This document shows, piece by piece, positions 1-64,000 of a DNA stretch of 64,000 nt; the first letter of the stretch is position 1; each line of letters starts with the position of its first letter. The position numbers were made by a program, and so were the translations under genes. The stretch is from Chiloscyllium plagiosum (lineage: Eukaryota). The notes beneath the pieces are model-generated. The model saw nothing but the letters and a program-made list of their open reading frames with translations. It did no database searches and was not told the origin of the DNA. Location of the stretch: the NCBI RefSeq assembly GCF_004010195.1, contig NC_057719.1:14134364-14198363 (forward strand). The letters run 5' to 3'.

Positions 1-270
1 CAATCGGGTGTTCCCTGTCCCATATTTAATGGCTGCTCCTCGTATAAGTCCCCTTTCTTCCCCAGTAAATAGTATATTCAAAATAGACATTAACTCAGCC
101 CATGTATACAGACTGGGCCCCAAATATTGATCAATTTGTTCAGACAACCCCACTGGATCCTCAACCAGGACCTTCATTCCCTTTTTAAATGTTCTGACCT
201 CCCCACTAGTGAGGGGGGCACTTACAAACCCAATCTCTTTGTCCCCTATTGGTACCTCCAGAAGGGGATA
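1..270 (-). mobile_element. gag: Class I (gamma/epsilon-like) endogenous retrovirus gag capsid (Gag_p30-like) remnant; continues off the window edge
   Basis: Manual minus-strand translation gives PLLEVPIGDKEIGFVSAPLTSGEVRTFKKGMKVLVEDPVGLSEQIDQYLGPSLYTWAELMSILNILFTGEERGLIRGAA, which resembles the capsid N-terminus of non-mammalian class I ERV Gag (PLREVP..GFV..PL...EVR.FKK....EDP....YTW..L......LF..EER). Confidence 0.75.
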
Positions 271-1029
271 AGTCGTTACGTTCTTCCTTATTTTTTTTAA
301 AGAAATATTGCACTATTTCTAGCTCCCCATAACTTCAAACACCAATTCATGCTTGACTAACTTTTAAAGCCTGTTCCTAACTTGTAAATGTATTTATATA
401 TTTACGTTCATTTATTCAGTATTTAATATTTAAAATGTAAAATGCATACAGTTCCCAATTTTGAAATCCACTATAATCACCCAGTTTTAGTCCCTTAATT
501 TAAATCCAAAATTAGTTTTCTTAAGTAGTCCTAACCAATCGTTGCTCAATTACAATACTATAGGTCGTGAAATAATCAGAGCTGCCTTAAAAGAATTTGT
601 CTATTCAAGTTTAAAAAAAAACTCCTAACGCATGAACAATTACCGAATCCAAGGCCACAGATATTAACCATAGAATTTTGTTTTTACGACAATCTAATTT
701 GAACTGAAACTTCAACTGTCCTCCATAAATCGCTTTTATGTAAAGATAAAAGAGATTAGTTAGAAACTGATAGTAAGGCAGTCATGATCTATAAAAAGAA
801 CAGGAGTTATTCTTTTTTCTTCATAATCTCGATAGAATCCTTAACCTTAAAAGAAATCATGTTAAGTTACCATAATAAAAATCAGATTTAAAACAGTCCT
901 GGAAGTCAAGCTCCAGGGAATAAAACGCAAACATTCAATTACCAACAAACAAATGTTCATTCAAACCAAATCACAAAGGCTTAAACTTTCTACCAGCTGT
1001 ACAGCTCTTTGCATTCTCTCTCTCTCTCA

Positions 1030-1100
1030 TTCAGTGACATATAAATTCAGATATTTACAAACCCAGTCTTCGTCCGACCTGTACTTTGGCCAGAAGACAT
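1030..1100 (-). mobile_element. gag: ERV gag matrix-region remnant, probably the same provirus as 1-270
   Basis: Minus-strand FWPKYRSDEDWVCKYLNLYV resembles the WPK.GSDEDWVC..LN.YV motif I recall from class I ERV Gag N-termini. It lies upstream of the capsid fragment on the same strand. Confidence 0.55.
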
Positions 1101-3376
1101 CGGGACGAAGAATGGATTCTGGCCTCACAAGGCTGTTTGACCCCGCTGCAGGTCATTGTTAGGCATATTCTTTCTTCATCAGTATCTACTCTCTCCATCT
1201 GGGCCTCTCCCGAGGCCATTCCGATCCTTATGACCTCTTTAATTGGGGTTTGTTCCTGTGTCTCTGTAAAAGTGGGAAACAGATGTTTATACCTACTGTT
1301 TTTACAGGCGTATCTAGCTTAACTTCATCCCCTCACAACATCTCATCTATTTGCCCATAATATCTACCATTGTTTTGCAATCACGTTTCATGCTGGCATA
1401 CAATTTTAGCTAATACAAAAACAATTATATATTTCCTCCACATCGTTTCCATTCTTGTTGACTCAGCTCTTGGCTAAAACAATTACACACTGGTGCGAGT
1501 TCATTTACTTTTATATAATCAATTAGAATTGCAGAATTGCAGAATTGCAGAAGTAACATTAATTTACCTATATCCCACAGACTTCTGATGCGTGTTTACA
1601 GAGGATGCAGTCAGCATGCTGGACGTCCCCAAGGAAACGCAACACTGAACCTGTATGAGGAAGTCATTATGCTTGTTTTGTTCATGTAGTGAATTCCTAT
1701 TTCACCATTACCACGGTGGGATGCAAACCTATGTCTCCAAAACATTAGTTTGGGTTAATAGTCCCATTACCAATATGCCACCTTTTGTTAAATTTCTAAC
1801 ATGCTGCACAACTCTCTCCTAGCTATCCCTCATCAAATACCCTGTGCACGAGTCCTTTGCATTCTATCCCTTGGCAAATGCAAAGTCCTCAGTGATGCAT
1901 TTCTATGTTTGTATATACGCTTAATGCAGGTAGTCTTTGCAACATTTGGCTTAAGAATGCAGATCTGTGTTAACATAAGTAACTACTACTTGGTATGTGT
2001 AACCTTTCACCAATGGGAAGAGTGCTTATGGTATCCCCACAAATAATTAAACTTGTACTGTGTTGACTTATTATTGTTTCATATTATTGTGGGTATTGCT
2101 GATAAGGCCAGCGTATGTTGACCACCCCAATGACCCTTGAAATGAGGAGTGGTCAGCCATTTCAGAGAACAATTAAGTGTCAACTATATTGATGTCATTA
2201 AGGTGAAATTACATGAAGGTCAGACCTGTCTCACAGCCCTGTCCTAAAATAACATCTGAGAAGACATGCCCACATGCTTGAGATTGAAGGACTCGGAAAA
2301 GGCAAAAACGAAGTCCTGGAGAAACTCAGCAGGTCTGGCAGCATCTTTGCAGAGAGGAACAGATTTAATGTTTTGAGTCCACTATGGCCTGCAGGTCAGT
2401 CAACTTGTTCCCTATAACTGTAATGCCTTTATGGATCACTATATAATCATAGGATTTCCTGGAAGAATTGCAACAACAAGGAAATCCAGACTATTTAGGA
2501 GTTGAAAAGAAAAACACTGGAATGTTTCTCTTCACATCCTTCCGCAATTTAAACCCACCTGGGCAAGTATGAAAACTCAGGCTTACTGAGAGAGCAGATA
2601 CACATGGTTCAATGGTAATGATTATGGCTGGTCTATCAAAGATTGTCAATTTCCAGTTGCATGCATATACATCCTGACCAGCAGAATAAGGTGTGCAAGA
2701 TGATCACAGACTGCAGGAGATGGTTACAGAAGCGATGGGTTTACATAGAACTCAAATTCTGAAATACACTTAATTTTTTTTACTTTGCTGCTTATTTGTA
2801 TAAAGTGCTGAATCTGTTAATTTTCTCTTTCAAATCGTGACCAGTTGACCTCCTGGAGGCAGATAATAATTATTTTCTAAATACATTCTAAAAATACTTT
2901 TTTTTTGCTACGGGTGACTGCTTATTTGAAGAAAGTTCTGACTCTGTTGACTTTCTCTTTTGAACTATCCCATTTGACCTCTGAGTGTTAGATAGAAGTT
3001 AGTTTCTAAATCTCTGCTTAAAGCATTGATTTTGTAAGAATTTGTCTAAGCTCACAAAGTAGCATTGGTTAGAGGACCCAATGATACTTGCCAAGCACAG
3101 AATGTTGTGCTGCACACTGTGGACTTTGCAAGGAAAAAAGTAATTTAATTGCAAGGAAGTCATTTTGTTTGGACATCCGGGATATATCATTCACAGGCAG
3201 TCAAAGGTAAAAAAAAATGTTATTCCCCATTAAGTGTTTATGTGCAACTGCAGTTAACTGTGTCAACGACTTGTGAAAGGAGCTTCATGAATTTATTGTT
3301 GGAATGGTTCTTGATGGAATAATGATTGGAAACATTACGGCTGAATGACACAAGATGATAATAGAGGAGAAAGCCC

Positions 3377-3466
3377 CTGATGAAGGGCTTATGCCCGAAA
3401 TGTTGATTTTCCTGCTCCTCGGATGCTGCCTGACCTGATGTGCTTTTCCAGCACTAAACTCTCGAC
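3377..3466 (+). mobile_element. Penelope-like terminal repeat fragment with minimal hammerhead ribozyme motif
   Basis: CTGATGA(3377-3383)-AGGGC-TTAT-GCCC-GAAA(3397-3400)-TGTTG, followed by the repeat body GATGCTGCCTGACCTG..GCTTTTCCAGCA seen many times in the window. Confidence 0.7.
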
Positions 3467-4339
3467 ATGAAGATGACAAAAGAGTCAACATTTGGTTAGC
3501 TTTGTGGAGCAGAGTAAAGCTTTACTGAACTTTTGCAACACTGACATTTCAATAACATGCTTACTATGTCGTAATGATAACTTATTTCCATTTATAGCCT
3601 TTGCAATGTTTTCCAAACCTTAGTTCAGTCTTGTGACTACATCATGTGCAGTTAGAAATGACTTAGATGGCAATTGATCAGTAATTCCATTCAAAAAGTT
3701 TTGTTTTTCAATAACTTTTACAGGGCATTCTTTCATTGTGCATTATAACAACTGTGCGTCAACCTGTCATATCTACAGAGAAGCCTGCACTAATCCAGCT
3801 TCATAATTGGTTTTGGTCTCATGTTGTGCTATTGATATTTGCTGTTTGTTACCTGGGTGTACAGTTTTGGATAAAGGGCTAGAGGAAAGAGATTAGGGTA
3901 AACAAATGCAGAGAATGAAAAATCATCATAGATTTAAAATGTTAACTCTGTTTCTCTCTCCACGGCTGCTGCCAGACGTGTCGAGATTCTCCAGCATTCT
4001 CTCTGTTTGTTCCAGATTTCCATCATCCACAGCATTTTGCTTTTCTAAATGAATAGAGAGTAGATGGCTCCAGTTTGGGTTAGCAATGAGTGGCTTGCAT
4101 GACTACTGTTCATTGTGCACAAACACACCCAGCTCCCTGTCCTCCCTACTGTTTTAAAATTGGGTTGCCTTACTGTTCTTGTGTGTCTGCATTCTTCTTG
4201 CCATTCTTCTGTGGGACATTCTGAGCTGAATTCCCCCTGTCAAATGTTTGTCCAGACCATGAGCCTATTCACCTCACTGCTGCTTGTGGTAGTGAATTCC
4301 ACGTACTCCCCTCTCCCTCCCAGCCTCTCACCCTCTCAC

Positions 4340-5480
4340 CCAACCCATTCAATCTCCTTCCTATCGGAAAGATGTTGTGAAACTTGAAAGGGTTCAGAAA
4401 AGATTTACAAGGATGTTGCCAGGGTTGGAGGATCTGAGCAATAGGGAGAGGCTGAACAGGCTGGGGCTGTTTTCCCTGGACAGTCGGAGGCTGAGGGGTG
4501 ACCTTAAAGAGGTTCATAAAATTATGAGGGGCATGGATAGGGTATATAGGCAAAGTCTTTTCCCACCTTCCCGTGTGAATCTTCTTATCTGTATGTAACC
4601 AGAATGGAATGTGTTTTTTAGCCTTGCTCTGCTGTTCACATGAATGTTTATATCTGGAAAAGAGTATATCAGCTGGAAAAGTCTCCAGTTCGGTAGAGTC
4701 TGCTCCGGGGTTGCGTTTAACCGCCGAGCGTGGGTTGTTGGCAACCGCTCTACGAGAACTGACGGCTCCCAGTTCCGGTAACACGTAGAGTGAGTATAAA
4801 CCAGACCCGTTGTAAGTGCGAGACCTGGTTGTGGCGACGCTGCGGGGAATAAAACACTTATATTCTAGCAGACTCGCCTCTTGGCTGTTTGTTCTGTGTC
4901 AGACTACTTTCCTGCGAGCCTGGTCCTTGACCTTGAGAATTTTTTAAAACACCAACCCATTCAATCTCCTTCCTATCGGAAAGATGTTGTGAAACTTGAA
5001 AGGGTTCAGAAAAGATTTACAAGGATGTTGCCAGGGTTGGAGGATCTGAGCAATAGGGAGAGGCTGAACAGGCTGTGGCTGTTTTCCCTGGACAGTCGGA
5101 GGCTGAGGGGTGACCTTAAAGAGGTTCATAAAATTATGAGGGGCATGGATAGGGTATATAGGCAAAGTCTTTTCCCTGGGGTCGGGGAGTCCAGAACTAG
5201 AGGGCATAGGTTTAGGGTAAGAGGGGAAATATGTAAGAGAGATCTAAGGGGCAACTTTTTCACACAGAGGGTGATACGTGTATGGAATGAGCTGCCAGAG
5301 GAAGTGGTGGATGCAATATTTAAGAGGCATTTGGATGGGTATATGAATAGAAAGGGTTTGGAGGGATATGGGCCGGGTGCTGGCTGGCAGGTGGGACTAG
5401 ATTGGGTTGGGATATCTGGTCGGCTTGGACGGGTTGGACCGAAGGGTTTGTTTCCATGCTGTACATCTCTATGACTCTAT
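4340..5480 (+). mobile_element. CR1-clade LINE 3' end; its first 225 bp are duplicated (4340-4564 and 4952-5176) around an LTR-like insert
   Basis: ORF 4881..5474 gives RKDVVKLERVQKRFTRMLPGL...RLRGDL..V.KIMRG.DRV...FFTQRVIRVWNELPEEVV (CR1 ORF2 C-terminus) and a CTCTATGACTCTAT tail. The two 225-bp copies differ at one base that I could find. Confidence 0.9.
4594..4951 (+). mobile_element. Solo LTR-like element (~358 bp)
   Basis: Begins TGTAAC and ends AAAACA (TG...CA); TATAAA at 4795-4800 and AATAAA at 4848-4853; CpG-rich relative to its flanks. Confidence 0.6.
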
Positions 5481-7069
5481 AATTCCTGGCTCCTTTCTCC
5501 GATGGTTACAACCCTGGACTCAGGGAAACATACATTTGCAGTCGAGCAACTGAATTCCCTCGAGAAAACAAATTGAAATTTTCGGATGCTCTTGGTTGGA
5601 TCTCAACTTGGAGTAATATGCTCACATCAGGCATTAAAGGGAAAATGACATCTGGAGAATTTCAAAGCACCCTCCCCACACCGTTTATTGACAAATGATG
5701 TGTCAAATATAGATGTCACCAACACTCTGATGAGTGAGAGCTGTGTACGTTCATGACTTTTTCAAGATAAAAGCCCCAGCTATTTGGATAAAGTGGCTAA
5801 GCACTGGTTAGTCTGTCGTTGGACTACTGTGTTCCATTCTGGAATCCGCACTATAGGATGGATGTGATTGCACTGGAGAAGGTGCAGAGCAGATTTATCA
5901 GGATGTTGCCTGAGATGGAGAGTTTAAGATGTGAAGAGTGATTGGACAGCCTGGGGTTGTTTTCCTCAGAATAGAGAGGACTGATGTGGGGTCATGATTG
6001 AGGTTAATAAAATGATGAGGGTTATAGACAGTAACATAGAATTTTAGAAAATAGCTTTCAGACTTGCTCTGCACTTCAATATGATCATGGCTGATCATCC
6101 TACTCAATACCCTGCTCTTGCTTTTGCCCCACACCCTTTGATGCTTTGAGCTCCAAGATGAAGAGGCGTTAGTTTAAAGTAAGGAGTGTACAATTTCAAT
6201 GGATTTGAGGAAATTGTGTTCTGTCAGATAATAATCTGGAACTCGCTGAATGATGGCAGAGGTAGATGCACTTATAAAATTTGAGAAGTATTTAGAATGT
6301 ATACTTGCAATGCCATAGCATACAAGGCTATGGGCCAAGTGCTGGAAAATTGAATTAGAATAGTTTTTGACCAGTGCTGACTCAACATTTTTCTGTGCTG
6401 TAGACCTCAATGACTGGAGCATGTCCTTGGCTTGGAGCTCGGGTTCTGTTCCTCAATTCTAGACACAATTTAATAAGGTTTGTTGAGACTTTGTGCTCTC
6501 TGTGCAGCAACGACTCAACTTCACCGACACATCGTTGGCTGAAAAGAAAGAGTTTCAGGTTTGAGGTTCTGATTGCTATTTTGGAAAATGTTTATTTCAA
6601 ATCAGGCGCTGTGTTGCAATTCCAAGGTTCCATCACCATCCGTGTTGAGATAATGGAACGGTACGGTCACCACATCACTTTGACAAATATCAATGATGTA
6701 AAGAGATCTGGAGGCAAGGAGGGGAAAAGGCAATGAAATAACAATCAGCGATCATTACATTGAATAGCAAAGCAGGCTAGAGAGCCTAAATGACCTCTTC
6801 TGGTTCTTACAATCACCCTTACATTTCTCAGTTATTCAGAAACTCTGAAGAAAATACATTTTTGCTAAAGGCTGCATATAACAAACTGTTCCTACCCAAA
6901 TACTACTACTGACAATAGTGGTGGTATTCAAAACTCTGTGCTTTTTAGTGCAATAATTTAGCCAGAAGCCATATTGCGAGCGATCACATACCAAGGCAGT
7001 AAACTCCCTCTGCCTCAGTCTTTTTAAAAAATCCCTCTTGCCGTTCATTTTCAGTTTGAGTAGGTTAGG

Positions 7070-7490
7070 ATTGTTTTCGCTGGAGTTCAGATGAATGGTG
7101 GGGGAGTGTTGGATGGTGGGATCTCGAAGAAAGTTATGAAGTTCTAACAAGACTAGACACAGCAGATGCAGGGAGAATGTTCCCGATGGTGGGTCACAGT
7201 CTGAGGATCCAGGGTGGACCATTTAGGACAGAGCTGAGGAGACATTTCTTCACCCAGAGAGTGGTGAGCCTGTGGAATTCATTACCACAGGAAGTAGTTG
7301 ATTCCAAAACATTGAATGTATTCAAGAGGCAGCTGGATATACCACTTGGGGTGAATAAGATCAAAGGTTATTGAGAGGAAGCAGGATTAGGCTATTCAGT
7401 TGGACAATCAGCCATGATCGTGATAAATGGCGGAGCAGGCTCAAAGGACTGAAAGGCCTCCCTCTGCTCGTACCTTGTATGTTTCTATTT
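7070..7490 (+). mobile_element. CR1-clade LINE 3' fragment
   Basis: ORF 7177..7374 FRTELRRHFFTQRVVSLWNSLPQEVV..FKRQLD, followed by a typical CR1 3' UTR. Confidence 0.8.
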
Positions 7491-7700
7491 TAAAACAGCA
7501 CCACTTCCCACTGAGCATTTATACCACTGACCCTGGTCTGTTCTGATGCCTTTTTGCGACAAAGATTAAGGCAATGATACAGGGCGGCAAAATAAGACAT
7601 GGACCACACAAGTCCCCAACCTTGTACCAAATCCAGCTCTTCCCAGTTCAGTTTTTAGCGAACAGTTTTTTATGAATCCCAGCTCTGAGAGTTAGATTGT

Positions 7701-7706
7701 TTTATT
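7701..7706 (-). terminator. Polyadenylation signal AATAAA of the protease-like gene
   Basis: TTTATT on + at 7701-7706, about 290 nt downstream of the TAG stop at 7993-7995. Confidence 0.55.
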
Positions 7707-7992
7707 AATTGAATATTCACATTATTTCAAAAACAAAACAAGCATTCTGTTGCCGTTGCCTCTGTTTAATCTTTTTTGCTGCAAATAAAACTGACAATTG
7801 CGTTTAGCCTGACGTCTTTGTCCCGTTGTGAGGAGACCCACAGTTCTGAGGATGAGGAAGCGAGGGGTCCCAAATCGTGAGGGAGTGTGAGGAAATCAGA
7901 GTTTGTGGAAATTTGGAGGCAAATAAGATTCCATTCAGTCTGAAGCTCACCCCCACCCTGACAAATGGTGGATGTTTAGTGGAAGCTGCATT

Positions 7993-8837
7993 CTAAGAAT
8001 GTGTGGCAATGACCGAGTGTATCCAATGGAGGTAGCTGGACACGCGGGTGTACACCCCGTAGCGTCCTGGCCGTGCGCATCCAGTCCCCCAGGAGACAAT
8101 ACCCATCAGGTACCAGGCTCCCGAAGGCTGGTGAGGGACTAGGAAGCCCCCACCGGTGTCCCCACCACATGCATCCCTCCCGCCCTCTGGCAAACCAGCG
8201 CAGAACATGTTGTTGGTGACAGGCGGGCGCAAACCCCCAATTCGTGCCTCCTGGAAAGCCTGCTGGCAGTGCTGCTGTCTGACCAAAGGCAGTGTAACGT
8301 AGCGTAGCCGGTCGCGAAGGAAGAACCCCTCCTCGATTCCCCAGCCGGCCACAAAGCCCACAGTCCCTGGTTGGAGGAGGTCACCCTCCTTGTATCCCCC
8401 GGCCCCGCGTAGGGCAGGCAAACAGGCAGGCATAGCCCCCTCCTCCACTCCCTCGCTCCCGTTCCTCCTCAGCTTGATCAGGGCAATGTCATTGTCGAAA
8501 TCGTGCAGCTCCTCCACGAACCCTGGGTGCACCACAATCTTCTCGATCTCACGGCTCTTCCCTGCCAGGAGTGCCCGCAGGTTGGTGCTTCTCCCTGCCT
8601 GGCATGTCCGGATCCGGGTGACGTTGAGTTGGTGGGACAGCTCCGTCCGGGGGCCCCCTTTCGGGTAGAAGACATGGGCGGCTGTCAGCACCCAGCCCCC
8701 GCCGATCAGGGTGCCCCCAGCCCTCCCCCGACCGCTGGCCACCACCAGCACGTGCCACGGGAAGCTCCCCTCCTCTGCCAGCCTACCACCCAGGATCCGC
8801 TGCACCGTTGTCGCTGGGTTTGAAGGCCGCCCACAAA
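7993..8837 (-). CDS. Last coding exon: intron-less trypsin-fold (S1A) protease domain of the C1r/C1s/MASP/haptoglobin family, with catalytic Ser replaced by Thr
   Basis: Acceptor ctcgactttcacag, then phase-1 TT TGT GGG CGG = (V)CGRPSNPATTVQR|ILGG..GSFPW..WVLTAAHVFYPK..FDNDIALIKL..PACLP..GFVAGWG..LRYVTLPLV..NMFCAG..DACGGDTGG..GIVSWG.GC..YGVYTRV..YLHWI. The histidine-loop cysteines (C42/C58) are absent and the domain is in one exon, both hallmarks of C1r/C1s/MASP2/MASP3/Hp. Confidence 0.93.
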
Positions 8838-9959
8838 CTGTGAAAGTCGAGGAGAAGCAGAACGAGAGTCAGCGGCTGCGGTATGGAAAGATAGAAAGAA
8901 TTAGGGAGAGGGGGAATAAAAGCAGAGCTAGGGTGGTAGGTGTCTGGAATGTGTTGGCAGCAGAGGTTAATACAGGCATGGTGGATTCATTTAAGATGCA
9001 TCTGGACAGGTGCATGAGTAGGTGGGGAGCAGAGGGATACAAATGCTTAGGAATTGGGTGACAGGTTTAGACAGTAGATTTGGATCGGCTCAGGCTTGGA
9101 GGGCCATAAGGCCTGTTCCTGGGCTGTAAAGTTTCTTTGTTCTTTGTTATTTTCATCAGGTGTCATTACACAGGACTTGAGCACCTTTTCCCTATGTTTT
9201 CCCCCACCCTCATAGACCTTGTTATCACATGGGCTGCTACCACACACCACTCATTCTCAACCTCTAACAGTCCCCGCTGGCATAGTTGCCTTCCAAGCAG
9301 TTAACCTGAGTTCAATTCCTGACCATCACAAGGTTCCCATTTTCTTGTGGTGCTGAACTTTTTAACTTATTTCTTTATTTTTCTATTTCTCTAACTAAGA
9401 TTTTATAGCTAGATACATTGTACCTAAGATGGCACTTGTGGGGTGACATTGTACACTTTTCACTGTACTCTTGTACCCTGTGCAAGATAATAAAATGTAA
9501 ATCCAGAATCTAGTGGCTATTCTTTCCCCTAGACACACCGTTATCCACTCCTTTTTCTGTCCAACTGTTATTCTCTCTCTTTGAACTCTATCTCTACCTG
9601 TTGTTTACCCTCTTCCCTGCCACCCCACATCTCGTCTTCTGCATAAAACCATCCTTTTCCTTGCTGTCATCAGTTCCGAGACAGAGTCACTGGATCTGAA
9701 ACGTTTACTCTGATTTCTCTCCATACATGCTGCCAGACCTGCTGAGATTTTCCAGCAATTTCTGTTATTGTTTCAGATTTCTAACATCTGTCGTTCTTTC
9801 AGTTTTGTCCTTAACATCCTTGCTTGGATGAGAGCTCAGTCCAGTAGGAATCTTAGTTCGGCACAAAATTTATTTTGACATGAATTGTTGACTTGGCTTG
9901 ATTGACATCTGTAAGCTGTTAACCTAAGTTACATCTGAACCCGTGACTAGGAGGAATGT

Positions 9960-10060
9960 GCAGCAAGTCAAGAGTGTGGTGCTGGAAAAGCACAGCGGGT
10001 CAGGCAGCATCCAGTGAGCAGGAAAATCGATGTTTCAGGCATAAACCTTTCGTCAGGAAT
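9960..10060 (-). mobile_element. Penelope-like terminal repeat fragment with hammerhead motif
   Basis: Minus strand CTGACGA(10050-10056)-AAGGT-TTAT-GCCT-GAAA-CATC. Confidence 0.6.
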
Positions 10061-10469
10061 TTGCAGCAAGTAAGCATCACTATAAAGTTGACTGGGATGG
10101 TTATCCAGCAGTCAGCATCACTGTACAGCCAAGCGAGAGGTTGAGGGATGCACTAAAGCTGTTATCAGGGTGCAGTGGGGCAAGACCACTGTCTGAGGTC
10201 TTTCTGCTGAACTTAAGTGGGGATCTGTTCAGTTATCAGACTCTAGATGCCTCAAATGTACAGGTCATTCTGCTATAACACGTTTTGTTAATGTGAATTC
10301 ACTATAATGTGGTTGATGATTTGGGGACAATGTTTCTATCGTGTGAACTTACAAAGTGTGTTTTAGTTTTAACGTGATTCTGGACCCATTTGTTTAAATG
10401 GTGCTGCTATTACATGATTTTCTTATAACACGGGATTGCACAAGATTAGACCTACTGCATTACAGCAGA

Positions 10470-10826
10470 GGGGCTGTAGGTCATTCCTGAAGTAGGTCAT
10501 TCCTGAAGAAGGAGAAAGTGAGGTCTGCAGATGCTGGAGATCAGAGCCGGAGATGTGTTGCTGGAAAAGCGCAGCAGGTCAGGCAGCATCCAGGGAACAG
10601 GAGAATCGACGTTTCGGGCATAAGCGGGCTTATGCCTGAAACGTCGATTCTCCTGTTCCCTGGATGTTGCCTGACCTGCTGCGCTTTTCCAGCAACACAT
10701 TCCTGAAGAAAGGCTTATGCCCGAAATGTCGATTCTCCTGTTCCCTGGATGCTGCCTGACCTGCTGTGCTTTTCCAGCAACACATTTTCAGCTCTGATCT
10801 CCAGCATCTGCAGACCTCACTTTCTC
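10470..10826. mobile_element. Fold-back Penelope-like terminal-repeat insertion (inverted plus tandem copies) carrying hammerhead motifs
   Basis: GGAGAAAGTGAGGTCTGCAGATGCTGGAGATCAGAGC (from 10511) recurs as its reverse complement ending at 10827; inner inversion point about 10625; CTGAAGA..GAAA at 10703-10726; flanked by CTGCATTACAGCAGA at 10455-10469 and 10827-10841. Confidence 0.8.
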
Positions 10827-11369
10827 CTGCATTACAGCAGAACCGAATGCATGTAAATATAATCTTATAATAGTAAGAAATGCCTTTGGTTTGTTTATTG
10901 GATATAGTCCAACTCCAGTGTTTGATTTGTCTTCTTCATACGCTAATGCAAAGAACCAAACTGATTTAGTAAATATGCATTTTTTTATGAATAAAGTATA
11001 TGTTTGGAAAAAACACTGGGAGTAGTGTGCAGCAGTCAATATCACTATGCAGCTGGGAGAGTGGATCTGATGGGGACATCAGGCCATGAGTAAGGATAAG
11101 AGTTTTCTAGTCTGTAGTCTGTAAGGAATCCAGTCGGAGTGCAGCCAACCTGGTGGTAAACCTGGCAGGAGTGGAGCACCCCTGAGTGTCAATGTGGTGA
11201 GACCCAGCTCAAGCTCAGTCTGAGCAATAGTTAAACCCTAACGGAAAGCGCGCTCAAATTCAAATGACTGACCAAAATACCAAAAGTGCAAAGTCCTTGT
11301 CCACTTTAAGAGAAACAGTAAAAGTTCTAGCTTTTTAAAACAAAACTCAATTCATTTTCTGAAAGTAAA

Positions 11370-13200
11370 GCAGAAATTTCTGGAGAAACTGAGAATTAGC
11401 AGCTCGAATCCAGCAAAAACTGGTTGCAGCTCAGAAAGAGTGGTGTTTGTGCTGAAGTCAGCTGGCCTCAGTGGGTGGGGAGGTGAGGTTAGGGCAGAGG
11501 AGGCGAAGTCCAGAGAGAGAGAGTGAGAAATGAAAGGGATATGTACACAAGGAGATTATGGATAGCAGAAGGAAAGCTGAATAAGAGATAATCAGAGCTA
11601 AGAGTGAGAAATTGAGTGAGCTATATTCAAAATAACCTGTACAATGTGATAATGGGTCTAGGACTATGTGAGAATGGGTGACTATGCTAAAAACAATCCC
11701 ATATCATAATAGAACAGGGTGTGGGGTCGGTTAAAAAACTCACAGAAGTTTGGAAAGGAATCCCCAGGCCCTAAAGTTATTAAACTCAGCGTTGAGTTCT
11801 GGAGGCTATGGAAAATGAGATGTTGTTCTTCGAGCTTGTGGTGAGGCACCTTTTGGCTCTGCAGCAGGCCCCTGACAGAAATGTTGGTGTGTGAACAGAG
11901 TGGTGTGTTGAAGTGGCAGGCAACTTTTCAGGAACATTTCTGCGACAGAATGTAGGTGTTCTGCAAAGCGGCCACCCAGTTTGTCTGCCCAGTCTAGAGG
12001 AGTCCACATTGCAAGCAGAGAATACACGAGAGCAGATTGAGAGAAGTTCAGGTAAACATAGAACATGGAACATTACAGCGCAGTACAGGCCCTTCAGCCC
12101 TCGATGTTGCGCTGACCTGTGGAACCAACCTGAAGCCTATCTATCCTACACTGTTCCATGTTCATCCATTTATTTATCCAATGACCATTTAAATACCCTT
12201 AGAGTTGGTGAATCTACTACTGTTGCAGGCAGAGCATTCGACACACTTGCTACTCTCTGAGTAAAGAAACTACCTCTAACATCTGTCCTATATCTATCAC
12301 CCCTCAATTTAAAGCTTTGTCCCCTCATGCTAACTATCATCAACTGAGGAAAACAGGTCTCACTGTCCACCCTATCTAACCCTCTGATTATTTTATATGT
12401 TTCAGTTAAGTCACCTCTCAACCATCTTCTCTCTAATGAAAACAGCCTCAAGTCCCTCAGACTTTCCTCATAAGACCTTCCATCCATACCAGGCGACATC
12501 CTGGTAAATCGCCTAGTAAAGCACTGTTCCACCTGGAAGCTGTGTCTGGGGCCTTGGATACTGAGAAGGGAGGAAGTAAATAGGCAGGCATTACAGCTTC
12601 TGCAATTGCAGGGGAAGGTGTCGTAAGTATGTAGGGAGGTATTGACAGTGGAGAAGTGGACCAAGGTATCCCGGAGGGAATGGTTCTTGCAGAAAGCTGA
12701 CAAACGAGGGGAGGGAATGTGTGTCCCATGGCATCCCATTGAAGGTGACAGAAATGGCGGCTTACAATCTTCAGATGCAGAGGCTGGTGGTTTGGGAAGT
12801 CAGGACCAGGGGAACGCTATCATTGTTGTGGGAGGGAAGAGAAGGATTGAGGGCAGAACTGCGGGAGATTGGTCTGACATGGCTAAGGGCTCTGTCAGCA
12901 ATGGTGGCAGGGATCTTCAGTTGAGGAAGAAGGTGGATGTTTCTGAGGCTGACCGGTGGAAGGTTGCATCATCAGATGTAACGGAGATGGAAAGACCAGA
13001 GGAATGGGATGTAGTCCTTACAGGAAGGAGGGTGTTTGATGTATCGTCCAGGTAACTGTGGGCGTCAGTGGATTTGGAGTGGATCTCAGTGGTCAGCCTA
13101 TCTCCATCATGAAAACAGAGATGTCAAGGAAGAGAAGAGAGGAGTCAGATGGACCAGGTGAAGGAGAGCGCGGGTTGGAAATTCAAAGCAAAATTGTTTC
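11370..13200 (-). mobile_element. Degraded Penelope-like element (RT C-terminus, Cys-rich linker, GIY-YIG endonuclease remnants), interrupted by a CR1
   Basis: Minus-strand LSAFCKNHSLRDTLV..TFPCNCRSCNAC.FT....IQGPRHSFQVEQCFT (about 12520-12710) and GGRFAEHLHSV (about 11950) match the Penelope linker and GIY-YIG region. Confidence 0.7.
12058..12514 (-). mobile_element. CR1-clade LINE 3' end inserted in the Penelope element
   Basis: RRFTRMSPGM..SYEE.LR.L.LFSLERRWLRGDL..FFTQRV in ORF 12170..12739; TGTTCTATGTT-type tail at about 12060. Confidence 0.85.
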
Positions 13201-13229
13201 AATTAATTTTCTACTTAGCTTAAGCTTAT

Positions 13230-13450
13230 CATAGAATCCCTACAGAGTGGAAGCAGGCCATCCTGCCCATCGAGTCCACACCAACCCTCCAAAGAGCAAC
13301 CCATGTAGACCCCAACCCTACCCCATAACCCCACATTTCCCATGGATAACCCACCTAGCCTGCACATGCCAGGACACTATGAGCAATTTAGCAACTACCT
13401 AAGCTGCATATCTTTGGACTGTGGAAGGAAACTGGCACAGATACAGGGAG
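13230..13450 (-). mobile_element. HE1/V-SINE-like SINE fragment
   Basis: Matches the 3' half of the SINE family repeated throughout the window (ATAGAATCCCTACAG..GGAAGCAGGCC..CCACCTAGCCTGCAC..TCTTTGGACTGTGG). Confidence 0.7.
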
Positions 13451-13779
13451 AACAGATGCTGCCTGATCTGCTGTGCTTTCCCAGCAGCAAACTCTCGACT
13501 TTTATCTCCAGCATCTGCAGTCTGCACTTTCTCTTCTCAATAGTAAAGGGTACAGGCATGTGTTTCTGCAGCCACAGGCGTGAGTCCAGGATGGTGGGGT
13601 CAAGGATGTCACTGAGCGGAGTATTTAGATGTGCATTTGCAATGCCAAGGAATACAGGGCCAGCAGACAAGTGCTGGAAAATAGGAGTAGAATAGTTACA
13701 TGCTTGTTTTTGACTGGCACGGAGGACTGAAGGACCTTTTTCTGTGCTGTGGACTCTATGACAATAAGGACTGCAAAGC

Positions 13780-16700
13780 ATTCTGAAGGAGAGTGAACAA
13801 CCAGAAGTTATGGGTCATATTGTTACCAATGACATAGAAAGAGAGAGGAGCTGCTGCATCAGGGAGCTAGGGAAATTAAAAAGCAGCACCTCACAGGTTT
13901 TAATCTCTGGATTACTCCAAGTGAAATATTCTAATGAGCATAGGAATAAGCAGATGGACCAAGTTAATGCGAGGCTGAAGAGTTGCTGCAGGAGGGAAGG
14001 ATTTTGATTCATAGATCACAGGATCCATATCTAGGGGCCTGTACAGGTCTGACAGGTAGCTCCTACACTGAAACAGGGCTAACATCCAGGCAGGGGGGTT
14101 TGCCAGTGCTGTTGGTGAGACTTTAAAGTAATTTGGCAAGAGAAAGGGATATGGAGTAGAGGTACAATAAGAGAAGATGCACAGACTATTATAAAAAAAA
14201 CAGAAACAAGTCAGTATAAATCCCAGTCTGACTATTTAGTCATGTTAAGACATAGGGGAGTTCAGCAAGGGTGGTTTATGTTTACTTTAATGTAAGAGTC
14301 ATGTGAGTAAGGCAGATTAACACATGGCGATATGAGGTATCATCATTATCGCAGAGACATGGATGAGGGAGGGGTCAGATTAGGCAAACAAAAAGGGAGT
14401 AATGTAAACGAGGAGGTGTCACTATATTGATCAAGGAGTCAATTACAGCAACATGAAGGGATAATATCTCAGAAAGCTACTCGATTGTGGCCATATTTTG
14501 GAACTTTAAAACAAGAAATGCCTAGTCATATTGTTGGGAGTGATCTGTGGGCCCTCAAACAGTCAGGGAGAGGTCAAAAGTTAGATCTATAGGCAAGTTT
14601 CAGACAACTGTCAAAGTAATACAGTGACAATAGTTGCAGACTTCAATTTTACCCCCATATTAAATGGGATAGGTAATGCCACGATAGCTCGAGCAGGCTA
14701 TAGGGCTGCTCTCCCACTACAGAAAGAGAGAAATGACAAGGACAGTCCATCATGGTAACCTCAGCCGATAGACAAAGTAGGAAAGGCTGAGAGGGGAGAG
14801 CCTGTTAAGTCCTACATGACACATGGCTGTGTTGTACTTAATTTTAGGGAATGAAGTTGGGCATGTGGTAGATGTGGAAGCATATTGGTACTGTAACATG
14901 GTAAATGTTAAAGTAATTGTGGATAAAGACAAATATGGACCAGAAATAAAGATTCTGAATTTGGGGAAGGCTGTTTTTTAATATAGTAAGACAAAAGTCA
15001 GCCAAAGTGGCCTGGAAGCAATTACTTCTGTGAAAATCTACATTCAAGCCTTTCAAAAATGGGAGAGTGAGAGTGAAGGAACAACATATGAAGAGTGAGA
15101 CCATAGATTCTAGAGAACCCTGGATATCAAGGTTTGTACCAGATAGGATAATTCACGAAACAGGAAGCTGATGGTAGATTCCAGAGGCTCAGAATGCCAG
15201 AAGCTCTCGAGATGCAGGTGGTTACTTAAAAAAAGAAATTAGGAAAGTGAAGAGACGGGAATGAGGAAACACTGCAGGGTAAATTAGCTAAATATCGTAG
15301 AGTCATAGAGGTGTACAGCATGAAAATAGACCCTTCAGTACAACTCGTTCATGCTGACCAGATATCGTAAACTAATCTAGTCCCATTCACCAGCATTTCG
15401 TCCATATGCTTCTAAACCCTTTCTATCTGGATGTCTTTTAAATGTTGTATTTGTACCAGCCTCCATCACTTTCTCTGGCAGCTCATTCCATACTTGCACC
15501 ATCCTCTGTGTGAAAAGGTTGTGCCTTAGATCACTTTTAAATCTTTCCCCTCTCACCTTAAACCTATGTCCCTAGTTCGGGACACCCTGACATTGGGAAA
15601 AAAAGCCTTGGCTGTTCACCCTATGCGTGGCCCTCATGATTTTATGAATCTCTCTAAGGTTACCCCTTGGCTTCTGATGCTTCAGGGAAAGGAGCCCCAG
15701 CTTATTCAGCCTCTCCCTATAGCTCAAACCCTTCAACCCTGGCAACATCCTTGTAAATCTTTTCTGAACACTTTCAAGTTTCACAACATCCTTCCAAAGC
15801 AGGAAGACCAGAATTGAATACAATACTCCAAAACCAATATCCTGTACAGCTGCAACATGACCTCCCAACTCCTACACTCAATGCACTGACCAAGAAAGGA
15901 AAGCATACCAAATGCCTTCTTCATTATCCTGCCTACCTGGGACTCCACTCTCAATAAACTATGAACCTACACTGTTAGGTCTCTTTGTTCAGCAAACTCC
16001 CCAGAACCTTATCATTAGTTTTCAGAACTAGAAGCAATGCACCCAAGGGTGTTGTGGGAGGGAAGGGAGGAGATTGCAGAGACATTGACATTAAGTTACA
16101 AATCTTCTCAGGAGACAAGACATGTGCTAGAGAACTGTAATCGATTCCTTGATCAATATTGTAATATCTCTTTTAGACCACTCATTGTTTTATTTTTGTT
16201 TTATCATGTGGTATGTTTGCTCAAGAAGGGAAATATGGATGAACCAGGGAGCGACAGGCTATTGAGTCTAACATTTATGGTAGGAAAATGATTGGTAAAA
16301 AAAGAATCTGAGGGTCAGAATTAATCTCCACTGGGACCAGCAAAGATTCATCAAGGACAGTCAGCAAAGCTTTGTAAGGTGGAGAGCATGTCTGACAGGC
16401 TTGATTGAATGTTTTGAGGAGGTGACTAGTTGTGTAGATGAAGGTGGTGCAGTGGATTTAGGTTACGTGATCTCTAGTGAGGCTTTTGATGTGTTCTTGC
16501 ATGGGAGACTGGTCAAGTCGGTAAGAGTCAATGGGATTCAGAGCAATTTAGGAAATTAGGTCAAGAATTTGCTTAATTCAAATCCAGGATTCCCTCAAGG
16601 TAAAATTGCATGTTAAGTCAGTAGTTAGGAAGGCAAATGCAATGTTTGCATTTATTTTGAGAAGACTTGAAGATAAAAGCAGGAATATACTTCTGAGGCC

Positions 16701-17520
16701 CTATATAGCTCTGGTCAGACCATATTGTGTTCAGTTTTGGACCTCATATCTCAGGAAGGATGTACTGGACCTGGAATGGTTTCAGTGGAGGTTCATGAGG
16801 AATGAAAAGTTTAATGTATGAGGAATATTTGTGGACTCTGGGTCTATACTGGATGAAGTTTAGAAGGTGGAAGGGGATCTAATTGAAACTTACAGAATAC
16901 AAAATGGCTATGACAGAGTGGATGCTAGAAGATGTTTCCATTGGTAGGAGAGACTAGGACTGCCTTAGAGTAAAGGAATACCTTTTAAAATGGAGATAAG
17001 GAGAAACTTCTTCACCCAGACAGTGGACAATCTCTGGAATTCACTGCTACAGAAGGCTGTGGAGGTCAGGTCATTGAGTACATTTAAGACATGGATCAAG
17101 GGTTACAGGGAGAATGGGGTTGAGAAACGTATCAGCCATGGTTGAATGGCAGGGAAGATTCAATGGGCTGAATGGCCTAGTTTCTGCTCCTTTGTCTTGT
17201 AGTCTTATGGTCTTATAACTACTTCCCCTTAGAGCAACCAATAACCAGTGGGCAGAGAGTTGTGGTAAAGGGCAGAAGGTTGAGAGGAGTGTAAAGAGCA
17301 ATATTTCACCCAGAGGATGGTTGGTATCTGGAACTCACTGACCAAAAGGATGGTAGTGCTGGGAGCTGTCACAACATTTCCAAAGTCTTTAGATGGTCCC
17401 TTAAATTGCCATAGCATAAGTGGCTATGTACTGAAAAATGGGACTCGAATAGATAGATACTTTCTGACAGTTGTGGAGAAGATTAGCCAAGGCACCAGTT
17501 TCCATGAGGTGCATCACAAT
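13780..17520 (+). mobile_element. Old, fragmented CR1 LINE(s) with nested insertions
   Basis: Decayed CR1 peptides (MHPRVLWEGREEIAE, KANAMFAFILR..LYIALVRP-like, FFTQ..LWNSL) in several frames with many stops. Confidence 0.7.
15300..16020 (-). mobile_element. CR1-clade LINE 3' portion, antisense and nested
   Basis: ORF 15572..15868 WKDVVKLESVQKRFTRMLPGL; AGTCATAGAG tail (reverse of CTCTATGACT) at about 15300. Confidence 0.85.
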
Positions 17521-17909
17521 GGCTCTAACATATGAAATAGGAACAGGAGGAAGCCGTTCGGTCCCTCTAATCTGCTTCATCATTCAATAAGATTATTATT
17601 GATATGATTGTGCCTCAACACCACAATACTTGCTACTCCAAATAACGTTTGACTGCCTTGTTAGTCCAGAAGTAGATGTTCACCTTAAGAATATTCAATG
17701 ATCCCACCTTGACCCCACCATGACCATCAATTTAAAAATCTCATCTCAGTTTTAAACTGGAGACCTCTTATTTCCAAAATACCTTCCCTCATTCTTGTCT
17801 GTCCCACAACAGGAAAACTCCTTTCATTTCTCTCTATGATGTCTTTCTGCCAATGCATCAAGACTTACTTGGATAAGTTTAAATATGGTGAAATGCTTGA
17901 ATCCCCTAC

Positions 17910-18146
17910 TGGGCACACAGAGGGTAGTACGTATATGGAATGAGCTGCCAGAGGAAGTGGTGGAGGCTGGTACAATTACTATATTTAAGAGGCATTTGGA
18001 TGGGTATATGAATAGGAAGGGTTTGGAGGGATATAGGCCAGGTGCTGGCAGGTGGGACTAGATTGGGTTGGGATATCTGGTCGGCATGGATGGGTTGGAT
18101 CGAAGGGTCTGTTTCCATGCTGTACATCTCTATGACTCTATGACTT
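17910..18146 (+). mobile_element. CR1-clade LINE 3' end
   Basis: Near-identical to 5265-5480; ends in a (CTCTATGA)n tail. Confidence 0.85.
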
Positions 18147-18289
18147 TATGTTGCGACTTTAGGGCTCACATTTGTGTAAGATTACAGGAACAGTAGATTT
18201 TTTTTCTCAGAATATTTCTGAATTGGGGAGGGGGGGGGATTTCTCAGCAGTTCCATAGCTGACCATCAATATTATTTGGCACAATGGTT

Positions 18290-19040
18290 ATGTATATAAT
18301 GCGTACAGAGTATATGACAATACTGTGGCTTTCAGAGACGTCCTTTGCCTTGGTTTTGTTTGAAGAAATTTTGATCCAGAGGTACAAAGCTGCCTCCTCC
18401 AAGGCAATAAAGTAAGTAGCTTGTGAGGCCTTGGGTTTTTTTTTTTCTAAAAGTTAAGACAATAGAAGCAGCCTGTTGAAGAAATTTTGATCCAGAGGTA
18501 CAAAGCTGCCTCCTCCAAGGCAATAAAGTAAGTAGCTTGTGAGGCCTTGGGTTTTTTTTTTCTAAAAGTTAAGACAATAGAAGCAGCCTGAATGGGTGGT
18601 GCCAGGCTCCCACACAACCAAGATTTGAATTTAGCTTTCAGGAGTTGTTGGGGTTTGAAGCTGGCTGTGGAAGCTGCCATATCCTTCTCCCAACCAGAAT
18701 TTTCTCTTGGATTGGAGAAACATCTCATTGAGATCATTTATTTTATTGAATTTGCCTTTGCCGGGGTGTTTTTATGGCGTATTAATATTTTGGAACAGTT
18801 GCTATTTTGTAGTTAAATAATCTATTACTCTGTTACATTTTCCAATAGAGTTAAAGTCATATCAATTCTTCTTTCTTTTGTTTGTATTTTAACTGTAGGG
18901 TATGAATAAAGCCGAGTGGAATAACAAATCGAATTACACGTGAAACACAATCCCTTACACTTGCCTTTAAGTAAGATAAAAGTTAGAGTCGAGGCTATCT
19001 CCTTGATATATTTGAAGGGGATTTGATTTGGTTCATTTGT
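18290..19040. mobile_element. LTR-like repeat containing a ~115-bp tandem duplication (about 18360-18475 and 18476-18590)
   Basis: The duplication is read directly. The LTR call rests only on resemblance (AATAAA at about 18905, overall layout); boundaries are approximate. Confidence 0.45.
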
Positions 19041-19479
19041 TACTCATGACTATGGGTAGTGGGTGGGGGCAGAATTGGTGTTGCCTTGGCTTTGAATCCA
19101 AATTGGTGCGGGGAGGTGACGGGGATGATACGGTGGTATGAGGAATGAGAGTCAAAGAGCTTATTGTCTTCATTATAAATGGGACAGAGTCTCAGAGTAA
19201 AAGTCAAACTCTCCAAAATTCAATGTCGTCAGGTCAAAATTCTGGAATTCCCTCCCTAATAGCACTCCGTGTCTACCTACAACATATATTGCAATGGTTC
19301 AAGACGGCAGCTCATCACACCCTTTTCAAGGGTCATGGGAAATAGGCAATAAATGCTGGACCAGCCAGCAATCCTTTCATCCCATGAGTGATCTTAAAAA
19401 AAGGCAGCCCACCTCACCACTTCTGAGTTGAAATGGGGTGTTGACTCCATCCTACACCCATCCACAATCCACTAAAACA

Positions 19480-19829
19480 GAAACTCAAAGACAGAAATGA
19501 ACAAAAACAGAGACAGAGAGTAAAATAAAGACTGGAAGGAAGAGAAAGTTAGGGACAGAAAAAGACTGAGTGGGGAAGAGGGTCAAGGAGAGAGTGTGAG
19601 AAATGAGAAAGACAGGGAGACAAAGAGAGAGAGAGAGATTAAGAGGTAAAACCAGAAGGTTGATAGAGACAGAGAGAGAGAAAAAAATAAAATAAAATGG
19701 GAAAGAGAATTGGGGTGTGTGAGATAATAAGGGAACAGGCAGAGAGAGACATGGAGAGATGGACAGTCTGGACAGAAACTCTTGGAAAGTGAGAGAGAGG
19801 AAGAAACTCAAAGAGAGAAAGAGAGAGCT

Positions 19830-19860
<31 letters not shown>

Positions 19861-19897
19861 CAGAGAGAGAGACACAGAGAGAGGGAAAGAGAGAGAA
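19480..19897. repeat. GA-rich low-complexity tract / (GA)n microsatellite at the start of the protease-gene intron
   Basis: Long purine-rich run with (GA)n immediately after the donor at 19902-19901. Confidence 0.9.
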
Positions 19898-19902
19898 ATT
19901 AC

Positions 19903-20125
19903 CTTTTACTCCAGAGGTTCCATTTCTTGTGTTATCAGTGATTCCTTTGCACACTGTTTCTTTGGCACTCTGCTCTGTGACCCAGGGTTTCGTGGTAGTC
20001 TGGAGTTCCTTGGTTGGTGGGCCCTCTGAGCTGCTGGTTGGTGACTGGGATATAGAATGGCCACAAAGCAAAGCAAGCACCAAAACCAAGAGCCTAGAAG
20101 GGATAGCACAGAGTGGTGACTGCAT
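19903..20125 (-). CDS. Predicted first coding exon of the protease-like gene: signal peptide plus Ser/Thr/Pro-rich stalk
   Basis: ATG at 20125-20123 gives MQSPLCAIPSRLLVLVLALLCGHSIS-QSPTSSSEGPPTKELQTTTKPWVTEQSAKETVCKGITDNTRNGTSGVK. It ends at the donor AAG|GTAATT in phase 1, matching the phase-1 acceptor at 8837 (G+TT = Val of VCGRP). A pyrimidine-rich acceptor ctcccatcaccctgcaccccaacctag ends at 20143. Confidence 0.72.
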
Positions 20126-21037
20126 ACAATTCACAGAGACAGCTAGGTTGGGGTGCAGGGTGATGGGAGCTTCAGGGCTTCCAGCTGACCTCAGGACCAT
20201 GCACCCCAGTTGCTAAGGCCATTGCAGGATTCTCACTTGATAGTTTGCATACTACAGCATGGAAATTAAACCCAAATCCCTCTCAGTTAGCATTTATGTA
20301 TGTTAAACCATTTGTTCCTCAGGGAGAATGCTATTATCACTCAGATGCTTGGGGATTGGGCTTGGCCTTTGGATCTCAGTTGGAAACAAAAGCCAATGTT
20401 TGAGACCCAAGGAGGTGTTTTGGCCGCACGTTTCACCTCTGGGATGAATTAAGGCTGAAGCCAGGAGGAGATCAGCCTTTTATTGGGACCCATGGACAAT
20501 TGGAAGTGAGAGGGAGGGTCCAGTCAGCCATTAAAGCTCAGCCTGTAGCTTCGGGTGCACAAAGAATGCCCTAGGTGCCAGCACAAATCAGGGTTACACA
20601 TCCCCAACACATCAGCGGCTTGCTAGATCAGTCAGACCATGTGTAGGCACCTCCTACTCTGATCTATTGCAATGTAAATGTTTATCTGTCATCTATTTAT
20701 CTGACTGCAATGTTTGTCCTTTTAACGTTATTTCTTATTTTCCAACTTATGCTATAAATCACTGTTTGGTAATGTGACTATTATTTTCTTTATTTCTCTA
20801 TTTTGTATCTAAGATTTGAATCTCAGTACCTTTGTACCTAAGATGGCGCTGTGAGGGGAGACATTTTAAACTGTACTCCTGAACTTCTGTACTTGAGCAC
20901 ACTTGACAATAAACCTAAGTCCAATCCTAATTCTAATTGCAAGTGTCCAACATACCTCATGGTCCTTCAGCAAGAGCAGATCTGCTTTCTGTCGTAGAAT
21001 GAGCAACACACACTAACACAAATCAAACTAGAACAGC

Positions 21038-21100
21038 ACTCACTGACCTCTTGGACTGCTACGGTCTGTGATCTCTATCTGCTACTCACGTCACTCATCC
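21038..21100 (-). promoter_or_regulatory. Possible 5' non-coding exon end of the protease-like gene
   Basis: Overlapping donor-like sites GAG|GTCAGT (21047) and TCA|GTGAGT (21043) in non-repetitive sequence upstream of the 20143 acceptor. Speculative. Confidence 0.25.
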
Positions 21101-21689
21101 AGGAATGCTCATGGCTCAATCACATTGCAATAGAGGAAACTGCTTCAGGGTCACCAGAGACACAGCAGTGGGCTACACGCAGAGTAATGCTGTCTTTACA
21201 CTGCTCCTTTCCAGGCGGCTCATCTCTTGCCGTGGCGTTTAGAGATATTTGTGCCAGCGCCAGAGGAGAGGCTGTCCCTATCGGAATCACCATGTGAGGT
21301 ACCCCATAATGTTGTCAGCAGCTCCTCATTCATTACTGTGAGATCCATTAGACCTTCTCTGTTTTCCTGAAAGGGGCTGGGAGCTACAGGCTCCTCATCA
21401 CCCTTTGCCCCAGTTCTGGGCCTCAGAGGGTGGGACAAGTTGACGGAGCACAGTTCAACACACACATCGAGGTGAACAAAACACCAACAATCAAACATCC
21501 ATACCACAAGGTGCAAGTAGTTTTTCCTCTCAACGTTGTTTTAGTTTTAGCAATGATGACATGCTGATGTCATGGGGGAGAGTCTGTCTTCAATTGGTTG
21601 GTCAGGTGGAGTTGGGTCTTTTTCCTGTAAGAATTCTTTCTTTTAAGCTCTGTTGGTTTTGCTGTCTTCTTCCCACAGAGAGTGTCTAT

Positions 21690-22500
21690 TTTCAGGATGG
21701 CAGCCAGGGTCACAGGGATCAGAGCTGGGACCAGAATTGTTTACAGTTTACCCTAATAATTTGGATGATAGAAGTGAAAGTAGAATTGCTCGGGTTGTGG
21801 AAAACACTAAAACAGCTGAGAAGGCAAGTGGTGAGGATGACGCAGAGTCTATCCAGGGATAGAGGCAGATTAAGTGAGTGATCAAAATCTTGGCAAATGC
21901 AACATAGTGTGGTAAAATGTTAGGTCATGCACTTTGGCAGGAAGAATAGAGGAGCCAAATATTATTTAAATGAGAAAACACTGCAGCACGAAGGGCATTC
22001 AGGGTTCTAATGCACCAAGCAGAGAAAGCTAGAATCCAAATTCAGCAGGTCATACAAAAGGCAAATGCAATGTTGGCTTTTATCTAAAAGGGAATGGGCT
22101 TTAAAATTGGGGAAGTCTTGCGAAAACAATACAAAGTAGTAGTCAGGCTACACCTGGAATATTGCGAACAGTTTTGGTCTCCTTATCGATGGAGGGATAA
22201 ACTAGCATTGGAAACAGTGCAGACAAGGTTCACTAGCTTGGGCCCAAGAGATTTTCTCATGAGGAGCGTTTGAACAGCTTGAGCTTGTGCTCATTGGAAT
22301 TTTGAAGAATGTGAAGAGGTATTATTGAAATATATAACACGCTTTGGAAGACTCAACAGGGTGAATGCAGAGAGGTTGTTTCACAAACCAAAGGGCATAA
22401 ATAAGGCAGAGACGAGGAGGATTTATTTTGTCTGAGGGTGGTGAATTTGTCAAACTCTTAATGGAAAGAATTGTTGAGGCTGGGTCATTAAGTACACTCA
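21690..22500 (+). mobile_element. Degraded CR1 LINE (RT C-terminal half)
   Basis: QGSELGPELFTVYPNNLD (PQGSVLGP-like) and later HLEYC.QFWSP-like remnants. Confidence 0.75.
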
Positions 22501-22824
22501 AGCTGATGGTGGAAGAATAGGCTGCGTTAGATCTACACTCAGACTCAGTCCAGGGTGCTCTGTAAAGAAATGATCAGGATGGTTAGAGAGAGTAGTCCCA
22601 GGAGACATCGTGTTTGGGCATTTAGCCTTTTGAACGAGGCAGGAACCTGAGAGTTATCAAGAATATATGGATCATGGTATCTTCCAGAATACCTAGAGTA
22701 GACATCTAAGATGTGGTAGCAATGATTCTGGATGACTTGGAGATGGAACATTTGAAAACCTTTTTCTGTTAATAAATTCAGCCGCAGCGTAATATGACAC
22801 TGTCAACACAATGTTTCAAAATTC

Positions 22825-23325
22825 TTTTGCGGGATGAGGGTATCACTGGCTAGACCAAAGTTTGTTGCCCAGAGGGCAGTTTGAAGTCAACCACATTGCT
22901 GTGGGTCTGGAGTCACATTTAGTCCAGACCAGGTCAGGATGGCTGCTTCCTTCCCTAAAGGACATTAGTGAACCAAATGTGTTTTTCTGGACAATGAGGA
23001 GAAAATGAGGACTGTGGATGCTGGATGTCAGAGTCAAGAGTGTGGTGCTGGAAAAGCACAGCAGGTCAGGCAGCATCGGAAAAGCAGGAGAAGTGATGTT
23101 TTGGGCAAAAGGCCTTCATCAGGAAGGGAGGGCCACACTACACTCTCGACTTTTCCAGACAATTGGCAATGGATTCATGGTCATTAGTACTCTTAATTAC
23201 AGACTTCTATTGAATTCAAGTTCCACCATCTGCTGTGGTGGGATTTGAACCTAGGTCCCCCGAATATTACCTGAGTCTCTGGATTGACAGTCCAGCAATA
23301 ATGCCATGAAGCCTTTGCCTCCCCC
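22825..23325 (-). mobile_element. tRNA-derived SINE of a second family, with a Penelope repeat fragment inserted at about 22997-23125
   Basis: Reverse complement of the element at 35255-35575; the insert carries a decayed CTGATGA..CAAAA hammerhead motif. Confidence 0.55.
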
Positions 23326-23409
23326 AGTCTAGAGTAGCCTGCACCTGGGGGAAACCAACAATATTGGAAAATCCCACTGTCAGGGCTGCAGCACTGACCT
23401 CATCAAGGA

Positions 23410-23935
23410 TCCATGATGTTGAGATGCCGGTGTTGGACTGGGGTGAACGCAGTTAAAAATCACACAACACCAAGTTATAGTCCAACAGGTTTATTTGGAA
23501 GTACAAGCTTTTGAAACGCTGCTCCTTCATCAGGGAGCTGTAAGAAGCAGTGCTCCGAAAGTGAATTCTTCCAAATAAACCTGCTTGGGACGGCACGGTG
23601 GCTCAGTGGTTAGCACTGGTGCCTCACAGCGCCAGGGACCCGGGTTCAATTCCCACCTCGGGTAACTGTCTGTATGGAGTTTGCACATTCTCCCCGTGTC
23701 TGCGTGGGTTTCCTCCGGGTGCTCCAGTTTCCTCCCACAGTCCAAAGATGTGTGGGTTAGGTGAATTTGCCATGCTACGTTGCCCGTACTGTTAAGTGTG
23801 TTAGTCAGGGGTAAATGTAGGAGAATGGGTCTGGGTGGGTTGCTCTTCGGACGGTCGGTGTGGACCTGTTGGGCCGAAGGGCCTGTTTTCACACTGTGGG
23901 GAATATAATTATAACCTGGTGTTGTGTGATTTTTA
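23410..23935. mobile_element. Fold-back Penelope-like terminal-repeat insertion (second family), interrupted by a SINE
   Basis: GTTAAAAATCACACAACACCAAGTTATA (about 23452) recurs inverted as TATAACCTGGTGTTGTGTGATTTTTAAC (about 23910-23937); flanked by ACCTCATCAAGGA (23397-23409) and ACCTTATCAAGGA (23936-23948). Confidence 0.7.
23587..23900 (+). mobile_element. HE1/V-SINE-like tRNA-derived SINE, full length
   Basis: Pol III A box (GGTGGCTCAGTGGTTAG) and B box (GGTTCAATTCC), core GGAGTTTGCACATTCTCCCCGTGTCTGCGTGGGTTTCCTCCGGGTGCTCC, and a LINE-like 3' tail. Confidence 0.9.
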
Positions 23936-24242
23936 ACCTTATCAAGGAGATGGAGCAGTCATATGTTGCATAACCTACATTGGTACGATCTTTGATATGT
24001 GTGGGTTGAGGATTGTCAGACTGCCCACCAACTCTCCTACAAAATGCAACAATGTGGAGAGCGGCCAACATTCTCACATCCTAACAGTTCACTGGGCAAC
24101 TCTGTACCCTGGTGCAACTGTTAGACCTTGGCAATGTTTGAGAATTGGTGAACTCTGGTGACACTTCCAATAACCTTTGCTTCACAGAGATCATCAGGGT
24201 GTTTCTTTTCTCTTTCAATCCTCGTCCCCTGCTTATGCATAG

Positions 24243-24400
24243 AACAACCTCGGTTATCCGAATATCTATTATCCAAATTTTGGATAATCCAAACAAGATC
24301 TCAAGGTCCTGTAAACATGTTATCCTTTATCTGAACAATCAGTTATCCAAACAAAATACTCCCCGCCTGTGTCGTTTGGATAATCGAGGTTGTACGGTGT
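24243..24400. mobile_element. MITE-like DNA transposon remnant
   Basis: Terminal inverted repeats ACAACCTCGGTTATCCGAA ... TTGGATAATCGAGGTTGT, with internal copies of the same motif. Confidence 0.6.
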
Positions 24401-25252
24401 ATATTTAAAAAATTAGTTCCCCACACTACTGCCAAACAGCAATAGAGCTTATTTCTCCCCAGCACCCATGTCGTGTGCATGTAGGTGTAGGATGATTAGA
24501 GTTTATTTGTCATGATCAATGATATGGTCACAAGTGCTTTTTGGCCAGGATTTGGGATGTGTATTGTTGGTCAATGCATGTGCTGCACATGTGGAATAAT
24601 TTAATGAGGTATGTAGTATTATGGAATCTACAAATGCCTCATTAATATACTTACGTATACATCAACCCACAAGTCCACCTCACCTTGCAGACTAAACAAA
24701 CTTTCTTGTTCCACTGTGTAATGGCAGCCATTTTCCATCGTAATCGCCCAGTTGGGATTTGATGGTGAATGGTATATTATCCAGGTCTTGCTCCTTCCAG
24801 TGAGGTCTCGTCTCTACCTCAAGGTCAAAGTACCCACTAATCCTTCAGGTACCTGTTTTGTGACACTGTCCCTGTCAACCTCATCAGCTTTGAGGCTTTC
24901 TACATTCCCATTCAATTCCACTTATTTAATTCTCAATCCCCTTTATTTCCCCACTTCAGTCCCTACTTAAATAGGCACACTGTCACAAGACACTGTCCTC
25001 CCCCTCTCCCCAACCGCACTCCATTACAGTGATAAGCCACGGAAGATGACATCAGAAATGTCATTGCGGTCCTTCGAGAGAAATTATCCCCGAACTTCCC
25101 TGAAATTGACTTCCCTAAAATAATGGAAGTTTCAGCCCAAAGTATTTCGATCTCTCTCGACATGTTGAAAACAAGCTGTTATTGAAGAAAATTGGACAGA
25201 ACAATTTCAGCCAACAGCAGAAACAAAAATCTCCAAACATTCCACACGACTG

Positions 25253-25560
25253 GTGGCCCAGTGGCTTAGCAGTTAGTACTGCTACCTCACAGTGTCAGGG
25301 ATGTGGGTTCGATCCCACATCCAGGTGACCGCCTGTGTGGAGTTAGTACGTTCTTCCTGTGTCTGCATGGATCTCCTCCCACAGTCTAAAGGTTAGGTGG
25401 ACTGGCCATGCTCAATTGCCCATAGTGATCAGAGATGTGCAGGCTAGGGTTAGCCATGGGAAATGCAGGGATACAGGATTGGGGGCAGGTGCTCTTCAGA
25501 GAGTGGTATGGACCTGATGGGCTGAATGGCCTGCTTCTGCACTGTAGGGATTCTATGACT
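25253..25560 (+). mobile_element. HE1/V-SINE-like SINE
   Basis: Same family as 23587-23900, more diverged. Confidence 0.8.
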
Positions 25561-26594
25561 GTGAAAATTTGAGCTGCTGGAATCCTCCACCTTAACGGTT
25601 ACATTAGTTGACAATCTTTGACAAAGACTGATTCAAGTCTTTTGTTGGACTGACCTTTCATTTCCAATCTGCACATATGTATGTGCATCATGATGTATTA
25701 TCTACTTTTGCCTAATAAACTCACTTTATACTCTGGAAAATCATGCTTAAATTGGCTCCTTTTAAAATATTTGGTCTGGGAATTGGTGTCCACAGGGAAG
25801 GAGTCCATTTTTAAAAATTAACCAAGTCACAAGCCACAATGTGAAGGGTTGGTTACCAGAAGGAAAGTCAACGCTTCCCTCCACATATCGGAACAGTACC
25901 TTCGCGAAGCAGGCTCGAAGGGCTGAATGGCCTATCCCACTCCTATTTTCAATGTTTCCAACCTAACTAGAGTTGCAAAAGGTTGGGGAACCTCACCTGG
26001 GGACCAATTAGAACAATTATTTCTCCACACATTATGAAATACCTTTCACAGGTGAGGGTCAGGCTCAGTAGTCTATGCACCTTTCAGGCAGACTCCCATC
26101 CACTATCTCATGACCTGATACATTAAAGATCCACCATAACAAATGGAAAACATGAATTGAGTGCAGGTGTCCCCCCTTCATATCTGCGTTTGATATGTTC
26201 CAAGACCTACCGTGCATGCCCGAAACCACGCATAGTAGCGAACCTTATCATTTATATGGGAAACCTGCCTCCCTGGCAGCCCCCTGGAATTGTTTCTGTT
26301 ATGTTCCATGTAATATTTTCAGGCTGCGGTAAACCATGGATAACTGAAGCCACAGAAACCAAATCCGCGGAAATGAGGGTTCTATTGTACATATAAAAGA
26401 TATATAAATGAAAACTAATTGTGACAAATTGTAGAATTGTCATAGAGAACTGACAGTTAGAATGTGGTAGACTCTTAACTACCCTCTGGGCAATTAGGGA
26501 TGGGCAATAAATGCTGGCCTAGCCAGTCATACCCTCATCCCATGAGTAAATGAAAACTATTATGTGTTTCTCAACAGCAGCTGAAACAGTTATG

Positions 26595-26925
26595 GGGTGG
26601 CGCAGTGGACAGCACTGCCACTAGGCAGCACCAGAGACCCAGGTTCGATTCCAGCCTCAGGTGAATGTGGAGTTTACATTCTCCCTGTGTCTGTGTGGAT
26701 TTCCTGCGGGTGCTCCGGTTTCCTCCCACACTACAAAGATGTGCAGGTTAGGTGGATTGTCCAGGCTAAATTGTATGTAGCATCCAGGATGTGCAGGCTA
26801 AGTGAGTTAGCCATGGGGAATGCAGGGCTATAGGGTCAGAAATAGAAGGGGGTAGGAGGATGGATCTGAGTGGAATGCTCTTCAGAGGGCTGCAATGGGC
26901 CGAATGGCCTGCCTCCACACTGTAA
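26595..26925 (+). mobile_element. HE1/V-SINE-like SINE
   Basis: A/B boxes and core match the family. Confidence 0.8.
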
Positions 26926-27461
26926 TGTAAGGGAGTCAATGAGCAGTCAGGCCTTCTTCTTGGAGTAAGTAAACTGGAAAGTTGAGGATTATCAGGCCAG
27001 CCATGATCCCATGGAATGGTGGGATGGGCTGAATGGCCTGCTACTATGTCTTATGATTTTATGTTCTCTTCTCGGCTGGATTTGCTTGCCTAGATAGTTA
27101 GCACTGAGACCTTTTTGTTGAAACTAGACTTCGTGCATGATGTGATTGTTTTCATATTTGTCCTCCAAGGGCTTCAAGGAAAGCTCCACATTCACCAGTC
27201 ATCTATAAAACTTGAATTTTTTTTAGTTGCTGCTATACTCCAGTCAGCAGCGATGCCAACACATATCGCAACGTGGGCAGTCCTTGAACCACAATGTGAA
27301 GGGCTTTGTTCTAGAAAATTGCTTGGAGTTCCTCCTGATTGGTCACCTTTTGGAATTTGCCTCCTTTTTTTTTAAATTACAGGGTAAGGACAATAATAAT
27401 CCTGGCACTGATCTTCGGGATCCAAACTGCATCCCAGACATGGACTCCAGTAATATATTTA

Positions 27462-27703
27462 AAGACAAAAAAAAACTGCAGATGCTGGAATCCAAAGTAG
27501 ACGGGCAGGAGGCTGGAAGAACACAGCAAGCCAGGCAGCATCAGGAGGTAGAGAAGTCAACGTTTTGGGTGTAACTCTTCTTCAGGAAGTGGAGAAGTCA
27601 ACACCCAAAACGTTGACTTCTCCTGATGCTGCCTGGCTGGCTGTGCTCTTCCAGCCTCCTGCCTGTCTACTTTGGATTCCAGCATCTGCATTTTTTTTGT
27701 CTC
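27462..27703. mobile_element. Fold-back Penelope-like terminal-repeat pair (~240-bp hairpin)
   Basis: AAGACAAAAAAAAACTGCAGATGCTGGAATCCAAAGTAGAC... is mirrored by ...GTCTACTTTGGATTCCAGCATCTGCATTTTTTTTGTCT; a decayed hammerhead (minus-strand CTGAAGA..CAAAACGTTG) lies near the centre. Confidence 0.75.
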
Positions 27704-29354
27704 TCAGTATATGCCTACTCCAGCAATATGTTGGCAGGTAATTCCCAATTTGACATTTCTAGCCTCAGGATGAAATAAAACTACGTGTGAACGCTGTTGC
27801 TTTAAGATGAGCAAAGGACATACATAAGAAAAGGCCACAATGAGCTCCTGAGCTAGGTTAGAGTTCCCAGGGTTGGCCGTGGACTTTTGAGCCAAGAACT
27901 TCCATGCTGAGGGGAAATAAAATGAACTGTTTCTCAACTGAGTATGTGAAAGCCATAAATTGCCACATTATAAACTGCAAAACAAACATAAGAATAACAA
28001 ACATGAAAAAGAAAGTCTGAATACTGTGGAGTTACAGCCAGTTTTATTGCCAAGGTTGAAAGTGACAAATTTGTGAGTGTTGGAGTGGTAGACTTTCTTG
28101 CCAACAGCCCCATCTTTGACCAGAGACAGTGTCTATAGGCAATGTCAAAACCACATCAAGTGACTAGCCAATGGAGTAATTGATATAATAATTGTAACAA
28201 GAAGACAGACATAACAGGTTCAATCAGGACCCAGCTAATGCCAGGAAGTGACGATTTTTTCAAGGAAACAATATGCCATCTTATGGGAAAATCTGGTACT
28301 GCAGATGCACTGAGCTGCAAGAAATGTGTCCATTATCAACTGAGCAAGCATAACATTGGAAACTCCAGTGGATATCCAGTATTTTCCCCAGGAAACACTG
28401 ATCCCCACTCCACCTCTGGTATTTTCTTTAATTTGCTAACCTATACTTGATTTGCCTCATTAATCAATTTTTTTTTAAAAAAGAGTCTTGCATATCGGTA
28501 CAGAAATCAGATTAAAACTACTTTTATCAGGTTAAAATAACTTTTACACAATGCAAATTGTGTAAAAGTTTGCTTGAACACCTTTGTGTCAAGATCCCAG
28601 ACATGGAGAATGTGTGGGAGCAGTATTTCACTGTGGCTGGAATACTCCTGGGGAAACAGCCAGTGTTTTTTAGCAGCTGCTTTTTATTTTGCAAATAATG
28701 CAGACTTGAAAATGTTCAGCATTTGTAGGTTGCATGACAACTGATAAATAAAAATCATATATCAACCAATACCAGTTCCCAAGTTATCAGACAGATGGCA
28801 AAGATGCTGAATGAGAAGGAATGATTAAAGTAGATGATTCCCTGCTCAAAAAGGAGTAAGCTTTTGTTTTGCACTTGGTGTCTGTTTGCGCAAAGGACCA
28901 ATAAAGTCAAATCTCTGTGCAAATCTGATTATTAGGCAATGTGATGTAAATAGTTTAAAGATCCATTTAATATACCTGTAGAATTATGCATAGTGGTAAT
29001 GTAAAAACAATGTCTAAATATTGTAGTTTTGTGAATAAAATGGAATAACCAATTGCAACAAGATGCAGTTCCTAACAATGAATATACTAAGGAACAATTA
29101 AGATTCTCATGCAAGTCATTATATGAGGTTTCAACTGTGTGGATAATTAAGGAGTAATTTTTCTTCTTTCTGAAAAAGGTAACATGCTGCGAAAGATTTT
29201 TCCTTTGCATACATCAGGAAAGATGATATAACTTGTGCTCTGGAGGTAGAGGTCCTTGTGTATATTTGAGGCTGAGACAAATTCTTGATCAGTTGAGGAA
29301 CCAAGAGTTACAGGGAAGGGGCAGGAAATTCGGAGTCAGGAATGTCAAATCAAC

Positions 29355-30750
29355 CAGGAATGGCAAATGTAATTCCTCTCTTCAAGAAAGGAAATAGGGA
29401 AATCCCTGGCAATTACAGACCAGTAAGTCTCACGTCTGTCGTCTGCAAGGTTAGAGAAAGGATTTTGAGGCATAGGATTTATGACCATCTGGAAGAGCAT
29501 GGCTTGATTAAATGCAGTCAACACGGCTTTGTGAGGGGCAGGTCATGCCTCACAAACCTTATCGAGTTCTTTGAGGATGTGACTAGAAACGTTGATGAGG
29601 GTCGAGCTGTGGATGTGGTGTATATGGACTTCAGCAAGGCATTTGATAAGGTTCCCCATGGTAGGCTCATTCAGAAGGTCAGGTGGAATGGGATACAGGG
29701 GATCTCAGCTGTCTGGATACAGAATTGGCTGGCCAACAGAAGACAGCGAGTGGTAGTAGAAGGAAAATATTCTGCCTGGAAGTCAGTGGCGAGTGGTGTT
29801 CCACAGGGCTCTGTCCTTGGGCTTCTACTGTTTGTAATTTTTATTAATGACTTGGATGAGGGGATTGAAGGATGGGCCAGCAAGTTTGCAGACGATACAA
29901 AGGTTGGCTGTTGTAGGCTGCAGCGGGACATTGACAGGATGCAGAGATGGGCTGAGAGTTGGCAGATGGAGTTCAACCTGGATAAATGTGAGGTGATGCA
30001 TTTTGGAAGGTCGAATTTGAAAGCTGAGTACAGGATTAAGGATAGGATTCTTGGAAGTGTAGATGAACAGAGGGATCTTGGGGTGCAGGTACATAGATCC
30101 CTTAAAATGGCCACCCAAGTAGACAGGGTTGTTAAGAAAGCATATGGTGTTTTGGCTTTCATTAACAGGGGGATTGAGTTTAAGAGTCATGAGATCTTGT
30201 TGCAGCTCTATAAAGCTTTGGTTAGACCGCACTTGGAATACTGCGTCCAGTTCTGGTTGCCCTATTATAAGAAAGATGTGGATGCTTTGGAGAGGGTTCA
30301 GAGGAGGTTTACCAGGATGCTGCCTGGACTGGAGGGCTTATCTTATGAAGAGAGGTTGACTGAGCTCGGACCTTTTGCATTGGAGAAAAGGAGGAGGAGA
30401 GGGGACCTAATTGAGGTATACAAGATAATGAGAGGCATAGATAGTCTCTGGCTATCGACTCTATTTCTCAGGGCAGAAATGGCTAACAGGAGGGATCATA
30501 GTTTTAAGCTGTTTGGAGGAAAGTATAGAGGGGATGTCAGAGGCGGGTTCTTTACACAGAGTTGAGAGAGCATGGAATGCGTTGCCAGCAGCAGTTGTGG
30601 AAGCAAGGTCATTGGGGACATTTAAGAGACTGCTGAACATGCATATGATTACAGAAATTTGAGGGTGCATACATGAGGATCAATGGTCGGCACAACATTG
30701 TGGGCTGAAGGGACTGTTCTGTGCTGTACTGTTCTATGTTCTATGTTCTA
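29355..30750 (+). mobile_element. Relatively young 5'-truncated CR1-clade LINE with an open RT frame
   Basis: 407-aa ORF 29342..30565: NYRPVSLTS, QHGFVRGRSCLTNL, VYMDFSKAFDKV, GVPQGSVLG, FADDTK, HLEYCVQFW; tail (TGTTCTA)n at about 30730-30750. Confidence 0.95.
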
Positions 30751-33626
30751 ACCATGATCCTATTGAATGAGGGAGCAGGCCCGAGGGGCCAAATAGCCTA
30801 TTCCTGTTCCTCTTTCTTAAGGTCTTATACCAAAGGGTGTGCTGATGTTGGAGAATCAAGATGAATGTCAATAACAGTAGACCTTTTTTCAGTAGTAATC
30901 AAGTTATGTACCATTAAGCAACTATTTCCTTTCTCCACCAAGAAACAGGAGAAGAATTCAGATACACATTTCTCAGTATCTTCTCAATTTTAGTTTGAAG
31001 CAGTGTAGGCTTTGAAAATTATCACTTCAGTTGCATCCCGTGTTGACAATGAGAAATAGATGTTATTGGTTGATCTATAACAAGTAACCAAAACTGCTCC
31101 ACAGGGCAGAGAATTTGCACTTTATATGATACAGTGTAGAAAAAGTTACGTTTTGCAACAGGAAACTAAAGCAAAATGAAATATGGTTAAGGCACTTACT
31201 TTGAATTTTCAGCACGAGATACTAGAATTTATAGCCAGATCACTTGTAAAAAGAATAAAATCTGAACGGAAAACAATTACAATGTTATTACTAAATATCT
31301 AACATTTCTCTTACCTAAAACATTAAATACATTGTATTTTGTATATAAATCTGTACAAAACATATGCTCTACGTTTTTGAGAATGGTACTTGTATCCACA
31401 AAACATGTACAGGAATCAGGTGTAGCTTTACAGATGTTTTAGAAGCAAGTACGATTTACAAGACATACCAGAGCTTATTATTAATTAAAAAAAAACGAAA
31501 TACACAGACAAAAGAAAAAAAATGTTTTGTTCACTTGAGATTTTCAATAATTTACCTGCCCCTTGTTTAGCACTGATTAGACTTGAGAGAGAATTTACGA
31601 CACATTCCTATGATGTGCGAGACTTTTAAATTTAAATATGAATTAATATACAAGCTGCAGCCTATTTGAACAGCTCATTAGTCATATGGGTCTGTATTCA
31701 TAAAAATCAATATGCTTCTTAATTTATATTTTATTGCAATCACATAGAAAATCATGCTGTAACTTTAAAAATTATTTGGTCCCACCGGTGAATCAACAAG
31801 AGTCTTCAGTGAGTTTGCTGAACCATGTTTGTTCTAGATTTGATTATATTTCCATAGCTGAGTTACATGATTGGCATCAGCTTCTCTGCGCTTAGGGGAA
31901 TAAAGTGACCTGTATTTCCAATCGCCAATCAGCACAGTTAATTAGTTGATGCTACAAACAAGACTGGACTGTGATTGAACAGTAATTTAACCAAATCCAG
32001 GGGTTTAAATATGTAGGATGAATACCTCATCCATGCATGTACTTGAATCAACTACATGGATAGAATCAACAGCTTCAACAGAGAACATAAGGGAGAAACT
32101 TTGTGAGGTAAAGAAAGATCATATTATTCATGTTCAAGGCAATTGAGGTAAATTTCCAAAGTAAATTAATAATACAATTGAAGCACGTTTATATGTTAAC
32201 AGCAGCTTTGTAAAAGAAAACTGCCAGGTAATGGTTCTGTATTAAAATCCAATTCTGAACTACTCAAAATAATTTACATCTTGTGTTAAGGTGAATTTGA
32301 ATTACTCCCTTCTTGTTACATGAAATTTTCCATTGGCTTTCCTAAAGCAATGAATAGATATTGTGAAAGTTACAATTCAATCAACTTCTGAGCAGCTTAG
32401 CTCTAGTTAGAATCTTCCTCTGGCTACATGGTGTAATGATAATTCAAAGTTTTGTTTTAAATTTGTTCTTTATCAACAATTGCAAATTTAGTGCATAGAA
32501 CGTTAACATAACTCAAGCTACTAAGGGACAAGAAATCCAATTAGCTGAGGACAATACTAACAGCAATCAATACTGCATCATATATCTGCCACCTTATCAC
32601 ATAAATAGGGAAAAAAAGAGTATTACTTGAGGCCATTGAAGGATTTTTAATTAGAATGCTATAATTTCAGATACATTTCCAGGATTAAAAACTTTAGAAG
32701 GTTACAGTTTGAATAAATGCACCTTTATTCTTCTGATATTTAGATAGTGGATTTAGTTTAAGGTAGCCTTTGTAAGCCAATTTGTTTCAACAATTTGTTA
32801 AAATTCCATGCTAATCTATAAATTTTGGCTGATAGCATGTTATAGAATTAAGACAACCACAATGATTATTTAAGACCTTAACTGATTTCTTTTTTTACCT
32901 TCAGTATTTCAGTCTACATGGCATTCACCACAGTGAAAACATTGGGGGAGGATCATTGCATGGATGCAGAACATCTGAATATCATTAACATCATGCTTGA
33001 ATAACATATACACCCTTGGGAGGCTGGATCAATGTGGTACAGTGAACTGTGAATACATGCGAATTACATATAAATGTGTGTTTTCTGTGTGAAAGGTGGC
33101 AGAGAGCTGGCACAGACTTAATGGGCCAAATGGCCTTTTTTCTGTACTGTGGACCTTTATGAAATCAAGTTGTTGAATGGCAAGATCCAGCTTACTGTTC
33201 TCCAACTTCATACCTAACTGAATGTTTGCTATATGTTGCATTGAGTAGGAAATAATTGACATGCATGCTGGCCCCAAAACAACACAATTAGAGCAATTCC
33301 TTCAAGCTGCTACAGGGAGGTCCATTTCATTCTGCTCCTAGGTTCCAGAAATCCCTTGCCTGTCATCCAATCCTAATACAAAATCCAGAAACATTTTTAA
33401 TGAGGCTAACAAGAACAGATTTTATCCATATCTGTAAGTTTATAACTCAAGCCTATGTTAGATGAAACATATTGCCTGCAGAATTAAATATAATGGAACT
33501 TTACATGAACCAGAATTAGAGTTATTATGGGGCAGAAGGAGGACCTTTGGCCCATTGTGCCTGTATTTATTATCCGATGCCAATCTCCTGCCTTTTCTCC
33601 ATATCCCCGCACACTATTACTATTAC

Positions 33627-33930
33627 AGTTAGCACTGCTGCCTCACAGTGCCAGAGACCCGGGTTCAATTCCCGCCTCAGGCGACACTCTGTGTGGAGTT
33701 TGCACATTCTCCCCGTGTCTGCGTGGGTTTCCTCCGGGTGCTCCGGTTTCCTCCCACAATCCAAAAATGTGCAGGTTAGGTGAATTGGCCAGGCTAAATT
33801 GCCCGTAGTGTTAGGTGAAGCGGTAAATGTAGGAGAATGGGCCTGGGTGGGTTATACTTTGCCAGGTCGGTGTGGACTTGTTGGGCCGAAAGGCCTGTCT
33901 CCACACTGTAAGTAATCTAATCTAATCTAT
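33627..33930 (+). mobile_element. HE1/V-SINE-like SINE
   Basis: B box, core and (TAATC)n tail. Confidence 0.88.
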
Positions 33931-35039
33931 TCAGAAACCATCCAAGGCTCACTTGAATGCCTCAGTTGAACCTGCCTCCACCATATCTCCAAACAAGGAA
34001 ATTCTGACTTTGTAAATAGATGACATTGCACTTGTGAAATTAATTTTGTATTCCCTTTATAAAGTCAAAAACGACTTGGGTTGATAAAGAGACAATAGGG
34101 TTCAACTATTATTATAATAATTATTCTATTACCAAAGCTTGCAATCTATTTTTATGTCATAGCTTAGCAACTAAGTACATTTTGGCAGCTCTTCTGTTAA
34201 CAGTGAGATATGGAGCTTGTGCTATGATGTTAGTTCCTCTCACACATTTGCACATCTTGTGTTATTATTTTTGATTGCTCTTTCCTGACCTTTCAGTTTT
34301 AGGAAGCAACAGCAGCAAAGTTCTCATTGAAACATTTCTAAATTTAAATCCCTCCGATTGGAGGTTTACTTATTGAAGAGTACATGGTGAAATTGGAAGT
34401 TCCAGCTCTCAAACTTTCCAATAAGAAGTTATACTGCCTTAATTCCCAGAGGATTCCAAGTAGTAGGCATAATTGGTGTTGGAGTTTGGGGGCGGTGGTG
34501 CACATTTCTACAACTACCTTATAATTCTTATATCACACTTTTTACTGAAAATTATTCCAATTCATTGAAATATTTTGATTATGGCATTTAAAGAGGTGTG
34601 AACACATACATATAACAAATAATAACAATAAAACAGGATTTTTTATTATCTAAAAAGCAAAACTAAGAATAAAAAATACTTACAGATTTAAAGAGATGAG
34701 CTCAGAAGTTACGTTATGCAATATTAGAATTGGAGTGTTTAATGAGGTGGCATGAAATTACTTTGTAGGTTGTTTGGATAGATATTACCCATTTAACAAA
34801 AATGTGTTAGATTTGAACAAGATAATTTCATACAAATGTGGTCAGTTTACGTTAATATTGTTTTTAGAATGCAGTTTTCAATGGAAGGGAACTGAAAACT
34901 GTCAGTGGGAGGTCATAATAAATCCTTACTGGCACACTTGTACTAATCCTCGAGAACCTCATTGATACAGCACTAATAGCTGTAGCCATAGAGGAATGCT
35001 TTGAAATCAAATCGTATTCAAAAAAGAGAGGGAGACAGT

Positions 35040-36975
35040 AGGCCAGTTAGATTAAAATTCTACAGTCTATTATAAAGGATGTTATAGGAGAACATTGAGA
35101 AATCCATGATATAATCACGCAGTCAACATGGCTCCATGAAGGGGAAATCATACCCGACAAATTTACTAGAATTTGAGAAGGTAACAAGCAAGCAGATAAA
35201 GCAGAACCAGTAGATGCAATTGGATTTCCAGGGTGCATTTTTGGGGAGGCAATTAGTGGTGTTAATTGCTGGACTGTTAATCCAGAAATGCAGGTGTTGT
35301 TCTGGGGACACAGTACAAATCCCGCCATAGCAGATGGTGGTAGTTGAATTAAATTTTAAAAATCTGGAATGAAGAGTCTGATGATAACCATGAAACTGTT
35401 GCTGATTGTTGGAAAAAACCCATCTGGTGCACTAATGTCTTCTAGGGAAGGAAACTGCCAACCTTACCTGGTCTGGATTACATGTATCTCCAGACCCCCA
35501 GCAATATGGGTGACTCTTGACTGTTCCCTAGGAAGAACAATAAATACTGGCCCTCAACCCATGAATGAATTTTAATAAATTGATAAAACTATCTAATAAC
35601 ACAACAGACCAGGGGGTTGGGGGAATGTATATTAGCATAGGTAAAGGATTGGCTAACTAATAGAAAGACAGACAGTTAACATTGGAGGGGCATTTTTCAG
35701 CTTGGCAGCATGTAGATTGCTGCAGGGATCAGTGCTGGAGTCACAACTATTTACAATACATATTAGTGACTTGGATGGCAGAAGTGAACGTACTATATCC
35801 ACGTTTGTAGGTGACACAAAAATAGGGAATAGGGCAAGTATTGAAGATGATACAAAGAGTCAACAAAGGGATATAGACAGGTTAAATAAGTGGGCAAAAA
35901 TTTGGGAAAATGGAATAATATTGGAGAACCTGGGGTTATACACTTGGGCAGAAAGAATAGAAGAGTTGAATATTATTTGAATGGAGAGAAACTGCAGTGG
36001 GATGCAGCACAGAGGTTTGGAGATCCTCATGAATGATTCAGAAAAAGCTAGCATCCAGGTGCAGCAGGTAATAGGGAGCTTAAATGGAATGTTGACCTTT
36101 ATTTCAAAGGGCATGGAGAATGTGGGAATGAGAGATATGGAAGTCTTGCTAAAAGTATACAAAGCACCACTTGGACCATAGCTAGAATACTGTGAACAGT
36201 TTTGGTTCCCTTATCTAGGGAATGATATACTGACATTGGAGGTAGTCCAGCAAAGGTTCATCAGGCTAATACCAGCTATGCAGGGATTTTCTTATGAGGA
36301 GAGGTTTAAATAGGGTGGGCCTGTTCTCATTGGAGTCCAGAAGAATGAGAGGAAACCTAATTGCAACGAATGAGATTATTAAGGGACTTGACAGGTGCTA
36401 AGAGATTGTGGGCGGCACGGTGGCACGGTGGTTAGCACTGTTGCCTCACAGCGCCAGAGACCCGGGTTCAATTCCCGCCTCAGGCAACTGACTGTGTGGA
36501 GTTTGCACGTTCTCCCCGTGTCTGCAGGGGTTTCCTCCCATCATCCAAAGATGTGCAGGCCAGGTGAATTGGCCATGCTGAATTGCCCGTAGTGTTAGGT
36601 AAGGGGTATGGGTGGGTTGCGGGTCGGTGTGGACTTGTTGGGCCGAAGGACCTGTTTCCACACTAATGTAATCTCATACTAATGAGACAGTCTAGGACCA
36701 GAATTCATAATCTCAGAATAAGGAGTCATCTATTTAGGACAGAGATGAGGAGGAATTTCTTCTTTCAGAGAGTTGTGAATCAATGGAATTCATTACCACA
36801 GAAAGCTTTCAGGACTGGATTGTTGAGAGATTGACAGATTTTTAAGTGGGGACAGAATCAAGGGTTATGGGGAAAAGGCAAGGAAGTAAAGTTGAGGGTT
36901 ATCAGCTTGGCCATAATCTCATTGCGTGGTAGAGTAGACTTAATGGGCTGAATGGCCTACTTCTGCTTCTACCTT
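35040..36975 (+). mobile_element. Degraded CR1 LINE with nested SINEs (about 35255-35575 and 36410-36675)
   Basis: QGSVLESQLFTIHISDLD and FVGDTKIG remnants; SINE A/B boxes at about 36410-36475. Confidence 0.8.
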
Positions 36976-37628
36976 TTATGGTCTGAAGTAATTTACATGT
37001 GCAGAGACATCTAGTGGCACATCAGCTATACTGCAATATATTTTCCCTGACTGATTATTAGGGATTTTGAACACTAAACAACTGATTATATTTCTTTCGA
37101 AAATCTCAGTCTAGAAAATGCAACAAAGTGCACTGCTATGGTTTTAAAAGAGAAAACGTTTCATTTAAAAAAAACACAATGCTCATGACCCTATCCGAAT
37201 TATTTTCTCTTATTTAAAATGGCAATGTCTAATAAGAAATAACTTACTTTTTTAAAACTTTTGCTTAAACAAATGATATTTATCACAACCTTAGTGTCAA
37301 TTATTTCAGAGCCATTCAGGATGTCTTCAAGTTACATAAAAGCCTTACACAATCTTAATAGTCTCAGCCAACTGTCTGCTACTTGCAGTTTGTACTGTCT
37401 CTGTATATTTTTCAAATGGAACCATCAGAAATCTAATCAACACTTTCTTTCAACGTCATAGACATAAATTATAGATAGTGTCACTAGACTGGTGTCTGTG
37501 TGTGTTGCTGAACATTTACTCTCACATATAATCGAATTGATAATCCCAAGCAGAATAAACATGTATTTTCCTTAAAATAAATCACCAAGTGCTTCTTTAT
37601 CACTTGCCAGGTGACAATGTCCGTATTC

Positions 37629-37789
37629 TTACTGATGTTCTGTTTCTATTTCTGGTATACAGTCATTAGGATACTGGGAAAGCACAAAGCCTGGTAAACA
37701 GATGCACTTATATGATCCTTCTGTGTTCTCACAGCTTGCATTCCGGCAGAGTGGTATGCTATCACTCAGATCCTCACATTCATTAATAT
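37629..37789 (-). CDS. LTBP2: LTBP2-like, final coding exon (last calcium-binding EGF domain) with stop codon
   Basis: Acceptor ttgcatttcag, then (D)INECEDLSDSIPLCRNASCENTEGSYKCICLPGFVLSQYPNDCIPEIETEHQ-TAA (37631-37629). Confidence 0.9.
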
Positions 37790-37916
37790 CTGAAATGCAA
37801 GAATCACAACAGAGTCATTTCAATTCATATGGGTAGCAGTAGGTCATAGAAACGTCTCCAGCTTGCTCTGTTATTCAATTAGTTCATAGCTGATCATCTA
37901 CCTCAACTTCACCTCA

Positions 37917-38215
37917 TAGAATCCTGACAGTGTGGAAGCAGGCCATTCAGCCCATCAAGTCGACAGTGTCCCTCCAAAGAGTGTCCCACCCCGACCCATC
38001 TTCCTACTCTTTCTCCATACCCTGCATTTCCCATGGCCAATTCACCTAACTTGCCCGTCTTTGGACTGGACTGTGGGAGGAAACCAGAGCACCCAAAACG
38101 AAAACCCACACATACACAGGGAGGATGTACAAACTCCACACGATCACCTGAGGGTGGAATTGAACCCATGTCCCTTGTTCTGTGAAGCAGCAGTGCTAAC
38201 CACTGTGCTACATCA
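37917..38215 (-). mobile_element. HE1/V-SINE-like SINE
   Basis: Reverse complement of the family. Confidence 0.8.
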
Positions 38216-39017
38216 TTCCCTGTGACTGTAAGGTTTGAGTTTAAGGAGGCTGGTTAGCTCTGTTGACAACTGGTTTGCAACAGAGAGTGAAATCAACAGT
38301 GTAGGTTCAATTCATGTACCCGCTAATGTCACCATACCTTCTTAACCTCAGACCTCACTGTGAGAGGTGGTGGCCCTCAGGTTAAACTCACTACCAGTTG
38401 ACTCTCTTGAATGAGAGAATAGCTTTTGGGACTGAGATGACTTTAATGCTTAAGGTCCTGTGGAGTGCTGTTTCATGGAATGCAGGGATGCCTGATTTAT
38501 GAATGTCTGTCTTTTGAATGCAATCCTATACTGGGATGTAATTTGAAAGATCCAATACAGAAACATTTCCTACACACAAATGGCTGCTTTATGTTATCCT
38601 GCATTGTGTCCTGACTTGCATGCAAATCAACTTCCAAACAGACTCATTAACAGAACCCGTTCTCAACCTGGGGACTGCCTGTATTTAATATTCAATCAAT
38701 ATTCCCCCTTTAGGTCCTGAAATATTGACTGCTTCCTGCAGTGAATATCTGTGGAGAGAGAGACTGCTTTCTATTTGACTGCAAAAATGTAACAGATTAA
38801 GTTTGATCATGTCCTTGTGAAACACCAGAGGTTAAGGGTTAGCTAGATTGAGTCCAGGCATTTACTTTTCCAGTCAGGGTATTTCAACTCACAGATGACA
38901 CAATTCCAACACACTAAATACTTGTTATCCACAGACAAGTTCTCACCTAATTATCCCTTCTCTTTATAAAATAATCAATGGATGTAGAATAATAATGAAA
39001 AACGAAAAGTCTACATA

Positions 39018-39728
39018 TTATATTCCTGCTTTTGTCGTTCCAAATGTCCTTTTACTGGTATCTCTGATATTTCCTGGACCTTGCTCCTTTCTTTGTAAGG
39101 AAATGAGAAAGCCCACCCATTTCAAGTTTGCAATTTCTCCATTCTCCAGTATCTACTTTCGAATTATAATATCGATTTGCAGCCTTTCTTCATTCACACG
39201 TTTTATCGAATGATAGTTACCCAGATAAAACTCAATGGGCTTTGCTGCTGAATCTCTCTTCAGAATTTCTCCCAGCATTTTTGTAAAGGAATACAGCACA
39301 TCTACAGCCTCCACAATGGAGTGGGAACAATATGGGCACGTAGCTACTGCTGAAAGCATTGACAGTGAAACAGTTGAAAAGCTGCCTGGCAGTTGGTCAC
39401 AAGGGAAACAACGACGAATGGACATTTTGAAAACTGATGTCACAGACAGCTGGTATCAGTGCATGATAAGACCGTGAACAGATCTCACAAAGAATAACAT
39501 GCTGCAACCTTGAGATAACACATGACCTGGCACATTCTTTGATATCCTGTTACATACTAACGTACATAAACTGTGATTGGTCAAGGCCATGACTTTGCCC
39601 TTTAAACTGGTGATGTGATGTGACAAGATATGACTGGTGTGCACCTCAAGGGATGTAACATGCGTAAAAGTTACATGAACATTTGCATCCTTTGTTTCAT
39701 TGGAAAAATCTACAATTGTTCCAGTTGT
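39018..39728 (-). pseudogene. Decayed reading frame of unknown origin in the last LTBP2 intron
   Basis: ORFs 39456..39644 and 39153..39443 are in the same frame. The frame runs 237 codons with only two internal stops (39456 and 39153) in AT-rich DNA that I do not recognise as a repeat. Confidence 0.45.
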
Positions 39729-40014
39729 TCATCTCCCCAGCAGTGGAATAGAACCATAGAAAAACAGGAGTAAGAGGAGGCCACTCTGCCCTTTCAGCTT
39801 GCTCTGCTATTTATTATGATCATAGCCGATCGTCCAATTGGATTCCCTTTCATTGTCTGTCCTTCCCAAATACATAAGCTCACACTTATCCAGTTTAAAT
39901 TCCATTTGCCACTGAGTAGCTCATTGGAACAGTTTAGCTCAGTTAGCTGGATTGTCAGTTTACAGAGCAGTATGATGCCAACAGTGTGGGTTCAATTCCC
40001 ATCAGTGTTTCTTT

Positions 40015-40290
40015 TTAGATTCCCTACAGTATGGAAACAGGCCTACGGCCCAACAAGTCCACACTGACCTCTGAAAAGTAGCCCACTCAGACCCATTTCC
40101 CTCTGAACTAATGCGCCTAACACTATGGGTAAGTCGCATAGTCTACACAACTTTGTGATAGTGGAACAAAGCCCATGCAGCCACGGGGAGAATGGGCAAA
40201 CTCTACACAGCCAGTCGCCCGAGGTGGGAATTGAACCTGGTCCACTGGTGCTGTGAAGCAGCAGTGCTAGCCACTGAGCCATCGTGCCAT
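40015..40290 (-). mobile_element. HE1/V-SINE-like SINE
   Basis: Reverse complement of the family. Confidence 0.8.
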
Positions 40291-40772
40291 CCATGAGGTT
40301 GCCATGAAGGACTCTCCTTCTCAACCTCTTCCCTCACCTGAGGTTTGGCGACCTTCAGGTTAAATCACCCCTAGTCTAATGAGAGAGCAGCCCCTATGGT
40401 CTGGCAAAACCATGGTGACACATCAACAAGCATCTCGGACCAGCCCATCCATGTTTTCCTGTAATCTGAGGTTATTCTCCACGTGTGTTCTCACCCTCAC
40501 CTATTTTTTGTACCATCTGTGAACTTCGATCAACCCACCTACGTTCAAGTCTAAATCATTTACACAAACCACAAACAGCAAGAGCCCCAACATTGATCTT
40601 TGCAGAATCCCACTGGACACAGGTTTCCAATCACAAAATGTCCCTCAAACTTAATCTGAACTATCAACATCATTTCTCCATCAGCACCCTACACCTCCTG
40701 CCTCCAACACCACTCTCCCCCCTCCCCCCTCAAAACTATTTCATAAATGCTGTCCCCTTCACACTTCACTTC

Positions 40773-40811
40773 AGCTCTGATGAAGAGTCAAGCAGGCTCG
40801 AAACATTAGCT
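40773..40811 (+). ncRNA. Minimal type I hammerhead ribozyme motif (Penelope-associated)
   Basis: AGCT-CTGATGA-A-GAGTC-AAGCA-GGCTC-GAAA-CATT-AGCT: stem I AGCU/AGCU, 5-bp stem II, intact CUGAUGA and GAAA boxes. Confidence 0.7.
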
Positions 40812-41880
40812 TGCTCTCTCTTTATCTATGCTGTCTGACCTGCTGTGATCTCCAGCATTTGTTGTTTTTGGTACAAATTCCAGCATCTGCAGTAATTTGC
40901 TCCTATCTCAAACTTCTCCCTCTGCTTCCCAATTCTGGATCCAAATTAACCAAATTTCCTTGGATTCATGGGCTCTTACCTTCGCTATCAGTCCCCCAAG
41001 CAAGGCTTAACAAAACCCTTGCTGAAGTCTAAGGAGTCTACATTGATTGCTTTGCCCTCGTCTACAAACCTGGTCACCTTTCTTGGAAAATTCAATTAAG
41101 TTGGCTGGACATGATCTCCCTTTAACAAAGCCATGCTGACTATCATTGATTAATCCTTGTCCCTCCAAATTCAAATTAATTCTAACTCCAGCGGTGTTGA
41201 AACTGTTAGAAGCAATTCTGAGAGACAGACATTTATTTAACCTCCAGGGAGACACCCCCACCCCTGGCATTGACACTTCTTTTTGAAGAAACATTTCCAT
41301 GTTGAACTGATCTTCCTGCAGAAAAGCATTTAATCTACATTCCCAATTATTTGTTAATAACAATGCCAAGAAATTGTTTCCCTCTATCTGAAGTGAATAC
41401 AGAGTCCCTACAGAATGAATGCAGATGATTCAACCCATCTTAGAGTCGGATAAAAGGTTGGCACAACACCAAGGGCTGATGGGCCTATACTGTTCTATGA
41501 GTTCATGCCAGCCTTCCAAAGAGCAGCCCACCCCTGACCCCATAAATCCACATTACCAAAAACTCATTCACCTAACCAGCATATCCTAGACACAATGGGC
41601 GATTTAGCATGGCTAATCCACCTAATCTGCACACCTTTGGATTGTGAGAGGAAACCCACACAGATACAGAAACCCTCAGAACGTGCAAACCCCATACAGA
41701 GGGTGGAATTGAACCCGGATCCTTGGTAGTATGAGGCAGCAGTGTTAACTACTGAGCCACTGTGCTACCTATATGCTTATATCTCGACCCCCCCTCAGTT
41801 TTTCCTCAAAGCTTTACTCCAGTGTCCTGGCTTTAGCCTTATAATTCCTGGAGAAACCTTTTCTGTGCATATCCATCCCT

Positions 41881-41916
41881 GTTCTGAAGAAGAGTCACTG
41901 GACCCGAAACATTAAC
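41881..41916 (+). ncRNA. Minimal type I hammerhead ribozyme motif (Penelope-associated)
   Basis: GTT-CTGAAGA-A-GAGTC-ACTG-GACCC-GAAA-CATT-AAC: stem I GUU/AAC, one mismatch in stem II. Confidence 0.6.
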
Positions 41917-42862
41917 TTTGCTTTCTCTCCACACATGCTGCCAGACCTGCTGAGTTTTTCCAGCAATTTTTGTTTTTGTTTCTGCGATAGGGCTGTTTGC
42001 TGTCTGGAATCTCTGTGCCCACCCCACACTCTCTCCAGCTTTGTCATTCTTGCTGTTTAGCAGCTTTTATTAAGCTTTTGCAGGATGGATGAGCAAATTG
42101 CTTCCATAGTTTGAACAGAATTTAGTTTATGTCTTCTCAATTTCTGCCCCTGATTTGAATAATATTTCCTTAATTCCAACAAAGGACAGTGATTGCCCTG
42201 ATTGTGTAAGTTGTACATTCACAGAACTTCCAAACACAATAACTGTGCTCTTTTTCATATCCAGTTCCATTTGCATTTTTTTTATTGATGGCTTACTTAA
42301 CAACAATGGAGCTTCACTGGACTCCACGTCTGTGCTGATGAAATGACGGATTCTGGTTAATTTACAAGGAATGATTACTTTTCTTAAAAGATGTTGGTTT
42401 GCTGTCACGTTCAAATCTGACAAAACGCTCAAATTCTAGGCATCTTTTCGTCTGTTCGTTTGACACAATATAAATGTGCATTTGTTGTCTAACACTGCAA
42501 AGTTAAAAGACTCTGACCCAAGCACATTCATCACTTAGCTGAAACCTCTTGTGACCAACACAGTCCCCTCTTTGATCTCAACCTTCTTCTAAATCTTCCA
42601 TTAGTTTCGAATGTTCCACCATCCTGTTTGGGACAGGTGTTGGCGTAGTGAATCACACCTGACACATCAATTCCTATACCTGGAGATGCTGGAGTTCATT
42701 CTCTTATTGTAAATCTAAAATTCTCTTTCCTTCTCAAAATTGTCAAAAACATTTTAATTTAATTTAATTTCCTTTAATTAAAATTCTTCTTTTCTACTGT
42801 TGCCTCCGTCCTATATCTAGACAGTCCCACCAACCAGTTAATGTTGTGTCATATGGTTAATT

Positions 42863-43125
42863 TAGCTTAAAAATGTGTTGCTGGAAAAGCGCAGCAGGTC
42901 AGGCAGCATCAAAGGAGAAGGAGAATCGATGTTTCGGGCATAAGCCCTTCTTCAGGAATGAGACCATATTGTCTCATTTGTCTTCATTTTGTCTCATTCC
43001 TAAAGAAGGGCTTATGCCCGAAACGTCGATTCTCCTTCTCCTTTGATGCTGCCTGACCTGCTGTGCTTTTCCAGCAACCCATTTTTAAGCTCTGATCTCC
43101 AGCATCTGCAGTCCTCACTTTCTCC
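42863..43125. mobile_element. Fold-back Penelope-like terminal-repeat insertion with two opposed hammerhead motifs
   Basis: Inverted arms at about 42865-42964 and 42991-43091. Minus-strand CTGAAGA(42955-42949)-AGGGC-TTAT-GCCC-GAAA-CATC; the plus-strand copy has CTAAAGA. Flanked by TCATATGGTTAATT at 42849-42862 and 43126-43139. Confidence 0.85.
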
Positions 43126-43434
43126 TCATATGGTTAATTGCCACATTTGCACTACAAATGATTCTGGAAAAGAATACATGTAGTATTTTTCTTTTACTGC
43201 TCCTGACATTTGCTCTAGCAGTCTGTGTTTATCTACAAGTTGAAGTCACATCATAACTGGAAGTCTGTATAAATTTGATAGTTGGCGCTGGGTAATAATT
43301 TATCAGCCAGGATCATTGGGGAATTGTTGCAGTCTTGTTGGTAATGTATTGAATTCCATTCTGTACTCTTCAATGCAGCTACCTTCACTCTGACTTGGCC
43401 AATATATGACCATGCGTCCTAAGCTGTTAATAAG

Positions 43435-44090
43435 ACCGTATGACATGGGAACAGAAGTAGTCCATTCAGCTGGTTGAGTCTGCGCTGCCATTCAATGAGA
43501 TCATGACTGATCTGATAATCCTTAACTCCATGTCCCCGCCCTTTCCCCATAACCATTCATTCTGTACTGATTAAAGACATGTCTAGCTCAGCCTTGAATA
43601 CGCTTAAAACCCAACCTCAATAGCCCTCTGTGGTAAAGAATTCCACAGATTCTGTACCCTCTGAGAGAAGGAATTACTCTTCAGTTCTGTCGTAAATGAC
43701 TGGTCCCTTATTCTAAAATTATGTCCTCTGGTCCGAGAATCTATTCCAGGGGAAACAACTTTTCTGTATCTACCTTGTCACACCCCCTAAGAATCTTGTA
43801 CATTTCAATAAGGTCACCACTTTGGTTTTCTAAACTCCAATAAGTTCAGGGCCACCCTACTCAACCTCTCCTCATAAGGCAGTCCCTCCATAGCTGGGAT
43901 CAATCCTAGTGAACCTTCTTTGAGTTCTGAGGAAGGGTCACTCAACCTGAAACAGTAACTCTAATTTCTCTCCACAGAAACTGCCAGAGACTTTACAACA
44001 ATTTTTGCTTTTGAACTTTCTTTGATCTGCCTCCAATGTCAGTACATCTTTCCTTCAATAAATGGCCAAAAATTATCCAGTACTTTTTTT
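43435..44090 (-). mobile_element. CR1-clade LINE 3' fragment with a Penelope repeat insert
   Basis: Reverse complement of a CR1 3' end; insert at about 43921-44010 with a decayed hammerhead motif. Confidence 0.7.
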
Positions 44091-45757
44091 GTTTAATATT
44101 ATTTGTGAAAAGTTGTAACTTGTGCAAACTTTTATTCTTGCCTCCAATTCTAAAAAAAAACTTTGCGTCTTATCCTGTTTTCATTCTTTCACTGGCCATA
44201 TGATTTGCAATCAGAAATCAGGGCAGGGTAATCCCACCTTGATGATTTAGATTCAGACTTCTTTCTGAAGTTTTCACCACACTACTGTCAGGTTAGAATA
44301 ATGATAACTTTTCAACCTTTGTCCAAAAACAGGAAACCATCCTCCGTGGAGTGGGGAGAGTGAGGACTGCAGATGCTGGAGGTCAGAGTCAAAAACTGTG
44401 GTGCTGGAAAAACACAGCAGGTCAGGCAGCATCCTAGGAGCTGGAGAGTTGACGTTTTGGGCATACGCCCTTCATCGGGGGGAGAGAGAGAGAGAGACAG
44501 AGAGACAGAGAGACAGACAGACAGACACAGTGTGTGTGAGGACGTTGCCAAATTGGAGGGTTGGATATTGGATGAGGTGGGGAGGGAGGGGAGATTTGGA
44601 AACTAGTGAAGTTGATATTGATGCCGTGTGGTTGAACGGTCCCAAGGCAGAGGATGAGGCATTCTTCCTCCAGCAACAGAGTTAACGTTTTGGGTTCAGT
44701 GACCCTTTTTCAGAACTTCTGAACTTAAGTCTGCTTTCTCTCCACAGATGCTGCCAGACCTGTGTTTGTTTTGGACTTCCAGCACCCGCAGTTCTTTGTC
44801 TTTCTTTAACCAGAGGTTACAAGCTGGTTAAACAGTGTTCAAGGTTTTAACAGCTTGAGTTTTATTCCAAATCACACCTCGTAAAACATCAACAGACTGC
44901 TTACTTGTTCCCCATATACCTAATCATGTTCTCATTCAATAATCCCCTAATTACCATTAAATATCAATTGTTTCCAAGTTCCATTTGGTTTTTAGGTATC
45001 CCTACTGGATGAAAATAGTTCTCAATTCATACATTGACCATGAAAACAAAACCTTGAGCTGACATCAACTCTCTCAATCTTATCAACCCAATATAGTCAT
45101 CAACCAACAGTGAATTTCTTTTTAAGAATTAATTTGTTGCAATATGCAGTAAGATGAATCCTTTGGTCCTTTGACCTAGGGATAACGCATTAAAGTCTAT
45201 TCCATGTAGATAACTAGATTTATTTCCATTGGTTTGAGATTCTGGAATGAGCAGGGGACATAGTCTTAGAATATGGCCAGACAATTCTGGACAGGTATTA
45301 TGAAGTACTTCTCCATACACAGGCTAGTAGAGGTTTGGAACTGACTTCCACAAATGGTGATGGATGCTGGGTCACTTGTTATTTTTAAATCTGAGGTAGA
45401 GTTTCTTTTGTTAAACAAAAGGATATGGGCCAAAGATGGGTATATGGAGTTAGACCATAGATCAGCTATGATCTGACTGAATGGTGGAACAGGCTCCAGG
45501 GTCTGAATGGCCTACTTCTGTTCCTATATTCCTAAAACAGCATCTACCCCATAGGGAAGTATCAGCAGTGATACTAATGAGATGTCTAGTCCTTTATCGG
45601 GGAATTGATAACTCAGAAAGCAGAACTGATAAGAATGACAGTGCAATCTGCATCTCTCACTCCAAATAAGCCTGAATATTTAGTGGTGAAGGGTTGAGCT
45701 GTTAAGAAAGAGGAGGAAGGATGGACCAAAGATCACAGAAAGCAAAAGGTCACTCAC

Positions 45758-45907
45758 CTACACAAGTCATTTTTGTCATGTCGAGCTCAAAACCATCAAA
45801 ACAATCACAGGTGTATCCTTCCTGCACTCGAACACATCGCCCATTTTCACAGCCATTCAGAATCCCACACTCCTCTGCTTGTAAGCCTTCAAAACTACTG
45901 GAACGAT
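45758..45907 (-). CDS. LTBP2: LTBP2-like exon (penultimate EGF domain)
   Basis: ttttctcag|(D)[49 protein letters not shown]|gtgagt; 150 nt, phase 1-1. [23 protein letters not shown] is the LTBP2-type sequence. Confidence 0.95.
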
Positions 45908-46279
45908 CTGAGAAAATCAAATCAAATATTGGGATATACCACACAACTAAAGCAGGTTCAGGTGTTTCTGGTTCGACAATAGTACTTTCCATTGATCTAC
46001 CTCAGACCACAGGCTGTAATTTTCGATGGAACTGGAACATGGATGCGTCCATGTATACCATCAATGATCCATGCCAGTTCTGTGAAGGTTGCATCCTGTT
46101 AAAAGATCAAAGTGCCCTCACAATCCTGCCAAGGAAAACTGGTGATACAATTGGCAAACAATGAGGACCCTGTGATGTGGTCACTGCACTGACAAAATGA
46201 ATGAGGTTGTCAATTCTCCAGTTCATGGTTTGAAGGAAAACAATGTTAAAAGCTGTCATACATTTTTTCTATGTTCAAC

Positions 46280-46812
46280 CTCATAGAATTTCTAATGGGT
46301 GGAATTTTGAGGTGGAATTGCCATCTGGGACTTTCTGAGGTGGAATTAGCCTTATTCCCAATTCCTCCACCTCCCTTATTCCCAATTCATCCGCCAAAAC
46401 ACCATCCTTTATTCCCAATTCCTTTGCCTCCGCTGCATCTGTTCCCAGGAGGACCAATTTCACCTCAGAAAGTCCCAGATGGCCTCCTTCGTCCGTGATC
46501 GCAACTTCCTTTCCCACGTGATCGACGATGCCCTCCAGTGCATCTCCTCCATTTCACGCACCACCGCCCTTGAACACTATCCCTCCAAACACAACAAGAA
46601 CAGAATCCCCCTGGTCCTCACCTTCCACCCCACCAACCTCCGCATACAACAGACGATGCCCTCCAGTGCATCTCCTCCATTTCATGCACCACCGCCCTTG
46701 AACACCATCCCTCCCAACACAACAAGAACAGAATCCCCCTGGTCCTCACCTTCCACCTCACCAACCTCCGCATACAACACATCATCCTCCACCACTTCCA
46801 CCACCACCAGAT
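46280..46812 (+). mobile_element. Penelope-like element RT C-terminal fragment with internal duplications
   Basis: IPYSQFL.LRCICSQEDQFH..MASF.RDRNF.SHVIDDALQ.ISS..RT.AL......NKNRIPLVLTFHPTNLRI; the segment at about 46524-46650 is repeated at about 46652-46780. Confidence 0.75.
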
Positions 46813-49535
46813 GGACCCCAATACCATTGTTCACAAGACAATCCTTCCTTTAAGAAGGAGACCAAAGTTGTACATAATATTCAAGGTCTGGCTCATCAAT
46901 CCCTTTTATAACTGGAGCAAATTTCCTACTAATCATGTTCTATTCCTCTCACAATACAACATGGAATTCTTCTCAAATAATTGCTGTACGCATACGGTAA
47001 CTTTTAGTGACTCGTGTACTCGAATATTCAGATCCCTCTGCAGCTCAGAATTCCACTGATGTACTCCCTGAGGTAATCTGTTCTTAATTCTTTCTGCCAA
47101 AGTGAACAATTTTATATTTATTCTTCCCACTTTGCTTACTGACTTAAGTTACCGAGAGTGGTTTCCAAACTCATAATGCCCTCTTTACAACATAGTTTCT
47201 CAACTATCTTTGTGTCATCTTAAAACTTAGGTACTGAGTCTTTGCTTTTCTCATTTAAGTCATTGAGATAAATTGCAAAAGTTTGAGCCCCCAGCATAGA
47301 TCCCTCCCAATATTCTGCCAATCGGAAAAAGATCCATTTACGCATCCTCTCTATTTTCTGCTAGCTAGCCAATCTTCTAACCGTGCTGGTATGTTACTCC
47401 CTCCACCACATGCTTCTATTTTACTTTTGTAACAAATGTCTTCTCGCAAACATAATTTACCTCCATTAGCCATAGCTCATATCATTCTTTCAAAGATCTC
47501 CAATTAATAAGTTAATATGACTTATTTTTCATAAAACCACACTGACACTTCATGGTTGTCTTGATTTCTTTCTAAATGCACCTTCTTAATAATCAATTCT
47601 AACACCTTCCCTGTGGCAATTGTCAACTCAACTGGTCTATAGTTTCGCGTTTTCTGTCTCCTTTGGATGGGACTTTTTCAGAATTTAACAAATTTTGGAA
47701 CATCAATACCAAAGCTTCTGCTTCTTTCATAGCCACCTCTTTTAGGACCCTAGGATGAAGTCATTAAGAGCCAGGGTCTTGTTAGCCTGCAGTTCCATTG
47801 TTTTGCTCAGTACTTTTCCCTGGTGATTGTAGTTTCACCAGGTTCCTCTCTTACTTCCACTTCCCAATTTGCAGCTTTTTTACAGCATATAAATGATTTA
47901 TATGAGTGTCTACTGAAGTGTTCTGACAATCCTGCCGCTACTGTGACCACTCAAGTTATATCTATAATAACCTATCAGAAATAATAAATGACATGTCTAG
48001 TGAGGGATAAAGGAAATTAACTGCAGCAAATAAAATAATTAAAGCAGGTATCAGACTTGGAAATATATCACTGTTCCTTCACTGTGTCAAAATCCTCGAA
48101 CGCTTTCTCTAACGACATTGTAAGTGAATCACATGACTGCAACGGTTCAAGAAGGAAGCTGACCACAACAATAAATAAAGTCTGGCCTTGCCTATATTGT
48201 ATTATCAAATACATGATGTAGCGTCTGTGATTTATGTGTGTTTTTAATATTATTTATTGTAAGTTTGGGTTTTTGGTTTTAAAATCAGTAACATACGGGT
48301 TTTCTGTATGTCTGAAGTTAATAATTAACTTGGAAGTATTTCAGTAGCCATGGTGATTTCTTTTGAAATATTTTTAGAATCTGAGGTTCAGAATTAATGG
48401 TGTTTTGTATACGTTGATAGGGATACATGACTGAACAAGACAATCAAGTTCCAGTTTCCAAGATGAGGAGAGGTTTTATTTTAAGGCAAACACCCATAGC
48501 TTAGAGAGAGAATTATTTTCAGTCTTATTCTGATTTTAGATAGCTCTGTGAAGTCCTTGGATGAAGATGGCTAGATCGTCCAGTGATCCTGAGAAGGGAA
48601 GGATATAACTAGATTAACTTAGAGTGGAGAATTATTTTTAGTTCCAGACCAAAAATGTTGGGATAGAATCCTGAAGAGGATAAAGCTGAGTATGTTTAAA
48701 CTCAGATGTATAATAGCTCCAAGAATAAGCTGCCTGCAGTTCTAGTCTATAAGTTAACAGTCACAGTTAAATCTGTTGAAGGGTTAGAGAGGGACCTTCT
48801 GGTGTGAGTACTGTAGACGTGAAGCATTTGGCTACAATTCAAGGCGTGTTTCTGGGTACAATATCATGGCTGTATTTTGGGTACTGCACAAAAGCTGCTG
48901 TTTTCTATATGTAAAGGAGCATTTTGGGATTAATAGGATTATATTTTTACTGCATGTTTAAAAATCTTAAAAGGTTTGTTTTTAGTAGATAATTCGGTTT
49001 ATTCTATTTTGATTTCATTTCTTCTGTTAATAAACTTCTGTTTTATTGTTAAAGTAAAATTGGCAGCATTGCAAGTTTATACTTCAGCAAGAGACCACCT
49101 TATTAAAACCAAAACAAAACAAAGTATGACCTATTAAGTCAGCTTTCATTTTGGGATCTGACTTGTCCAGTAATAGCATCATCTGGGATCATTAAATAAA
49201 TAAAAAATATAATTTGATCAATCCAACATATGCAGCGTAAGTAAAGACAAATAATCAAAGGCATAGACAGTCCCTTCATGGTAAGTCCATTTCATATCAT
49301 CTCAATCACAATGGAGCACTTTATGAGTAAAATAACCATTCAATTTGAACTTGCATATGTACACAAAATTTTTTCTATCTACATATCTTGAAGTCGAACT
49401 TTGGGTTTCTTTTTGTCATTCTTTTAAAAGTCATACATGTGTCTGGAGAATAAGCATATGTTGTGAAATAACTTTAGCTACTAATACGCAAGGTGAAAGT
49501 CTCATTATAATAAAGAAAACTGAATCACAGCTTAC

Positions 49536-49964
49536 CATTCTCACTGCTACTAAACAATGGGATTCTTCCAGGCTCCCGAGGACGGTACTGTGGAATCCGT
49601 AAATATCCCGTAGAACTATACTCAGATCCAGGTTGTGAATTTCTTAGTCCATATGCTTCACCATATTGAGGTTCTACTGGGCCATATTGATGAGCTGGAT
49701 AAGGATCTCTCAGTTCATACCTCGAGTCGGGTTGCGGATCTCTCTGTCTCAGATAGGGATCTCCCAATCCATATTCTAGCCCCTGTTGGGAATCATATGG
49801 TCTATATTCAGGCTGAACGTAATTATCATATGATCCAATTCCAGGTTGGAAATCCTGACCAAAGGGTGGTATTTCTGGGCCATATTCATAACCAGGTCTA
49901 TCCCGGAGCCCAGTTGATGCATCGCCAAATATCCTAGGAATATTACAAAGCTGTGCAAAATCAA
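49536..49964 (-). CDS. LTBP2: LTBP2-like exon: end of the last TB domain plus Tyr/Pro/Gly-rich linker
   Basis: ccattacag|(V)DFAQLCNIPRIFGDASTGLRDRPGYEYGPEIPPFGQDFQPGIGSYDNYVQPEYRPYDSQQGLEYGLGDPYLRQRDP...IPLFSSSEN|gtaag; 429 nt, open, phase 1-1. RPGYEYGP matches LTBP2. Confidence 0.92.
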
Positions 49965-50924
49965 CTGTAATGGTACAGAAAGAAAATCAATAAATTAAAT
50001 TAGCAAATGAAAGAATAAGTCAGATGCCATTAAAATGCATACAATCCATTGTTGGGTTGATTGGTTCTCAATGTTTCATTCTTTGAAAATGTGGCTCAAT
50101 AATAACAGCTGCTATAAAGTATGTGTGGCACTGGTGACTTTTTGAGTCTTGTGTTGACTGAATACATAACCTGATTTTACATTTAGACCAACCTGTTAAA
50201 CATACTGTATATACTCAAGTAAAAGATCTCATGTCAAAGTCGAACCTCGATTCCTGGCCAAACAATCTGGTATTTTCCATCTAGCTTGTGTAAAAGTCAA
50301 CCCTACTTCTTCACAGATAGTAATTAACATTTGCAAGTCAAGGTATTATCCTGTACACAAACATTATGATGAGGAAATAAATATTGCTTTTTGTGCTATT
50401 ATGTGTTTTGATGTACAATTCACACCAACATTAGGCTACGAATTTCTGAAGTTAATTATTGAACGAGCACTATAGTTAGTATAATGAGTGTGATACTAAG
50501 TTTATCACACAATCATTTCCAATATAAGATAGGCTTATATGCATTTATTTCTAAAATTACTGTGCAGCTGTTGATGATTTCTCGCAGCTACAATGATTGG
50601 CGAGATTGCATGAGAGTCAAATGTCTGATAACTTATTCTTATCAGAAATAAAAGCTTAGAATGTTAGTTTGAAACAACAGTAAATGAGAGAAAAAGAAGG
50701 GAAATGGAAGAATTTGGCGTAAAAGTTTAGGATGCATCAGGTCAGTATCAGGTGACACCTTCCTTTGTGTGTAGTTCAGCTGAGCTCAGTTCCCTTACAG
50801 CACTTGTGGAATTACCGTAATTCATTGTGTATGAATTTCAGCCCCTCAAATGTAGTATTCATGTAATAGCTGACCCCATAAATTTAATCTTAAAAATAGT
50901 CTAAAAAATTTGACTATTACAGGA

Positions 50925-51031
50925 GTATTTCTGGCCACTTTCATAAGCAGGTCTATCCCAGAGCCCAGTTGATCCATTGCCAAATATCCTAGGAATATTT
51001 CAAAGCTGTGTAAAATCAATTGCAATGATAC
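50925..51031 (-). pseudogene. Non-functional duplicate of the acceptor and 5' part of the 49536-49964 exon
   Basis: Aligns to about 49869-49976. The acceptor AG is changed to AA and the Cys codon TGT to TGA. Confidence 0.85.
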
Positions 51032-51539
51032 TTTTACATGAGTATATATAGTAATTATTTTATCGGCTCACATATTTCCTTCCTTAAGCCTTGTTCCCAT
51101 TTGTCATTCTAATCATAGTTTTTCTTAAATAAAAAATCAATTGATGTTTTAAACCACTAGATATTTATGATTATTATCTGTGTTTTAGAAATATTTGCCA
51201 AGTTAAACATGTTAAGTTTTTTTTTTACTTTCCAGCCTTTATATTCTATGTGTGGATTTATTTTTCTGTGATTAAGATGGCATTAGAAAGTGGCGACACT
51301 ATACAACACTTCTCGCTATATTTTGTACCAAAATACATGTGATAATAAATTTTAAAAATCAAATAAACTAAATTAAATATTGTACTTACACAGTGAAGAT
51401 TCAGAAAGAGGAGACAGAGATAAATATAGGTAAGAGACTTAGTGTCAATTGTCTTTTAAGAGGACATATGGAATGTTGAAAGAAAATAGAACACAACACT
51501 TGAGTTTTGGTTATAGATGTAGGAATGTAAATATCCTGA

Positions 51540-51860
51540 TTAGATTAGATTTCTTACAATGTGGAAACAGGCTCCAGGCTCTTCGGCCCAACAAGCCCAC
51601 ACCGACCCTCTGAAGAGTAACCCACCCATACGTATTCCCCCTGAATGATGCACCTAATACTATGGGCAATTTAGCATGGCCAATTCACCTGACCTACACA
51701 TCTTTGAACTGTGGGAGGAAACTGGAGCACCCGGAGGGAGCCCACGCAGACACGGGGAGAATGTGCAAACTCCACAGACAGTTGCCCGAGGCAGGAATTG
51801 AACCCCGGGTCCCTGGCGCTGTGAGGCAGCAGTGCTAACCACTGAGCCACCATGCTGCCC
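51540..51860 (-). mobile_element. HE1/V-SINE-like SINE, full length
   Basis: Reverse complement with A/B boxes and (TAATC)n tail. Confidence 0.9.
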
Positions 51861-53040
51861 CAAACTGACCCCAATGGGACAGAGTAAGACAGACAGAAAG
51901 AGAATAGAGGAGCTTTAGCTTCACCTGCGTGATAGTAACTGGATGTTTGGGCAGTTACAATCAATGTCATTTCTAATCCACTGGCAAGTTGACTGGTCCA
52001 AATTTTAACTTGTTCAACTGGGCAGCTGGTTTGATGGTAATTCTTGAGGGTAGAAGGAATCCTCTTTGCATTTGAATATTGAATTCTGATGATGTCATTG
52101 CAATTAGATTGTAAGGTTAATTTCTGAGTTGGATCAGCAAGTTGCTGTTGTTTCCAGCTCAGTGTAAAGGAAGCAGAGAAACTGGCCCAATAAAGGCCCC
52201 AAAATGTTAACTTAGGGGTTGGTTGGTCAGCCATAATCCTATAGAATAATGGAGCAGGCTTGAAGGGCCAAATGGCTTGCACCTACTCCAACTTTCTACG
52301 TTTTAAAACTGTTCTTGTGGTACCAGGAGTACTCCAATCAGCCATAATGGGTTTTCCCTGCTGCTAACCCTCTTCCCTTCTAATGCAATAACCTCCAAGA
52401 CAACTGCAGAAATTGAACCTGTCACCTACAGAACTGGCACTTGATTTTCAGGTACTCAACGTTGATGTTTTAGCCCAGATGGAGACCACTCTCAAAGTCA
52501 ACTTCCCTCTAATTGTGCCCTACCACTGATATGCGTTTTCCCACAATACTGGGAGGTCAGGCCTTCAGTATTACCTACATATTGTCCTGGCAATTTGAAA
52601 TCAGCGATGAAGAATGGGATTCATTATGCTAACAGAGCTGCTCACATTTTCAGCACAAATTTGGCTTATTCAAATTGTCAAGAGAGCTGTCAAGAAAACT
52701 GTTAACATAAATGCCAAAGGGACTTGTTAAATAAAGCTGTTGAGCATTACAAACCCTTTCTTGTAACAAATGGAAATGTTTCAGTGGTGTCACAAGAAAA
52801 GCAGTGCTTGTTATTTGATTCTGTTGACATAAGCCTGCAAGTTATAAATGCAGGATTAGTGCTATATGACTGATTTCACAACATGCCATTTCACTATTTG
52901 ATTGGCTGTCTAAGCGGTTATAAACGCTTTGGGACAACAAATTCCAATTTTTTTTAATAGAGTCACAGAGCCATATAGCACAGAAAAGTGTCTATTTGAT
53001 ATTTAGATTCAATACAGGTATTAAGTAATTAACATCTTAC

Positions 53041-53211
53041 CTGATGTTCTGGAGGGGCAGAAAGCACATTGTAGGCCCCAGGCCTCTCCATACAAGCAGC
53101 AGCATTCAGTGTATGTTGTTGATCTGGTCCTCAAAGGCTTACTACAGATGTCATCCTCAGTCACTGCTTGCCAGCATATATCCAGATATGTATCTACCTC
53201 TTCAGAGTTAA
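53041..53211 (-). CDS. LTBP2: LTBP2-like exon (last 8-Cys/TB domain)
   Basis: gttcactag|(V)[56 protein letters not shown]|gtaag; 171 nt, phase 1-1. TYTECCC..GEAW is a TB-domain signature. Confidence 0.95.
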
Positions 53212-53307
53212 CTAGTGAACAGAATTAATATCATAGGGTTATCTTCAAAACAGATAAAAAATGTTTATCAGGTTACTGTTGTACACACAAAACATATCTC
53301 TGAAGTT

Positions 53308-54218
53308 TCATGCCGCTACTGAGGTTTTGTCAGTGCAGTTAATGTCAGAGCATTGAAGTGTCCTGCCTCGAATTTTCCATGAAGGGGATTTAAAAGCACA
53401 GGCAACATGTTTATTCAGCAATATTTCAATTAATTTCCTCAGCCCCTTGTTAGTTACGGTCAGGCATCCCAATTTTAAAAAAGGACCATTGAAAGAGGAA
53501 TGAATGTTTGATTATGATATAGGTTATGATATCTATATCAGCAGTGGGCTCAAGGGATGAACAATTGGGGTTGCAAACTCCAAGTCAGCATTGGTGATTG
53601 CAGAGCCAAGACTCCGATTTAACCATCCTTAGTGCTGGGAGGACCCTTTAAGTGTGTGTGTGTGTGTGTGTACTTTCCACTGTTAGGCAGAATTTAATGG
53701 AAGTCAGTTTAATTACAGGCAACAAAACAATCTGTTCAATGGTAGGTGGCTGAAATCATGCCGCTACTGAGGTTTTGTCAGTGCAGTTAATGTCAGAGCA
53801 TTGAAGTGCCCTGCCTCGAATTTTCCATGAAGGGGATTTAAAAGCACAGGCAACATGTTTATTCAGCAATATTTCAATTAATTTCCTCAGCCCCTTGTTA
53901 GTTACGGTCAGGCATCCCAATTTTAAAAATGGACCATTGAAAGAGGAATGAATGCTTGATTATGATATAGGTTATGATATCTATATCAGCAGTTCCCCAA
54001 CTGTGGATTCAATCCCAGTGGGCTCAAGGGATGAGCAATTGGGGTTGCAAACTCCAAGACAGCATTGGTGATTGCAGAGCCAAGACTCTGATTTAACCAT
54101 CCTTAGTGCTGGGAGGACCCTTTAATTGTGTGTATTTTCCACTGTTAGGCACAATTTAATGGAAGTCAGTTTGATTACAGGCAACAAAACAATCTGTTCA
54201 ATGGTAGGTGGCTGAAAT
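53308..54218. repeat. Tandem duplication of ~450 bp (53308-53755 and 53756-54218)
   Basis: Both copies start TCATGCCGCTACTGAGG and end GGTAGGTGGCTGAAA. They differ by a short indel, a (GT)n expansion and a few substitutions. Confidence 0.92.
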
Positions 54219-54289
54219 TTTCTTGACCCGTACCCTTTCAGTTTGAGCTCCTTCCACACTCCATTGAGCAAATCTTCATAGAATTGTAG

Positions 54290-54612
54290 AAACCCTGCAG
54301 TGTGGGAACAGGCCCTTTGGCCCAACAAGTCCACACCGACCCTCTTAAGAGTATCCCACCCAGACCCACTCCCCATTACTCTACATTTGCCCCTGACTAA
54401 TGCACCTAATCTACACAATCCTGAACACTGTGGGCAATTTAGTATGGCCAATTCACCTAACCTGCACACCTTTGGATTGTGGGAGGGGCACCCAGAGGAA
54501 ACCCATGCAGACACAGGGAGAATGTGCAAACTTCACACAGACAGTTACCCGAGGATGGAATCAAACCCAGATCCCTGCTGCTGTGAGGCAGCAGTGTTAA
54601 CCACTAAGCCAC
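54290..54612 (-). mobile_element. HE1/V-SINE-like SINE
   Basis: Reverse complement of the family. Confidence 0.85.
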
Positions 54613-57092
54613 TGTTGTTCAGTTCAATAACTGTTCATCTCCACTTTGTGTAACAATTATTCTCCCTCCTTACCCCTTCCCAGTTAACAACTCTTCCCAT
54701 CACTCAATTTTCCTTGTCTGAGGTCATATCATTTGTGGGAGTTTGGGAAGAACTGGTCTACATCAGGATAGCCAGGGACACATTTCCAATTGAGAACATG
54801 ACAAACATCGATGGGAGAGTAGCAATGAGGAAAGTTTGAAAGTTCTTTATAATATTTAAGGGATCGGTAACGTTTAGTTTAGAAAATGCTTGTAAAGGAC
54901 CCTTCTAACAGTTTTCATCAATTCAAAATAAATCAATTGTAATGTTATTGGATGATAATGCTCACTTGTTCATGTGACTGGTGGCCCTTAGCTTGGAAGG
55001 ATGGAAGTTAAAATGGAATCTGGAAAGGAGAACTGCAGACAGAAAAGCTGCAGCAGAGGGGAGAATAGAGAATGCACATTTAAAAGAAGCTGAGTTTTAA
55101 AATACCCTTAGATATATCATAAAGCCAAAGATAGGACTAGAGCAACAATTGCACTTGAGATTTGCCAGAGTTGACCGCTGTTGGATGATATTTATGAAAG
55201 GAGTTTTATAAAGGAGTCTTTGGGAAATGTGTATTATCAAGACTTGAATGAATCTAGCTGAGAGGACATTCTACAGGGGTGTTCCACTTCGATGACATGG
55301 AGATGCCGGTGTTGGACTGGGATGTACAAAGTTAAAAATCACACAACACCAGGTTATAGTCCAACAGGCTTATTTGGAAGCAGTAGCTTTTGGAACGCTG
55401 CTCCTTCATCAGGTGGTTTAGATGACAACTCTCTCTGAAGGCCTGGTGCTGAATGCAGTTTGACAGCCGAAGTACTTCCAGAGAAAAATGAAAGGTTCAG
55501 TGCACTGTCATTGAGTTGGGAAGATTGTGAAATTACACAAGTGGTGCCAAATGTTTGTGGGGGTAATGTGAAAGCTTGTAATATTGTGAAGTAGTCTTGC
55601 TACTACTGTTCATACAAACTATAATTTTCTTGTTGGTTCATGTTAATTTACACTGATTCGGAGATGTGTTGAAGTTTGTGGGCGGCACGGTGGCACAGTG
55701 GATGTCACACCCCTGCCTATTCTAGACAGGAGGGAAACTTAACACAGGAAACTGTAGGACAGTTAGCTTAACATTTCTTGTTGGAAAAACTTTAGAGATC
55801 ATTAAGAGACAGCAGGACATTCAGGAAAATTTAACATAATCAAACAGTGTTGACATAGTTTATGAAAGGGAAATCATGTTTGACAAAGTTGCTAGAGTTC
55901 ACAGAATCTCTATAGTGTGGGATGAGGCCACTTGGCCCATCAAGTCTCGAATGACCCCCTGAGGAGCATCCCGCTCCATCCCTACAACCCTATGATTAAT
56001 CCACCTAATCTATACGTCCCTGGACACCACAGGTAAATTAGCATAGGTAATCCACCTAATCTGCACATCTTTGAACTATAGGAGGAAACCCACACTGGCA
56101 GTCACCCGAGAGTGGGATCGAACCTGGGTCCCTGGTGTTGTGAGGCAGCAGTGCTGCCCAGTTCTTTGAAGAGACAACATGCAGAGTTGATAAAACCAGC
56201 AGGTGTAGTGTATTTTGGATTTCCAGAAAGTTTTTGTTAATGTCCAAAATAATAGTGATTGCACAATATGGGAGCTTCCAGTATTGAGGGTAATGTATCA
56301 GAATGGACTGATGACTGGTTAACACACACAAAAACAGAGTCAGGATTAATGGATCTTTTTCAGGGTGGAAAGACTTATGAGGATCAGCGTGGGGCCTCAA
56401 TTATTTACTATATCCATTAATGACTTGGAGGAGGAGTGCAGTGTGATGCAAGCAAATATAATAATCGGTGAGAGGGCCTATTGTGATGAGGACGAAGAGA
56501 AATGGAAAAGGGGCATGGGTTCCCATCACATAGTGCAGGCATGTCAGTGAGCACCCCTCTTAGTTTTGATCTGGTGAGGAATTTTCGATTATTGCCAAAA
56601 TTTAGTAGAGAATGCTGAGACGTACTTTGTATGCTTTGAGAAAATTGCCACAATCTGAAATGGCTGAAAACATAGTGAGCTTTTGTTTTGTTTGTTTGTG
56701 GGATGTGGCCATCACAGGCTCGGCCAGCATTTATTGCCCATCCTTAGTTGCTCAGAGGGCATTTAAGAATCAACCACATTGCTGTGGGCTTGGAGTCACA
56801 TATAGGCCAGATCGAGGAAGGATGGCAAATTTCCTCCCCTGAAGGACTTGAATGAACTAATTTTCTTTTACATCAATGGTTACATAGTTATCATTAGGCC
56901 AGTGTTTTGTTCCATTATGAAGCAAACTGTGTGACCGATATTGATGTTGATCTTTTTTGTGCTGTACGTTTGGATTCTTGGTTTTTGCATTTGGGTTTTC
57001 TGTCAGTCTGATGTTAACTGACTTGCAAGTATCACTGTAGCCATGGTGATTTCTTTTAAAACCGTTTTTGATGCCTGGCCTCGAATAAAAGG

Positions 57093-57471
57093 TAGCCATG
57101 ATTTGGAGGTGCCGGTGTTGGACTGGGGTGTGCAAAGTTAAAAATCATAAAGCACCAGGTTAGAGTCCAACAGGTTTATTTGGAAGCATTAGCTTTCGGA
57201 GCGCTACTCCTTCATCAGGTGGTTGTGGAGAATAAGATCGTAAGACGCTGAATTTATAGCAAGTTTACAGTGTGATGTAACTGAAATTATATATTGAAAA
57301 AGACCTGGATTGTTTGTTAAGTCTCTCATCTTTTAGAATGACCACGTTGGTTTCAACTGAACCAACAATTATGATTTTATACTCCACAACTACCCGATGA
57401 AGGAGCAGTGCTCCGAAAGCTAGTGCTTCCAAATAAACTTGGACTATAACCTGGTGTTGTGTGATTTTTAA
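57093..57471. mobile_element. Fold-back Penelope-like terminal-repeat insertion (second family) with two opposed hammerhead motifs
   Basis: Minus CAC-CTGATGA-AGGAG-TAGCG-CTCC-GAAA-GCTA-ATG (57221-57187); plus TAC-CCGATGA-AGGAGCAGTGCTCC-GAAA-GCTA-GTG (57391-57425). Flanks CCTCGAATAAAAGG (57079-57092) and CCTAGAATAAATGG (57472-57485). Confidence 0.78.
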
Positions 57472-57649
57472 CCTAGAATAAATGGGTTTTTGTGCACCGC
57501 TAATGGAGTTTTGTTTTCTAAGACTGTTTTGTGACATGAAAAGGTAAATACAAATGGTTAAAATTTAATTTGTTTTAAGCTTAAGGGAAACACCCCCCTC
57601 TTAGAGAGGGAGGCTTATTAGTTTGACTTTGAGATTTGAGCAGTCATAG

Positions 57650-58000
57650 AATCACAGAATCCCTACAGTGTCGAACCAATTGGCTCCTCAAGTCCACACC
57701 AATCCTCTGACGACCATCCCTCTCAGAACCTCCCCCCTTTACCCTATCCATGTAATCCTGCATTTCCTGTGGCTAACCCATCTCGCCTACACATCCCTGA
57801 ACACTACGGGGTAATGTAGCATGGCCAATCCACACTGACTTGCACACCTTTGGACTTTGGGAGGAAACCGGAGCACCAAAGTGAAACCCACACAGACACG
57901 GGGAGAATGTGCAAACTCCGCACAGTCACCTGAAGCTGGAATCGAACCCGGGTCCCTGGCAGAGTGAGGCAGCAGTGCTAACCAATGAGCCACCATGCCA
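57650..58000 (-). mobile_element. HE1/V-SINE-like SINE
   Basis: Reverse complement of the family. Confidence 0.85.
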
Positions 58001-58091
58001 CCCTTTGAAGAGGGCAATGGATCCGCTTAAATTTCTTGCTAATATAGAATTATTAATATATCGTAGAAATAGCTTCAAAACTTATATTTAC

Positions 58092-58232
58092 CTCCTAATT
58101 CTGTGCCATTTATACATTTTTTACGGGTTACATCCAGTGTAAGTGGTGGGCTGCAGAAACAGTTAAAAGATCCTGGTGTATTGACACACTCTCCATTCAC
58201 ACATGTATTTTCATCTTGACACTCATCAATAT
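58092..58232 (-). CDS. LTBP2: LTBP2-like exon (calcium-binding EGF domain)
   Basis: ttctttag|(D)[46 protein letters not shown]|gtaaat; 141 nt, phase 1-1. [10 protein letters not shown] matches LTBP2. Confidence 0.95.
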
Positions 58233-59023
58233 CTAAAGAAATAATGACAAAAAAAAGGGGGACAAATATGTTATTCCTTTCGATTAATACATGAACATGT
58301 ACCCACCTCTGCAAGTAATTGAGCAACTTCCCCGAGTAATAATGTTGATTGAAAATCATTGATACAATTATCTTGCGGTGCAATGGTAGTGTTGCTATCT
58401 CTGGACTAGGAGACCAGTGTTTCAAGTCCCACCTACTCCAGAGGTAGGTAATAACATCCCTGAACAGACTGAACATAAAATATGCATTTAATTGTTTTAT
58501 CATTTTTGCTTTACATTGTTAACATGAAAGTATTAAATGCAAATGCGTTATGCAAGTAATGTGTGCACATTCTTCAAAATGTAGGTGTCACATTTCTATA
58601 ATTTTACCTCCAAAACAGATAGAAAACATTCTATTGAAATTGAATATTCTCAAAATTGGAAGGCCAACTTAGTGCGTATATATTCCCATCAGTAAGCAAC
58701 ACTCAGAGATTGTACTGCAGCTGCAGAACCTGTGATTTTGAACTCCTATAATGAGTGAATGAAGATATATGTTGTACACCCATCAGTGAACACCAAGAGC
58801 ACACAGTGATTGTTGTTTCCCAGTAGGTTGGAGGAATCAATACTAATATTTAGCAGACGATTTCTATAAGGGAGCTTGTTTATAATCAGAACTCTTGGAT
58901 GTTGAATAGGCTTAGAAAGGAGAAACCAGTCATTTACTACTTGCTTAATGGGCAAGCATAGTTTTAAATAAACATTCATTGTAGACATACATTATTTTCA
59001 TCCTGCTAATAGCTCAAACTTAC

Positions 59024-59152
59024 CAACACATTCCAGTCGTACATTGTTATAGTAATATCCAGTGTCACAGTAACAGGCGTAGTCACCTATATTATTTACA
59101 CAATGCCCATTCTTGCAAATTTCTGATCCAAACATTGTACATTCATCCGCAT
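59024..59152 (-). CDS. LTBP2: LTBP2-like exon (calcium-binding EGF domain)
   Basis: actgtag|(D)ADECTMFGSEICKNGHCVNNIGDYACYCDTGYYYNNVRLECV|gtaagt; 129 nt, phase 1-1. Confidence 0.95.
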
Positions 59153-59659
59153 CTACAGTTGGGAAGTGAAACACATTTATTTCAGAGATATTTGATAAAC
59201 AGTTCCACTATTTTGCTGAAGTGTTACAATGTCAGCTGATGGTAAGAGACAATTTAGCTCCCAAAATGAAACTTGACTCAATAGATCATAAGTTTAATTT
59301 TTGCAGATGGGTATTGTGAGTCACTGGTTGCATTCAAATGAGATTGTCAATGTTCTTTAAGAAAATAACACCAGTTTATTGCACAAAAGGAAAAAAAAAA
59401 TGGAAGTTTAAACATGTGATATGTTTTAGAAAGATCTCACCCATCATCAGCAAAACAACAATTCAACCTGCTTCCCAGGTTTTCATGTATTCGATATCAG
59501 GGAAGCATCACTTGTATCTTAACTCTGCAAATTCTTAGAGAACTGACTTTTTCAGTTTTGTTGGCCAAGAGGCATATTTCCAGATGCTTAAACCTCTTTT
59601 CAGTCCTTACAACTTGAAAACTTCAACACAGACCCTCATAGTTTGGAAATTTCACAACT

Positions 59660-61378
59660 GGACCTGATCAGGTGTACCCAAGAACTCTGTGGGAAGCAAG
59701 AGAAGTGATTGCTGGGCCTCTTACTGAGATATTTGTATCATCGATAGTCACAGGTGAGGTGCCGGAAGACTGGAGGTTGACTAACATGGTGCCACTGTTT
59801 AAGAAAGATGGTAAGGACAAGCCAGGGAACTATAGACCAGTGAGCCTGACGTCGGTGGCGGGCAAGTTGTTGGAGGGAATCCTGAGGGATAGGATGTACA
59901 TGTATTTGGAAAGGCAAAGACTGATTAGGGATAGTCAACATAGCTTTGTGCGTGGGAAATCATGTCTCACAAACTTGATTGATTTTTTTGAAGAAGTAAC
60001 AAAGAGGATTGATGAGGTCAGAGGGGTAGATGTGATCTATATGGACTTCAATAAGGAGTTTGACAAGGTTCCCCAAGGGAGACTAGTTAACAAGGTTAGG
60101 TCTCATGGAATACAGGGAGAACTAGCCACTTGGATACAGAATCCAAAGATGTGCAGATTAGGTGGATTGGCCTTGCTAAATTGGCCATACTGTTAGGTGC
60201 ATTAGTCAGAAGGAAATGGGTCTGGCTGAGTGACTCTTTGGAGGGTCGTTGTGAACTGATTGGGCAAATGGCCTGTTTCCATACTGTAGGTAATCTAAGC
60301 ATCTAAAGAACTGGCTCACAGGTAGAAGATAGAGGGTGGTGGTGGAGGGTTGTTTTTCAGCTGGAGGCCTATGACCAGTGGAGTGCCACAAGGATTGGTG
60401 CTGGGTCCATTGCTTTTCATCATTTATATAAATGATTTGGATGTGACCATAAGAGTCATCGTTAGTAAATTTGCAGATGACACCAAATGTGGAGGTGTAG
60501 TGGACAGCAAAGAAGGTTACTTCAGATTACAATAGGATCTTGATCAGATGGGCCAAATGGGGCTGAGAAGTGACAGATGGAGTTTAATTTAGATAAATGT
60601 GAGGTGCTGCATTTTGGGAAAGCAAATCTTAGCAGGACTTATATACTTCATGGTAAGGTCCTAGGGAGTGTTGCTGAACAAAGAGACCTTGGAATGCAGG
60701 TTCATAGTTCCTTGAAAGTGAAGTCGCAATTAGATAGGATAGTGATGAAGGTGTTAGGTATGCTTTCCTTTATTGATCAGAGTATTGAGTACAAGAATTG
60801 CCTGTACAGGACATTGGTTAGGCCACTGTTGGAATATTGCGTGCAATTCTGGTCTCCTTCCTATTGGAAAGATGTTGTGAAACTTGAAAGGGTTCAGAAA
60901 AGATTTACAAGGATGTTGCCAGGGTTGAAGTATTTGAACTATAGGGTGAGGTTGAATAGGCTGTGGCTGTTTTCCCTGGAGCATCGAAGGCTGAGGGGTG
61001 ACCTTATGGAGGTTTATAAAATCATGAGGAGCATTGGTAGGATAAATAGGCAAAGTCTTTTCCCTGGGCTGGGGGAGTCCGGAACTAGACGGCAGAGTTT
61101 AGGATGAGAGGGGAAAGATATAAAAGCGACCTAAGGGCAACTTAGGTCTACGCAGAGGGTGGTACGTGTATGGAATGGGCTGCCAGAGGAAGTGGTGGAG
61201 GCTGGTACAATTGCAGCATTTAAAAGGCATCTAGATGGGTATACGAATAGGAAAGGTTTGGAGGGATATGGGTCAGGTGCTGGCAGGTAGGACTAGATTG
61301 GGTTGGGATATCTGGTTGGCATGGGTGAGTTGGACCTAAGGGCTTGTTTCCGTGCTGTACATCTCTGTGACTCTATAA
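59660..61378 (+). mobile_element. CR1-clade LINE (RT region to 3' tail), interrupted by a SINE fragment at about 60140-60300
   Basis: ORFs 59672..60196, 60350..60535 and 60577..61107 give NYRPVSLTS, GVPQG.VLGP, FADDTK and LEYCVQFWSP. Confidence 0.93.
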
Positions 61379-62069
61379 CTGAAATCCTTCTGCTAAAAAA
61401 TTGTTCTCTGAACTGAAACCTGATTCAGAACTGAACTCAAAAAAATTGAGTGACTCCCTGGTTTATTTTCTCTGTATATCATTAATGTTCCATTTTGTAA
61501 ACTGTTCATTGGTAAATATTACAGTTATCCTGCTGGGTACTTGAGTGAAGGCACATGAATTTTTGGAAATTAAACATTGACTTACACTGTTCCAAACAAG
61601 TTTCTGACTTCACAGGACTGAAAGCAAAATCAACGTTATCTCTAATTTTAAAAATCCCACATAATAATATGTTATAAACTGCTATCACACTGTTATGACC
61701 CAACTGAATTGTAATACAAGACTGAAATTTGGCTGGATCGTTTAGATCTTTTATCTTTATTTTGGTTAATGTTATGATCAGTCACTGATGGTGAGGAGCC
61801 TGGAGGCAGAGTTAAAGGTAAGAGTGAGTGGGATGGGGAGAATTTCTGCAGAAGCCAGATTCGAAGGCCCTGACAAGGTGTCAATACACATTGACCCAAA
61901 GTAGGAAGGGGCAGAGACAGGCCTGTTAATGAGCTGACTTTCTTGCACATCACAGACTGCGCAGTGATAGTTGCCAGGTTGGATGTCTGTTTCCTGCTGT
62001 TCGTTAAATCCTAACGATAGTGGGATGAGGCATTTCAGTGACCATTAATTTGCAATGTAAGAGCCTCAT

Positions 62070-62400
62070 CATAGAGTTTTTACTGTGTGAAAGCAGGCCC
62101 ATTTGGCGAATTGAGTCCACACAGAAGAGCATCCCGCACAGATCAACCTCCTGCCCTGTAACCCTACATTTTCCATGGCTAACCCACCTAGCCTGCACAT
62201 GATGGACAATTTATGACAGCCAATCCACCTGAACTGCATGTCTTTGGATTGTGGGAAGATACTGGAGCACTCAAACAAAACCCACAAAGACACAGGGAAA
62301 AATGTGCAAACTCCACACTGACAGTCACCGTAGGCTGGAATTGAACCCATATCCCTGGAGCTGTGACGCAGCAGTGCTAACCACTGAGCCACCATGCCAC
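62070..62400 (-). mobile_element. HE1/V-SINE-like SINE
   Basis: Reverse complement of the family. Confidence 0.85.
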
Positions 62401-62634
62401 CCTAACTGACTCAAAGGCGGGTGAGTTTCTTAACACAACCACTGGTACTGGTAAAATTGCAGCAGGGTAGGGGACAATCTGAATAAGCAGCTGCCATGGA
62501 CCACCCCCAGGGCATTTTACCAACAGAAGTCTTAAACCCCAGGCCAATATCCAACATTCGGACCAATGTATTGCACTTCACAGTAAAGAACAGTTGCTGA
62601 CAAATCAAACCACGTTTTCTATTGTAAGACTCAC

Positions 62635-62721
62635 CTCCATAGCTTTGTGATCCAAAGCTAAAAGAACCGATCTGAAATGGAATAAAGCCTTTTCCATCTG
62701 GACAAATTTCATTGTATTCAT
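62635..62721 (-). CDS. LTBP2: LTBP2-like exon (end of the penultimate TB domain); upstream exons are outside the window
   Basis: ctttgcctcaattcag|xEYNEICPDGKGFIPFQIGSFSFGSQSYG|gtgagt; 87 nt, phase 1-1; joins in frame to DADEC of the next exon. Confidence 0.88.
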
Positions 62722-63194
62722 CTGAATTGAGGCAAAGAGAACAAATGGTTCAGATGCAGTTCTGATTTTTTTTAATTCCAGCCTTTGACAACACACACAT
62801 CACATGGATAATGGTTCAATCAAACACCACAATTGTTTCTGAGGAAGGGCCACTTGACCTGAAAATTTTGATTTCTCGTCACAGATGCTGCCAGATTTGC
62901 TGAGCTTTTCCAGCAATTTCTGTTTTTGTCCTACAATTGCTTCACTGTCCTGTTGACACCTTGAAATGGAATGTTGGGAATTCTGTTTGCTTGCTCTGAA
63001 TATCCCCTCACAGTAATTCTGTGTGTTGTAACAGTGAGCCTAGACTCTTATGGGACATCTGAACATACCTATTGATGGAGTCACTTTCCCTAACGCAGTC
63101 GTAGTGTGATTCTTTTGTACCTGATGACCTTAAGAAAACTGATCATTACAAATGTAATGGGTCTTTATTCTTTTACTTAGCAATGCTCCATGAC

Positions 63195-63411
63195 CTCTCC
63201 CTCTCTCTCCCACACGTACGCATGCGCGCACACACACAACCTTTCTCTCTCCCTCTCTCTCTCTCTCACACACATAAATCAATGGGGTAAAATTGCATTT
63301 GCAGATTTGAATTTGTAGGTACATTCTATTTTGTTCAAAAAGCACACAATCAGTCATAGAATCTCTCCCTCTCTCTCCCACACGTGCGCATGCGCGCACA
63401 CACACAACCTT

Positions 63412-63446
<35 letters not shown>

Positions 63447-63533
63447 TAAATCAATGGGGTAAAATTGCATTTGCAGATTTGAATTTGTAGGTATATTCTA
63501 TTTTGTTCAAAAAGCACACAATCAGTCATAGAA
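63195..63533. repeat. Tandem duplication of ~170 bp containing (CT)n/(CA)n tracts
   Basis: Two copies (about 63195-63363 and 63364-63533), each ending AATCAGTCATAGAATC. Confidence 0.88.
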
Positions 63534-63835
63534 TCCCTGCAGCGTGGAAACAGGCCCTTCAAGTCCACACTGACCCTCCAAAGAGTATTCCACTCAAACA
63601 CATCCCTCTACATTTACCCCTAACCTACACATCTCTGAACACTATGGGCAATTTAGCACGGCCAATTCATCTAATCTACACATTTTTGGATTATGGGAGG
63701 AAACCAGAGCACCCGGAGGAAACCCACACAGACACAGGCAGAATGTGTAAACTCCATACAGACAATCACCCAAGGCTAGAATCGAACCCGGGTCCCTGGT
63801 GCTGTGAGGCCACAGTGCTAACCACTCAGCCACCA
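63525..63835 (-). mobile_element. HE1/V-SINE-like SINE
   Basis: Reverse complement of the family. Confidence 0.85.
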
Positions 63836-64000
63836 TACGTAGCTTTTTATAAATTCCTACTTCTGGCTCCAGGGCGAGATACAAACACACTAGAAACTTG
63901 GCTTCACATCTAAAAAGCATTGTCTGACCTTTATTCTGATAAAACCTGAATTTATCTTGGGGCAGGGATTTACATATTGATCAATTGAAAATTGCATCTC

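Follow-up and report, generated by a model that had tools for sequence, protein, structure and literature searches.

A protease-domain-only relative of C1r with threonine at the catalytic serine position is conserved across sharks and is probably catalytically weak or inactive

The gene lies on the minus strand of the window, the 64,000-nucleotide stretch of Chiloscyllium plagiosum DNA that was analyzed, and all positions are given in window coordinates. Its coding sequence begins in a mini-exon that contributes five bases (20956..20960), the ATG of Met1 followed by AG, the first two bases of Arg2. Here, the sequence reads gaccATGAG|gtatgt, with the donor GTATGT (20955-20950) directly after ATGAG and the 5' UTR extending toward higher coordinates. 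Intron 1 (862 nt, 20094..20955) opens with GT at 20955-20954 and closes with a pyrimidine tract and AG at 20095-20094. Exon 2 (191 nt, 19903..20093) encodes the remainder of the signal peptide and a 48-aa Ser/Thr/Pro-rich stalk and ends in the phase-1 donor AAAG|gtaat. It is followed by intron 2 (11,065 nt, 8838..19902), which contains interspersed repeats and in which a CUB, Sushi, or credible EGF exon is absent. The coding part of exon 3 (7993..8837) holds the linker with Cys67 (within VCGRP) and the activation site Arg79|Ile80 (VQR|ILGG). It also encodes the whole S1 protease-like domain, recognized as Pfam Trypsin, and terminates in TAG (7995-7993). A pattern scan for AATAAA/ATTAAA hexamers gave candidate polyadenylation signals starting at 7770 and 7706 (7706..7775), 220-290 nt past the stop codon.

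The three coding segments (5 + 191 + 845 nt) join through canonical splice sites in fitting phases and give 346 residues with no internal stop. The product is identical at 346/346 positions to the RefSeq model XP_043553037.1 (P0377), named "complement C1r subcomponent-like" in Chiloscyllium plagiosum, and this identity supports a structure of three coding exons. Joining 20956 to 20093 yields the N terminus MRLLVLVL, the same as in P0377 and in P0002, an annotated bamboo-shark protein. Residues 2-65 of P0002 map by tblastn to 20095-19904 (96.9% identity) and residues 61-346 to 8853-7996 (95.8%), covering exons 2 and 3. The initial annotation had joined an exon at 20125-19903 to the acceptor at 8837, with an ATG at 20125 as the start of a 355-aa product. 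The stretch 20125-19903 is indeed open for 74 codons up to the phase-1 donor, and the acceptor (...tttcacAG|TT) is present. However, the codon preceding RLLVLV is TCT and lies inside the pyrimidine tract and AG of intron 1 (cccttctAG|G), and gaccATGAG|GTATGT stands upstream; the ATG at 20125 (20125-20123) is therefore very probably intronic, with the start in the mini-exon at 20960. The 355-aa model matches none of the listed proteins and is replaced by the 346-aa product.

The protease domain and its linker share a single open frame, the minus-strand ORF 7993..8868 (291 aa from stop to stop), which matches PF00089 Trypsin over profile positions 1-220/220 (E 4.8e-48, 164 bits versus a cut-off of 20.6). 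This agrees with the earlier description of a complete single-exon protease domain at 8837, and the domain is likewise single-exon in the paralogs L002-L005 of the same genome. In the full 346-aa protein, Pfam finds Trypsin only, at residues 80-338. The proposal that the ~11-kb intron holds no CUB, CCP, or EGF exon was borne out by an HMM scan: no Sushi or CUB domain was detected at E<=1 among the 145 minus-strand ORFs of at least 25 aa in intron 2. Eight of the 145 gave some Pfam match, all under the curated cut-offs, and one ORF matched EGF at E 0.035 (14.8 bits versus a cut-off of 21.5). Moreover, 134 further window ORFs contained neither Sushi nor CUB, and 15 multidomain C1r/C1s/MASP/FX queries matched no CUB or CCP anywhere in the window by tblastn. 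As to the first description of this intron as mostly repeats, 2002/11065 of its bases have a second copy inside the window; the genome-wide repeat search yielded 87,942 candidates at first look, and scoring covered 39 of these. By Pfam, tblastn, and the RefSeq product, the gene lacks the CUB1-EGF-CUB2-CCP1-CCP2 region of C1r/C1s/MASP proper. The evidence supports a predicted secreted protein in which a signal peptide and an unstructured stalk precede a lone single-exon protease domain, without CUB-EGF-CUB-CCP-CCP. Since the CUB-EGF modules that dock C1r, C1s, and MASPs onto C1q/MBL are absent, it is reasonable to infer that such docking would be impossible for this protein.

The stalk is Ser/Thr/Pro-rich, as first described, with 20/48 residues of these three kinds. 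It is also variable, having 1/47 columns invariant among orthologs, and the stalk region in exon 2 contains one N-glycosylation motif, at N59. In the AlphaFold model (mean pLDDT 75.3, pTM 0.76), residues 1-63 have pLDDT <50 with no secondary structure and are modelled as unstructured, and the domain is mostly at 80-96. The top Foldseek matches to this model were the catalytic domains of MASP-2, C1r, and kallikrein (E about 1e-22, TM by target 0.70-0.89), and both results indicate a two-barrel S1 fold. The protein has a mass of 37.1 kDa and is basic in its mature form (calculated pI 9.2).

Counterparts are annotated in 12 named sharks, and one further record brings the family to 13 sequences; those with complete records measure 336-346 aa. 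Their automatic names are inconsistent and include C1r-like, MASP2-like, and haptoglobin-like. NCBI labels 4/12 of the named orthologs haptoglobin-like or haptoglobin-related-like: those of S. canicula, Carcharodon, and Cetorhinus are "haptoglobin-like," and that of Stegostoma is "haptoglobin-related protein-like." The gene has thus been annotated already by genome pipelines, yet it appears to be uncharacterized.

The most unusual feature of the family, overlooked in the first reading, is the threonine at the nucleophile position. The codon for His120 (chymotrypsin His57) is at 8674..8676 within TAAHV and that for Asp182 (chymotrypsin Asp102) at 8488..8490 within DNDIAL, and both residues are invariant in 12/12 orthologs. 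Thr293, encoded by ACC at 8155..8157, aligns to Ser195 of human C1r and sits in a GDTGG motif present in 13/13 family sequences (12 of the 13 cover the His57, Asp102, and Ala42 positions). The catalytic triad is thus incomplete, with His and Asp in place and Thr at position 195 throughout. In addition, D194, G193, D189, S214, and A42 are invariant in 12/12 orthologs, the activation site R|I is kept in all 12, and 102/252 columns of the protease domain are invariant. The histidine-loop disulfide is missing, as had been noted: residue 42 is Ala in 12/12 orthologs, and residue 58, which is Val in the bamboo shark, is Val in four, Ile in four, Thr in three, and Ala in one, and never Cys. The active-site serine codon is AGC in L002 and AGT in L004, both active paralogs, against ACC for Thr293. 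ACC is one change from AGC and equally one from TCC, and with no serine present the AGY serine codon typical of the C1r/C1s/MASP-2/MASP-3/haptoglobin subgroup has no counterpart here. According to passages of PMC8695361, S195T greatly compromises thrombin and trypsin. The family is a conserved protease-only variant of the C1r family that is probably catalytically weak or inactive. Counting against this low activity, the retention of every residue of the catalytic machinery over hundreds of millions of years is easier to reconcile with a working enzyme than with an inactive binding protein.

In our main tree (60 rows, 270 columns), a haptoglobin-like ORF from contig C426 of the same genome stood in for the bony-vertebrate haptoglobins. 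In this tree, the short proteins form their own clade with 100/99 support, sister to a group of cartilaginous-fish C1r-like proteins and bony-vertebrate C1r at 91/88, a moderate rather than strong grouping with C1r. The protease-domain phylogeny proposed as a check on the initial annotation supports a distinct family member; the annotation's suggestion of a possibly undescribed one is weakened by the identical RefSeq model and the relatives annotated in 12 named sharks. A second tree (59 rows, without C426, rooted on coagulation factor X) split the ingroup from FX at 100/100 and placed the short clade within the C1r/C1s/MASP/haptoglobin ingroup, the base of which is an unresolved four-way split. 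This position, together with the single-exon domain and the lack of a 42-58 disulfide, upholds the assignment to the C1r/C1s/MASP/haptoglobin group. When the short clade was forced together with the cartilaginous-fish C1r-like clade, the log-likelihood rose slightly, by 1.14, and the AU test did not reject the union (p-AU 0.56). A forced grouping with the C426 ORF was unrejected (delta lnL 1.42, p-AU 0.43), although the free tree separates the two, and the C426 ORF has a branch length of 2.0 and is the only haptoglobin proxy.

Comparing the protein with known systems, the catalytic domain of C1r is its best solved-structure sequence match (165 bits, followed by MASP-2 with 161 and haptoglobin with 146). 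The two share a single-exon protease domain without the histidine-loop disulfide, the TAAH.xYPK motif, Asp189, and the activation linker CG.P..P...QR|I(I/L)GG. However, the window protein lacks CUB1-EGF-CUB2-CCP1-CCP2, has Thr for Ser195 and a basic mature chain, and belongs to a separate clade that stands beside C1r, not within it, in the free 60-row tree. Haptoglobin resembles it as a short secreted protein of the same family with a small N-terminal chain and a protease-like chain, and neither has the usual nucleophile. Human haptoglobin has Ala in place of the serine (GDAGS) and His57 is lost in mammalian haptoglobin, whereas the window protein has Thr195 and keeps His57. Engineered threonine trypsin (C42A/C58A or V/S195T; Baird, Wright & Craik 2006, as cited in passages of PMC3835919) and the thrombin S195T variants in passages of PMC8695361 likewise combine Thr195 with the absence of the 42-58 disulfide, and the bamboo-shark protein has Ala42 and Val58. 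Unlike them, the shark protein is natural and conserved across sharks. TSP50/PRSS50 is a natural S1-fold protein reported with a His/Asp/Thr triad (PMC3344824). It belongs to an unrelated S1 branch, however, and in mammals it is specific to the testis, where it is located inside cells or associated with membranes.

On balance, and with moderate confidence, we favor a gene of three exons that encodes a secreted glycoprotein of the plasma type (346 aa). It would derive from the C1r branch as a protease-domain-only form; it is conserved across sharks, is likely to have very low or no turnover, and is probably not the haptoglobin ortholog. The 18-residue signal peptide would direct the predicted secretion, and after it would follow the fast-evolving, unstructured 48-residue stalk. 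Cleavage may occur at the retained Arg79|Ile80, in which case a disulfide through Cys67 would keep the short N-terminal part attached to the protease-like chain. Without CUB-EGF-CUB, the protein would not enter C1q/MBL complexes, and it also lacks the CCP modules that help C1r/C1s/MASPs to hold their substrates. With the Thr nucleophile set among intact His57, Asp102, Asp189, Gly193, and Asp194, it would most likely act as a soluble module of S1 fold that cleaves substrates very slowly or not at all. Its role would lie in binding a ligand of the Arg/Lys type, a serpin, or another protease as partner, in the manner of haptoglobin and further inactive S1 proteins, and not in a proteolytic cascade.

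The haptoglobin-type names of four orthologs bear on a different reading, which we regard as doubtful though not far-fetched, that the window gene is already known as the cartilaginous-fish haptoglobin described by Redmond et al. in 2018 (J Immunol 201:2483), said to be an abundant MASP-family plasma protein with species-specific haemoglobin binding. The junction NP..VQR|ILGG...GSFPW is near-identical to that of human haptoglobin, and the window protein has the highest human-haptoglobin score among the genome's five single-exon paralogs (146 bits versus 123 for L003 and 120 for L005, with L002 and L004 under the listing threshold at roughly 120 bits or less). Its leader and protease-like domain without CCP also match the organization of teleost haptoglobin. 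Haptoglobin is abundant in shark plasma according to passages of PMC9207270, and the AU test left a clade with C426 standing. The resemblance of the junction, which had been pointed out at the outset, is nevertheless insufficient for haptoglobin identity, because the C426 locus is the better candidate. The 261-aa ORF there has haptoglobin as its best PDB match (132 bits, then C1r with 117) and has the segment ...DYA.EVGRVGYV.GWG in common with haptoglobin; like haptoglobin, it has also lost the SWG motif. Neither feature is seen in the window protein. The human haptoglobin score of the C426 ORF is lower than that of the window protein, but the latter prefers C1r and MASP-2 over haptoglobin and so shows no reciprocal-best similarity to it, and the tree joins the short family to C1r. 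Moreover, the supplement of PMC10707392 gives 48 kDa for H9LEQ0, the haptoglobin record of the nurse shark, against 37.1 kDa here, and no nurse-shark protein, H9LEQ0 included, was found among the close matches of the window protein in a database including UniRef. In catshark mucus, two peptides unique to H9LEQ0 were found, and UniProt entries of the short family are not listed in those passages of PMC10707392. The family is thus probably not the haptoglobin ortholog, which would lie elsewhere in the same genome.

The conserved active site also allows that the window protein is an active protease with a His57/Asp102/Thr195 triad, cleaving some plasma substrate after Arg/Lys once activated at Arg79|Ile80, which we consider unlikely. 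The Thr nucleophile might be usable because the Cys42-Cys58 disulfide, which clashes with the Thr methyl group, is absent in all 12 orthologs, where the catalytic and activation-site residues are kept. Passages of PMC3835919 credit Baird et al. 2006 with turning trypsin into a threonine protease by the triple change C42A, C58A/V, S195T; C42A/C58A partly rescues thrombin S195T (PMC8695361), and TSP50 offers a reported natural precedent in the same fold. However, the same passages of PMC8695361 describe the engineered rescue as marginal on amide substrates, point to a further clash of the Thr methyl group, with the substrate as it enters, and call Thr undocumented as a nucleophile in any trypsin-family protease. 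Non-catalytic S1 proteins also conserve these positions, for structural reasons. It is very improbable that exon 3 is instead the last exon of a conventional CUB-EGF-CUB-CCP-CCP-protease gene and the short form a prediction artefact. The cbEGF-like exons upstream on the same strand, at about 37.7, 45.8, 58.2, and 59.1 kb, could suggest such a gene, but they best match LTBP1 and fibrillin (73 bits, E 1.5e-19) and are accompanied by no CUB or Sushi. The leader/stalk exon is conserved and collinear in 10 complete short proteins (about 308-346 aa) from independent genome annotations, and the exon phases of the three-exon model fit.

As for the origin of the protease-domain-only gene, C1RL (C1r-LP) of mammals is also a truncated C1r paralog that has lost most N-terminal modules. 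Unlike the shark protein, it has a CUB domain by Pfam and GDSGG in the two C1RL-like sequences examined (P0036 and P0038), and its representative is nested in the mammalian C1r clade of the 59-row tree, implying an origin independent of the shark gene. In Heptranchias, one gene model, on a contig of 40,212 bases, merges the end of a C1r-like protease exon with the orthologous short gene, which places the short gene in tandem behind that exon. This tandem arrangement makes it plausible that the family arose when a protease exon acquired a new leader.

The minus-strand open frame at 7993..8868 comprises 291 codons and contains a complete Trypsin domain (Pfam PF00089, E = 4.8e-48, all 220 profile positions). 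An acceptor rated good (...tttcacAG|TT) precedes it and sets the exon start at 8837, and the stretch 20125-19903 is an open frame that runs into a phase-1 donor. When the 346-aa C. punctatum protein P0002 was compared with the window by tblastn, residues 2-65 mapped to 20095-19904 (96.9%) and residues 61-346 to 8853-7996 (95.8%); therefore, the two large coding exons of the initial annotation and the join between them are right. The N terminus had to be revised. MRL is the start in 10 of the 12 tabulated family sequences (one with an extra Met in front), and the codon preceding RLLVLV in the window is TCT, inside a pyrimidine tract ending in AG (cccttctAG|G). Some 860 nt farther 5', gaccATGAG|GTATGT contains an ATG at 20960-20958. 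Joining 20960-20956, 20093-19903, and 8837-7993 (5 + 191 + 845 nt) yields a 346-codon frame free of internal stops, and the product is identical at 346/346 positions to P0377, the RefSeq protein XP_043553037.1, named "complement C1r subcomponent-like [Chiloscyllium plagiosum]". Therefore, the start at 20125 and the 355-aa protein built on it are wrong at the N terminus, and the gene is already annotated.

The encoded protein belongs to the C1r/MASP family in a domain-stripped form, as had been recognized from the DNA. Among 145 minus-strand ORFs of at least 25 aa in intron 2 (8838-19902), a Pfam scan found no Sushi or CUB domain at E ≤ 1; eight ORFs had some Pfam match, every one under the curated cut-offs. 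We regard the EGF match at 8994-9089 as chance, given its E value of 0.035 among 145 ORFs and a 32-aa frame that is cysteine-poor for an EGF module. Likewise, tblastn with 15 multidomain C1r, C1s, MASP, and factor X proteins gave no match to CUB or CCP over the whole 64-kb window, so that both approaches bear out the earlier observation of an intron 2 lacking CCP-, CUB-, and EGF-like exons. Among the 134 other window ORFs of at least 75 aa, two matched reverse transcriptase, two matched EGF, and none matched anything else. AlphaFold, run with a 30-sequence alignment, left residues 1-63 without secondary structure and with pLDDT below 50, and modeled the remainder confidently as S1 domain (mean pLDDT 75.3, pTM 0.76); the first Foldseek matches of the model were the catalytic regions of MASP-2 and C1r. 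Ser, Thr, or Pro occupies 20 of the 48 stalk positions, which include one NGT site. Across the orthologs, the stalk has a single invariant column out of 47 and the protease domain 102 out of 252. A search with only residues 11-50 as query, in which 22 candidates were scored, returned four shark proteins. Cys50 (exon 2, stalk, ETVCKG) and Cys144 (exon 3, protease-domain loop, RTCQAG) are extra cysteines, present in one family alignment only in the window protein and the two other orectolobiform proteins it includes (P0002 and P0003), and might form an additional disulfide or an intermolecular link.

This is a real gene, conserved among sharks. Its close relatives, in which Pfam finds no domain other than Trypsin, come from 12 named species: Chiloscyllium plagiosum, C. 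punctatum, Stegostoma tigrinum, Rhincodon typus, Carcharodon carcharias, Cetorhinus maximus, Scyliorhinus canicula, Mustelus asterias, Heterodontus francisci, Pristiophorus japonicus, S. torazame (a fragment), and Heptranchias perlo (a fused model); P0011 is one further record. Automatic naming is inconsistent: C1r-like for six, MASP2-like for two, haptoglobin-like for three, and haptoglobin-related-like for one. The matches listed include C1r-like proteins of rays but no ortholog from a ray or skate, which does not prove absence. ESM Atlas look-ups were not discriminating. The suggestion that the gene might be undescribed stands in part: databases already contain it under muddled names, and full-text literature searches did not turn up any account of a C1r-like shark protein that is protease-only and has threonine at residue 195 (chymotrypsin numbering), which leaves its absence from print unproven.

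Against solved structures, the window protein scored 165 bits with C1r, 161 with MASP-2, and 146 with haptoglobin. We built a maximum likelihood tree from 59 protease domains, with factor X as the root, leaving out two partial rows (P0124 domain 1 and L007). The short family formed its own clade (99/93), in agreement with its earlier description as a distinct family member, within a four-way polytomy with cartilaginous-fish C1r-like proteins, bony-vertebrate C1r, and a group of MASP-2, MASP-3, and C1s. In a 60-row tree, to which a haptoglobin-like ORF from contig C426 of the same genome was added, support was 100/99 for the short clade and 91/88 for its union with both C1r clades. Constraining the short clade to the cartilaginous-fish C1r-like clade gave a slightly better likelihood (p-AU = 0.56). 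The Heptranchias model P0124 runs from the last part of a C1r-like protease exon into the short gene on a 40-kb contig; therefore, the two genes lie in tandem in that species. With a Stegostoma C1r-like query, the best C. plagiosum match was the window gene itself (45%), and because nothing matched better, we count the cartilaginous-fish C1r-like gene as not located in this assembly. The genome holds four further single-exon paralogs, whose best PDB matches were C1s-like for L002 (233 bits), L003 (190 bits), and L005 (212 bits) and MASP-3 for L004 (416 bits). An ORF on contig C26 was rejected as a family member; it belongs to an unrelated S1-like gene with a His-loop cysteine and 29% identity to the window protein. 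This single-exon frame of 368 codons (G000:C26:2378000-2387999, locus L019, ORF 4390..5496, minus strand) carries TAAHC, HLDSGG, and a hydrophobic tail at its C terminus.

At the position of C1r Ser195, all 13 family sequences have threonine (GDTGG; codon ACC in the window gene), a feature of this shark gene that is worth following up. His57, Asp102, Asp189, Gly193, Asp194, Ser214, and Ala42 are invariant in 12/12 orthologs, residue 58 is never Cys but Val, Ile, Thr, or Ala, and the activation site R|ILGG or R|IIGG is kept in 11/11 sequences covering the position. The 511-aa protein P0346, which falls with teleost C1r/C1s-like proteins in the tree, also has Thr at the nucleophile position (GDTGS), and its His57 is replaced (TAANN); thus, the change from Ser to Thr arose more than once in the C1r/MASP family.

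Probably, the window protein performs little or no turnover and works through binding. Another reading, unlikely but still live, is that sharks possess a natural and anciently conserved trypsin-fold protease with a threonine nucleophile, free-floating, derived from C1r, and outside the C1/MBL complexes. On this reading, His57, Asp102, and Thr195 would work because the lineage already lacks the Cys42-Cys58 disulfide and has Ala42 with Val, Ile, or Thr at residue 58. According to PMC8695361, thrombin and trypsin are severely impaired by S195T owing to clashes with both the substrate and the Cys42-Cys58 disulfide, removal of that disulfide restores part of the lost activity, and threonine as a trypsin-family nucleophile is said to be undocumented. 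PMC3835919 cites the conversion of trypsin into a threonine protease by C42A, C58A/V, and S195T together (original work by Baird), and PMC3344824 reports TSP50 as a natural His/Asp/Thr enzyme. At these positions, the shark protein has Thr195, Ala42, and a non-Cys residue 58, and thus the engineered combination occurs naturally.

A different identity, as the published shark haptoglobin (Redmond et al. 2018), would make the finding ordinary, and we consider it rather unlikely. The window protein scores higher with human haptoglobin (146 bits) than does the C426 ORF (132 bits), a clade of the window family and that ORF was not rejected by the AU test (p = 0.43), and four orthologs carry haptoglobin-like or haptoglobin-related-like names. 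However, the C426 ORF of the same genome has haptoglobins as its top solved-structure matches, at those 132 bits, ahead of C1r at 117 bits, and no nurse-shark protein was among the close matches listed for the window protein. In addition, the UniProt nurse-shark haptoglobin H9LEQ0 is given as 48 kDa in the PMC10707392 supplement, compared with 37.1 kDa for the window precursor; UniProt entries of the short family are absent from that supplement. The C426 frame (G000:C426:1-1000, locus L014, ORF 214..999, minus strand) has 261 codons, is open on its 5' side, and lies on a contig of 1 kb with 70% GC. It has ...MPICLP..DYA.EVGRVGYV.GWG in common with human haptoglobin, both lacking the SWG motif, and bears His at the catalytic Ser position (GDHGA in place of GDSGG). 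Judged by its sequence, it is likely the protease-like exon of the true C. plagiosum haptoglobin, stranded on an unplaced fragment. The trees contain no bony-vertebrate haptoglobin, and none appeared among the best 120 or best 150 matches of the homolog searches. Overall, the window protein is probably not haptoglobin.

We instead favor a secreted, N-glycosylated, basic two-chain plasma protein (calculated pI 9.2) as its probable nature; by analogy with C1r and haptoglobin, we infer its secretion, its cleavage, and a tether through Cys67. If this C1r-derived binding protein is correctly read, cartilaginous fishes independently made a protease-only C1r derivative parallel to haptoglobin and mammalian C1r-LP, a further case of complement proteases becoming free plasma proteins. 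Annotation would also clear, as one family is now C1r-like, MASP2-like, or haptoglobin-like by species, and the likelier haptoglobin ortholog meanwhile sits on a 1-kb GC-rich contig. Moreover, why serine rather than threonine serves in the trypsin fold has so far been studied mostly in engineered mutants, and a protein with an invariant Thr195 and all other catalytic residues retained allows the question to be tested in a natural case.

Upstream of the protease gene and on the same minus strand, calcium-binding EGF exons lie at 37656-37790, 45753-46001, 58078-58518, and 59025-59174, with LTBP1 (73 bits, E = 1.5e-19) and fibrillin-1 as their best solved-structure matches; these LTBP/fibrillin-like exons are part of a neighboring gene, outside the protease gene. 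Two plus-strand RVT_1 frames, at 29297-30562 (422 aa, E = 6e-31) and 59642-60193 (184 aa, E = 4e-10), are retroelement remnants. Intron 2 carries interspersed repeats, with 2002 of its 11,065 bases repeated inside the window. One repeat of ~720 bp at 15295-16017 recurs at 4978-5479 and 60650-61375 and, inverted, at 17914-18147. It has very many genome copies at ~80% identity: the intron-2 repeat search gave 87,942 first-look candidates, of which 39 were scored, and 39/39 matched. Within intron 2, a 116-bp unit at 18360-18590 forms a perfect-looking tandem duplication (99% identity).

Elsewhere in the genome, a C1s-like gene lies on contig C41 (G000:C41:19674000-19713999, L015-L018), with its protease exon (L005 1465..2277, plus strand) preceded by CUB and two CCP exons. 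The protease exon retains His57 and Asp102 and reads GDAGG, with Ala (GCT) as the nucleophile residue; the gene would be a full-length, apparently dead C1s-type protease. A second C1s-like protease exon (G000:C48:4275730-4276485, L003 1489..2277, plus strand) lies 26 kb away from the C1s-like gene of L002; it lacks both His57 (LTSATC) and Ser195 (GDGGG) and has Cys at 42 and 58, which is unusual in the C1r/C1s/MASP subgroup. It is conserved: fused models from Rhincodon, Mustelus, and Heptranchias have second domains that join it in a strongly supported clade (100/100).

Follow-up and report, generated by a model that had tools for sequence, protein, structure and literature searches.

A C1r/haptoglobin-group S1 protease domain with a conserved threonine at position 195 in sharks

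A question raised by enzymologists is why serine is always the nucleophile of the trypsin fold and threonine never takes its place. The AGY-type complement proteases (C1r, C1s, MASP-2, MASP-3, and haptoglobin) share a protease domain encoded by a single exon, the absence of the Cys42–Cys58 disulfide, and an AGY serine codon. Mammals additionally possess C1r-LP (C1RL), a truncated C1r paralogue that has lost most of its N-terminal modules and kept one CUB module and the serine nucleophile. C1r-LP is reported to process pro-haptoglobin at an Arg–Ile bond.

In the S195T trypsin and thrombin work attributed to Baird in 2006 and Pelc in 2015, the rescuing trypsin variants reportedly carried C42A together with C58A or C58V. 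PMC8695361 describes the activity of both engineered S195T enzymes as greatly compromised, which sets a low prior for a working Thr195, and attributes the weakness to the methyl group and the 42–58 disulfide. According to that article, the proposed problem in S195T trypsin is a clash between this disulfide and Thr195; removing the disulfide made S195T trypsin marginally better and partly corrected the deficit of S195T thrombin, in which Thr195 can rotate and bind PPACK covalently (PMC8695361). TSP50/PRSS50, named in an earlier note on the present locus as an S1 protease reported to act with threonine, is indeed called an S1-type 'threonine enzyme' in PMC3344824, where the T310A mutant is described as protease-dead.

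The window analyzed here is a 64,000-nucleotide stretch of the Chiloscyllium plagiosum genome (contig NC_057719.1, positions 14,134,364 to 14,198,363 of the forward strand), which contains no N letters by script count. Three coding exons on its minus strand, when joined, encode a secreted product of 346 amino acids. The product begins with a signal peptide, continues with a linker of approximately 50 amino acids that can be glycosylated, and ends with the protease domain (Table 1). On the minus strand of the window, ATGAGGTRNG occurs only at exon 1 (context gaccATGAG/gtatgt), approximately 860 nt upstream of exon 2. The linker portion of exon 2 carries an NGT sequon and Cys50. Exon 3 is preceded by the acceptor ...tttcacag at 8845-8838. 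In tblastn searches, exon 2 showed 97% identity to residues 2-65 of P0122 and exon 3 showed 96% identity to residues 61-346. The assembled product is exactly identical to P0390, the RefSeq C. plagiosum model named "complement C1r subcomponent-like".

Table 1. Coding exons and active-site elements of the Thr195 gene, in window coordinates.
Feature	Position	Strand	Remarks
Exon 1 coding end	20956..20960	-	ATG AG, encoding Met plus two of the three bases of Arg2 (the first and second); donor GTATGT
Exon 2	19903..20093	-	Remaining signal peptide and Ser/Thr/Pro-rich linker; acceptor AG 20095-20094, donor GT 19902-19901
Exon 3	7993..8837	-	Linker Cys of VCGRP, activation site, whole S1 protease domain, TAG stop (7995-7993)
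Arg15-Ile16 zymogen activation bond, CGG ATC	8794..8799	-	Within QRILGG
His57, CAT	8674..8676	-	Within WVLTAAHV; followed at position 58 by Val instead of Cys
Asp102, GAC	8488..8490	-	Within NDIAL
Asp189-Ala190-Cys191-Gly192-Gly193	8161..8175	-	S1 pocket base and oxyanion-hole glycine; position 192 small
Asp189, GAT	8173..8175	-	Within RDAC
Asp194, GAC	8158..8160	-	Codon directly before Thr195
Thr195 (nucleophile position), ACC	8155..8157	-	Within GGDTGGG
Ser214-Trp215-Gly216, TCC TGG GGG	8086..8094	-	Substrate-binding strand

The earlier note had reported an ACC codon at the nucleophile position, one substitution from AGC, in a frame without lesion and with His57, Asp102, Asp189, Gly193, Asp194, SWG, and the RILGG activation site intact. 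Our reading of the minus strand agrees on each point: the change from AGC amounts to a single transversion, every listed residue was found at its claimed site, and the open frame 7996-8868, which includes everything from the linker cysteine to the stop, contains neither a stop nor a frameshift. This frame also encodes the protease domain in one exon, as in the AGY-type complement proteases. The use of AGY for the active serine in this family was likewise confirmed, since all six GDSGG paralogue loci compared in the genome (L002, L003, L006, L007, L008, and L010) use AGC or AGT, with L002 and L003 using AGC and AGT.

The domain matched the Pfam Trypsin profile PF00089 over positions 1-220 of 220 (164.5 bits, where the cut-off is 20.6; E 4e-48). 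An AlphaFold2 (AF2) model of the exon 3 product had a mean pLDDT of 85.6 and a pTM of 0.89, and its top Foldseek matches were MASP-2 (9d3y) and C1r (1md8), with a probability of 1.00 and a query-normalised TM of 0.77; the thrombin S195T structure (4rkj) was also among the matches. The predicted protein is thus a member of the S1 fold family and yet no canonical serine protease, because threonine stands at position 195 although the other two members of the catalytic triad are present. The exon was also sought in sequencing runs. Among the 24 runs listed, 20 contained part of the exon and 15 of these contained at least half of its words, and they come from seven studies; none of the runs listed that contained the exon was an RNA run.

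No CUB, EGF, or CCP module was found in the 346-amino-acid product. When full-length C1r and MASP proteins were used as tblastn queries, the protease exon was the only match, and a search for a CCP exon within the window found none. EGF_CA and TB exons located further upstream are part of an LTBP/fibrillin-like gene.

We then compared the gene with its relatives. Its best solved relatives by sequence were C1r (4e-47) and MASP-2, with haptoglobin (2e-41) ranking below them. Outside sharks, the closest proteins among the matches listed, with 42-51% identity, were the C1r proteins of sturgeon, bichir, gar, and coelacanth. In quick SH-aLRT trees, which included haptoglobins from sharks only and no C1RL sequence, C1r, haptoglobin, and the Thr195 lineage formed one group (SH-aLRT 94-95) that is itself a polytomy. 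The restriction to shark haptoglobins arose because the representative search, comprising the best 150 of 41,029 matches, mostly multi-domain, ended at 170 bits, above the range into which bony-vertebrate haptoglobins would fall, and because the teleost candidates gave none; haptoglobin was not found among the cluster names of the 10 candidate teleost proteins.

The protein resembles C1r (human 1md8/1gpz and bony vertebrates) in its single-exon protease domain, the absence of Cys42–Cys58, Tyr225, Asp189, a YPKG motif after His57, an Arg–Ile activation site, and the common tree group. Unlike C1r, it has Thr in place of Ser195, Gly/Ala in place of Gln192, and a longer loop after residue 60, and its lack of the CUB1-EGF-CUB2-CCP1-CCP2 modules bars it from taking the place that C1r has in the C1 complex. 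Judged from these sequence comparisons, the Thr195 lineage is a cartilaginous-fish branch of the C1r/haptoglobin subgroup stripped of its N-terminal CUB, EGF, and CCP modules, and the gene is placed as a third lineage of that group in cartilaginous fishes. Database names for it vary among C1r-like, MASP-2-like, haptoglobin-like, and 'vitamin K-dependent protein C'. The gene is none of these, and the naming is corrected here. No description of the lineage was found in the literature searched, although Redmond 2018 may mention it. The Heptranchias model P0002 has a fused upstream GDSGG domain, with the Thr gene as closest match in the C. plagiosum genome (43%).

The earlier note had proposed confirming ACC in orthologs from other cartilaginous fishes; Thr195 was found in all 13 orthologous genes, from 12 shark species (that of the window included) and entry P0129, and serine in none. 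These genes represent the Orectolobiformes, Lamniformes, Carcharhiniformes, Heterodontiformes, Pristiophoriformes, and Hexanchiformes, together with the deeper-branching P0129. His57 was kept in every orthologue covering that position, and Asp102, Asp189 with Gly193, and Ser214-Trp215-Gly216 were each present in 10 of 10 rows. The Arg15–Ile16 site was found in all eight alignment rows covering the position and in the four added sequences. Wherever covered in the orthologue alignment, R15, I16, H57, D102, D189, G193, D194, G196, and S214 were invariant, and likewise W215, G216, C191/C220, Y225, and G226.

The orthologues diverge from one another by 3-49%, yet the eight full-length rows show no variation in 131 of 266 ungapped columns. 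In the trees, the Thr195 genes form a monophyletic group (SH-aLRT 99) whose branching matches the shark phylogeny. Tree paths between the same species pairs were shorter in this lineage than in shark haptoglobin (0.40 vs 0.89 from C. plagiosum to Heterodontus; 0.031 vs 0.097 between two Chiloscyllium species), indicating that it evolves approximately half as fast. This pattern of conservation suggests a functional gene kept by purifying selection.

We further examined the residues surrounding position 195. Position 42 is Ala in all nine covered orthologue rows and position 58 is V, A, I, or T (Ala42 and Val58 in the window), so the Cys42–Cys58 disulfide is absent; it is also lacking in the relatives of the lineage. 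Position 192 is A, G, or V in 12/12 lineage rows vs 0/42 other family rows, where Gln is commonest (19/42), and position 198 is Gly in 12/12 lineage rows vs 2/42 others. The small residues at 192 and 198 would most simply represent tuning around residue 195. The strongest mechanistic point, which the earlier note had passed over, is the missing disulfide. The shark protein shares its substitution and its fold with engineered S195T trypsin and thrombin and naturally has Ala42 and Val58; in contrast to those laboratory mutants of much reduced activity, it belongs to a natural lineage that has also changed at positions 192 and 198. With TSP50/PRSS50 it shares threonine at the nucleophile position, with His57 and Asp102 present in the shark protein, whereas TSP50/PRSS50, mammalian and expressed in testis and tumours, lies outside the complement subgroup.

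The reading we prefer, and to which we give about even credence, is that the protein may be a slow Arg/Lys-specific protease using threonine as its nucleophile. A trypsin-like activator would cut the Arg15–Ile16 bond, yielding a two-chain molecule linked by the disulfide that the linker cysteine (VCGRP) probably forms with Cys122. The new Ile16 N-terminus would then pair with Asp194, giving rise to the S1 pocket and oxyanion hole, and Thr195, acting with His57 and Asp102, would be the nucleophile attacking Arg/Lys bonds, at low turnover. The threonine would be tolerated through the absent Cys42–Cys58 disulfide (Ala42 and Val58) and the unusually small residues at 192 and 198.

A serious contender, which we consider quite possible though short of probable, is that Thr195 is inactivating and that the protein is a non-catalytic pseudo-protease whose intact S1 pocket and cleft are kept for binding. 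The ligand might be an Arg/Lys-containing molecule, a serpin or other inhibitor for which the protein would be a decoy, or a partner protein, by analogy with haptoglobin and the arthropod serine-protease homologues. Losses of the serine are frequent in this family: the 658 S1-domain matches covering position 195 (396 proteins) comprised 558 with Ser and 100 without, and the complement subgroup is especially rich in dead forms. Threonine accounted for 29 rows, 15 of which belong to the Thr195 lineage, P0001 and P0390 being one gene. Loss of Ser195 with His57, Asp102, and Asp189 kept is common, as in P0131 (Ala195) and P0064, and retention of the triad partners is therefore no proof of catalysis. 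The C. plagiosum genome itself holds dead paralogues, including a C1s-like exon on C41 with GDAGG that retains His57 and Asp102, C48b with GDGGG, in which His57 is replaced by Thr, and haptoglobin with GDHGA.

Teleost C1r-like paralogues (Astyanax, Silurus, and Chanos) point the same way, as Thr195 there adjoins decayed forms with Ala195 and Asn57; Astyanax P0140 carries Thr195, and in Chanos P0089 the threonine is accompanied by the loss of His57. In teleosts, threonine thus looks like a step in inactivation. These occurrences also mean that the threonine, for which the earlier note had offered independent evolution as one possibility, can be so described only in part. Moreover, a binder using the cleft would likewise conserve Asp189, SWG, Gly193, and the activation switch, and the S195T mutants were very poor enzymes by the account of PMC8695361. 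However, a pure binder has no evident need of His57, Asp102, and Ser214 in every lineage, nor is it evident why it should require precisely Thr in all 13 genes, with Ala, Gly, and Asn never taking its place. In shark haptoglobin, by contrast, residue 195 varies and Asp189, Trp215, and Gly216 have been lost, and the lineage-specific substitutions at 192 and 198 are, again, most simply explained by tuning. A threonine protease and an Arg/Lys-binding pseudo-protease were the two hypotheses offered by the earlier note, and they are still the right pair, with the details corrected.

That the Thr gene is simply the shark haptoglobin gene is very improbable. The likenesses are real: both the Thr195 protein and haptoglobin (nurse shark H9LEQ0; human 4x0l) belong to the C1r/Hp subgroup, are secreted, and have a non-canonical residue at 195, and haptoglobin is cleaved at Arg–Ile/Val, with its light chain disulfide-linked to the S1 domain. 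Four RefSeq records (Cetorhinus, Carcharodon, S. canicula, and Stegostoma) bear the names 'haptoglobin-like' or 'haptoglobin-related protein-like', and the best tree joining the Thr lineage with shark haptoglobin was not rejected (p-AU 0.50). The Thr gene was the best genome match of nurse-shark haptoglobin after haptoglobin itself (37%). In Heterodontus, the longest contig given for the haptoglobin P0396 and that given for the Thr gene P0125 have the same length, 358,103 bp, so the two are probably linked.

However, C. plagiosum encodes haptoglobin in an exon of its own (C426:241-999), which is 68% identical to nurse-shark haptoglobin H9LEQ0 (= P0394), or 67% by BLASTP, and for which human haptoglobins come first among the solved relatives (3e-37 vs 1e-32 for C1r). 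Its active site is decayed, with the motif GDHGA. Shark haptoglobin has Asn189, His or Trp at 195, SHD/SYD replacing SWG, and two CCP domains, whereas the Thr gene is without a CCP exon; the haptoglobins P0394 and P0396 carry PF00084 and the Thr gene orthologues PF00089 alone. Haptoglobin CCP exons were not found in the C. plagiosum assembly at E <= 1e-6. Human haptoglobin, unlike the Thr195 protein, has lost His57 as well, as the earlier note had stated of both His and Ser: the alignment shows Lys at 57 and Ala at 195. Haptoglobin also differs in evolving about twice as fast in sharks, and it keeps its Arg–Ile/Val cleavage site though no enzyme. The ranking of C1r and MASP-2 ahead of haptoglobin among the solved relatives likewise speaks against identity.

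Synteny was also considered. DIM1-family genes (TXNL4A/B), neighbours of human HP, lie on C4, C12, and C22, and DHO_dh on C17 and C11; neither was found on C10, which carries the Thr gene. This lends the mammalian HP neighbourhood no support and is weak evidence against it. Haptoglobin orthology of the Thr gene, implied by the earlier note, is refuted, the haptoglobin of this genome being the other locus on C426. Instead, the Thr gene and haptoglobin could be sister paralogues.

It is very improbable that the threonine reflects an error of assembly or sequencing or a private variant, or that the gene has recently become a pseudogene. The identical RefSeq protein P0390 is apparently from the same assembly and so gives the ACC codon no independent support. 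However, the assemblies of 11 other species and P0129 encode Thr in an intact frame. With all orthologues carrying Thr in a gene that is conserved despite its divergence and follows the species tree, these explanations are all but excluded.

Returning to the slow threonine protease, we tentatively propose, at somewhat less than even confidence, that cartilaginous fishes have kept a trypsin-fold protease whose nucleophile truly is threonine since before the squalomorph/galeomorph split, with a re-tuned loop and a role as a slow Arg-specific processing enzyme. Its retention may possibly predate the split from the P0129 lineage. On that reading, the re-tuned active-site loop would consist of the absent 42–58 disulfide and the small residues at 192 and 198, and the putative enzyme would have its place in the blood or the secretory pathway. 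One possible role is that of a convertase of the neighbouring pro-haptoglobin; mammalian C1r-LP would offer a plausible functional analogy for a C1r-group protease that has shed its N-terminal modules and whose gene may neighbour that of haptoglobin. Slow acylation might allow the enzyme to escape serpins to a large extent.

The shark lineage provides a natural test, with a long-conserved Thr195, all other catalytic elements intact, no 42–58 disulfide, and small side chains particular to the lineage at positions 192 and 198. If the protein is active, it would show how the trypsin fold adapts to threonine; if it is inactive, it would show which parts of an S1 active site stay purely for binding.

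By its sequence, the protease gene on the minus strand (hereafter the Thr gene) encodes a module-less protein of the C1r/haptoglobin group in which Thr195 is conserved and the catalytic apparatus is otherwise complete. Minus-strand reading of the window bore out all coordinates of the earlier note, which had described a trypsin-like zymogen with Thr in place of the catalytic serine. The open frame 7996-8868 is without a break, and its translation (P0001) matched the Pfam Trypsin profile with 164.5 bits, covering the entire profile. His57, Asp102, Ser214, and the oxyanion-hole glycine are kept, with Thr in the nucleophile position; the S1 pocket is complete and of the trypsin type (Asp189, Ala190, Gly216, and Gly226), and the Cys42-Cys58 disulfide is replaced by Ala42 and Val58. 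The same note held that the active serine of this family is encoded by AGY. AGC or AGT was indeed found in all six GDSGG paralogue loci checked in the same genome, and the Thr195 codon is therefore one transversion off the usual family codon.

Using tblastn with the closest full-length relative, residues 2-65 were aligned to 20095-19904 and residues 61-346 to 8853-7996 (minus strand). On the minus strand of the window, ATGAGGTRNG occurs just once, about 860 nt upstream (20960-20951, context gaccATGAG/gtatgt), where a small exon supplies the start Met and the first two bases of codon 2. The three joined exons, with canonical splice sites, comprise 1041 nt and give a 346-aa product identical to P0390, the Chiloscyllium plagiosum RefSeq model 'complement C1r subcomponent-like'. 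This protein is of the secreted type. It begins with a hydrophobic signal peptide; the linker that follows is rich in Ser/Thr/Pro, spans about 50 residues, and contains one N-glycosylation sequon; then come the VCGRP Cys and the protease domain, in which the Arg/Ile activation site and Asp194 are conserved. By homology with C1r and MASP, the VCGRP Cys would pair with Cys122 of PACLP. No CUB, EGF, or CCP exons of the gene were found in the window by tblastn with relatives or by domain searches. In an AlphaFold2 model from a 29-sequence alignment (mean pLDDT 85.6, pTM 0.89), low confidence was confined to the activation peptide (residues 15-17) and one surface loop (130-132); Foldseek ranked the MASP-2 and C1r catalytic fragments first, and the thrombin S195T structure 4rkj was among the matches.

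Features of the window and related loci (numbers without a prefix are window positions; G000 is the genome of the window, followed by its contig)
Feature	Coordinates	Strand	Reading
Coding exon 1	20960-20956	minus	ATGAG, then donor gtatgt
Coding exon 2	20093-19903	minus	tblastn and splice sites
Coding exon 3	8837-7993	minus	tblastn and splice sites
Activation bond Arg15/Ile16	8799-8794	minus	CGG, then ATC
His57	8676-8674	minus	CAT
Asp102	8490-8488	minus	GAC
Asp189	8175-8173	minus	GAT
Asp194	8160-8158	minus	GAC, immediately before Thr195
Thr195	8157-8155	minus	ACC
Ser214-Trp215-Gly216	8094-8086	minus	
LTBP/fibrillin-like calcium-binding EGF exons	37632-37814, 45753-46001, 58078-58518, 59001-59207	minus	
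LTBP/fibrillin-like TB domain exon	53024-53224	minus	
Open frames with RVT_1	29297-30562, 59642-60193	plus	E 6e-31 and 4e-10
TMEM181 GOLD match	866-1159	plus	E 0.0027
L005, protease exon	G000:C41:19704003-19704758	plus	GDAGG (GCT)
L002 and L004, protease exons	G000:C48:4249387-4250124 and 4275742-4276485	plus	one GDSGG, one GDGGG
L009, haptoglobin protease exon	G000:C426:1-1000		

Baird et al. reportedly found that trypsin carrying S195T with C42A and C58A/V lies 10^2 to 10^4-fold below wild type and >10^6-fold above S195T alone. The C42A/C58V arrangement of that trypsin is present naturally in the shark protein as Ala42/Val58. We give about an even chance that the Thr protein, once activated at Arg15/Ile16, would be a slow protease, specific for Arg/Lys, that uses Thr195 as its nucleophile. 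According to PMC8695361, the activity of S195T trypsin and S195T thrombin is greatly compromised, a clash of the 42-58 disulfide with Thr195 is proposed, and removal of the disulfide makes S195T trypsin marginally better and corrects the thrombin deficit in part; Thr195 of thrombin was able to rotate and react with PPACK. TSP50 is a claimed exception, reported as a threonine S1 enzyme (PMC3344824). The main rival, a binding protein without catalysis for which the cleft must stay intact, is a serious possibility, at somewhat under an even chance: dead forms are common in the subgroup (GDGGG, GDAGG, and GDHGA among paralogues in the same genome), loss of Ser195 in relatives often leaves His57, Asp102, and Asp189 in place, and teleost C1r-like genes include Thr195 beside Ala195 and Asn57 forms.

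A second candidate identity was haptoglobin, as four RefSeq records name Thr orthologues 'haptoglobin-like' or 'haptoglobin-related'. The window's genome contains a separate single-exon domain on C426, a 1-kb contig with 70% GC. Among solved relatives it is closest to human haptoglobins (3e-37, vs 1e-32 for C1r), and it shares 67-68% identity with nurse-shark haptoglobin (H9LEQ0). Two CCP domains, His57, and Asp102 are present in shark haptoglobin, but residue 189 is Asn, residue 195 is His or Trp, and SHD/SYD stands where the Thr gene has SWG. On the basis of these relatives, this identity, and these features, we assign the C426 domain as the haptoglobin of this genome. The best solved relatives of the Thr gene are C1r (4e-47) and MASP-2 (4e-46), then haptoglobin (2e-41); with C1r/MASP-2 first and a distinct haptoglobin on C426, the gene was ruled out as the haptoglobin orthologue. 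The protease exon stands by itself on C426, a search of the assembly at E <= 1e-6 recovered no haptoglobin CCP exons, and the haptoglobin locus is mostly absent from this assembly.

Quick maximum-likelihood trees of 55 and 54 protease domains united the Thr gene and its orthologues (the Thr lineage), bony-vertebrate C1r, and shark haptoglobin in one group (SH-aLRT 94 and 95), with C1s-type, MASP-2-type, and MASP-1/3-type domains outside. Within the group the branches form a polytomy; a tree joining the Thr lineage with haptoglobin was no less likely than the unconstrained one (p-AU 0.50). No bony-vertebrate orthologue was among the matches listed in protein searches, where the nearest non-shark proteins were C1r (42-51% identity).

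Besides the window species, orthologues are present in 11 named sharks (Chiloscyllium punctatum, Stegostoma tigrinum, Rhincodon typus, Cetorhinus maximus, Carcharodon carcharias, Heterodontus francisci, Mustelus asterias, Scyliorhinus canicula, S. torazame, Pristiophorus japonicus, and Heptranchias perlo) and in a MetaClust entry, P0129 (51% identity). GDTGG was present in 13/13 genes, confirming Thr over Ser at 195. Invariant wherever covered were R15, I16, A42, H57, D102, C122, C168, C182, D189, C191, G193, D194, G196, G197, S214, W215, G216, C220, Y225, and G226, and 131 of 266 ungapped columns were invariant among eight full-length rows. Small residues flanking residue 195 are lineage-specific: Ala/Gly/Val at 192 occurs in 12/12 Thr-lineage rows vs 0/42 other family rows (Gln commonest there), and Gly at 198 in 12/12 vs 2/42. 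The lineage is monophyletic (SH-aLRT 99), and its branching follows accepted shark relationships, with squalomorphs outside, then Heterodontus, then orectolobiforms vs lamniforms plus carcharhiniforms; P0129 falls outside the clade of named sharks. An assembly error, private variant, or recent pseudogene is excluded because Thr195 is shared, the sites are constrained, and the tree follows the sharks. Between matched species pairs, tree paths were 0.40 vs 0.89 and 0.031 vs 0.097 for the Thr lineage vs shark haptoglobin, about half the rate. Extra cysteines, Cys50 (exon 2, linker) and Cys144 (exon 3, RTCQAG, loop after residue 60), co-occur in the orectolobiform rows inspected (window, C. punctatum, and Rhincodon) and in no other row of the alignment, which suggests a lineage-specific disulfide or dimerisation site.

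For the haptoglobin gene and the Thr gene of Heterodontus alike, the longest contig listed is 358,103 bp. In Heptranchias, the RefSeq protein P0002 (572 aa, 40-kb contig) is a merger of two adjacent genes: an upstream GDSGG protease domain, represented by its C-terminal two thirds, is followed by the whole Thr gene with its signal peptide. Together these hint at an old gene cluster. The closest match of the P0002 upstream domain in the window's genome is the Thr gene itself (43%). The upstream neighbour in the window is an LTBP/fibrillin-like gene on the same strand (37632-59207), not a protease, and the families of human HP neighbours map to chromosomes other than that of the Thr gene. The RVT_1 frames are presumably LINE-type retroelement remains; the weak TMEM181 GOLD match, below the curated cut-off, may be an exon of a downstream neighbour or chance.

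This genome yielded six single-exon protease domains of complement type, of which only two retain serine. L005, with human C1s as best solved relative (1e-61), has Ala195 and retains His57 and Asp102; if it is the C1s of this shark, the catalytic serine of that protein is missing. L002 and L004 are tandem C1s-group exons 26 kb apart, the GDGGG member having His57 replaced by Thr (LTSATC) with Cys42/Cys58 present; the same pairing occurs in the ray models Mobula P0036 and Hypanus P0063. Thr195 also occurs in teleost C1r-like paralogues of Astyanax mexicanus (P0140/P0251/P0252; CUB-CCP-protease, retaining His57, Asp102, and Asp189) and Chanos chanos (P0089; Asn at 57), which fall together with an Ala195 form from a catfish and Ictalurus Ser195 C1r.

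Automatic annotation has given the Thr gene at least five different names, and no description was found in the searchable open literature; Redmond 2018, the key shark haptoglobin paper, may mention it. Active or inactive, the protein would offer a natural test, of moderate to high interest, of the reasons for which serine serves as nucleophile in the trypsin fold.
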